Shown here: positions 1-55,665 of the stretch, in pieces
Position numbering within the stretch: position 1 is the first letter of the stretch
Layout of the letters: every line of letters begins with the position of its first letter
Assembly (NCBI GenBank): GCA_001938485.1
Contig: MQRK01225287.1
Coordinates: forward strand, 62,001-117,665
Source of the DNA: Girardia tigrina
Taxonomy: Eukaryota
Direction: 5' to 3'
DNA length: 55,665 nt
Made by a program: the position numbers and the translations under genes
The notes under the pieces: generated by a model
Database searches by the model: none
What the model was told of the DNA's origin: nothing
Seen by the model: the letters and a program-made list of their open reading frames with translations, nothing else

Positions 1-491
1 TTGGAAATTCGCAATCTCTTCCTCTTGTGTCATTGGAACTAAATTGCACTGTAAATCTTGTTTCGAAAGATGTCGACATTTAATGCACAAATATTGAAAT
101 AAATATTTCTCACTACTTACAATAGTTGAGAGTATATTTGCGATAGATCTTTTGCTATGATGTTATGACTATGATATTCTGTCTCCTTCCAGAAGTAACC
201 TTTCTTTTGTCTCTCGTCAAATGCAAGATTGATTTGAGAATATTTACGTCGGATATTTCAGTAATAATATTATGACGATACATATATCTAATTTTGGTTT
301 GCTTTTGAGCTTTGTCAACTGTATACTAATTTAAGTACCACATGATTGCAAATAACTTGTACAATAAATTATTTTAAGAATAGGTTTGAAGATGACCAAC
401 TTGATGTAGAGTTTTAAATGAATTATGTAGTGACATTTTCTAATTTGGTTTAAAGAATGATTCAATCTACAAATTGAAGAAATAGTTTCAC

Positions 492-851
492 TCACATATT
501 AATTGTTTTGATTCTCGAGCGGTTTTTGATTAAAAAAAATCTTGACATAAAATTTTGACCACAACGGCCGGCTGGATTCTCGCTTTCGTCCGGAAGCGGC
601 TTTCGAAAATAAAGGTCAAAACAATCTCGATTTATGGTCCTAAAGAGGGCCGTTAACCATTCTCGAGTGGGTAAGTTTGTTAGACCTAACCGACGAAAAT
701 AATTTTCTCTACTTTTGAATTCCGTTTTTCCGACACGAAGAGCGCGGACATTCTTAACGGTTTCCGTAAAATATTCATAATTTAATTTCATCAATATTTA
801 GTCGCGTTTCTTTTCGCCAGCAACAATGTCAAAACTTTTTGTCATCATCAT
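492..851 (-). pseudogene. Decayed ORF of unknown function (in-frame TAA after MMMTKSFDIVAGEKKRD)
   Basis: Coding-like composition. The upstream ATG run at about 851 is in frame with ORF 492..794 except for one TAA. No family recognised. Confidence 0.3.
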
Positions 852-1827
852 TAAAAAATCAAAAATGAATATATTGATCAAATTCTTTATTTCTCATTTT
901 AAAATTTTCAAAATTCACAACTGTTTCCAACCATCAGTCTCGTTAACCAAAAACATTTATAAAAAAATTTTTTTTAATTTTAACTAATTTTTATAATTTG
1001 GAATTTCGCCTTGTGATCACAAATTTATTCACATATTTTTTACACAAGCCAAAATTCCTTAAAACTAATTTTTATTTATTTTCTACAAAATCATATATAT
1101 ATATATATATTTTTCTCATCTTAATCCGAACCATCATGTATTCCCGAACACTAATTAAGATTCATCGAAAGAGATTTTCTAAATGTTTGAAGAAGATCCT
1201 TTATGTCAAGCCTAACATCGAATGTTCCAGCCAATCTCGATTTTGATAGAAACGAATTCTAATTTAATGAGTTTCATAATCGAGATAAGCTTGGCTTAAC
1301 TCTAGGTAATGACTCCAGGGTTAAGAAATTACAGGAATTTGTATTTGGTATTCGTTTTGTTAATTAAATATTAAAGAAGTTATTTTTCCAAGAAAGAAGG
1401 TCTTTCTAAAAATGAGATTGTATTCAGGATTTCTTGATCAGGGACTAGAAAAGATAAAATTTCAATTCTTAAAGAAAACGTTTAATAAAAAAATTTTCAT
1501 TAAATCATTCACAAACACTTTTTCAGATAAAATGAATGATTTTGTAATTATTTGTGTAAAAAGAAAGAAGGAAGAAAGCAAATGGGTTTAAAGATCCCTT
1601 TGAACATTTGTTTTCGAATCACGAGATTTTAATATAAATATTTACACAAAACGTTTTAATTAAGATGGCAATTAAAATAAAATTACCATTATTTAATAGA
1701 ATTCGACAATTCAATATAATAAACATTTCGTACGTTGCCCTATTGTAACTTGATACTTTGGTAAGAAATTATTATTCAGTATTTTAGGTTTGTATCACTC
1801 GAGATTACGAATGTCTGGAATATTACC

Positions 1828-3212
1828 TGGAGCGGAGAATTGCCAATTTTGACCGAACATTTATTTTGCCAGTTTCAGTGTATAAAATAAAATATATGAT
1901 TAAATAATTAAATTAGTAAATTGGAATAAATAAATAAATTTCATTAAAATTAAATTAAATAAATAATTAAATATAAAAAAAATAAATAAAAGAAAATAAA
2001 TAGGTTAAATAATTAGTAATAAATAATTGAATAAATAATTAAACATAGAAATCTTTTTTGGTTAAAACGATTTATTTTTTGAGATCGGTTGTAAAATTGA
2101 AGAACAAAGTAAAATTTATAATAAATGGTCAATTTGAACCGCAATTCAAAAAAATGGTGAAAATTGAGCTTTAATACATCGCGACAATTCAATTCAGTTT
2201 TTAATTCGCGATTAAAACTGATTTCTGCTCATCGATTAATTTGAATGTGTTAATTAATCAAATTGTGAGCCTCCTTTTTTTATTGCATTATAATCAATCT
2301 TCTCAATCGGCTAATGTGAAAAAAGGTATGGTGTGTTTGTAATGTAATGTCTGCATGTATGTGTGAATGTGATTGCGTGTTTGTGTGTTAATGATAATGT
2401 GAATGCGATTGGTTAAGTGTGTGTGTGGTGTGTAATTTGTTTTTAAAAATGAAAATTTGTCACAATAACAAAATGGAGGTTTAAAATTTCGACCAATTGT
2501 CAATTTAAAAAAATAAAGGTCTCGTGTTTTGCTCTGCTTTTGAACAATTAAAAAAAATATAAATGTCATTAGTATTAAATTCAAAAGAAATTGATCATAT
2601 TCTTAAACGTTTAAAGGTTACCGATAAAATTGCAAAGGAAACAAAAATATATGATTCCGACGTGTCTTATCCTTTGCGTGTGTTTTGTGAGAGAATAAAT
2701 GTCTCTGCTATCAACTTTCTGATTGGAAAGGGTGCCGATCTTAATTCTGATGACTTACACCACCGGAGACCGTTGTGGTGGGCGGTTTGGAATCAGAACG
2801 AGCAAATAGTTCAATCATTGGTGAATAAANNNNNNNNNNNNNNNNNNNNNNNNNNNNNNNNNNNNNNNNNNNNNNNNNNNNNNNNNNNNNNNNNNNNNNN
2901 NNNNNNNNNNNNNNNNNNNNNNNNNNNNNNNNNNNNNNNNNNNNNNNNNNNNNNNNNNNNNNNNNNNNNNNNNNNNNNNNNNNNNNNNNNNNNNNNNNNN
3001 NNNNNNNNNNNNNNNNNNNNNNNNNNNNNNNNNNNNNNNNNNNNNNNNNNNNNNNNNNNNNNNNNNNNNNNNNNNNNNNNNNTTGTGTAAACGAGATGGA
3101 ATTCCGCTCATTGTTTTGCTCAATAAAATGAAAAGCACTTTTCAACCGACATGTAAAATGAGAAGCCATTATTCTCAGCCTAAAATATCGTGGAGACACG
3201 GATTCCTGTCCA
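1828..3212 (+). mobile_element. Gene-carrying non-autonomous element, copy A (TG...CA ends, 5-bp TSD TTACC), cargo = ankyrin-repeat gene fragment
   Basis: Starts TGGAGCGGAGAATTGCCAATTTTGACCGAACAT and ends TGGAGACACGGATTCCTGTCCA. Flanked by TTACC (1823-1827 and 3213-3217). Both termini recur at 18605 and 19583-19604. Confidence 0.85.
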
Positions 3213-3220
3213 TTACCTAA
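2563..3220 (+). pseudogene. Ankyrin-repeat protein gene fragment carried inside element A (interrupted by an N-gap)
   Basis: ATG at 2563. YPLRVFCERINVSAINFLIGKGADLNSDDLHHRRPLWWAVWNQNEQIVQSLVNK fits ankyrin repeats. After the gap the only open + frame reads LCKRDGIPLIVLLNKM...WRHGFLSIT* through the element end. Intact versus pseudogene status cannot be settled because of the gap. Confidence 0.65.
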
Positions 3221-3655
3221 ATTCTCGGGTATTTTCCCGAAAAATCGCAAAATAAAACTTTTCGTAAAATATTCATATCTTACGATCTATTTAATATACC
3301 CCCTTGTTTATACGTTTACCGCAACTTACCGCTTCGCATAAGAAAACGAGTAAATTCACTGCCACGCGAAACTCTAAAAAAGAGTAGGATAAGTTAACTC
3401 GTCTGCCGAAAACAATGTTTTAATATTAATTTAGTACTAAAAATTTCAATATCAACTTTTATTTGTTTACTTTATTTGAACTCATAAAGTTTACTACATT
3501 AAAAAAACTTGTTGCAAATATATGTTTTGGTATTGACTTATCATTTTTGGTATTAAAATTGATTTCATAAACTTGGATTATTATCAATGTTTTTTAAATA
3601 TAGTTTGATTGTTTTCGGAATAATGGGTCAGTAAATATCTCATATTTTATTCTAG

Positions 3656-4383
3656 ATATGCGACAAATGCTCACTAATGGTCCTCCAAACTCAATGAATG
3701 GTAGCTTCTATTCTAAGAATATGGGACCTACTAATTCTGGAATACCTCCAAGACACCCTCAGTTAATATTTTCTCCAATGAGCAATTTTTCTCCTCCTCC
3801 ATCCTCATTATTCAGATCTAGTATTATGGACCAGTCACAGCTCAATTCTAATTCAGATCAACCTCTTCTATTCATGCCCTCTAATCGATGTGATTCAAGA
3901 AATCCTTTATCAAACCAGCCTCTCTCATCAGATGCCAATTCCATAGAACTAGCGTTATCATCAATGTCTAATCATCCATTTATTGATTCCCAACAAAGTT
4001 CATTCTTCCCAAACTCCATTGAAAATTCATTAGCTAACAATAGCACTCCATTAACTATGATAAATGATACATCATCGTCATCAATAATGGACGAACCTCC
4101 TCACATGCCTCCACTCAGTGATGAAGATTTTCTCAGCCGTATTGGACATCACCCGCCGAACTTATTACAGCATTCTAACAACAACATAAACCCCTGTGAA
4201 CAAAATCTCTCACCATTTATGAACCATTCTTCTTCACCATTTCATCAAAATCACATGAAATTTCTACCTGGATCTGGATTTCCTGTTGATATGAATGGGT
4301 TGGGAGACGCCATATCTGCCAGCTTCAACAACTTACCTTCGGGAATTAATGATGATATTATAACAGCCTTTTCTGATCTATCA
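3656..4383 (+). CDS. Internal exon of an unidentified Pro/Ser/Asn/Met-rich (low-complexity, regulator-like) protein
   Basis: Acceptor ttttattctag ends at 3655, followed by a long open frame (MRQMLTNGPPNSMNG...FSDLS) and donor GTAAGT at 4384 (phase 0). Upstream exons were not identified. Confidence 0.8.
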
Positions 4384-5276
4384 GTAAGTTTTATTATGAT
4401 AATAATTATTATTATCATTTTAAAAAAATGTGTTTATCCAAAATGGTCTTTAATTATGTATTAGGACATCGCCTTTAACAATAACAGTCGTCCATATGTA
4501 AGTTAATCTTTTAAAGAGAATGAGAAATAAGAATCCATTAATTAGACATCGTTTAGTCTCTTAAAATGAGTTGTCATTATGAAAGAGCGGCTAAGTTCTA
4601 AATAAATAAAAAAGTCCCAACAATGTCTAATAAATATGATGGTATAGAAGACCGTCTGTCACAATTCCTGATATTCTGCCGGGTATCCTTAATGCATGAG
4701 GTCTAGAGTTGCTAAAGTGGATAATAATTCGTTTTCTGTTGATTATTTTGGAGAAGTTGTTGATAAAAGTTGATGAAAGATATAGAAAAATTCTGTTTTA
4801 AGAGCTCAAAGTAAATAATGTCATATCCCAATAAATATAAAACTTATAATTTTTTAGATATCCATTTCTACTACTTTAGAGAAGCTATAAATAACAGATT
4901 GATAATTTTTGAGTTTTATCCTTGCTATTCACCTTCCTGATGGTATAAAAATGTCGTAATTGCATCACTTTTGAACTTCTCTGTCAATTGTCTAATTGTT
5001 TTACAAGGTCTCTTAACTTCTGCCTTCTGAAGGTCTTCACCTGAAAAATCATAATGAGCTGAAAGTCTTTTTAAGGAATACTAGTATTTGTAAACATACA
5101 ATACTCTCATGTGAAGTTCACAACTTGATGTTTTAGCAACTTCTGTCTTTCCGGAACTGAAAGATTATCAAATGAAAATAATGATCTCTTTTAAATAGTA
5201 TTGGTTATTGTTGTGGAGATGATTATATGAATTTCGTTTTGACAATTTTAACTATACCTATCGGTATTCTCTAAGA

Positions 5277-5578
5277 CAGCAGTTCTCAATCTGTGGGTCT
5301 CGACACCGTTGAGAGTCGACTGACGATTTGCCAGGGTCGCCAAAGACCATTGAAAAAATGTGTTTTTATTTGTATTCTAATGTGTCAACTCTATTTCATA
5401 TTATTGTAAAACTTTTTTTCGCAAATCAGATATTTACATTATGATTGATAACAGTATTGAGAAACAATAGTATAGTTACTTAAGCCTATTGGCAAAAAAA
5501 TTTTTACAGTTGGGGGTCACCACAACATTCTGAATTGTATTAAAAGAGTCGTGACACTATAAAGGTTGAGAACCGCTG
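5277..5578. mobile_element. hAT MITE resembling SPIN/URR1 non-autonomous elements
   Basis: TIRs CAGCAGTTCTCAA / TTGAGAACCGCTG and 8-bp TSD CTCTAAGA / CTCTTAGA. Internal motifs (CAGATATTTACATTA, TTGGGGGTCACCACAACAT, TGTATTAAA) match my recollection of the SPIN MITE consensus. Confidence 0.8.
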
Positions 5579-6377
5579 CTCTTAGAGGACATATGTTTAA
5601 ATATTAATATTTATACGTAGTTTTGTAAGTAATATTGTAAATTGGCTAAAGGATTATGTATCAGAAATATGATTAAATTCTTGAGCTCACTTAAATTAAA
5701 ATAGCAATCACCAAATTATGATCAAATATGTTATATGTTATTATATATATAAATGTTTTATTAAAGATATGATTAAGTTTGTTACCAAAGATATAGAGTT
5801 TAAATAGAGAATAAATATTACTTTCTTTATTCGGAGGTTGTGATCAGTGATTCTTTAGAATGGACTATCTTTGAACAAAAAGACTGGAGTATGTGTTTGA
5901 ATAATCGTTTGATTGCTTTGTATTTGATAGATTGATAGATAAATTATGTTTTCTTTATTCCTTAATTTTATTTTCTTTTATACTTTAAAAAAAATCATTT
6001 TAAAATTCCTTTCAGTAGTGGATTAAAATGTTAATTGTAATGGATAATCATGTGGTGATTCAAATGAATCATTCTTGAGTAATTTTAACGGATGATTGCT
6101 CAGTAATTGAAATGAATAATATTCTGGAGTCAAAATTATAATTTCTGATTCTAAATTATTTATTTCTGAATTTCTATGCAATGCAATTGATTCAATTTAA
6201 TTTTGAATTTCAAATAATTATAATTAAGATTATAATTTTATATTGACGGGGAAGGGGGAAATATAATTTGACTTTTCCTTCATTCTTTCTTTCTTACTTT
6301 CTTTTAGTTAGGGAAAAGTGACTTCACATAAAAAAATAATAAATAATATAATCTCATAACAAAAAAAATTTTGGTGT

Positions 6378-7553
6378 ACAAGCTTTTATAATTTGTCATA
6401 TGTTTTCGGTTCTGTATCTATTTTACCCACTTCCCACATCTTTTGACTGAATTATCAAAGCCTACTAGGCGAAAACCCGCTTTCTATTTGCATTTAGATG
6501 TAGCAAATTTCAAAGCCTACTGTGAAGGACAGCGTCACTCAAAATTTTTGAAACAATTTATTTTTATAAAGAATCTCAAAAATTATGAAATATTTAAAAT
6601 CAAAAGTTTTTAAGCAAATTTAAGTAAAAAATATATATACCTTAATTAATTTTAAAAAAAGTTATTTTCGGAAATAATCAAATTTTAATTGTAGAGTAAA
6701 AACTTATTTTAAAATTAATTGGGAAATAAAGGATTTTTAAATAATTGATTTAAAAGAAATATATAAAGACAATGATAATTATGTTTTTACTAATTTTAAA
6801 AGTTATTCTAATAATAAAAATTTGAATATTGTAAATTATTTTTTGTATTTATATAGTATTTAAAATTTGTATTGTATTTAAAATAATTGTAGGTAAAAAT
6901 GCTTTTAAACTGAAATATTGATAATAAATAAAACGTTAAAATCTTTATTAATTAAAAAACTTTTCCCAAATAATAGAAAATAACATTAAACTAATTCTAA
7001 AATAATAAAAAATCATTTCGGTTAATTTAGTAAAAATATGACTACAAAATTATATTTGTTTTAATTTAAATTAAATTGCATAAAATAGTGGTATGTAAAT
7101 TTTCAAAAATAAATATAATAAAAAATTTCAATTTTAAAATAACTTATCAGTATTTATAATTTCATATATTTATATAACAATCTGGTCAAAAAGAAAACGA
7201 AGAAAAGTTCCTCAACAAACAATTGTTTTTAAAAAATTGTTAACTAAAAATTGTTTGAATAATTGTTAATTGGGTTAGAAATAAAATTTTGGTATTAATG
7301 AGTCTTAATCTCGATCAAGAACCCAACACCTACTACTGAGGAAAACATGAGAACGGCACTTTAATTACTTTTTGCGCCCAAACTAAAAGCGGTCGATGAG
7401 CAGTGACAGTAAAAAAGTATATTGTCACCTAGAATACATCAGTCCTGAAAGTTTCATGTCGCTAGGTAAACGGGACGTGGGTGAATTTTCGATGGCAAGA
7501 TTTGATGCATCCAGACAGACAAACAAATGAAACGTAATAAAAGCTTGTAAAAA
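6378..7553. mobile_element. Helentron/DINE-like non-autonomous element, interrupted by a solo LTR
   Basis: Short inverted ends TACAAGCTTTTA / TAAAAGCTTGTA, AAAGTTTCA and CAGACAGACAAAC motifs near the right end, and T/A-run flanks. Confidence 0.4.
6521..7328 (+). mobile_element. AT-rich solo LTR, family TGTGA...CCCAACA, copy 1
   Basis: TG...CA ends and perfect 5-bp TSD CCTAC (6516-6520, 7329-7333). Collinear with 42844-43852 in reverse orientation. Strand is relative only. Confidence 0.8.
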
Positions 7554-8668
7554 CATTCACATACAAAAAAATAAAATAAATAATTATAATGCATAACAGA
7601 CAATTATAATGTTTTACAAAGAAAAATCCTAAAACTAATTTAAGTAATTTTAATGAAAATACGAATTCTTAATCATTTACGGATAAAATATTGATCAAAG
7701 AAAGATTTATGTTTATGTACTCTAGACAATATAATTCTAGTTACTACGCCCTATATAAATATATTTAGTTAAAGTAAAGATGTTGAATGAAGAGGGTTCG
7801 ATTTGTTATAAAAAGAATAGTAAAATGTTTGTTATTTATCTTCAATATCAAAAAAAACCAATTTGGTCATATTGTGAGACAATTGAACGATTTATATGAA
7901 CAAAAAAGACTATAATTATTTTCAATTTCTGATTCACAGGTTTTTGTAATCAAATTCGATTTGATTCATCAGATTATAATTTTTATGTATATTTCCAGCG
8001 ATCAATTACACTTTTTAAGTTGATAGCCTTCATTATGACGTTATATTTCATTATATAATTATTCATTATTTAAATACATCATCACATTATACTAATTTGT
8101 ATTTATTCGTTTGTGAAAAATTATCGATTTGAAAGAAAGACTCGAAATACTAGATTTGTTAAGGCAACTAAGACGAACGAGGTGATCAGCAAGAAGAAGC
8201 TGAGAATTCACTTGAAGTAACTCTACGTTGACCAATATGACATATAACAGTAGAAATGCAGATTCCATCAAGGAAAATCCATCGAATAATAAATGAAGAT
8301 CTTGCTTTATTCATGTACAATATTATGAGTTTCGAGAACTCACATAAATTTGTGAATTTTAATATTTAAAATCTCTCAAAGGAATTTTCAAATTTTTTAA
8401 AATATTTCATACATTAAAATAAAGAGGAAGAAATTTTAAAATAAAAAATTATGTTTTATAAATTAAAACATTAGAAAATGTTAGGGTGGAAAATATTTTA
8501 AATGAAAATCTAAAATGAGAATTTTATTATTGAAACAACATTAGAAAATGAAATTTTATAATAGTATAAAATCAAAATGAATTTATTTTTTTATTAAAAC
8601 GAAGAGTTTTTGAAACTGAAAATTTTGAAATAATAAAAATGGAAGAATTTAGTTTAAAATTTTTTAAA

Positions 8669-8690
8669 ATATATATATATATATATATAA

Positions 8691-8730
<40 letters not shown>
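8669..8730. repeat. (TA)n microsatellite
   Basis: Interrupted TA dinucleotide run. Confidence 0.9.
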
Positions 8731-8732
<2 letters not shown>

Positions 8733-8941
8733 TTAACGATTAAAATGGGAACTTTTTAATTGGAAGATTTCTGATATGAAGGTTTATAAAATGAATTTGA
8801 TTTACGTCGAGATGTTTATACCACCTGAATTTCTCTTGCCACAATCTCGTACTTCATGAGCACGTATCTCTTGTTTTATTAAGAATGTCTCATTTTTTTA
8901 AGTGTGTATCTGTAAATTAAATAAAATCAATATTTATTCAG

Positions 8942-9070
8942 AACCAAACTCTCGAAATGGCAGCATTTAACAAGATGAAAAACAATTTCAATCACCAATC
9001 ACCACAAAAATTACACAATTCCTTCAATTTTAATCTTGAATCAACATCGGGATCAGATCAAATATATTAA
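8942..9070 (+). CDS. Probable terminal exon of the same gene (NQTLEMAAFNKMKNNFNHQSPQ...SDQIY*)
   Basis: Acceptor tttattcag ends at 8941. Phase 0 matches the 4384 donor; 43 codons end in TAA with similar composition, followed by UTR-like sequence with AATAAA near 9464. Confidence 0.65.
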   Translation, partial: NQTLEMAAFNKMKNNFNHQSPQKLHNSFNFNLESTSGSDQIY

Positions 9071-10149
9071 TTGAATATCGATGGAGCTATCGAAAAGTGT
9101 CCGATTTCGTCATTCTTCATCACTGATGTGTACAGATTATTGTAATAATTGTCAATTTTCCAAACGATATTACAATCAAAAATTATTGATTTTTCCTGTA
9201 TTGTATAAATCTTCTATTATATATTGATTATTTGTTTTTTGTCGTATGGGACCATTTTATGAAGATAATTATTTGATGTTGTTTTTTTTTTAATTTTATT
9301 GCTGCAATTGAGTGAAATGTGCTGCGAGGAGCGCGAGTGACAATTAACACATCCGATAACAATCGAGTATTGATCAAGTTGATTCTGCGTTTTATTAATA
9401 TTATTATGGAACAATAATTCAGATGAGAATTTTTAGAAAAATTGAATTTTTTATTGGATTTGCAATAAATGAAATACGACTGAATCTGCGGCTTGGTTTA
9501 TTGATGTATTAATTTTTTTGTTTTTTTTTTGACAACTCTCACAAAGATTGTAATATTCCATTATGCACAGTTATTACAAGACAGAGTGATATTCGAATTT
9601 TGTTTCTTTTTCTGGAATATAATGTTGACGATGATGAGGATGATGATGATGAGGTATAATATTTTGATGTTTAAATGTGATGGATTATTATTAATATTAA
9701 TATTATTTACATTTATTATTTGAATATTATCACTAACTTCGATTTTGTAAAAATACATATGTATATGAAATTATTTGGTGGAACTTTAGGGTTGTTTGAT
9801 TATTTATAAATCGGGTCGTTGGTTCTTATAAAACATGAGAATCTGTAAGTATAGACATGATAAGTGTTTCTGGAAGACGAAACTTATAATTGTCAATCAT
9901 TAATTAAATTAATCATTCAAATACATAATACATTGCTATTCAAAATATTTATTTAACTATTTGATAAATATATAATATTTTCCATTAAACTAGTTTTAAT
10001 GTGTAAAAAATAATCATTTTATTCCATTCTTTATACCATATTTTTAAAGGTTTTTTACTCAATGAAATTTAACAAAATTAAACAATTCAAAACTAATTAC
10101 AATACTGAATTTAATTCCGATTAATTAATTTAATTAAATAATGAAAACC

Positions 10150-11110
10150 TGAATTCATTATTTCTATTATTTAGAAATAAAACCTTTGAAATTCTATTTA
10201 CTCACTCCTGAATGTCTATTTCTATCAGCTATTAATGACTTGAAAAAAATAACCAAATCAATACTATTTCCCTGCAGAAAATAGAAGCTTATTGAATCTT
10301 TATACACTCACGATTCACCTTCGAAATTAGAATATACCAAACATGGAACTTACGGATTATGGCCACTACGAAAACACGAAATCTATCTATAAAAGCGGCC
10401 TTGACGTGGAAATTCGTCGTTACTTGAAGAAGATTTGTGGAGCGGTCCCAAATTCATCCAAAAAATGTGGTTTAGGCTTAATCTATGCCCAAGATGAATA
10501 CGCAATACAATATATAATTCAAGTGTACAGGAACATGGTGTGCTCTGACGAAACATCGCGACTTCTCTCCTTTATCAATTTATTCAACACCCTAAACAGA
10601 TATCACTTTACTAAAAAAGAATGGACACTCTCTGATTGCCAAAACTGGATCAACACAGGTGACAAAGAGAATGGATTTAAATCTTGGTGGACCAAGATTC
10701 GGAATTCAATCAAATACCTGAAAGGCATTGGGTTACAAATTCAGTTAGTCACCAACGAGCTAGCTATTTGTTTAAAAGTTCATATATCCAATGATTCCAT
10801 GATACTAAGTGAACATTCAATTGACAATATAACTTTCCACTTGCACAGAATCTATAACAAAATGAAATTTGACAAATGGAGCAAACAAAGGATGGCTGGA
10901 ATGTCAGCAAATAATTGCAAATAATTGATTATTTTTCGACTTCTCGTATTTCTTAAAACATTCATAACTCTTTTTATGAGTCCACAAAAGTAATATCAAC
11001 GATCATTATTCTGAATAATATATTTATCTTAAGAACCACATTGACATTTCTCAATAACATACGGTAAAGTGGAATCTCCAATGACCAACAATTTATTCAT
11101 ATTCTTAATT
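10150..11110 (+). mobile_element. Non-LTR retrotransposon fragment (RLE-type, NeSL/Utopia-like), post-RT region
   Basis: Decayed LFP.QKIEAY.IFIHSRFTFEIR upstream, then ORF 10343..10924 with LDVEIRRYLKKI...CGLGL...W.KQRMAG, resembling the region after the RT in R2/NeSL-group elements. Confidence 0.6.
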
Positions 11111-11204
11111 TTCTATTCTATTGAAATTTATTTTTATTGGTAGAAAATTTTCTTCATTTAACGATTTTGATGAAGTTAAAACAACTCACAGAATATTCTA
11201 GAAC

Positions 11205-11580
11205 TATTAAATCAAAATAAATTTTTATATCCATTCTTTATGCGGGCAGAACTCTATTTGGTCAACAGAATTTTTTTTGTTATGTTTTGTAGAAGAGAAA
11301 ATTACTATTACATTTTTTAAAACATATAATATGTTATTAGTAACTATTTAAATCTTTTGTAGAATGAAATATTTCATACAAAGAATTTTTCAACTCCATT
11401 TTACAATTAAATAACATAAATTTATTATAAAGCATGGAAGGAAAAAGACCATTTATATTTAATACAGTTAAAACATTTGTTGCAGAAACTATTTTTTGAT
11501 TTACTAGTTTGATCAAATTTTTACATAATCATTTATTGTTATCGATAATGAGTATGTGTACAAAGTTTGAAGAAAATTGT
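11205..11580 (+). repeat. Interspersed repeat (Helitron/DINE-like), also at 41790-42065
   Basis: Shared blocks TTTTTATATCCATTCTTTAT...CAGAACTCTA and GATCAAATTTTTACATAATCATTTATTGT...CAAAGTTTGAAGAAAAT. Confidence 0.6.
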
Positions 11581-11799
11581 GACAAAATTTCAATTTGAAA
11601 TATGTAAAGATATCCTGGGATATACATTGATTGCTCAAAGCTATGTTCGCTGTATAGGCATTGTATATAATGTATATATCTTTGACTTGTGTTGGAGATT
11701 ATTGTTATCAACCGGCTACTGGTGCATCTGCCGTGATTGTGTCGGTAAGATTTGTCGTCACCGCATTTGACATCAGTTGGTTATATTGACCGGTATTTT

Positions 11800-12500
11800 G
11801 TTTATGCCATGTCGAGTTGGCATATTTGATATTCGACACCATGCACATTGCAGCATTCCAAGTGTTGCACCGACAGTCGTCCACCGACCGAAACTGGTTT
11901 TCCAATACCAATCTTTGTTGGTATCATATGAAGTTCGGCATAAAAGCCAGGAAATGTCACCCAGGCTGCACGTGGCAAGGAAACAAAAACAAGCTCCACA
12001 TGGACAACACGTGTATTTACCACTCCCGTTTCGGCCAACAGATAAACAGGTGCGCGCCAGCTCTTTCACCTCCTAAAAAAACTAAGTTCGCCTTCAGTCT
12101 TCGCAGTCGACTCAGAAGGTGTAAACAATTGCTGCAGCATCTTCACGTGTAACGCAACCATCAACGATCATTCTACCCGTACAGCATCGTTTTTGGCCGA
12201 TACTGGCTCGGCCAGATCCGTTTTACCCAGAGTGTTTAAATCACGGAATAGTTGTTCCGACCGCCATCTCACAGCCGCCAACGGATCAGTTGTCCACACG
12301 TGTGGCACAATGCAAATATCGTTCCAGCTTGCCATCTTAGAATCGCAATTCCCCTGAACTTTCCCCATTGCCGATATCACACAACTTATGTCACACAACA
12401 ACTTGGAGCAGACTTTTTTTATCACTTTAATTTAATGGTAGACTGTAAGAACAAAAGACTCATCCTTAGTTACACTCTGGAAACTCCACACGCAGGTCCG
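11800..12500 (+). mobile_element. Ty3/Gypsy gag-protease relic
   Basis: Gag motif CWYHMKFGIKARKCHPGCTWQGN, protease FLADTGSARSVLP, then LTAANGS and LGADFFYHFNLMVDCKNKRL. Frameshifted. Confidence 0.8.
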
Positions 12501-12529
12501 ATTTCAGCTCAAATTTGCTCTCTTTTTGT

Positions 12530-13305
12530 CGAATAGGAGCTGCAATAGTATTCATTTCTATTTTTATAGCCTTTTTTACCAGATTATCGTAATTTGTATA
12601 GTCCACATAACAAAGTGCTGTTCTTATATTATTTTGAACTCCAGCCCAAAACTGATCTTCAACTATCTTTTTTGTTTGTTCTGTCCGATTTCTCTTTTCT
12701 CCAAACGCTTTTTCCGCAAGTGTGGATAAATGAAAAGCGAATTCACCAACTGATTCCTCTGCATTTTGAATTCGAGAATAAAACTTTTCCGTATGATTCT
12801 ACCAACATCGCCACTTATTATTTTTTCAGCCATTAAATCTTTCATATTTGCCCAAGTTTCAACTCCATTTGATTAAAAACTTCTCTAGCTGCACCTTTTA
12901 AATATAACGGTAATCTTTGAATCATTATTTTTTTCGGCTCATCCATACGCTGTAGCAAACATAAAATATTCTATCATAAAATCTACGAATTCTACGGGTC
13001 TCCCCATATTGATTTACAGGTAACTTTTGACAACTCGCAAAATCTATATTATTCTCTATATTTTCTGCCATCGTTTCTTTTTTAACTTTGTTTCCAATTT
13101 CTAAAAAGATAATTAGACGTTTTGATACTTTTTTCGAAATTTCAATTTAAAAATATACCCTTTTTGTTTTAAGAACAGAGGGCTCACCAAATATATTTAT
13201 GTTGGGTATTAAAATCTTTAATCTTAAATATTTACTTTTTAAAACACAAATCTTTAATCTTTAATCGTTAATCTAACTCCAATTAATCATTAAGGACTTC
13301 CAACA
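12530..13305 (-). mobile_element. 5' part of an LTR retrotransposon: short LTR, PBS and decayed gag
   Basis: TGTTGG...CCAACA box at 13200-13305, PBS-like TGGTGAGCCC on the minus strand near 13180-13189, and gag ATG near 13071 with QRLPLYLKGAAREVF, RIQNAEESVGEFAFHL and EDQFWAG. Confidence 0.7.
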
Positions 13306-13639
13306 TAAATATATAAATAATAAACACAAATTCTTTTATAAAACTTTGTTTTAAAATAATAAATAAAAATAAATTTTTATAATAACTTTACTTGACGCCT
13401 TTGTTTTTGTTTTTTGTTAAGAGAATTTTTTTGGGTAAACTAAAATAAATTTGCTGCTGTTTATATAGTGGTTTTCATCAGCCTTAAAAATTGATAAAAT
13501 AAAACAAAGACTAAAATATTTTTAATTTTCAATTCCAAATTTTGTTAAACTAAATATTATTTTATTTGAAATTAATAATTTTACAAAAAGAATTATTTTT
13601 AATTTTTTTTCTACATAAAATTTTATCAAAAATGTTCAT

Positions 13640-14460
13640 ATGTATTTTTCGAAACCCTAATAATATTAATGGATATCAATACATACTCGCGATAATCAAT
13701 CAATTTAGCAGATACATTAGTTTGAACGTAGTGGCTCCTCAAGATGAGAAAACCGTTCGAAAGGTTTACTACACAAATGGATTTGGAAATTCGGATCACT
13801 AAAAGAAATGCATGTCGGTAGAGGGAAAACTTTCGAGTCAGCACTTTTTAAAGAAACAGTGAATAGATTTAAAGCAGGGATATGTATATCCCAGTCCATA
13901 TCACCACAATATCAATAGAATATTGGAGAGATTATTCAGAATAATTAGAGATACCATGAATATACAGATGAAAGACGAAGACCACAAAGATATGTCAAAA
14001 ATCCTGTCAGAAATAGAGTTTATGCTAAAGAGCACATTTAAGCAACCACAGGGACATCTCCAGCATAAATATTTTTTGGTAGGAAACTAAGATATTGATA
14101 GAAAAACTCCTAGGAAAAGAGGCATGTCGAGAAAGAAATGAATAAAAACACGACACAGACGAAACGAGTATTCCGAATTGGAGATAAAGAGCTTATAAAG
14201 AAAGAAAACGTAACAAAGAATGAGGATCGATATATGGGTCCATCCGCAACAAAGGACCGACGATTTGAAAGAAGTTACTAGATACAATTAGATGATGGTA
14301 GAATTTCGTTCACCAATGTGGAATGGCTAAAGCAATTTAAATCGAGGGGGATGTGAGGAATATTTTAAATTTGGTATGTTGAATTTTGTATGTTGAGTTT
14401 AGTATTTTGGAATGTATTTCTCACACCCAGATGGAAAATTGGTATTTTGGACGTTCGCGA
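13640..14460 (+). mobile_element. Gypsy integrase relic with PPT and start of 3' LTR
   Basis: YQYILAIINQFSRY...KWIWKFG...GRGKTFES, then polypurine GAGGGGGA (14344-14351) followed by TGTGAGG at 14352. Confidence 0.75.
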
Positions 14461-14479
14461 TTATTCGAGTATGAATTCG

Positions 14480-15451
14480 ATTGAACGTTCCCTTGATGGA
14501 ACTTTTTGGTAAGCACTACTGTAAGGAAGAGGCTGTGGTAGAATACCAGTTTTTAGTATGTTCAACGAAGTGTCATGATCAACTGCATATTCTAAAAGAA
14601 ATATGCTTGAGAATGTAATGAGTGCTTTTAAACTCATAATGATAGCGATATGATCGGTCATATCAAAGTGTGTACTGAAACAGAAGCCCGTATAGTTTTG
14701 AAAAAAGATGATTGGTCAATTACAAAGTCAGCATTGCAAGATTTTCAACAGATTTTGTATGCTCGAAGAGCACATGAAGCAAAAGCCTTGAAGGTTTCAT
14801 AATTTTGGTGTAAGAAATGGGAACCAAGTTCCTTTCTACAAGCAATGTCCAGATACAAATTCATGATAATTCTTCGATGCATACGCCTCGACAAAAGAAG
14901 CTAACGAAGTCAGAGATTAAAAACGGACAAATTTACTTTAATTTATGTGATATTGACCATAGTTATCCAAAATTATCAGACTTGTTACAAATCTGACGTG
15001 AATCTTACAATTGATGAACAATTGTTTCCAATCAAAACTAGATGCCGTTTCACCCAGAATATGCCAAAAAACCGACAAATCTGGCATAAAAGGATTATAT
15101 GATCAGATCATTTACAAAACTGTATAAATCAGACAATTACGTTCTCACAATTTACAAATAAAAACCAAACAAAAAAGTATTATTCCCAGTTCTAAACACA
15201 AAAATGTGAAAATATAAAAAAAATGCCAAATTGGGTTATGTAAGAAAAATAGGTCGAACTCTCTTTGTGTTAAATGTAATAACTACGTAATCGGAAAAGT
15301 ACATCAAAAATAGAATTTACATGTTAAAAATGTATTGAAGACAACAGTAAATAAAAATCTGTAACACTGTGTTTTAATATTAATTTTAAGTATATCCGTC
15401 AAGAAGACGGAAATCAGTAAAAAAGGTATGAAGTCAATGTCGAATCTAGTG
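14480..15451 (+). mobile_element. piggyBac transposon relic (internally deleted)
   Basis: AMSRYKF..ILRCIRLD and LTIDEQLFPIKTRCRFTQNMPKK motifs. Right end ...CTAGTG is followed by TTAA (15452-15455). Confidence 0.8.
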
Positions 15452-15784
15452 TTAAACTAATAGGTACAATTTTTTTTTGAAATCTGTTTAAAGTATTGAT
15501 AAACTAATTTCTTTGTTAACCATAATTGAAACTAGTCAATAACAAAATAATATGCTTTCCCTAAAATATTTATCTATGTACGTCGCTGAAGTATAATCCG
15601 ATATACATTTCAATATTCTTATAAAAATGCTTCATTGTGCGTCCATATTTTTAGACATTGTAAAGTATACCGCTAAAAATAGTTGATAATCAAATCAAAT
15701 CTTTTATTTAAAAAAATATATACCAAAACATTAATAAATTAAAGGTAAAAATAAATAACTAAATAACTTTATTTAGATAACAAA

Positions 15785-18700
15785 TTAGGCTTTCTGTGGA
15801 GGTTTTTTAATCCGTACAGAAAATCCTTCACCGGTTTCCCGATAATGTGAGCGACGCTCCAAATATAAATCCGTTATCTTCTGTGAGAACTTTTCGTCGT
15901 AAAACCTGAAAGGCCATGGCCATGACATCAAAGTAAGTTTAATATGTTTTTAGACTATTTTTTCTATTGCTTATCATTTTCAACAGATTTTGAAATTTAA
16001 TTTTTACTATCATATTTTAAATGACTTCAAATACTTTTCATAAAAACAATTCGACATTTTTTTAGTTTTTTCTGTAATAAAATATTGATTTTTGATTGTT
16101 GTATTGATAATACAAAAAGATTAATATTTTAAAATTAAGAAATTAATTAATTAATTAATACTTTTAAAAATCTATGGTTATATTTGGAAAGTTTGTATTT
16201 TAACACGAGTAATTATCATGAATTGACTTGTTATGATTTTGACTTGCTTATTGTCGGTTTTATTTTTCAAACTTTTTTGATTAATTAATCCATTAATTGG
16301 TAAATGTTTTGATAAATATAAAATTTGATTGAGAATGAATAAGTTATCGAAATTTCAGCTATATCCGATAATGAAAAGTGAGAGAAATGAGAGCCGAAAG
16401 AATTGTCCCAAACAGAAAGGCAAACTCTGCGAATGAATATATAATGGGATAAAAAACAACTCCTTTAAGTTCCCCTAGAGTAGTTATTTTAAACGGGTGT
16501 TTCGATCTCGACATATACAAATTTTTTGATACTTTTGAAAAATGATAAAAAAATTTGAGGTTTTTATAGCCAAAAAGAAAATAATTCCAAAGAGGTAGAG
16601 TGTTAAATGATAAGTAAGATCATGTGTTACATTACAACCAAATCAATATTATCCCATCACAAATCAATTAAACAAATTTTTTGCAATAAATATTTTTCAA
16701 TTGTATTACCTGTCATACTATACTTATGGACATGTAATGTCTTATGCAAGAATCTGTTGTTTATCTTAAGTTGTGAATTATTAAATGTCACATGATCCTC
16801 GATGACACTGCTTTTCGTGCAATCAACAGAAGCTTTTCGTTCAATCAAGGGGTTACTACTGAATTTTATAATACAGATCCAGTAATATTATTAATACTGT
16901 TAGTTGCGTTTATATCGTTCTCAATATTGGAATTAGAATTCATCGAAATTTTTATTAGAACAAATTAATAATTTTTATTAAAAACAAATTTAAACAAAAC
17001 TTCACTTTCTTTTGATAATCCATTCGCCGAAATTTACCTTAATTTTCAAATTCTGATTAAATTTTTCAAAACATAAACTTAAAAATAATATTTAATTTGA
17101 TTTTAATTTAAAATTAATTAAAATTTATTCCAAAATAATATTTATTGTTAAAATTTAAGAAAACATTTTATTCTGAAATATTACAAATTAATTTACAGCT
17201 CAAATTTATTATTTTAAAAAAATATATACTTTAAAATATAATTTATTTCAACTATATTACAAAAATTGATTTAACATTTAATTTTAAATATTTTTTTAAA
17301 AAAATTTAAATTATGTTTTAAAATTTTAATCATTTCAAAATTACAAAAAAAATTTTTAACGAAAAGAAAATTAACTAACCCGTCATAAATACAATTAACT
17401 AATGAAATTAATCCTGTTACCCACACTATTGTTTCCTTCTTTATTGATTTTAAGAGAGTTTTTTAAGTAAACTTTTAATTTTCAAAAACATACTTAATAT
17501 TGTATATTCAAAACCAGAATCAAATAACATATTACTATTATCTTTTTTTAATTAAAATTTATCATGAATATTGGATAGAAAAAACTTTCCTTATAACAAA
17601 GAATATATTTCCGTATACTCGGAATATTTTCTGCAAAGTTTGGAATACTTTCCTTGGGATTTGAAATATCGTATTTTTCCGTGTACGACCTTTTAAATAA
17701 ATAAAAGACCCCCTTTATAGCAAAATTTAATGAACATTTAAAGTGAATTTTCAAAAATTAGTAAATATTTGAAATATTTCTCCAACACAAAAGATTTCAA
17801 TTTATTTTCTGGAATGAATTAAGGTACTTTTTGAACTTTTTTCCAAAATTGCACACCAAAAAATAAGGGGGGGATCTTATACACGGAAAAATACGGTACT
17901 TTCCATATATGAGAAGTTAGTTAAAATTTCATCTCGCCAAATATTTTTTTAGAAAATTCAAAATTTAATATTATAATCTCAAAAATTAAAAATGTTCATC
18001 ATTATGATGTCTAATTTTAATAGTGAAAATAACATAAAAAAGGAAATATATATGGTTAGTTGCGTTTAAAAAAAACGAGTTAAATTTTATACTTAACAAA
18101 ATAAAATGTGATAATTACAAAATGACGTTCCAATCTATGTATTATCATGTACTATCAATAAAAAATAAATAAAAATGTCTTGCTTGAATGACAATTGCTG
18201 ATTTATTTACCGCTTTATACATAAGAAATATGAAATTATATAATAAAGATAATTAATTATATAATTGAAATCAAGTTAAAATAAAGTAAGAATTAATTAA
18301 TAAAATTAAATGATGTTTTAAAAAAATAGGAATTTAAAATAGTGGTTTGAATAGTTTGACCATTGTTCATTTTCTTCGGTGAACAATTATTTATTTATTC
18401 GTCTAGTCAATTATTATTGTTTGAATGTCGAGACCGAGTGGGAAAGTGGTTGGTTCGGGTGGTTGAATTATTGATTATTTTGACGAATATTTTGCTGAAA
18501 CGAACTTTGTCAAATATTTTACTAAAACAAATTTTGTTCAATGATTTTGCTGATACGAAATTTATTGAATAATTGACTTAAATGAATTTTTGATATAGTA
18601 CGAATGGAGCGGAGAATTGCCGATTTGACCGAACATTTTTGCCAGTTTCAAGGAAAATTCAAAAATAAAATATAAAATAAAAATATAATTAAATTAATAA

Positions 18701-21700
18701 AATAATTAAATAAATCCTTTAATTAAATAAATAAAGTAATTAAATAAAAACTAATTTAAATTAAATTAAGAAATTAAATAAAATAATTAAATAACTTTAA
18801 AAAATTAAACAATAAATTAAATAAGTAAATACATACTTCATAAACAAAATAAGTAATTAATAAAAAAGAGAATTTGTCAATTAAATAAAAAGTCTTCAAA
18901 AAGATATCTTTGTTTACGAATAAATGAATTTAAAGAAATTTTGAATGAAAGTTGAATTTTGAGTTGTATTAAAAATTTTGAAAGAACAAATAAAATATTT
19001 CAAGTTGGAAAATAATTTTTGTCTTCATTTTCAATTCTACGTAAACTTAATAATGATCTTGCTGACAAATTTAAAAATAAACGATGGATTGGTGTTAGCG
19101 ACTTCAATGCAAGAAGATGAAAAGATTAAAAGTTTAAATAATCATCAAAATCAAGTGAAAACATTGTTTAGAAAAATGACTAATTTGTCTCACTCAGTTT
19201 GTTCCCTTGAAAGTGATCAATATATGTTTTATTATTTGATGAATAGAGAAATTTGTTGTATCATCTTAACTAAAAAGAAATTTTCTAAAAAGGTGGCATT
19301 TGCATTTTTGATTGATATTATAGGTGAATTTCATAATAAATAAGGCAGTACATTTGAAATTGTGTTGAGACCGTATGTATTTATTAAGTTCGATAAAGAT
19401 ATTCAAAATTCACAAAAGAATATACAGTCACCCGAACACCAATAACTTTTAATCAAATTAATTATAATTTGAATGATATTCAAAGAATTATGGTGAAAAG
19501 CATTAACGATGTAATTCTACGAGGAGAATCTCTAAGTGCTTTAGATGATAAATTGACAGACAATTCTTCTCTTTCCAAAACATGGAGACACGGCTTCCTG
19601 TCCAACGAAGTTTAATGAATTTGAGTTAATAATTTACTGCATGAATTTCGCTAGCAATTTAATTTTGGCTAAAATTTTTGTGAACGCAATTTTCTTTAAA
19701 TATGAATTTTCGTTTTGAAAGACTTATTTTGTTTATTTTTCAATTGATATTAATTATTTTTAACGATTAAAAATAAAATACTATCACTCGAGCCGAATAA
19801 ATGTTGAGAAATATGAAAAAAACAGTTATCTAAAATATGGATCCAGCACGAACAAAAGCAATGCAAAACGTACCATGTCTCTCCTACCACTTGTCAGTCT
19901 CTATGGAAACCTGAGAACTGTATCGAACAAAAATAATAATAACGAAATGATAAGATTCTATAATAAATTTAACTTTTGGAATTAACAATTAAAATAAATT
20001 TTAATACAACTTTTTTTAGAAAGAAAAGAAATTTGAACACATTTATTCTTCGAAATACAGGCATTTATTCAAGTCTTCAGTCATCTTTCAGTCAGTTTCT
20101 CGATTCCACGAGTATACCCCTGTGTCGTTTTAGAAGCAATGAAATCGCGGCACCCTTGTCCAACCTTTTCTACTGAATTGAAATGCTGCCATTTTAGAAA
20201 ATGCACCATTGCCCGAAAGAAGTGGTAGTCGCTGGGACAACGTCAGGACTGAAGGCACGGTGTGGCAAAACTTCGATCCCCTGCAGATCTTGCACTTTAC
20301 CACCAGTCAAACGTGCAGTGTGTGCCGGAGCGTTGTCTTGTTGTAGAAGAACTCGGTTAAGATTGACTAATGCCGCGTAAAGCTCAAAAAAGGATGGCAT
20401 AGACTCTGTCCAGCTGCTGAGTGTAGAGGTTGGCATTCACAGTATGCCCCTCCGGAACCTGTTCGAAGTGGATGACTCCCTCGAAATTCCACCATACACA
20501 GAGCATAATTTTGCAGTCAAAGCGTCCTTATTTAACCACGCGTTGGGCTGGCACACCAGGGTAGAGCCACTGATTCTCCTTGTTGGGATTTCAGAAAAAT
20601 ATCCATTTTACATCCCCCGTCACGATACTTCTAAAGAAGCAGATGTCATGGGATGAGCAAGCAATTCTTTGCAGAGAGCAAGTCATTGTTGTGCTTGAGT
20701 GGCTGTCAGTTCGTGAGGAATTTGTCGACACCGTCTATCGAGAAGGCCAAGGTGATGAAGATGACGTTGAATAGTGGAGTGTGAAGGACCGAGATCTGCT
20801 GATAATTTCACGTAGGTGCAGGGTTGCTCCTCTACATCTTTACGAATGTGCCAACATCAACAACAGATGGCCACCCAGAGCGAGATTGGTATACTAAACT
20901 GATGTCACCACTTGAAAGACGCTTGAACCACAATTGTGAGATACGAACACTGACCGTACCTTCACGTTCTACTTAACATATTGCCCGGGCTGCAGTAATT
21001 GCATTGAAGCCTTTTTTCCAGTAATGTCGCAAAAGGACTCGAATTCCGTATTTTTCGCTCTCCATAATCTGATAAGGATAAACGAACAAATGTTTAATGA
21101 ATAAACCAACATTATACATGGAGATTTGTCATGCAATACCATAATAATATAAAAATCAATTATGCCAAAATAGAACGAAAAAACGTTTGAATCACCCTAG
21201 AATTAAAAAGGCAGAAAAAAACAGTTTAAATGACATCAAATTGTGAAAGATCTTTTAATTTTTGAAAGAGTTTTAATGACTCTAAATGTGGTGTTAATAA
21301 ATGTTTTCATAATAATTGTGTCAGTACATTAGAGAGACGTACACGGTGTGGAATGTATAAACTAAAGGATCTGTAACCAACAATCCGAAGTTCTGACGTT
21401 ATAATCGTACTAAAGAAAACGTTGATATAATCTAATGTACTACCGGTAATTTATTATTGCAGTGAACGTTGAATGAATAAATGGCTCTATTTCGAAACTT
21501 TGAGGGATTAAAACACCTGCTTAAAATTTCATTACCAAAATGATAACACCCATAACTATGATTGCTTCCACTTTCTCATGGTGTTATAAAGAGAAATTAA
21601 ATAAAAACACATGACACAAGAACATTTGTACACCTTTGTATCTGATTTAAGATTTAAATCGGAACAGTGTCAATGGTTCAATACTAAGTGTGTTAATGCG

Positions 21701-24700
21701 TTTTTTGGTGATCCGTTCAGTCGAAGGAGAACGTATTAGAGAGACAAATATACCCCATAGATAAATGTAGTCAGAGTTATAAAACGAATATATGATTAAA
21801 AGGCATTTGATCAGAGATCACAAGTTGGGAATTCAGAATGACCAAGAGAAAGATTACACAGATTGAAAAAAATCCAGGAATCTTTTATGTGTTGATATAT
21901 ATTGTAAAATACCGGGATTAATATCAGATGCAGTGAAAGGTTTCAGGCTAAAAGACATAAAAGCGAAAGGAGAATTTTACGTTCTTTTCCCTGTTGTTCA
22001 AAAAATGTCGATTACACAAAGGACTGCAAAATAATGAAGCAATAATAACTGGTGTTTCGCGATAAAATTTAATTTAAGTAAATTTAATCTAAAATAATCT
22101 CTTAACCTGCGAGACAATATCAAAATATTGAAAACTGTTGAATCGTCCTTACCGACAATTTCGGCACAAGTTTTTCAACAGCCTTATCATTATTATTTTG
22201 CTTCACATCATCAATTGTTGCAATCAAATGTTTCTCATGCTACGTCTCTGTGCTATTTAAACTGCTCAAAAATCATCGAAAACCGATTTTTTCAATTTTC
22301 ATGAATTTTGTCAACGATTTATTTTCGATAAAATCACAAATTTAATAACAGATGAAAGTATTGGGTTTTCGAAAATCGTGTCTTCGATTTGTTTAATTTT
22401 GTTGATACTATCGATGATTAGTTTGTTGTTTGATCGAAGTAATTTTTTATGATTGGCGCGGACTTTAGTTTGCATTTAAATGAAAAGTCGTCATGAATGT
22501 TTTGTCTGTATTGTATTGATTAATAAATAAATAAATAGTTTGCAAATTCGAATTTTTTGCTCGTTTGGTTTTTGATTGTGGAATATATTAAGAAAATTAA
22601 ATGTCTGATGCTCAATTTTCGTCGTTGTCGCCAAATTCCTCAAATGATTTATCAAATCGTTATAACGAAGAAAATGATTAAAATGATCAAGAAACTTTGA
22701 GTATTATTTCTAACATTGATGATAAAAATGTAGCTAATCTGGATGACTTTGATTATCTGTATGATAAAGTAAAAACTGATCCTTTTCTGTCGGATTTTAT
22801 GAGAGAGGAGTGTGAAGATGGCTATTATTTGGCAGAATCTCTGAAAATACCTCAATTATATAATGATTTACCGGGACAGCATTTTTCGGAAACTAATGAT
22901 ATCAGTGTTTTTTTCGATTTCTCATTACTAGGAGATAGTCTGGACGAATGTCTCACAGACGGAACAATGGGCCGGGGATCAAAAATGTTAGAAATTATTT
23001 TTCCCCCTCGAACCGGAATTCATCCCCTAACACCAGATCGTCGCGGCCATGCAACCGCTGCGCCGCCCACTCTGCTATCAACTGGTCTTTCCTACTTGGT
23101 AAACCAAAATGGACCACAAGCCTGAAAGATCGCTAACCTACATCTGAGGCCGTAGGTATCTGAGACGACCTCTGTATCTGATTTAAGATTTAAGTCAGAA
23201 CACTGTCAATGGTTCAATACTAAGTGTGCTAATGCGTTTTTTGGTGATCCGTTCAGTCGAAGGAGGACGTATTAAAGAGACAAATCGACACCCAAAGACA
23301 CAGATTTAAGCATATTCACAGTCGAAAAAATCGAGTAAAATTTCGAATCATTGCAATTGATTAACCTCATCTATTTCAAAGGATGAGTTTGCTATTCTTC
23401 AAACTAACTTTGATTCGCATTATGAAGTGATTGTATTGTGAATCATTATTAATCAGACACTATAACCAGTGTCATTGATTAACTTCCAAAATGAGAAGAT
23501 TAAAGTAGCGTCAATATTCAAAATTTTTAATTAATTTTGTTAAAGAAAATAGACTATAATGTTAATCTTAGATGTTCTTGGAACATCCTCGGAATTATGA
23601 TTACAAATTATTTGCGAAATTCAAATTTTATTATAATAAAAAAATGTTGTAAACTAATTTGAAACAAACTTTTTTGAGAAAAAAATTGTTATCTAAATCT
23701 TAAACCGGTATAAATAAAAATACTTATAATATTAATATTTGATTTTATAAATTTTGTTTTTTAAAAATTTTATCAATTTTAAATTTAAAAAATATTCCCT
23801 GGTATCAGATCATGCAATTGCATATTCAGATGATGTCATGACATATGAAATCACCGGACTTTGAACTTAGGTTATGCAATGAGACGTGACAGCATCGTAG
23901 TTCGATATTATTGAATGTAGTGAGGATTAGCGTCACCTTTGGAGAAGAACAGAGTTTGGAGTGGCTCTCATCATTGACAAAACCAAGTTCGGGCTGCAAA
24001 CACTCAATATTAATTGTTTGTTCGGTATCCTGCTTTTTAATATTTGCAACATTACCCTAGATAGGCGCTACCTGAAATTGTCCAATCTAATGAGGCTTCA
24101 TACGATGGTTATGTTTTTCACCGCCCCAGATATATTAGGTTGGTCGAAAAATAATGGCGGTTTTTGAGCTTTATACTTTGTTTATCTACATTTATATGTA
24201 TATAAGTTTAAATGCATTAGTGTTAGATATTATTTGAAATCTTATGCCTAGCTGTATATTCCTATAGCCATTATTAACATATTGCTGTTATTTTTTAGAA
24301 TATTTACGGNNNNNNNNNNNNNNNNNNNNNNNNNNNNNNNNNNNNNNNNNNNNNNNNNNNNNNNNNNNNNNNNNNNNNNNNNNNNNNNNNNNNNNNNNNN
24401 NNNNNNNNNNNNNNNNNNNNNNNNNNNNNNNNNNNNNNNNNNNNNNNNNNNNNNNNNNNNNNNNNNNNNNNNNNNNNNNNNNNNNNNNNNNNNNNNNNNN
24501 NNNNNNNNNNNNNNNNNNNNNNNNNNNNNNNNNNNNNNNNNNNNNNNNNNNNNNNNNNNNNNNNNNNNNNNNNNNNNNNNNNNNNNNNNNNNNNNNNNNN
24601 NNNNNNNNNNNNNNNNNNNNNNNNNNNNNNNNNNNNNNNNNNNNNNNNNNNNNNNNNNNNNNNNNNNNNNNNNNNNNNNNNNNNNNNNNNNNNNNNNNNN

Positions 24701-27700
24701 NNNNNNNNNNNNNNNNNNNNNNNNNNNNNNNNNNNNNNNNNNNNNNNNNNNNNNNNNNNNNNNNNNNNNNNNNNNNNNNNNNNNNNNNNNNNNNNNNNNN
24801 NNNNNNNNNNNNNNNNNNNNNNNNNNNNNNNNNNNNNNNNNNNNNNNNNNNNNNNNNNNNNNNNNNNNNNNNNNNNNNNNNNNNNNNNNNNNNNNNNNNN
24901 NNNNNNNNNNNNNNNNNNNNNNNNNNNNNNNNNNNNNNNNNNNNNNNNNNNNNNNNNNNNNNNNNNNNNNNNNNNNNNNNNNNNNNNNNNNNNNNNNNNN
25001 NNNNNNNNNNNNNNNNNNNNNNNNNNNNNNNNNNNNNNNNNNNNNNNNNNNNNNNNNNNNNNNNNNNNNNNNNTCTTCAAAAGCTTAATGAGTTGGGCTA
25101 TGAAACCCTGCTTCATCCACCATATTCACCAGACCTCTCGCCAACGGACTTCTACTTTTTCAGGCATTTGTACAACTTCCTGCGTGAAAAAAATTTCAAA
25201 AACCAAAATGATGCTCAAAATGCCTTAAAAAATTCGTAGCTTCGAGAACCGATGCATTTTATGCTGATGGAATAAAACAACTTGTTTCTCGTTGGCAAAA
25301 ATGAATTGATGCCAACGGTTTATACTTTGATTAATAAACTTTTGTTTCTGTGAATTTGCACGTCTTTGAAGTTTGTGTCCCAAAACCGCCATTATTTTTC
25401 GACCAACCTAATATTTGACTGATAGCACTAAGCTTAGGTGATACGAAAATTTCTGGGCGTAGTTGCTGAAAGTTAGGTTCGTATCACAGGAGAGGAATTA
25501 TTTTCTGGCAGTGTGTAGAGCATCGAAATCCGTGTTAGCCGTATCTTTGAAAAGCTCGTCAAGAAAGGCAGTTCCAGCTCCGAATAAGACGAAACTCAGA
25601 GAAATTCATGTGGATGAATGAAAAGTAACTCACTATCTTTGTAAAACGAGCGGGAAAGTCATGCTAGTTAAAGGAGGATCTTTAACAACGTAGAGAAGTT
25701 TTAAATTCGCTGGAAACACTCGAACAGTCCGTTGGATTTGGGGTGGTACAGGGTAGTATGGATATGTTTTAAATCAAAATATTTTGCAAAAGCCAGAAAC
25801 AAATTGCTTTAAATCTGCTAAATATGGTCCGCGATGACTTGAGAAATGACACCGTGCGCAGTGATCCAAGAATTGATTAAATATCTAGCCACCATTTCAG
25901 TAGAAAATTGGAACCGCTTCAGACCATCTGGTTTTCCGATCCATCATTGTTAAGATGAATAAACATATATTTGACGAAGGAAACGGGCCGAAGATGTCCA
26001 GATGTACAATCTCGAAACCAGCGGCTTATGACCTGGTAATATCTTGAATTAGTTGTCTGAAAGGACGTGTGAAAAGTGTGAAACAGCGTCATGAATGGTT
26101 AAAAGTTCTCGATCAAATGCTGAATATCGATTTTCATCGTCTGGAAGTTTTCGAGATATTGTTCCCTTATTTGATTCAGTGCAGTTCCCATTGCGATATA
26201 ACTATTGCAATTGTAGTTATGGGTCATCGAACATTAGATTTCGGCAATCGAGAATTTGTTTCTGAATATCGGAAATCAGGAAGTTAAATCTTCAGTCCAT
26301 TTGAGATGGTGAGTTTTTTTTGTTTTTGTTTTGGTATCAAGGAAACAGAAACTATTTATGCAAGAAATTCAATATCATGTGGCAAGAATCAATGATGGAA
26401 GTTTACCATTCTGAAGAAGCTCATGAGTTGTGATACAGTTACTGACAATTCAAGTTTTGAAATTGTTTTTATCCGATAGTGGATATGAGAGATACCGTGA
26501 CAGTTGATTTGGAATCCAAAAAACGTGAATAAAAAATTTTTTTATTGATTTGAAGATTGTTTTCATGCAACTTCGTGAGCAGCGAACACAGAGTTTGAAA
26601 ATGATAATCTTTATTATTTGATGATATTAGAACGCTGTCCAAATAAACGAAACCCCCATTGAAGTCAGCAGTAAGTAGCTTTGTAATGATTGAGCGGCAT
26701 TCTGAGATCAAAATGCATATGAAAAAATCCAAATAAGCAAAATGAAGTAATTAAAACGGTGACCTATCTTTCGAAAACATGAAGAGCCGATGTCCATGGA
26801 GAAGAACGACAGATGACCACATTTTTCTCTAACTGGCGAAATTATTCTTGAACTTCCGATCTTAATTGAACTGAAAGTTTGTGATGCTTGTGTCTGATTG
26901 AATGTTAGGGCTTTAAAAAAAGCGGGAAAATAGTTAGTGGCAGTTCGTTAACAGCTCGAGGCGATTGTTGATAAAGAATCTGGCGGGATTAAAATTTTGG
27001 TAAACGAATGATCTTCAATGATTTTATGAGAGTGATAATCAACCAAAAGCCATAACTTCTTAAGAAATCGGCTCCAAAAAGTAGATGCATTGTGTGGGCA
27101 AGAATTAAAGTTGAAAGGTTAAAGGTAAAAAGTAAAAGTTTAAAGTCGTGTGGAGCATTGTTGATTAAGTCACGAGGCCCTAAAATCAATGTTCGATCGG
27201 CAGTCTCAACCAGCTTATTGAGAATTTTTGATTAGCGTGATTTCATGCAATCGATTACATAATCATCATTTTTGTATTTATATACAGGTGAATTGACTAT
27301 TAATTAGTGACCTGAAGATGACGGTTGACATATCAAATTTATTGTCAATAAATACATTTTCCAATAGATGAACTTTATTTAAAATATGATAGTATAAATT
27401 TGAAGCAATACGAAAGAATAAGTCACTTTATCGACACGAATACCGTTACCATTTCCGATGACATTCTTCGATTTCCGTCATAATCGGTTTGCATTTCCAA
27501 ACACTTTTCGTTTTCTCAATCTTACAACACTCGTTCCATTCTTAGATTGATTTACTATCAATAATAATAATCGTTCTCATGACAACCTACTGTCCCAAAG
27601 ATCTTTACAGTTCTCCGTTCTAATGATCTCTCGTTTAAATTCAGGAATTAAAAGATTTTCTTCAGCTTTACGCAATCTTTTCGATTTAGGATTGCCTTTG

Positions 27701-27880
27701 TTGTTAATGATAACAAAAAATAGAAAAAAACATAATTAAAAAAATTATTTTGTAATTTATATTTGATAATAAAAATCGAAAAAATAAAAACATACCGAGT
27801 CCTTTGGGTCCTCCGTTAAATTCCGAGGGAATTCCCGTGAACTCATTTCGATAAATGTACCGTTTCAGAAATTCATCCAT
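15785..27880 (-). CDS. CMC1: COX assembly mitochondrial protein CMC1 (twin CX9C); exons 27880-27796, 27695-27591, 27540-27450, 15905-15785; 133 aa
   Basis: Spliced product MDEFLKRYIYRNEFTGIPSEFNGGPKGLGNPKSKRLRKAEENLLIPEFKREIIRTENCKDLWDKWNECCKIEKTKSVWKCKPIMTEIEECHRKWFYDEKFSQKITDLYLERRSHYRETGEGFSVRIKKPPQKA*. All introns are GT-AG with consistent phases. It has two CX9C motifs plus the GPxGLGxP, LRKxExxxLIP and YLxxRSxYRxTG signatures. Confidence 0.92.
17669..17896. mobile_element. Tc2/pogo-type MITE
   Basis: TIRs TCGTATTTTTCCGTGTA / TACACGGAAAAATACGG flanked by TA. Confidence 0.7.
18605..19604 (+). mobile_element. Gene-carrying non-autonomous element, copy B (TG...CA ends, 5-bp TSD ACGAA), cargo = Sec22 copy
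   Basis: Starts TGGAGCGGAGAATTGCCGATTTGACCGAACAT and ends TGGAGACACGGCTTCCTGTCCA. Flanked by ACGAA (18600-18604 and 19605-19609). Confidence 0.88.
19053..19582 (+). pseudogene. SEC22: Intronless, truncated Sec22 (longin R-SNARE) pseudogene
   Basis: MILLTNLKINDGLVLATSMQEDE...LFRKM...KKVAFAFL...RPYVFIKFD...DIQRIMVKSINDVILRGESLSALDDK matches Sec22b. It has a premature TAA at 19341-19343, a frameshift near 19419, and is cut before the transmembrane helix by the element's right end. Confidence 0.92.
20020..21199 (-). mobile_element. mariner transposon relic
   Basis: Transposase from ATG near 21065 (IRVLLRHYWKKG...), with QQDNAPAH and HRAFSPD motifs, stops and frameshifts. One TIR is visible near 21184-21199. 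Confidence 0.85.
21632..21750 (+). repeat. About 120-bp direct repeat, second copy at about 23168-23286 (possible LTR fragment)
   Basis: ACCT(T/C)TGTATCTGATTTAAGATTTAA...GGTGATCCGTTCAGTCGAAGGAG...GAGACAAAT is present twice with few mismatches. Confidence 0.85.
22601..22985 (+). pseudogene. Decayed acidic ORF of unknown function
   Basis: ATG at 22601 reads MSDAQFSS...NEEND*NDQETLSIISNIDD..., with one in-frame TAA. It runs into repeat-like sequence after about 22986. Confidence 0.35.
24135..25411 (+). mobile_element. mariner element, full length by its ends, interior in an N-gap
   Basis: TIRs TTAGGTTGGTCGAAAAATAATGGCGGTTTT at both ends, TA TSD, HPPYSPDLSPTDF motif, span about 1.28 kb. Confidence 0.92.
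24310..25073. other. Assembly gap (others: 2830-3082, 29102-29294, 29469-30127)
   Basis: Runs of N. Confidence 1.
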
Positions 27881-28001
27881 TTTAAATTGAAATACTTTAT
27901 AGAAAATTCATTTGGACGATTAAAACAAATATTTGTTTTTTGGGATGAAATTTATTGACGATTTTATCTTCTTTTCTCTTCGGTTGGCTGATAAAAGATG
28001 T

Positions 28002-28257
28002 ATCATATGTAAATTACGTTAAATTCTAATTTATTTTTTAAAGATTTGTATTGAAATGAGAAAAAATACTGTTTATGGACTTTTCGACGAAAAATAAATG
28101 ACTAGATCAAAAAATAAAAAAAACATTCGAGAAAACTTGGAATCGAATAATAAGATGCTAAAAAATGCAAATAGAAATTTTCAAATAATGATAAATTATC
28201 ATTATCAATACAAATCTTTAAAAAATAAATTAGAATTTAACGTAATTTACATATGAT
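28002..28257. repeat. Perfect 53-bp inverted repeat with 150-bp spacer, upstream of CMC1
   Basis: 28002-28054 is the exact reverse complement of 28205-28257. Confidence 0.9.
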
Positions 28258-28350
28258 GAATTATCATTCATAATTTATTATTATTAGTAGTTTATTAACT
28301 TCATTAATTAAACATGAAGTAATGATAAAAAATAACTTGTTTCCTTTATC

Positions 28351-28578
28351 ATGAAAAGTTATTTCATAAGATATAGAATTTTAATAAAAGCCAATAGAAT
28401 TGCGACAGGAATTAACAACCTGGAAATTCCGCAAAAGTTATTTCGAGAAACGGATCTTACTTATCAAAATGTCCTAAATATCCTACAGGAAATATCACGG
28501 TTTATCAAACTCCAAATCATTTCCAATTCTGCAAGTGAACAAATAAGACGAATAGGGCATCAGAAGGGAATATTCTAA
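28351..28578 (+). mobile_element. Retrotransposon gag fragment
   Basis: RIATGINNLEIPQKLFRETDLTYQNVLNI resembles the Gypsy gag motif 'v.Gi.d..i.qkLl.e.dLtl'. Confidence 0.45.
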
Positions 28579-30127
28579 ATATAGTATCTGGTGGAATAGG
28601 AAAGCAGCGGATCAGTCAAAGGCTACGATTACAAATGGACCCTGTCAGTTAGAATGAATGAAACAATATGAATGATATTCTTTTCATTATCTATAGTCTA
28701 TTGTTAGATTATCTGGGGTTAATTTTAAATATAACCCTCTAGCGATACCTAACAAAGGGGTTGTCAATTCAGTTATTGATATTAAATAGATTTTAATCAA
28801 TAATCAATTATTAATTTAATTTATTTAACAATCTAAATCCAAATCAAAAGACAAGTAAATTTAATACAATAATATTTTAAATTTACAACAAATACAAAAA
28901 TCTTTTATCTACAAGCTGATTAACAATAGTTAGTTAAAAATGTGTAACCCCCTACTTATGTCCTATTTACGCTGAAGGTCTGGTTCTCGTCCAGAGCCTT
29001 TGATATTTTAGGGTGCGGGTTTATTCAAATAATATAAAATAACAAAATTTTAATATAAATAAAAATTAAAGATTTTAAAAAGTTATAACTTGTAATAACC
29101 TNNNNNNNNNNNNNNNNNNNNNNNNNNNNNNNNNNNNNNNNNNNNNNNNNNNNNNNNNNNNNNNNNNNNNNNNNNNNNNNNNNNNNNNNNNNNNNNNNNN
29201 NNNNNNNNNNNNNNNNNNNNNNNNNNNNNNNNNNNNNNNNNNNNNNNNNNNNNNNNNNNNNNNNNNNNNNNNNNNNNNNNNNNNNNNNNNNNNNTTACAC
29301 CGACTCCTTTTATACTTAGGTTTCTTCGGTGTAGGTCTTATGCGTAGGTCTAACTAGTCTAGACTTCAAAACTTCTGACCTTAATATTTCTTAAATTTCT
29401 TAAATAATGATTGACCTTACTTATAATATTTCTTTAGATATAAATAATAATATAATATTATTTATTTTNNNNNNNNNNNNNNNNNNNNNNNNNNNNNNNN
29501 NNNNNNNNNNNNNNNNNNNNNNNNNNNNNNNNNNNNNNNNNNNNNNNNNNNNNNNNNNNNNNNNNNNNNNNNNNNNNNNNNNNNNNNNNNNNNNNNNNNN
29601 NNNNNNNNNNNNNNNNNNNNNNNNNNNNNNNNNNNNNNNNNNNNNNNNNNNNNNNNNNNNNNNNNNNNNNNNNNNNNNNNNNNNNNNNNNNNNNNNNNNN
29701 NNNNNNNNNNNNNNNNNNNNNNNNNNNNNNNNNNNNNNNNNNNNNNNNNNNNNNNNNNNNNNNNNNNNNNNNNNNNNNNNNNNNNNNNNNNNNNNNNNNN
29801 NNNNNNNNNNNNNNNNNNNNNNNNNNNNNNNNNNNNNNNNNNNNNNNNNNNNNNNNNNNNNNNNNNNNNNNNNNNNNNNNNNNNNNNNNNNNNNNNNNNN
29901 NNNNNNNNNNNNNNNNNNNNNNNNNNNNNNNNNNNNNNNNNNNNNNNNNNNNNNNNNNNNNNNNNNNNNNNNNNNNNNNNNNNNNNNNNNNNNNNNNNNN
30001 NNNNNNNNNNNNNNNNNNNNNNNNNNNNNNNNNNNNNNNNNNNNNNNNNNNNNNNNNNNNNNNNNNNNNNNNNNNNNNNNNNNNNNNNNNNNNNNNNNNN
30101 NNNNNNNNNNNNNNNNNNNNNNNNNNN

Positions 30128-30564
30128 ATGCATAAAAAATTGAAAACCCTTTGTCCGGGATTGGTCAATCGAAAAAGTCCCATCCTTCTTCATGATAACG
30201 CTAGACCTTATATTTCAAAAGTGACTCTTCAAAAGCTTAATGAGTTTGGCTATGAAACCCTGCTTCATCCACCATATTCACCAGACCTCTCGCCAACGGA
30301 CTTCTACTTTTTCAGGCATTTGTACAACTTTCTGCGTGAAAAAAAATTCAAAAACCAAAATGATGCTCAAAATGCCTTCCAAGAATTCGTGGCTTCGAGA
30401 ACCGATGCATTTTATGCTGATGGAATAAAACAACTTGTTTTTCGTTGGCAAAAATGTATTGATGTCAACGGTTCATACTTTGATTAATAAACTTTTGTTT
30501 CTGTGAATTTGCACGTCTTTGAAGTTTGTGTCCCAAAACCGCCATTATTTTTCGACCAACCTAA
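30128..30564 (+). mobile_element. mariner element 3' part, same family as 24135-25411
   Basis: Uninterrupted ORF with HDNARP and HPPYSPDLSPTDF. Nearly identical to 25074-25411, with the same right TIR followed by TA. Confidence 0.92.
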
Positions 30565-30716
30565 TATGTGAAATGCATTCTGCAGTTAAATATTATTCAA
30601 CTGTTCTGTTTTTGGTGTTTTTTTCAAATTCCTGCTAATAAAATTAATTAGTTGAAATTGTATTAAAAGAAGGATGTGTGAAAATTGAAGTAGTGGAAGC
30701 TAACAAGTTAATTGTA

Positions 30717-33700
30717 TAGGGTGTTCCAAAATTAATGGGAAATTTTTGTTTTAATTTATCTCGAGAAAGGCCTTTTATTTCACGGAAATTCATATTTACG
30801 ATTTAACACTGATTATTCTCATTTATTTACAGATGAATGAAATCTCGACACGATGACCTCTTGAGGAGAGAATTAAAATTGTATTCCTCTATGCACAATT
30901 CCAGAATTATGAATTTTCTACCTCATCTCATAAGTTTATAACAATCAAGGCAGTGTTTGAGCTATTTCAGCAGACCTGAAGCGTTTAAGAACCCCACAAG
31001 GTCAGGGCGTCCAGCTACATTTACAATGCCTGAACGGATCAAACAAGTTCAAAAGTTTGTCGTCGCAGATACTTCATCATTTGTGTCTCATGGGGCAGCC
31101 GCTCTTGAATTGCCACAAACAAGCTACCACCGTCTGCTTGTGAAACTTGATCTTATGCCCTACCCTCCGCAACACATACCAATGTTCAGTGATTGCAACT
31201 TTGATAAGCGAGAAGAGTTTTCCAAAATCATTGAGGAGAGATTCGACGCTAACCCTCACTAAATTAACCACATAATGTGGACAGACGAATCTTTGTTTTA
31301 CCTATCTGAAACAGTGTCACAACACAACAATGTTCGGTGGGGACCAAAAAAATCCACACGCTCACTAGCAGATTCTAAACTCTCGCCAGGGAATTGTGGT
31401 GTGGTGTGGAGTTATTTCGGCGGTTGTCTTGGGACTTTATTTCTTTAATGGTCCAGTCAATGCTGATGCCTATCTACACCTGGTGCAAACAACTATGTGA
31501 CTTTATGTAAGATACAAGAGGCTTACCTTCTGACCCCTGCCTACCTTATGAGGATCCTGCCAATTACGCATCTTCAGTACGCAGCTGGCTCCACAAAAAG
31601 TTTCCTCAGCGGTGGATCAACATAAGTTGTCCAATGGAATGGACCCTTCGTTCGTCTGACTAACCTTTGTGTGATTACTTTCTCTGGAGATACCTGAAAG
31701 AGCATGTGTGCGCACAAGGCATGCTGCCATTGCTTAGCTCCGAGACAAGATTGAATGCATGATTAAAAAAATATCACAAGATATAGTCAAAAGAGTGTGA
31801 AATAATTATGGAAATTTAAATTTGTTTTTGTTTAACTGAATCAATTTGACAATATTCCAGTTTTGTCTTTACTAATTTTGATTGGTGTAATAAATATAAA
31901 GCTTTTCTATACAAACTATTGCTGCATGAAACAAGTGAAATTTAACGAAATGCTCCAAATGGTCGATGAGCAGCAACTTTGATTTCTGGTGCCGAAAATT
32001 CGAGACCGCAGCGACAATTTTCGAAATAGACAAATTGGCGGATCTACCGATGCACCTGGACTGGAGAATTTTCGAATTATTCTAGGAACTGACGAGCGAC
32101 GACCAACAGAGCTACGATTCAGTGAAAGCCGCGCTAACAGAGGCGTACAGGCCTAATCCGTAGGATGCTTTTGATAAACTTAGATCGAGAAATATTCGAC
32201 CGGGAGAATCGGTCGAAGAATTCTGTCAGCTCTGCAACGACTCGCAACAGCCATCTGTGCAGGGTAGGAGCGTCAAGAACAATTCCTGTGGCAGGCTTTT
32301 TTGGCAGGTCTACCGGCAGATGTATCGAAACATATGGGGTCGGAGACCGGGAAGCGAGAGATCCCTCTGCGCAACCTGATCCCAGTAGCACGGTCGCTAC
32401 TCCTCATCAACACAGGCGCAGGTAAAATAGTCTAGTCAGTAACTGACACAGTGGATGCAGCTGCATCGAAGGATAGTTACGGTGCCGATCAGAGACGGTC
32501 TTTTAAGTGCAACCGGCGGGGTCATCTGCAACGGGACTACAAAACGAAGTCAGAGGTGAAAAAATGCCCTTCACCGGTTCCAAGATCCAGAATGTGCTTT
32601 ATATGCGGCGCACCAGATCACTTCTGCGTGGCCTGCTTGCAAAAATTAGATTGCAAAAGACCAACAGGTCCTCTCTTCTGCGCGGGAAATGTACCTGTTA
32701 ATGTCAATTCACAGTTAGCCGTCGTCGATCTCCAGGTCAGAGCAGTGTGTGAGAGCCCTGGTCGACACCGGGTGCTCTGTAACCATGATATAACAGTAGC
32801 TCATACGGCCAAACCGAGTGCAATTGCCGTCCGAACAATTACAAACAGTTCTCGGCCAAGCGGTGGTATCTCACGGGGCCTGGGGGGAGATTGAAGTGTC
32901 AGAGTGGCCTTTGAAATGCTGGATCCTGTTAGGTCGGTGTTTAAAACCAATCGGGGCGGAGATGATACGTGGGATGGACGTGATCCGGTCGCTGAGAGGA
33001 GTAAGGGTAGGAATCACGAGGGAGGAAGCCAGATTTGGCGCAGACGCGATGAAGAAATCCAATCTAGAACGGAGCGACTCCGGAATCGGTCGGAGAGAAC
33101 TGCCAGGGACCACCGTTGCAACACTGTTGAGCACACTGCCTGATCAACTGATCAAGTAAAAGGAGCAGCACCAACTCATATTGTTGATCAGGACTTCACG
33201 ACTGTATTCGACAGATCCTTCTGGTCCGTTACATGGCAATTGAATGATGGGCATACGCCACAAGTTCACTGCAGTGTAGCGGAGTACGCATCGCTGAAGA
33301 CGCATGAAGTAGATATAAGCGAACTCGAGGAATGGAAATCTAGGGGAGGGATGGTGGAGTGCGAAAGCTGCCTCGAACCAACGAAGCCTTTAAAGGCAAT
33401 GTTACAAGAGGTAAAAGAAAAAGTTCGGCTCGTACTCGACTACCGGGATCTTAATGAGTCAATTATAGTCACACCGCCGAGAGTTTAGTGTGTGAATAAA
33501 AAATGAAAAGATGGCGCCGAATGGATCGAAATGTGGTCATCGTATTTCTGCGGCGAGCGTACTATCAGATCTAAGTCGACAAATCATTGTAGGCTTACAA
33601 GGTGGTGAAACATCTGAACAAATCTTGGTATTAAACTTGGTCGGACCCTGTGGTACAGGCAAACACAGATGCCAACTACGACGACATCGCGGTCAACGTG

Positions 33701-35590
33701 GCCTAAATGCCAGTAGACAGGTTAATAGCAGCCTACAGAGCTTCAGACTAGAAGCAAAAGACCCAATTCCTATAGACGGTGGCCGAGTGTTAGGATTGGC
33801 GGTGAAGGCCTGTGCAAATGGACGGTTACAGTGGAGGCATAACAGAGGCGTCCCATCGATCCCAGATCGCATTACTCGTCGTAATATATTCGCGTGGACC
33901 GGTCGTTTGGTGGGTCACTATCCGGTCACACTTACAACTGGCGTGCAGTGTCATCAGAAGAATGACCAGCAACGACGAATGGAACGCAGTAGTGGATCCG
34001 CAAATTGGTGAGACCCCACAGCAGTTGGCACGAGGAGTCCAAACGGAAGATCCAGCCAAGAGCGATTGGAAAGTACTGCACAGCGAGAAGGGCCGTGGGT
34101 GGTGCGACGCAAGATCAATTGCGACCGGAATTTGCGTCGAAATAAGCGGCGCAATCGTGGAAGACGCTTTTTGGTTGGCCTGAAAGAGGATAGAAATCAC
34201 ATTAATTTAGCCGAGCTGGACGCAGCTGTCAAGTGGGAAATTTGAGAGTTGGATTTCTTAACCAATTCAACAACAATTAGTAAATGGCTCTCATCGGCAA
34301 TATCAGGACGCGTGCCGATTAGATCTCAAACACTCAACGATATCTTAATTAGTTGAAGAGTTGGCCTATTCAAACAAGTGGTGGAAGAAGACAAGATGTG
34401 CGTCACATTGACGCTGGTGCGATCAGAAAACAGAGCTGATGTTCTCACTCGAATTCCGAATAACTGGTGGTCATTGGTGCGGAACCCAGCGGTTGTGGCG
34501 GTAGTTTCAGTCTGGAGTCAGCAGAAATTGGTAGACGGTCTTCAACAAATCCATGAAATACATCACTTTGGAATGAGACGTTAAATATTCATGGGGACCG
34601 GGCAAGGTGTCAGAGGATCATGTTGAAGCATGGATTCAACATAGTGAGTGATGTGCGCCGATCGACCCATCACCAATCCAGTGGGAGAATGTGAGCTCTG
34701 AGTTAAGAAATCCTGGATTCGACTCGCGGTGAAAGTGAAAAACATTGGTGCGGCAAAGTTCCTCAAAATGGTAGACTGTGGTCAGGACACTTCATGATTT
34801 GACCCCAAATTGTATCGGAGAACGAAGTAGACATCTGCTCTGCAATGAGCAGCATCTGGAACGAATTCGGTCCACCAGAAGAGATAATTCTTGATAATTA
34901 TAGTACATGGGGATGAGTGCTGAAGTTCATTGAACGGGTTGGTATCGAGGTCCACATTAGATATGTGAACCGTCCTGGCGGCAATGGGATCGAGGAACGC
35001 AGTCATACAACAATTAAACGGATGGTAGCCCGGAGCAAACGACCGCCGAACGAAATTGTTGAGTTGATATAATGCAACCCCGAATGCCGATGGCGTCATT
35101 CAGCATCAACTATTTTCGCTAATAAACGGAGGCTGATACTCCCAAGGGTGCTCAACCTGGTTAATCCCGGCCCAAAATGCGAAGTACTCACAAACGACTT
35201 AAAAATCGGTGACGAGGTATTCGTAAAACACATACACTGCATTTGTGTATGTAGCCAAGGAGACGAGCGTCTGTTTGTGAGCCTTAAGGGCAGGGGTGCC
35301 TTTGGAATAATAATGGAAATATAAACTTATTTTTGTTTAACTGATTGTGTCTACGAATTTTGATCGGTGTGATATATTAAAAGCTTTTCGATTCAAAGAG
35401 TAAGCAATGCAGCGTATGAGCGGTTTGAACAGTGCACCACCTTGCAGGGAAAACAATTGCAAATGTGATCCCATTCAGAACACTCTCCGTATGTTGGCAG
35501 ATACAGTTGCACCATTAACTTTGCATTTTCCTTTATTTTGTCAGATATGCGCACAAAATAATTTTCTCCCATTACTTGTGAAACACCCGG
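30717..35590 (+). mobile_element. Tc1/mariner-superfamily element (rosa/DD40-41D-like), split by an LTR retrotransposon
   Basis: Imperfect TIRs TAGGGTGTTCCAAAATTAATGGGA / TCCCATTACTTGTGAAACACCCGG with TA flanks. Motifs WTDESLF, VVWCGV, FPQRWI and DYFLW. The C-terminus rejoins across the insertion (DIVKR|VSNAAYERFEQC). Confidence 0.8.
31796..35395 (+). mobile_element. Full-length decayed Ty3/Gypsy-like LTR retrotransposon with very short LTRs
   Basis: LTRs at 31796-31913 and 35301-35395, TSD AAGAG, purine-rich tract before the 3' LTR. Contains gag knuckle CFICGAPDHFCVAC, protease LVDTGC, RT LVLDYRDL/YDDI, RNase H WCDA...HINLAELDA, and integrase remnants. Confidence 0.9.
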
Positions 35591-36222
35591 TATGATAAAA
35601 TTACAGTGACAATCCGAGTCAAAATTAAAAACTAATTTGGCTAACTAGAAACACCAGTACCGAGATCATATCTAACAAATCGTTTAATATGGTATCATTC
35701 ATCACCACTGACCGAGAATAATAATCATCGTTTCAATACTGTCACTACTACTAAGGCATACGGATGCGATCATTATGTCAAACTTATTAGACGGTAAATG
35801 ATAATCAACCAAACGTATCAATATTATTGTGAAAATTATTGATTCAAAATCAATTTTAATCATCAATCGCTATTGAACGAAGTCACTATTTCACGGATGT
35901 ATTCAAATCAATAACATTCATCGATTATGTGTCATAAAATATCGAGTTTCTATAATAACAGCAATAGAAAATGATTACAGAGAGAGAGAGAGTAAAATCA
36001 TTTATTCAAACACAGTTTGAAATAATCAATAAAATATATCGAAAAGAATAAATAAGATTTCATGATAATAATATAATATAGTAATGCTGATTTATTGTTT
36101 CGATGTGGCGGCAGAGACAGAGACAAAACGAGAGAGACAGACAAAATATGATGGCAGACAGATCAATCAGTCAATCAATATCGATTGTGTTTCATTGTTT
36201 CATGGCAATAATAGTCGCCGCA

Positions 36223-39200
36223 TCACACGTAATATCGATTATTGAATACCTCGTACGGCAGGGAGCTCTTTTTTCGGAATATGCAGCACGTCGCAATCAG
36301 ACTGATTATCTGCGCACACACACACACGATTATCAATCAATCAATAACAGAACTAGTCGCTAATGAGGTTAGTCATTGTAGTGACCCAGTCAATTATTAT
36401 ATGTAAATTATATATATATATATATATATAAACTTACTAAAAAAATAGATCGATTATAAAAATCGATGAATAAATTTTGATAATTTAAAGTTATCTGTCC
36501 TGGACTGAATTTTGATCCTATCATTAGTCGTGTTGTTAGGACCGTTCTATTATTTATCAACTTAGCTAAGCGAAGTATTATCGAATCGAGACTCAGTCAT
36601 CTAATCGTCAAATCGTATCCTATTGCCGGACAATATCTTATCAATTTGTCGAATATTAAAATTGTAATCATCAAACGTAGAACGTTCAAGGATAATCCGT
36701 TATCTTTCAATTACCAAAATAAATATTAGAAGAAACGAGACAAAGAATAACACAAGTTGTGTTGTCAAGGTATAATAGAATCATCGATTTGGTACTTTAC
36801 GTCTTCGCCAATTACTGTGGTATTAAAAATCTTATATACGACTTGGATTCAAGCATGTTTTTATTATTTAATATAGTTTAAATAAAATTATTTTTTTATT
36901 TCTAATTATATAAATATTTTGATAAGAGTTAATCGAAGCATACGTTTCAATTAGCTCTTACAGTCATTAATGCATTCAATTTGATTACCGTAAAGTAATA
37001 AGACCCCTTTTCATTTTTCAAACCTTTTTTACACATTTATACGCAAGATATTTTTTTGAATAAAAATTACAAAATATTTTTTCATCTCAAGTATGTAAAT
37101 TTTAAATGAAGGTTTTATGCAACAAAATATATTAAATCCCAGTTGTGCTTTAAAATTTAAACTGTGGTCTATATATAGGGTTTTTCGACCAATTTCGTAA
37201 TCATTAAAATTGTTTTTAGTGCCTTTTCTTATATGAAAAAAATGTGCTATTGTATTCATCATGTCCCTATATGTATGTATGTGTTTATCACATCAAATTA
37301 CGGGTACCGGGTGCGTCCAAGACCCAATAAACTATATATTTTTAGATAGGTCTCGTCAACAGCAATCCGCACAGTTTTTCAGTTTTCGGGACATTGAAGA
37401 AATATCGGGTAGAAGTCTTCATCTACGAGTGCTATGTCAGCTATTATAAGCCATTTGTTGTGAGAGTTTTCAATGTCTAGCTATTAACAAATGTATTTGT
37501 GAAAACAAAAGGAAAATTAAAAAAATAATAAATCAAATCTTGTGTTTTTTTGTCAAAGTTTTCTTTCAGGCTGAACATTTAAAGAAACTTTTATGTCTTT
37601 TATTAAACTGGTTGTTTTGTAAAATACTAATGTCTCTATGATATTAGCCATTTCAAAGACCAATCGCAATATAAAATATTATTCACAGTAAAAAACTATT
37701 TAGAAAAAGAGAAAATACGCTGTACATCACTCATCGCAGTGAGTACTGATCTATATTTTTATGCAACTAAATTACAAAAAATTTAATTAACCCTATAATT
37801 ATATGATTATTTAAAAATTATAAAATTTTATTAAAATTATATAAACTAAAAAATAAAATGTTGTTAATCAAAAATTATATATAAAAAAATATATATATTT
37901 AAGAAAATTTATTCAAAATTTGTATTGATTGATATCTTCTCTGTCCAGTGATCTTGTAATGTATCCCAAACTTTTCCTATAAAATGAGTCGGAACGTTCA
38001 TATCATTCTGTGGTTCCTGATTCAAGTCTCTAATTGCTGCCTCTTGAGATCCTTGTAAAAGTGATATTTGAACAGATGAGTTTATTACTGTTCTTTTACT
38101 CTGATCGTTATCTGATATGTTTATGTTTTGATTTGTTGGATCTTGTTGATGGTTATTATTTAACATAAGATTAAATGACTTTTTATAAAAATTTAAAAAT
38201 GAATTTAACTATCTAATAATTAACGATTACGAAATTGATTGTAACGATTACTACTTTGATCGAAAAACTGTACATATTGTTTCCTATTTAACCGACTAAA
38301 GGCGCCAAAATTTATTAGAAAAATATTGATTGTTCCAATTTTCAACCGTACTTATAAGGATGCCGTAGGAATTTAATTGTCTTTGTAATTATGTTGTGAC
38401 CGAAAGTGCATTTTCCAAAAAAAATCGAAAGTTATGAAACATCAGAAAATGAAACGGATGTTGTGGATTTGAACACAATTCGACATCGAAGGCTTACAAC
38501 GACTTTGTCTTTGAAAAACTGTTTTTTTGGATTAAAGAAAAAGGACACTCAGTTCTGGAAATATCAGATATTGAGCAATTTAATAAGTATAAGTATGTCT
38601 AATAAGTTCCCGGAATTGTTTAAAAAAACTGACTTCTATGAAAAATTCCAAACAATTCTATATCATATTTAAACTACATAATTTCCATTATTAATTACAA
38701 CTAGTTTGCAATGTTCATACAATGATAACAATTCTTGACGAAACTTCTCTTCAGGGAGATCACGGAGCACCTGCACCGCTCTTCCTTTCACCTCATCACC
38801 GTCCAAGAATTTCTGCCCTCGAAATGAATGTTTCAGGTGCTTGAACACCCATCGATCACACTGATTCATGTCAGGGCTATATAGGCTTTGTTTGATGAGT
38901 GTCACTCCACGATGATGAAAAAATTCCATAGTTTCTTTTGATGTGTGAGGATGTGCGTTATCGTGTTGCCACAACAATTCCGTGAGCTTTTTGGGATGTC
39001 GGCGAACATGTCGCCATTTTTTCCCACTTGAACGGACAAATTCCACATAATGCTCTGAGTTCACAGTCTCTCCAGGAGAGCAAATGTCAGCACTTCTCTT
39101 TTGATCACCAGTGAATGCCAACAAGAGAAGAGTTTTCTTGTTTGTCAGCTTCGGGCGGACAACAGTGAGTTTTGGTTGTGTAGGATGACGCCATGCCTGA

Positions 39201-42112
39201 TTTTGCTGTTTCGTCAGTGCTGTTTAATAAAGAAACCAACTCTCATCCTCTGTCGCCCAATGGTGTAACAGATAATCGATGGAATGGTTTTCAAATAAGG
39301 CGATGATGCTTTGTGCACACAAAATCCTGTCCCGTTTGTTTGCTTCTGAGAGGTGCTGTGGAATCCATGTCGAACAAATCTTTCGCAATTCAAGCTGATT
39401 TGTGAAAATCTGTCAAACAGTATCTTTAGACAGGCCAGTTGATTCACTCACTGCTCTAAGAGATGTACTTGGTTCTTCATCCACAATCCCTTTGATAATC
39501 TGCACATTTTCAGCGGTTGAAGATGTGGTTGGGCGGCCACATCTTGGATCATCAACAAGGGATTGTCTTCCCTCTTTAAATCGTTTGTACTACTCGAATA
39601 CAGTTGTCTTTGAAGGAACATCCAGGTTAGTATCTTGCAGCTGCTTATATATTTCACATGGTTTACGTCCCCGTAGCGTTTCTAAGTAAATGTATGCACG
39701 AAAATGTTCTTTCTGTAAATCCATAACGTGTCAACGGAGCACTTTACACTGTGTTAGCAGCAATAATTGGCTGTCACAATGAGAAGAGAGTGGATACGTG
39801 TGTGACTCTATGATTTGCCAAAGCAGCTGATTGGTGACTTCATTCTAATACAATATTTACGTGTATACATATATGCATGTGTGTGTGCATGCCATATTCC
39901 GGGAACTTATTAGACAGCCTAAGTAAATGATTTAAGAAGAATATGGAAGGACTCAATATCGATTATTAGACCATTTTGACGAAAATTAATCGATTAAATA
40001 AGAGAGAGACGAAATACTTAACTCGGTACTTTCCTCGATGAAATGTAGTTTAATATATATGATATTTGTTTAAAAAACAGTGAATCGTGGCCACAGTATT
40101 AGTCTGTATAATAATGGTGTAATTTATCACATAAAAAGAAGCATTTATCATAACCCGATATGGCGGAATTTTGACGAGACAAAAATGGCTCTAAAGCTTT
40201 AAAAATATTATGCGGCTATAACAGTGAACAATTCATCTCTGTTTCATAACGCGAATTTCCTATTGCTAATGGAATATGAATTGACCACTTTACTACCTCT
40301 AATAGAATCCAATTAAAGAAATTGTTGTGTTCTTATAGACAAGGAATGTCAATATTATATGCAATACAAAGGACACAGAAGATAAATGAAGTGATGTATT
40401 TGAAATTATTAGTGATATCAATGAAAAATCTGATTTCTCAAATTATTTTAGCAAAATGAGGCGCATTCAAATGAAATTTATTTGTTTTTTTAATTTTTAC
40501 GATAAAAATTTTTTTCACACTACGCATTTGACATTACATACAAATTTGATTTCCTTTGAAATATAATGATTGTAAGGGATTACATATACTATAGGATATA
40601 ATAATACATCAAATTAGATATATTAATAGCATCATGCATCAAAAGTGTGAAATGAAAATGCATGAATTCATCAACAAGAACTATATGTATTTTTAAAACG
40701 AAATAATAAATATCGGTTTTTAACGTCGCATTTCATAAATGATTATTTAATTTCCTGTGCATAATTAAACGGTATAATCGATTGGTATTAGTGTTACTGT
40801 GAGTGACAGTGTTATCTGTATTCAGTGGATACTAATTTACATGATTCAATACACAGGATCATTCAGCTTAATTACTTCAATCATATCATCCATTATTGCA
40901 TAAGATGTGTCACTAATACCACCATAACGACCTCGTTATCCTCAACTCATTTTTCAAGAAGTCTCAACCAATTATTACAGTGATTTCGTATTATTCGAAA
41001 CTATTAAAATCCTAATCAATTTCAAATAACTACTTATTTAATAATGGTGCTCTAGTTAAGAGCACTCAAATTTACTAGAAACAGTGAAGGTTATTAGAAA
41101 TAAGAGTTAATAGCCAAAGTGCATGCTGAAATCATGTCTCAGTCCGAAAAGGACGTATTGTCAGAGTGCAGCTTGTCGTAAGTAGATATTCATCTTGATG
41201 AATGATTTGGTTGATATGAAGAGATGGGACGTTTTATGAATTCCATCAGAATCCTTTAACTGTTTATCCTGGGGTTAAATCGACTGACCATAACATATAG
41301 ATCCCACTTATAAACGGAGTATCATTTTTAAATTTTTGTTATTAATTTCATATAAATATCAGCATGATTAAATTTTCTTTTGTTAAGTAATGAAACAACT
41401 AATTTAATTCTAAGAATTAATCCTTATTTTGTTGCCTTTAGTTGATTCTGAAATAGATCAAAGAACGAATTTAAAGAATGGTGAGTTCACTGTTTGGTCT
41501 CAAACATTTTTTATTACATGATCGAATCTACAGTAATTTTAAATAACAATGAAAACATATCAAAGTGCCAACGAATAAGTAAAGTACTTAAAATTCTGAT
41601 TTATAAAATACCCCAATTTATTTGGCATTCTTTCAAAGTCATAATCTGTATGCCGTTTTCAGACAGAAAGTGTTATTTTAGTTTTATGAACAATTTATAA
41701 TACAGAGTGGTCGCCAGATAAGCGGAAAAAATTTCAAACAACAATTTATTTTAAAAATTTGAATAGAAGAAGAAATCATAAACAACTAGTAAATCAAAAA
41801 ATTAAATTTTTTATATCCATTCTTTATTCAGACAGAACTCTACTTTGCCAACAAAGATTTTAAAATTTAAAAAATTTCAATTAAAAAAGCATTAAAAATT
41901 AATATAAACTACTTATAATTTATAAATAGATATCTTGCAATTCGATAACTCCGAATTTTCCGTTTTTTCCCATTTTGGTACCTTAAAAAGATTTATTCGA
42001 TCAAATTTTTACATAATCATTTATTGTCATCGAGAATGAGTGAGTGTGCAAAGTTTGAAGAAAATCGATTGAGTAGAATGCATTCAAAAACAGGTTTCTA
42101 AATTCCATGAAT

Positions 42113-42145
<33 letters not shown>

Positions 42146-44922
42146 CCCAGTGCTTTATTTCTAGTAAAAAAGGTTTGGGAACTCATTTTATATCTGTCTT
42201 TACCTTATGTCAGAAAGTACTATAATTGAATTTTCCCACTGAACACAAATTTATTTTACAGGAAATTTAATGACAAACGTTTTTATAAGAAAATGAGAGA
42301 CTCAAAGATTTTATTTATAATAAAAACCGACCTGACTAAAGTTTATGTGGAAAAATCAAAAATGTATTCTACTGTATTATGATACTGTACCGTATTAGGC
42401 TTTAAAACAACTTCCAGAGTTTTCTCATGTTTTCATCAGACAAATCATCTCGATTTATTTTCTTACTTTGTGAGTTTAGAGCTGAATGTTTGCCTCGAAG
42501 CAGCCAAGAGTCTACGTACTTTGTAGGATCAAAATATGTTAGTGGAGGGCCGACCATTCTGATGAATAAAAGTGCCGAAACTAGAAAGTGCTGAAGCAGA
42601 TAGTACTTGCCAAAAATGAACAGGTCCAAAGAAAAGTATTTCGGACGACGCACCTGTGATGGAAAAAGATTTGGTTGTTTCACCTGTGCGACGTGGTACA
42701 TAAGAGAGACGCAATTCCAATCAATGATAAATCGCTCGACATCTCATTGATCGACATAAGGAAATGCGCGAAAATAAGTTGCTTGCACTGATTGATCAAA
42801 GAGTGCTGGAGAAGAGTATGGTATTCCAATGAAACAAGGTTTTTGTTGGGTTCTTTATCAAGATTACAATTCATTAACACCAAATTTTATTTATAACACA
42901 AATAAAAATTTTTAGTCGAGTAACTTTTTTTTCGTTTTCTTTTTTGTGATCAGATTCTTTATATATAAAAATATTGGATTATAAATAATGATAAGCTATT
43001 TTAAAATTGAATTGTTATTTTTTATTCTCTTCATTTGAAAATTAACATTCCACTATTTTATAAAATTTAATTTAAAACAAAATCAACATAATTTATTTTA
43101 GTCATATTTTAACTAAACAAAAAGATTTTTTATTATTTAAGAATTAGTTTAAAGTTATTTTATTTTATTTGTGAAAAACTTTTTAATTAAAAGATTTTAA
43201 CGTTTTATTTATTCAATTCAAAAACACTGTATTACCCAAAATTATTTTAACGATTTATTCGTTCATTTTTTTACATGTTTTAATTAACTTAACAAAAGAT
43301 ATTTATCATTTCCAACTTTAGCTCAATTTTAATTAAAAATCATTTAGCATCTATACAATTTAAATACAAAATATAATTTACAATATTCAAATTTATTATT
43401 ATATTATTACGATACATTAATGATAAAAGTTTTAATTTTTATTTTTTACGAAAACTGTTTAGAATTAATTATATGTCAAATCTTTAATTTGCAGAATTTA
43501 AAACTGAATTTAAGATTCAAAAATATCTGTTTTTTTAATTACTTTTCTGACAATAATATTTCATTAATTTACTTTTCAGAATAACTTTTAAAATTAATCC
43601 AAAACATAATTATCATTGGTTCTAAATATATTTGCCAAATCAATTATTTAAAAATCCATTATTTCACAATTAATTTCATTTTAAGATTTTCTTTTAACAA
43701 ACAAAATTGAATTATTTAAAAAAAACTTTTTAAATTTAATTAACGATATTTATTGTTTAGAAAAACTTTTGATTTTAGATAATTTCTTATTTTAGAAATT
43801 CTTTACAAAAATTAATTATGTCAAAAATTTTAAGAGTGACCTGTCCCTCACAGTTTTCATTACGACCGCCTTTGAACAGACAAAATGATCGTATTTACGG
43901 AAAGTACAAGTAAAAACTAATATACCCGAGAGAGATCTACTTGTGGGACTGGATAATTTGCAGCCATCTGTGTTTGTTATGTTTGCTGTTTCATTGTATG
44001 GTAAAACGGAGTCTCGATTTATTGAAGGATATTATTATATAAAACAGTAAATCAAAAGGTTTATTGTGAATATGTGTACACAAATGTTCAGCGATATACG
44101 GTATGTAACGAATGACCAAAACTGGACGTGGTAGCACGATAGTGCTAAGGCTTCAATTCAGTTTCTTCAGTAGTATACTTCCGATTTAATTTCACTGGAA
44201 GATTGGCCATCAAACTGTTCAGACTCAAAAAAAGTACTATATCTGAAGCTAATTATTAACAAAGGCTCAGAAATGTCGACGTGACAAACTCTACTCATGA
44301 TTTTAAAACGTGTTTGGAAAGAGCTTGGAATTGGATTTCACAAGTTACCCTTCAATAAGTCACACAAAATTTCTAGGTTAAGACGTTTTCATGGAGTGCA
44401 CGGACGACAATTTGAATATCTGATTGTAATATAACATAAGTCTTTGAAAGCCTTTGTAAAAATAAATCGTTTGACAAATTTTCCCCTTTTCTGGCGACCG
44501 CCCTGTAGATAATAAAGGTTGTTTCAACAAAGTGATTATTGTGATCATTTGTTACCAACATACTTCAATGATAACTGTTGAAATGATACTAATTTTAAAT
44601 GTTTCTTTTAGGTTATGTAATGGGATTGAAATCGTTTATCATACATAATTCCTAATTAGATAAATAATGTCCATGACTTGGTAAATAAGAATCATATTTA
44701 CACAACTGGAATAAATAATCGTACAAATATTTGAATCTATGTGACATTAAATGAAGTAATGATTATTATTTCATGTAAATTACATTAAAGTCGAATGTAT
44801 TACCGGTCATAAATGTCATGAGATAACTTGGAATTAGTTTTATAGTTATATTCACAATTAATGTTAATTTGATGTTAATTGTGATGTTAAATTTGTTTAA
44901 AATTAATTATAATAATAAGTAC

Positions 44923-44967
<45 letters not shown>

Positions 44968-47900
44968 AATTTTATTTTCACGATTCTTTTTTACTTGAGT
45001 AAATTTATTGTTGTATATTAAACATTAAACGAAGTGAAATGCTACATGTCATCAACCGGGACATCTCAGCAGAAATTGTCAACAAAGGATACTAGTGCAG
45101 TGCTGAAATGGTCGAGAGGCAGTTTATCAGCCGAAACTGATCTAACAACCAGTGATTGGCTAGTAGAATTTGTCTCAGAAACGAGGTCGGAATGTAAATC
45201 TAACAACATGTTTGGTGAACTTCATCAGAGAGAATAATGGAACATGGAGAATGCAGAATCAGGGTCGTAAGTTGAAAATGCCACATAACAATTGGGATGA
45301 TTCTGACTTAAATGATTGTCGAAAGACACATTAGCCATAGAAGAAACAATGAAGCAGTTCAATATAACCGGGACTAAGAGGCCGAAATGCGAATACAGTT
45401 CTTTCCAGAGAATGAAGTATTGGTAAATAATCTAGAATAAAACATCAAGGAAAATACGAGACAAATAATTCGAAGAATGCATGATAAAAAAATATATTTG
45501 GCAAAATATGTTAAAGGAAGGTAGAGAAAATTTTAAAAATCTTACGACCTGGGGTATAAGGGTGTCATTTAAAAATTTTGAATTGGAGTCGATATTTCAG
45601 AAAATATGCATTAAATATCAAAAATTAAAAGCAAATAAAAAGAAAATTTGTTTAAAGACAATTTTTTACATTGTTGATGTTTAATACATTCTCGAAAGCA
45701 TTTGCGTCTTTTTAATTTCAAAAATGGAAATCAACACACAACCTCTAACATGATTAAAATTGATATTTTATTTTAATAAATCTTATAAATGTATAACAAA
45801 TTATTCTGTGATAATTTCCATTTGTTTTGGAAGATACAGGCAATCGCACATCATCACTCAATTCTTATCTATTTTACAATTCCTGAGCAATTCATACACT
45901 TAATACAGGAGTAAAAATACTACAAAACAAAATGAATTTTTTTTCAAAAGATTGAGCTTATTTTTAATTATTAAGCATTGAGCCTAAATTATTTTTCAAT
46001 TGATCATTTGTTTCTGAGATTTGATTAGAAACATATGTTAAATAATTCCACTATGGAATTATTTATTATGGTGAACAACATGATGACTCTTTTTTGTTAT
46101 TTTACGAGAGAATCTGGTGCTTTATTTTTATTTATTTTGATTATTTAATTTAATTTTATATTAAAAAAGTTATTAAAATAACAAAATAATATAAAAGATA
46201 TAATGGAAGTCACATGATTTATTACGGTAAGAATTAGAAGATTTATTACTAGAATTATTATGGTAAATTTGGTTATTGTGAGATTTTAACTATAAACAAT
46301 TACTTAATTTATCAGAATAACTTATTGTCATACTAATCGGTAACGAAATATCGAAAGCATGTATAAACATAATTCCGATAATGATTATAATGATTATTCT
46401 ACATTCATGCAATCACCGACAGACATAAACAATCTACATTCCTGTACATCTATTCGAACAACCAAATCATTATATCGATTGATTAAAAATATAAATGCAA
46501 TCAAATCAAGGCGCATTATTTATTTCTTTCTTCGATTAAAATAATAATGCGGACAATAGCATGCTTATGTACCAAATATGCACAACAAATCTAAATTAGT
46601 GTGTGTCAAGGAAGTCTTAATTGTTATTCTTATTTCTTTAATCACTCAAATTAATAAATCTGAAAATGTATCAATCAATAATTGCATTCACATCGCCTCT
46701 GAACGAATGCTTTCAAGCTTTATTACTATATTTTACCTGTTAACCGGGCGCACTTCCACTTATGTAATGCTTGACGTGCATGTTTTTAAAGCGTGCTCAT
46801 ACGTCATACCCGATTAACAGGTTAAACAAAACAAGAAGTTTTTGCCAAAGTTTTGTATTTGTAACTTTGATTAATATTTGTTTAATAATTTTAATGTATA
46901 TGATAGTATGGTTGAAGAGCCAAATTTAAACTGAAGTTACTGCAAAATGTATTTTCGTCAATTTATTTAAAAAAGAATTATTTTTAATTTAATTAAAAGT
47001 TTCCTTTGTTCGCGAACGACTAGTGGATATTTAGTATATTATCTTTCTACAGAAAAAAATATGAGGAAACAGAACAGATTTTTCTCACATCAACATCCTA
47101 AATATGTAAACAAAATGGTAGAGGTAAGAAACATAGTTTTGAAAATTTAACAAAAACCTTTACAATATAAAAGACTTTGGCTGGAAACCTACCTGGTAAA
47201 TCAAATCATTAATTAGTCTCCGTGTTGTTCTAAGACTCACCACACATTAAGTTTCATTTTTTATTTCCAGGTTGTTGTATGATGGGTTGCAATTCTCTAA
47301 ATCAAATTATCCTGCAACTTTGATGTGATTCTCGTTCGCATGGTAGAATTCTAGTATCAGATGACCCTGTCAACTTGAGCCCTTTCACTATATTTCCAGC
47401 TGTGGACTTCGGAAGATCTAACTTATTTGAAATTTCTGTCTATGACAAACCATATTATGCGTACAGTATAATGATAGCACGCAATAATGCTGAAATGCGC
47501 TTCTTTTTAGACAAAATAAACAAATATTTTTGAAAGTATTTGAAATTTTGATGGAAAACGTTAATATATATTTACTGACTATTGAGGAGATTAGGTTTAA
47601 AAAGAAATTACATGTGCTTATTGTTAGAATTTTAAAATATCATAAACATCTAGATTACTAAACATTTCAGCTGTGTTATTTCATATTATAATGAAAATCG
47701 AATTTCTAATGATGATAATTCAACAAAATTTCCAAAGTAGCTGTTTTCCAAATCATTTGGTCTTAGTTTCATATGAATTCACACTATCAGAGAAGTTTGT
47801 AAGTGATTGAAAAATATTTTCGTAATATTTTATTAAGCTGAATTCATACAGTTTTACTATTAGTTAAAAAATCTTTTACTAGTTTAACTGGAATTTGTAA

Positions 47901-50900
47901 TTATAAATTAAACAATCACTAGTTTCAACTGACACGATAAAATAAAACTAAAAAACTTTGAATTTCTATCAAACAAAATAGACATTGATAAGAGCAATGG
48001 TCCATTAATGGGTCTATCAAACGCTCAATGATAAAATGATTTGCAATCTCTTGTTTTTATATGATAGAATAATACAATCATCCCTTTCTATAGTGGACAT
48101 ATTGGCCAAGATTAATAAAAGAAACCCACTAATCATATAAGATCTGAACCGTGAATTTATAAAAAATATTTAGAAAAACTAATATTTAAAGCTATTTTAC
48201 TATTTTTTTGAGAATATTTATAAATTTTGCTTCAAATTTCTAATTTCATAGTAGCATCAGTGAAACAAATTATCTTGAAATTACATTGAGTAATGAAACT
48301 TAAATCAAAATTAATTGAAATTAGAAATTGATTTTCGATGATTAATGAAAACCCGAAATAAAAAAAACATTGAAGATTGTTATATTAGGTTGATGCAAAA
48401 GAAATGTCGTTTTTTAACCGTGAACTTTAAATGAACATAACTTTCTTTAGAATTAACTTTTTTAGTCAAAATAAAACACACTGTTGCCAACGGGTAACAA
48501 GTTTTTTATTCCAGTTTCATAAAATTCTGGAGTTCTGGAGGCGATGAAGTCGTCCAAGGCTCTTTCAGCATCCCCTTGGTTTCTAAAGCATTTTTCGCGA
48601 AGGAGCTGGCGGAAAGGTTTGAAAAGGTGATAGTCTGTAAGAGAAAGGTCTGGTGAGTACGGTGGATGAGGCAAAGTTTCATATCCCAGTTCGTTTAACT
48701 TCAGCATGGTCTTTCTTGTAACATGTGGACGAGCGTTGTCATGCAAAAGAATTGGCCCCTTTCTATTAAGTAATGCATTTTATTGAGCGGTGCATTTTGT
48801 CAATTTGCTGACAATACTATTCCGCTGTAATTGTTTCACCTTGTTTTAAGAAGCTGTAATTGATTAAACCGTGTGCGGATCACCAAACAGTTACCATAAC
48901 TTTTTTTGGTGTAATTTTGGCTTCTGGAAAGGCTTTGGAGCCTCATTGAAATCCAACCACAGAGCTGAACGTCGTCGGTTGTCGTATAGGATCCATCTTT
49001 CATCGCACGTTACAATTCGATCTAGAAACGGGTCGCCTTGATTACGCAAAAGCAAAGAACACACGTTAAAACGACGATTTTTTATTTTCGTTTAATTCGT
49101 GCGGCAACCACTTGTCCAGCTTTTTCACTTTCCCGATTTTCTTCAGATGGCGAACAACTGTTGATTGGTGAACGTTGAGTTCTTGAGCAACTTCCCGTGA
49201 ATTTTTATGCGGGTCGGCATTGATTAACTTCTTCAAATGGTCGTCGTCAACTTGTGATGATCGACTACCGTATTCTTCATGTTCAAGGCTCTCGTTGCCA
49301 CTACGAAACTTAGAAAACCAACGTTGTAATGTTCGTAAATTAGTGGTATGTTGTCCAAATACATTGTTAATATTCCGAGCCGTTTCTGTCGCTTTTCGAC
49401 CTAGTTTGAAATCGTAGAATAAAATTGTTCTCATTTCTTTCTTTTCTAAAATTTCTAAAATAAAATAAATTCACCTTAAATTAACAACAATAATGTCATA
49501 CTTGGTATCAAAATATAGAGTAAAGTTTAAGCTTTAAAGTATATATAAATATGAATCTATTTATTAATGATTTTCTAAATATTTCAAACAATGAATATTA
49601 AATACATTAAAAACGACATTTCTTTTGCATAAGCCTAATATCACACTAAGAATCGTTTGATATTTATAGTGGTTAAATCGGTGAAAAGTCCATGGTTCAA
49701 AGTTACAATTCATACAGGCATGGAAGCCTACAATAAGTTTACTCTTCGAACATTTATTACAACACCGCTTATTTTGATCGAGAAATCAATTAAATAAGAT
49801 AATAATAATTATAATAGAAGAGAGTAAAATTATATAATCAATATAAACAATTATAATAATTTAAATCATGTGAATAAATAGTGATAATACTCGGCATTAC
49901 TAACCTGTAAGATAATAATGGTAGCGCTAATTGCTACAACCAGAACAAAATTTTTCTCCAGAAATTTTTCAAATTTTTCCCCGCATCCATCCTTATACGG
50001 CAAGGACGAGTCCGGATTCGCTGTTGTCGTTTGAGATGGTGATGATATCCACTTATTAGTGCTGAGATTCACAGTTGTGGTCGACGTGGGCTGTGTACAG
50101 TTGTTAGGACAGCACGAATCCGGTATTGATTGATTTACATAATTGTGCCAGTCGGATGAGTTGAAGACTCCGCAGCATTTATACTATCGTAATATCGGTA
50201 TCAAGAGTAATGCCGTGTTAATTATAAGCAATAAATCACCAGAACACATAATAATGAATATGAAATTATTGGCCTTTCTACAATAATGTTTCTCCACGAA
50301 ATATAAAAAGATTTGTTTTCCAATTTCATAATAATTTCTTTATAAAATTTAGAACCTTTGATAACAATAATTTTTCTTTATTTTATACATACTCAATATT
50401 ATTCCCTAGATCAGCGATTCTCAAACAGGCGGTCGCGGACAGTATAAAAACGGTCGCGCGATAATGGAAAATTGCACTCTTATTCGCTTATATTTAGAAA
50501 ATATTCGTTTTTATATAGAATTTATTATTTTTTATAAGGAAATTATTTTTTTTACAAAAAAGGTAACTGTAAATTTAAGTATAAAAACATTTATTTCTTA
50601 ACACTAACGCTTTTTTGAAATGTTATAAGAGTATTTTTTAGGAAAACTTTGCAAGTTTCGTTTAAAGAGAATAATCTATAAATTCGAATTTTTGAATTTA
50701 TTTCTTGCAAAACTTTTTACACTATAAATGATTTGAGCAACTCAATATATCAATTTTATCAAATATCTCCAATAATTAATTATTCAATTATTATTAGTAG
50801 CATTTGATATTAGAATAATTGTTCTTTTAAAGTATAATTCTGTGAATAAAGACTAAATTTTTTGGATATATTATCATGTGGTATTAGAAATTTACAAAAT

Positions 50901-53136
50901 ATTTTTTTTTAATTTAATATATTGTTTATTTTGATATTTTTATTTATTGATAGATTAAAAATTTGGATAATTTAAATTTACAAATTTTATTTTTTTTGGA
51001 AAAGTTTTTAATATTAAAGATAATATTTATTCTAATAAATTTTAAATATTAATTAAAATAATTAAAAAATAAATTTAGCTAAAATTAAATATTTTATTAA
51101 AAATATTTTTCTATTTTTTAATTTTATAAGTAAATTTATTCTTATATTCGAAAATATTTGAAAATTTTGTTCCTGTCAGAAATTATTAAAGAGTTTTGTG
51201 TTTTAGTTTAAATGCTTAATATATGCAGTAGCTTTATAACTTTTACTTTTAAATATTATGTATATAAAAACACTTATTATTTTTCACTTTTTAGTTAATG
51301 GAATCCTTTGTACACTTATTACTTTAATATGGGAATTTCATTACGGTATTCCTTAAATTTCATGTATTAATAGTTTTGTAAGGCAGCCGAAATTGTTACA
51401 AAACTAGAAATACATGAAATTTAAGGAACAGAGTAACGAAATTCCCATATAGAAGTAATAAGTGTACAAAGGATTCTATTAACTAGAACAGTGGTGTCAA
51501 ACCTTTTTGCTGTGCGGGCCACTTCATACAACAGAAATGCAACGGCGGGCCACAATGGAAATGTCAAGTATATTATCAAACACAGAAAAAACTGTTTAAC
51601 TAAGTATAAAAGGAAACATTTATTCTAAAAGAAACCATGCTACAGTACTATAATAACACTAACTGTTTATGCTTTTAGTGAAAATTTAGTCACTGTTATG
51701 TAAAATTACACTGTTTGTGGTTCTACTTAGATTTGTGAGACTTCTGACGCGGGCCGCACGATTTGCCTCTGAGGGCCGCCACTTTGACACCTCTGAACTA
51801 GAAAGTGAAAAAAACGGGTTTGTGTCAAATGACCGAATCCCAAAAGACCGAAATTAATTATTCTAGAATACAATAAATTTAAAATTAGTTGTTTTGAGGA
51901 ACATTTTAAATGTTATGTACGTCGTTGTATGTAGTATTATGTTATTTTTAATTTTAAATTGAGATTTTTTTATTTTAAAATGAGATATTTTTTAAATAAG
52001 ACTTTTCTTTTGAAATTGATAGTTTTGTTTTGAAAACGAGATTTTTTTATTTTAAAATAAAACTTTTTCAATAAATTGAGAAATAAGAATACTTTCAGTA
52101 GTTAGCAATTGCGGAAACAAACCGTTAATAGATTAATTACGTGGAATAGCACATCATTTGTCTCTTTAAATAAAAGTTTTTATCTTCGAATTTTTTTTTG
52201 AAAATTTCTATTTTCTATTATTCTTTTTTATTTATACTAGAGATTTTGGATTTAAATCGGAGATTTTCGATTTGTATTTTTTTAGAATTTAAACTTTTGA
52301 TATAAATTTAGAAATTTTAATTCTGAAATAATTTTTATAATTTTTAAGCATTTATATTTTATAATTATAACTTAATACTTAAGCAATATAACCATTATTA
52401 TTTATTTATTTAAAAAAATATAAAATTAAAAAATATCTTTCAAAATTCGGAAAAAATGATAAAAAAAATAAAACTTTATGTAAGTTGAGAAATTAAAAAT
52501 ATTAAAATAAATTTACATATATTCTTTAGTATCTTTCATTAGTCCTATATAATTATATATCTCATTTTCAAATAAAAAAATTTCAATTTAAAATTAAAAA
52601 TAACGTAATACTACATACAACGACGTGCATAACATTTAAAATATTTCTCAAAACAACTAATTTTAAATTTATTGTATTTTAAAATAATAAATGTCGTAAT
52701 AATTAATTTCGGTCATTTGACCGGATCCCAAAAAAAAGAATAATATAACAAATGTTGAAAATAATCTGTTATGTGAATGTAATGATTTCATGTAAATATA
52801 TAAATAAAAAATACGGTACAAAGTACGTGCAACTATAAATAAACATCATGGAATTGGATTTTGCTTTATTTATAATATATTAAAAACAAAAAAAATTAAT
52901 AAAAAAAACAAATAGAAAATAAATTAGAAATTCGATAAATTTTTGGAAAAGCTTTTTTTCAGAAAAATAATTAGAAAAATTATAGTGAAAAAATATTTTA
53001 AAATTCTTTTAAGGCTCGTGGACAAACAGAGTTCAAAATGATATCTCACCTGTCTCTGGATATTGTCGATCTCTTGCTTGTAATGTTCATAATCCTTCAG
53101 AATATCGAGCATATGCTTCTCCAGGCCAAACCTCAG
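36223..53136 (-). CDS. Tetraspanin, last three coding exons: 53136-53050, 50183-49905, 36309-36223 (5' exons not found in the window)
   Basis: LRFGLEKHML...IDNIQRQ | YKCCGVFNSSDW...IPDSCCPNNC...YKDGCGEKF...VLVVAISATIIILQ | IISLIATCCIFRKKSSLPYEVFNNRYYV*. Has the CCG and PxSCC motifs, TM4 and juxtamembrane CC. All junctions are phase-0 GT-AG. Confidence 0.92.
37235..37755. mobile_element. Helitron/DINE-like non-autonomous repeat
   Basis: TATG microsatellite near the left end and hairpin ACTCATCGCAGTGAGT near the right end. Confidence 0.35.
37909..38310 (-). other. Asn/Gln-rich ORF (85 aa) downstream of a TTTTGGCGCC motif; possible retrotransposon PBS plus gag start
   Basis: ORF 37909..38166, with minus-strand TTTTGGCGCC near 38301-38310. 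No domain recognised. Confidence 0.25.
38590..39923 (-). mobile_element. mariner element, near full length, transposase pseudogene (39724-38669)
   Basis: TIRs TGTCTAATAAGTTCCCGGAAT at both ends. Motifs WIPQHLS, TEDESW, HDNAHPH and YSPDMNQCD, with internal stops. Confidence 0.92.
42148..42600 (-). mobile_element. hAT transposon 3' fragment
   Basis: Terminus CAGTGCTTTATTTCTAG and ALLFIRMVGPPLTYFDPTKYVDSWLLRGKHSA, resembling a hAT transposase C-terminus. Confidence 0.65.
42844..43852 (-). mobile_element. AT-rich solo LTR, family TGTGA...CCCAACA, copy 2
   Basis: TG...CA ends and perfect TSD GTTTT (42839-42843, 43853-43857). Reverse-complement homolog of 6521-7328. Confidence 0.82.
44926..44963. 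repeat. (TA)n microsatellite
   Basis: Pure TA run. Confidence 0.9.
46736..46821. mobile_element. 86-bp piggyBac-like MITE
   Basis: TIRs CCTGTTAACCGGG / CCCGATTAACAGG flanked by TTTA / TTAA. Confidence 0.55.
47270..47515 (-). mobile_element. Tc1 transposase N-terminal (HTH) fragment
   Basis: SKKKRISALLRAIII...GLS.TEISNKLDLPKST..NIVK..KLTGS pattern. Confidence 0.45.
48385..49638 (-). mobile_element. mariner element (cecropia/Hsmar1-like), full length, frameshifted
   Basis: TIRs TTAGGTTGATGCAAAAGAAATGTCGTTTTT / AAAAACGACATTTCTTTTGCATAAGCCTAA with TA TSD. Motifs WLPHELN, HDNARPH and HPPYSPDLS. Confidence 0.93.
50412..50900. mobile_element. hAT terminal fragment
   Basis: Terminus CAGCGATTCTCAAAC after CCCTAGAT. 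No second TIR found, so the right boundary is approximate. Confidence 0.4.
51280..51810. repeat. Hairpin (foldback) element with arms of about 100 bp, right arm interrupted by a hAT MITE
   Basis: 51280-51381 is an imperfect reverse complement of 51395-51488 plus 51804-51810. Confidence 0.8.
51489..51795. mobile_element. hAT (Charlie-like) MITE
   Basis: TIRs CAGTGGTGTCAAA / TTTGACACCTCTG and perfect 8-bp TSD AACTAGAA. Confidence 0.9.
51816..52729. mobile_element. Long-TIR non-autonomous element (MULE/foldback-like)
   Basis: Imperfect TIRs of about 170 bp: GGG...TCAAATGACCGAA...TGTACGTCGTTGTATGTAGTATTA versus its reverse complement. Flanks are A-rich. Confidence 0.8.
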
Positions 53137-54097
53137 CTGAATTGTTTATCACATTGTAAAAATAACAAAACCGAGAAATAATTATTAATCCTTCATATTG
53201 CCACCGAAACCGATTATGAAATGGAACTATGTTCCTATTGTATTCAAATATTTATTTGCAATGAACAACTTTATTTCTAAATTTAAGTTTATTTTAGTAA
53301 AAACCGAAAATAGTTACACTTGAACAAATTTGATACATCAATAATATTGTTTTAATATGTTTTTACGATTTTTTTAAACTAGTTTTCAACAAGAATAGAC
53401 AACCTTTAGATTTATTTGATTTTGTTCAAACTATACTATTGTGAATTACAACTAGAAATAACCCTGTCGAATACCATGAACTAATTGAGATAAACAAAAA
53501 TATAATAAATGTAGACGAATAACTGCAACTGAAAATTCATGTAACTTTTAATATTTTGTAAAATCCGAAAACGCATTATTTCTATAAAAAATAATCATCC
53601 AGAAGATCTAGAAAGAGAATTTGGACACCTCAAACCGATATTATAATTATCAAATAATAACTGAAAAACATAATTATAAAATAAAAATAATATTTTTAAA
53701 TTCAAAAACAGTTTCTAGAAATAAATTGTTTAGTGAAAACAAATCAAAATCTAACTGTAAACTAAATAAAAATTTAAAAAAATTAAATGAAGGAATTTTT
53801 CGAAATAAAAAGAATTTATGAAATTATTTAAAAATTATCCAATTTTTACATTTATATTCATAAACAATATCAGAACAAAGTGTTAAAGGTGTAATAGATT
53901 TATTACTGAACATATTTTGAATTTTATGAGATCGTGATATAATTTTTAAATTTAATTTATTCTTAGCTGATTTTAACAATGCATTTTTAATGTTTTTAAA
54001 TAATTCAGAATAAGGTGCAATTAAGCATAATTTGGGCATATTATTAATATCTAATGATTAGCGCTGTATAGCTATTTGCCCATACGGTTAGATATAA

Positions 54098-54608
54098 TTG
54101 GCAGAAGTGAAAAGGAACCGTTTTGTGGAAATCCAGATTATGTTTGAGAATCAATTAGTGAGGGTAAAACCGGAAAACAGTACACCATGTACACAGCAAT
54201 GGTCCAAGGGTGTTGACGTGAAGAGAATAGATCAAAGGAAATATCTAGTAAATTGCAACGGATTTTGCGGTCCAAGGCATATCGCAGACATTCGACCCAG
54301 ACAGCCTGACTTGGTTGAAAATTCCAAGTCATATTATATGGATATGGAGGAAACTGCATCACTACCAGACAATGAAACACAAGAGGAACAATCATTGAAC
54401 TGTAGGCCTAGAAGAGAAAGACGAAGACCGTCTTATCTAAATGATTACATTGTGGATAGTTTTTCTTCTGTGGACGAATCTGGTGGGAGAGTTGGATATT
54501 AGATATTTTGATTATTTCAAATATTTAATATTTGCTTTTTTGATAAATATTTTGTTTAAATATTATCAATTAAACATTGTTTAGTAAATAAACTTTTCGC
54601 GTGTTACA
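54098..54608 (+). mobile_element. 3' end of an LTR retrotransposon (integrase tail, PPT, short LTR-like segment)
   Basis: VRVKP...WSKG...YLVN...RHIADIRP...RPRRERRRPSYLNDY, then purine tract GGTGGGAGAG and a segment ending TTACA. Confidence 0.7.
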
Positions 54609-54609
54609 A

Positions 54610-55665
54610 TAAATAATCACAAATTAATTCATAAATAATCACAAATTAAATAATTAATAATCACAAATTAATAAATAATCACAAACTAATAAATAATCAC
54701 AAATTAATTAATAAATAATCAAAAATTAATTCATAAATAATCACAAATTAATTAATAAATAATCACAAATTAATTCATAAATAATCACAAAATAATTCAT
54801 AAATAATCACAAATTAATTCATAAATAATCACAAATTAATTCATAAATAATCACAAATTAATTAATAAATAATCATAAATTAATTCATAAATAATCACAA
54901 ATTAATTAATAAATAATCACAAATTAATTCACAAATAATCACAAATTAATTTGTAAATAATCACAAATTAATTCATAAATAATCACAAATTAATTAATAA
55001 ATAATCACAAATTAATTTGTAAATAATCACAAATTAATTCATAAATAATCACAAATTAATTCATAAATAATCACAAATTAATTCACAAATAATCACAAAT
55101 TAATTTGTAAATAATCAGAAATTAATTCATAAATAATCAAAAATTAATTAATAAATAATCACAAATTAATTTGTAAATAATCACAAATTAATTCATAAAT
55201 AATCACAAATTAATTAATAAATAATCACAAATTAATTCATAAATAATCACAAATTAATTAATAAATAATCATAAATTAATTCATAAATAATCACAAATTA
55301 ATTAATAAATAATCACAAATTAATTTGTAAATAATCACAAATTAATTCATAAATAATCACAAAATAATTCATAAATGATCACAAATTAATTCATAAATAA
55401 TCACAAATTAATTCATAAATAATCACAAAATAATTCATAAATAATCACAAATTAATTAATAAATAATCAGAAATTAATTAATAAATAATCACAAATTAAT
55501 TCACAAATAATCACAAATTAATTTGTAAATAATCAGAAATTAATTCATAAATAATCAAAAATTAATTAATAAATAATCACAAATTAATTAATAAATAATC
55601 ACAAATTAATTCATAAATAATCACAAATTAATTCATAAATAATCACAAATTAATTCATAAATAAT
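54610..55665. repeat. Tandem satellite, 22-bp unit AAATAATCACAAATTAATT(CAT/AAT/TGT/CAC)
   Basis: Directly visible array running to the window end. Confidence 0.97.

Follow-up and report, generated by a model that had tools for sequence, protein, structure and literature searches.

Fragments of host genes in Girardia tigrina insertions that resemble solo long terminal repeats

The window, a 55,665-nucleotide stretch of Girardia tigrina DNA, is rich in transposable elements, has a G+C content of 29% and includes Mos1-type mariners. In a protein collection, a search with the ORF at 10343-10921 gave no match, and an exact look-up of ORFs from the window likewise gave none. The window contains two units, copy A (1828-3212, 1385 bp) and copy B (18605-19604, 1000 bp), that share a left box of 46–50 bp, an A/T-rich tandem stretch and a right end (Table 1). 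Both start with TG and end with CA, and each is bordered by its own exact 5-bp duplication, as had been reported when the units were first noticed. A random 5-bp match has a probability of 0.002 at this base composition, and the joint probability of the two duplications is about 4e-6. The sharing of both termini likewise held up: the first 17 nt of the left box occur exactly twice in the window, against 0.03 expected from shuffles, and a 22-nt core of the right end exactly twice, against 0.00 expected. The shared left part, composed of the box and a degenerate A/T-rich tandem repeat, extends over about 218 bp at 75% identity (1828-2045 versus 18605-18811).

Table 1. Features of the two units, in window coordinates
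Feature	Position	Strand	Remark
Copy A, left target-site duplication TTACC	1823..1827	.	identical to 3213-3217
Copy A, 50-bp left terminal box, TG start; proposed U3 start	1828..1877	+	aligned with copy B
Copy A, A/T-rich degenerate tandem repeat	1878..2047	+	TRF arrays 1885-2047, periods 4 and 23
Copy A, non-coding backbone, GT-rich block included; proposed remainder of U3 and promoter-proximal part	2048..2562	+	
Copy A, cargo: ankyrin-repeat frame, ATG to assembly gap	2563..2829	+	Pfam Ank_2
Copy A, assembly gap (N), estimated length	2830..3082	.	
Copy A, 101 nt between gap and right end	3083..3183	+	one open frame, no Pfam match
Copy A, 29-nt right terminal sequence, CA end; proposed R/U5 end of LTR	3184..3212	+	
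Copy A, right target-site duplication TTACC	3213..3217	.	read directly
Copy B, left target-site duplication ACGAA	18600..18604	.	identical to 19605-19609
Copy B, 46-bp left terminal box, TG start	18605..18650	+	aligned with copy A
Copy B, A/T-rich degenerate tandem repeat	18651..18865	+	TRF array 18663-18865, period 17, 12.5 copies
Copy B, distal backbone/leader upstream of Sec22 start	18866..19052	+	short motifs common to other copies
Copy B, cargo: Sec22 fragment	19053..19582	+	Pfam Longin, tblastn
Copy B, right terminal sequence, CA end	19583..19604	+	22-nt core match
Copy B, right target-site duplication ACGAA	19605..19609	.	read directly

Each unit has a single end of each kind, left and right, and the motif of the right end does not recur inside either unit. 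The termini form very little of an inverted repeat (among the first 20 positions, 1-4 and 7-9 match, 7 in all), in agreement with the earlier remark that real terminal inverted repeats are lacking, and neither copy contains an enzyme ORF, integrase included. Scans of the window for tRNAs and Rfam families gave no matches, and the possibility that the termini are primer-binding or tRNA-like sequences was rejected by eye. A search of the window for empty sites, as joined flanks of copies A and B, found none; nor did the window yield a second backbone at up to three mismatches.

The host-gene identity of the cargo was borne out by profile searches. In copy A, the frame at 2563-2829 matches Pfam Ank_2 (2.3e-6, 28.5 bits against a gathering cut-off of 27.3), and a search of a large protein collection gave no relatives of this ankyrin piece. 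The frame is open up to the assembly gap and meets a stop 8 nt past it at the nominal gap length; that length being an estimate, continuity and frame across 2830-3082 cannot be judged. In the 101 nt that follow, a frame other than that of the ankyrin piece is open throughout, and the last ~30 nt weakly resemble the Sec22 tail of copy B, the underlying BLAST match (59 nt at 75%) being mostly driven by the right end. The original prediction had the cargo abutting the right end in both units. This is true of Sec22; for the ankyrin cargo, abutment would have to extend across an intervening gap of estimated length, and the matching TTACC on either side is the sole evidence that the two halves of copy A form one insertion.

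In copy B, the Sec22 cargo matches Pfam Longin over 19053-19340 (1.1e-13) and comprises residues 1 to ~178-182 of 216, stopping short of the remaining SNARE motif and of the membrane anchor. A tblastn comparison with a full-length Sec22 (P0150) aligned residues 1-182 of the query at 64% identity in two frames with one stop. One in-frame stop and one or more frameshifts thus interrupt the fragment, as the three-frame translations also indicate. The fragment is collinear with full-length Sec22 and includes no intron-sized insert.

Three more copies (L001, L002 and L003) were recovered from public metagenome assemblies. They occupy three further insertion sites, and in each of them the Sec22 fragment of copy B runs into the shared right end. 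The right end proved to be 29 nt long rather than the 22 bp first proposed, the sequence of copy A being identical in L002 at 29 of 29 positions, in L003 at 28 and in L001 at 26; copy B has a small deletion just inside this end, and the inner 7 of the 29 nt are altered or deleted. L002 contains a second host fragment, the front of the RNA polymerase subunit RPB10 (58-position profile, positions 2-40 covered). It joins the Sec22 cargo 9 nt before the Sec22 start, within a few shared bases; this is the junction at which such similarity was assessed. DNA-pattern scans of metagenome, viral and prokaryotic genome contigs for further copies gave nothing genuine, and five other candidates (L004-L008) were dismissed on inspection as G+C-rich bacterial or phage chance matches.

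Across the family, every identified cargo is in sense orientation and keeps its start codon, as predicted, while lacking its 3' part and any intron-sized insert; neither a poly(A) tail nor an inner duplication was found at the cargo borders of copy B and L002. To judge from animal Sec22 and RPB10 genes in general, cargo without introns may be processed. The Sec22 fragment ends at the same residue (~178) and joins the same right end at no fewer than four sites, the right flanks of copy B, L001, L002 and L003 being four different sequences, and the copies that carry it differ by 4-18% in DNA. The Sec22 unit has therefore multiplied after a single capture, and the cargo is an old, inherited part of the repeat. 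The claim that each copy holds a different cargo accordingly overstated the frequency of fresh capture; the three additional copies all carry Sec22, one of them with RPB10 added. The interiors were also said to be unrelated. The cargos of copies A and B do differ; however, the backbone of copy A (2239-2510) matches L001, L002 and L003 at 66-90%, so that it stands in these copies beside the Sec22 cargo of copy B. The family is hence a mosaic. Copy B lacks the GT-rich block of copy A and retains only a short distal motif of that backbone.

These copies also bear on whether the units could be an artefact, either a chance resemblance or a misassembled junction. Copy A does span an assembly gap, and there are three other gaps in the window. 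Against this, almost no shuffle matches are expected for either terminus, the two duplications are jointly very improbable, and the Sec22-to-right-end junction is reproduced by independent assemblies from three samples, which excludes misassembly of that junction. I regard an artefact as scarcely credible.

What, then, is the repeat? TG...CA ends, a short imperfect inverted repeat and a 5-bp duplication, the marks of a solo LTR, are present in both units, and insertion by a retroviral-type integrase is supported by the ends together with the two duplications. Each unit is probably one LTR of an LTR retrotransposon family, left here as a solo LTR after LTR-LTR recombination. The original prediction held that units with neither an LTR pair, nor inverted repeats, nor an enzyme fitted no template; a single LTR left by such recombination would look precisely like this. 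In the proposed layout, U3 would comprise the left box together with the A/T-rich repeat and the backbone, and the last 29 nt would be a short R/U5, with the 5' fragments of host mRNAs positioned between the two. A/T-rich boxes and AATAAA strings are uninformative for this layout, being too common at 29% G+C. It counts against the LTR reading that R and U5 would together span only about 29 nt, which is unusually little, and that the ankyrin cargo has no detectable parent and reaches the right end only across a gap.

Neither the window nor the scanned collections contained paired LTRs, a primer-binding site, a polypurine tract or gag-pol with these ends, and an autonomous partner with the same ends, for which a search had been advised, was likewise absent from the window and from the metagenome, viral and prokaryotic contigs. 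A G+C-rich retroelement remnant at ~31.8-35.4 kb was rejected as such a partner, its short repeats ending differently. Beyond the five right ends there is neither a TGG-type primer site nor a common internal sequence, although about half of them should adjoin one if full copies were the majority. This is a very small sample, made up of the window and five right ends. Solo LTRs commonly outnumber full copies, and the absence of pairs among five copies is therefore weak evidence.

The same observations might be read differently, the single unit being itself mobile: a non-autonomous cassette that moves together with its contents once the integrase of a Ginger- or TDD-like DNA transposon, or of an LTR element, has recognised its two short ends in trans. 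The flanks beside the five right ends are unrelated, each of the two complete copies is single with a duplication of its own, and the search for a paired or autonomous copy was negative throughout the material scanned, all of which a mobile cassette would explain. On the other hand, Ginger-type elements have real terminal inverted repeats, which the seven matching positions here do not amount to, and RNA-like cargo requires a reverse transcriptase, for which a single unit has neither a primer site nor a polypurine tract of its own. No route is known by which one such unit would become linear blunt DNA for insertion by an integrase. I consider this explanation unlikely. The idea of an integrase-mobilised gene shuttle thus keeps its ends, its duplications and a mobile family, and loses the notion of a DNA cassette moved by an integrase alone, given that the cargo is RNA-like.

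The cargo itself is complete at the 5' end, cut at the 3' end, in sense orientation and free of intron-sized inserts. This points to an origin by reverse transcription from mRNA, and the geometry fits synthesis running toward the mRNA 5' end. I propose that minus-strand DNA, started at a primer site just right of the LTR, would copy the short U5 and R and then undergo a faulty transfer, into an internal point of a co-packaged host mRNA instead of the 3' end of the element RNA. Synthesis would proceed until it reached the mRNA 5' end, or some place where the two templates are briefly similar, before returning to the element, and LTR formation would place the chimeric segment at both ends of an element that stays mobile and whose later copies all inherit the fragment. 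A second accident of this kind would add a further fragment on the left side of the earlier one, so that fragments would stack just upstream of the last 29 nt. The left-hand fragment of the RPB10-Sec22 stack in L002 is the newer one. Frequent template switching between co-packaged RNAs would also produce the mosaicism of the copies. The termini, the duplications, the identity of the cargo, the Sec22 junction common to four or more sites and the RPB10-Sec22 stack are observed, whereas I infer the U3/R/U5 layout, the derivation of the cargo from RNA, the stage of the switch and the existence of full-length parents.

The left borders of the cargo introduce a complication, since each cargo start codon is preceded, at a distance of 6-25 nt, by a motif of ~15 nt. 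To judge from its position in the sequence, the left junctions could be internal to the element instead of marking mRNA 5' ends. As a candidate spliced leader, the motif gave no meaningful second match in the window, and a string search of the literature returned nothing relevant. The proximity of the left junctions to a motif common to the copies would also suit a capture at the DNA level, or one of another kind, in which processed pseudogenes made by LINEs, or genomic pieces, landed in the LTR of an active element and were then amplified; insertions into LTRs are common in TE-rich regions such as this window. LINE-made copies are typically cut at the 5' end, keep the 3' end with its poly(A) tail and have variable duplications of their own. 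Here, by contrast, it is the 3' parts that are missing, with no tail and no inner duplication. Moreover, the three identified cargos share one orientation and all keep the start codon, and the right-hand landmark is the same for the Sec22 cargo and for the last 101 nt of contents in copy A. Capture by nested insertion therefore appears very improbable.

A different question is whether the embedded frames are maintained by selection as accessory proteins encoded in the LTR, for example an anchorless, truncated Sec22 or an ankyrin protein, in which case the units would be important through their products and not just as passive carriers. Each frame lies shortly downstream of the conserved backbone, and in the three metagenome copies open frames of 137, 147 and 240 residues persist despite a DNA divergence of 4-8%, with dN/dS values of 0.28-0.59 among the Sec22 frames. 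The excess of silent changes is, however, weak (P from 0.045 to 0.14 on 11-29 changes), every metagenome copy has internal deletions in the longin and SNARE parts relative to copy B, and copy B is itself interrupted. Selected accessory proteins are, in my judgement, distinctly unlikely. Gene callers had already annotated three such copies as 'Longin domain' proteins (P0010, P0149, P0151).

A bolder form of the LTR reading, which I put forward tentatively and consider doubtful, is that this lineage has LTRs that grow by repeated mis-directed first-strand transfer, stacking host mRNA 5' ends, so that each copy, solo LTRs included, would be a promoter-equipped gene-fragment cassette. The switches may be guided by a short leader common to the mRNAs and the element, such as the ~15-nt motif. 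Each stacked 5' end may bring its own start codon directly downstream of the LTR promoter region, and the whole may be a standing system for exon shuffling or for the expression of truncated proteins, not a one-off accident.

The arrangement would represent gene capture of a known kind in an uncommon place, within the LTR rather than in the interior of the element. If this is true, a retrotransposon can take up host gene fragments into its repeat and carry them without having to lose its own genes, every new insertion duplicates the fragment twice, and each solo LTR leaves a gene piece with a start codon beside a promoter-like region. This would be an efficient route to dispersed truncated genes, to exon shuffling and to small-RNA targets against the parental genes, and the consistent 5'-anchored geometry would be a natural record of first-strand transfer errors. 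In practice, such copies called as 'Longin domain' proteins are an annotation trap.

A literature search for host mRNA fragments inside LTRs yielded related phenomena only, namely LTR-mediated retroposition and chimeras produced by strand transfer in LTRs. Among DNA-based systems, Pack-MULEs, Pack-TIRs and Helitrons resemble the present family in multiplying host gene fragments in units that look non-autonomous. Their fragments keep introns and come from arbitrary portions in arbitrary orientations, none of which applies here. Pack-MULEs and Pack-TIRs have long terminal inverted repeats and duplications of 2-10 bp (9-10 bp for MULEs), as opposed to 7 of 20 matching positions and 5 bp, while Helitrons insert at A/T without duplication and have TC...CTRR ends with a 3' hairpin, unlike the TG...CA ends and 5-bp duplications of these units. 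Ginger2/TDD elements likewise have TG...CA-type ends, and their DDE integrase produces short duplications; they encode this enzyme themselves and have real inverted repeats, tens of bp long, whereas the units described here have neither and carry RNA-like cargo. The units also resemble the solo LTRs of Ty3/Gypsy, Ty1/Copia and BEL/Pao elements, with TG...CA ends, a short imperfect inverted repeat, a 5-bp duplication, a length of about 1 kb, no enzyme genes and variable tandem repeats in the presumed U3. They differ in that about half of the unit consists here of host protein-coding fragments. No full-length relative, which would assign the units to a superfamily, was found.

Ty1-made chimeric pseudogenes in yeast and Bs1 in maize are cases of LTR-mediated retroposition. 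In this process, the reverse transcriptase of a retrotransposon copies parts of host mRNAs by way of template switches; the junctions show short similarity, several genes may be combined in one chimera, and the chimera may be copied again (Tan et al. 2016, PMC5131818). The process has counterparts here in the similarity at the RPB10/Sec22 junction, the two-gene chimera of L002 and the recopied Sec22 capture. In the retrocopies described, however, host sequence replaces internal coding sequence between both LTRs, whereas the present fragments lie inside the repeat itself, adjoin its last 29 nt, and are consistently what would be mRNA 5' ends, stacked from right to left. Foreign sequence can also be placed in LTRs by switching during faulty strand transfer, as in BARE-2 and Veju (PMC13317346), and chimeras arising from abnormal strand transfer have been reviewed for BARE-2, derived from BARE-1 and Wis-2, and for the long Veju TRIMs (PMC13317346, PMC1950507). 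The resemblance lies in the entry of foreign sequence into the LTR by a faulty template switch, followed by inheritance within a subfamily; the plant cases involve sequence from another transposon or of unknown origin, while in the present units it is apparently host mRNA sequence with start codons.

The two units, copy A with its ankyrin cargo and copy B with its Sec22 cargo, were delimited by their termini. Within the 55.7 kb there are exactly two occurrences, on one strand, of the initial 17 nt of the left box, and likewise two of a 22-nt right end; shuffles predict 0.03 and 0.00 occurrences, respectively. Both units start with TG and end with CA, and each is bounded by its own exact 5-bp direct repeat, an arrangement that the 29% G+C composition would yield by chance with a probability of 0.002 for one unit and of about 4e-6 for both. 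The original prediction of two units sharing asymmetric termini, each with its own target duplication, is therefore confirmed, as is the lack of real terminal inverted repeats, since the ends match in inverted orientation at positions 1-4 and 7-9 only. The right end, thought to span 22 bp, is indeed common to the units, but comparison with the further copies described below extends it to 29 nt. On the left, about 218 bp, comprising the box and a degenerate A/T-rich tandem repeat, are common to both copies at 75% identity.

The features of the units are those of a single LTR: they have TG...CA termini, hardly any inverted repeat and 5-bp target duplications, are about 1 kb long and rich in tandem repeats in their left half, and lack an enzyme gene. 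On balance, each unit is probably one LTR, left solo by recombination. It had been argued that the units, having no LTR pair, do not belong to an LTR element; that argument did not consider a lone solo LTR per unit.

Positions of the units, their parts and other repeats (window coordinates unless a contig is named)
Feature	Position	Strand	Remark
Copy A, unit	1828-3212		ankyrin cargo
Copy A, target duplication	1823-1827 and 3213-3217		TTACC, exact 5-bp direct repeat
Copy A, GT-rich backbone	~2239-2510		non-coding
Copy A, cargo	2563-2829	+	Pfam Ank_2, 2.3e-6, just over threshold
Copy A, assembly gap	2830-3082		length estimated only
Copy A, common right end	3184-3212		29 nt
Copy B, unit	18605-19604		Sec22 cargo
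Copy B, target duplication	18600-18604 and 19605-19609		ACGAA, exact 5-bp direct repeat
Copy B, Longin domain	19053-19340	+	Pfam, 1.1e-13
Regions with upstream motif	2470-2565, 18955-19055; L001 315-412; L002 400-500; L003 185-283
Frame in right flank of L002	1048-1319
Paired mariner/DDE_3-type ends	25074-25418 and 30226-30571		96-98% identical, 5152 bp apart
Gaps left of these ends	24310-25073 and 29469-30127
ORF with weak DDE_3 match	30128-30487		Pfam
Mos1-type mariner remnant	48462-49434	-	HTH_48 5e-17 in ORF 49066-49434; C-terminal DDE fragment 48462-48746
Further DDE fragments	38669-39124 and 20194-20436	-
Broken retroelement	~31797-35400		direct repeats 31798-31839 and 35303-35344, 88%
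Paired blocks	11219-11577 and 41805-42065		57 nt 82%, 70 nt 91%
Retroelement-like frames	11.7-14.3 kb		decayed
22-bp satellite	54508-55665		~93% identity

The presence of an ankyrin gene in one unit and of Sec22 in the other, as predicted, is borne out by the Pfam matches. The cargo of copy B was compared with P0150, a full-length Sec22 of 216 residues to which an exhaustive profile search, started from the Longin piece, and a word-indexed search had led. It is collinear with P0150 from residue 1 to about 182, with 64% identity and no intron-sized insert, and is spread over two frames with one in-frame stop. It is a decayed Sec22 copy, cut at the 3' side, without the membrane anchor and the last part of the SNARE motif. 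In copy A, the ankyrin frame stays open as far as the assembly gap and, if the nominal gap length is taken, meets a stop 8 nt past it; a different frame, which has no domain match in Pfam, is open throughout the 101 nt from the gap to the right end. Since the gap length is an estimate, continuity and frame across the gap cannot be judged, and the predicted abutment of the ankyrin cargo on the right end is consequently unproven. That the two halves of copy A are one insertion rests solely on the target duplication matching across the gap. The last ~30 nt before its right end are weakly similar to the Sec22 tail, so that the combination of the same right border with different cargo may in part reflect common descent.

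The Sec22 searches also matched three proteins predicted in ENA metagenome assemblies of three samples, and through these the contigs L001, L002 and L003 were reached, each carrying a further copy. Their Sec22 fragments, 79-86% identical in DNA to that of copy B and 93-97% identical to each other, all stop at one common residue (~178) and are joined to the same right end, beyond which lie three further, mutually unrelated flanks. The same fragment and junction in different flanks indicate that copies of a single capture now occupy at least four sites. Measured against copy B, the Sec22 part of each metagenome copy has two internal deletions, one of them common to all three. Upstream of their cargo lies the GT-rich backbone of copy A, which is absent from copy B; the association of copy A backbone with copy B cargo implies that backbones and cargos recombined among copies. 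The interiors, predicted to be unrelated, thus differ in cargo between A and B, but the backbone of A recurs with the Sec22 of B. Likewise, cargo does vary (ankyrin, Sec22 and RPB10), but not with every copy, the Sec22 capture being repeated.

RPB10, an RNA polymerase subunit, is the second cargo of L002. Its front part, recognised as Pfam RNA_pol_N (1e-16, profile positions 2-40 of 58), joins the Sec22 sequence 9 nt upstream of the Sec22 start codon, at a few bases present in both sequences; of the two fragments, the left one is the newer. Each cargo identified is sense to the unit, has a start codon of its own and is truncated at the 3' side, so that the predicted common orientation with an ATG extends to RPB10. 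The right flank of L002 contains a frame resembling, by eye, part of a DNA-transposon transposase, and the unit seems to be inserted into another mobile element; a 47-residue piece of this frame has no Pfam match. In another sample (Logan contig, run SRR25569773), P0001, a predicted protein of 315 residues, consists of two successive Sec22 5' parts (tandem Longin regions) and might represent comparable stacking of mRNA 5' ends in another organism.

How was the cargo acquired? Pseudogenes made by LINEs are cut at the 5' side and carry poly(A), whereas the geometry of the cargo is the opposite, 5'-complete and 3'-cut. Capture at the DNA level keeps introns and takes arbitrary portions in arbitrary orientations, in contrast to the uniform sense 5' portions seen here, which contain no intron-sized inserts. 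The observed geometry fits a reverse transcriptase entering an mRNA internally and running to its 5' end. For an LTR element, minus-strand synthesis would first copy a short U5/R (the 29-nt end), then switch into a co-packaged host mRNA in place of the correct transfer, and later go back to the element. Whatever lies between the transfer points would enter both LTRs, and the element could therefore stay autonomous with the fragment aboard. If the accident recurred, a further fragment would be added to the left of the first, as in L002. I infer the U3/R/U5 assignment, the switch step and the full-length parents; R plus U5, as assigned, would be short (~29 nt).

The autonomous partner postulated originally was looked for in the window and in the scanned collections (metagenome, viral and prokaryotic contigs) and was not found: neither contained units in pairs, or a gag-pol, polypurine tract or primer-binding site associated with such ends. 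Collection matches to the terminal patterns were rejected as bacterial chance matches. None of the five right ends (A, B and L001-L003) runs into a primer-site-like or common sequence. The broken retroelement of the window was rejected as a partner because its ends differ. It forms a G+C-rich island (42-50% versus 29% overall), with direct repeats of ~100 bp at both ends, a gag-like zinc-knuckle ORF and faint DUF7047 matches.

The window holds other repeats. Two mariner/DDE_3-type transposon ends, each just right of an assembly gap, could have been duplicated recently or be an artefact of scaffolding. Two blocks repeated in the same order 30.5 kb apart form another dispersed family; decayed retroelement-like frames lie nearby. 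More than 40 head-to-tail copies of a satellite reach the window end.

In the three metagenome copies the frames have stayed open, with dN/dS values of 0.28-0.59 on only 11-29 changes (P 0.045 to 0.14), and all three copies carry internal deletions; a function of the embedded frames is possible but unsupported. Public gene callers entered their cargo as 'Longin domain' or 'RNA_pol_N + Longin' proteins (ENA gene calls P0010, P0149 and P0151 on L001, L002 and L003), and the family thereby seeds spurious protein entries. Every cargo start codon, regardless of the gene, is preceded at a distance of 6-25 nt by a motif of ~15 nt, which could be promoter-proximal sequence of the element or a leader common to the captured mRNAs.

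LTR-mediated retroposition is an established process of animals, yeast and plants; its products are copies of partial mRNAs and chimeras of several genes, with similarity at the junctions, and they can be copied again (PMC5131818). In those cases the retrocopy replaces the interior and is flanked by both LTRs, whereas here the cargo would lie inside the repeat itself. LTRs are known to acquire sequence of other transposons through faulty strand transfer (BARE-2 and Veju; PMC13317346). The literature searched contained no account of an LTR with host mRNA 5' ends stacked inside it. On this reading, the units would be a variant of LTR-mediated retroposition in which host mRNA 5' ends accumulate within the LTR.
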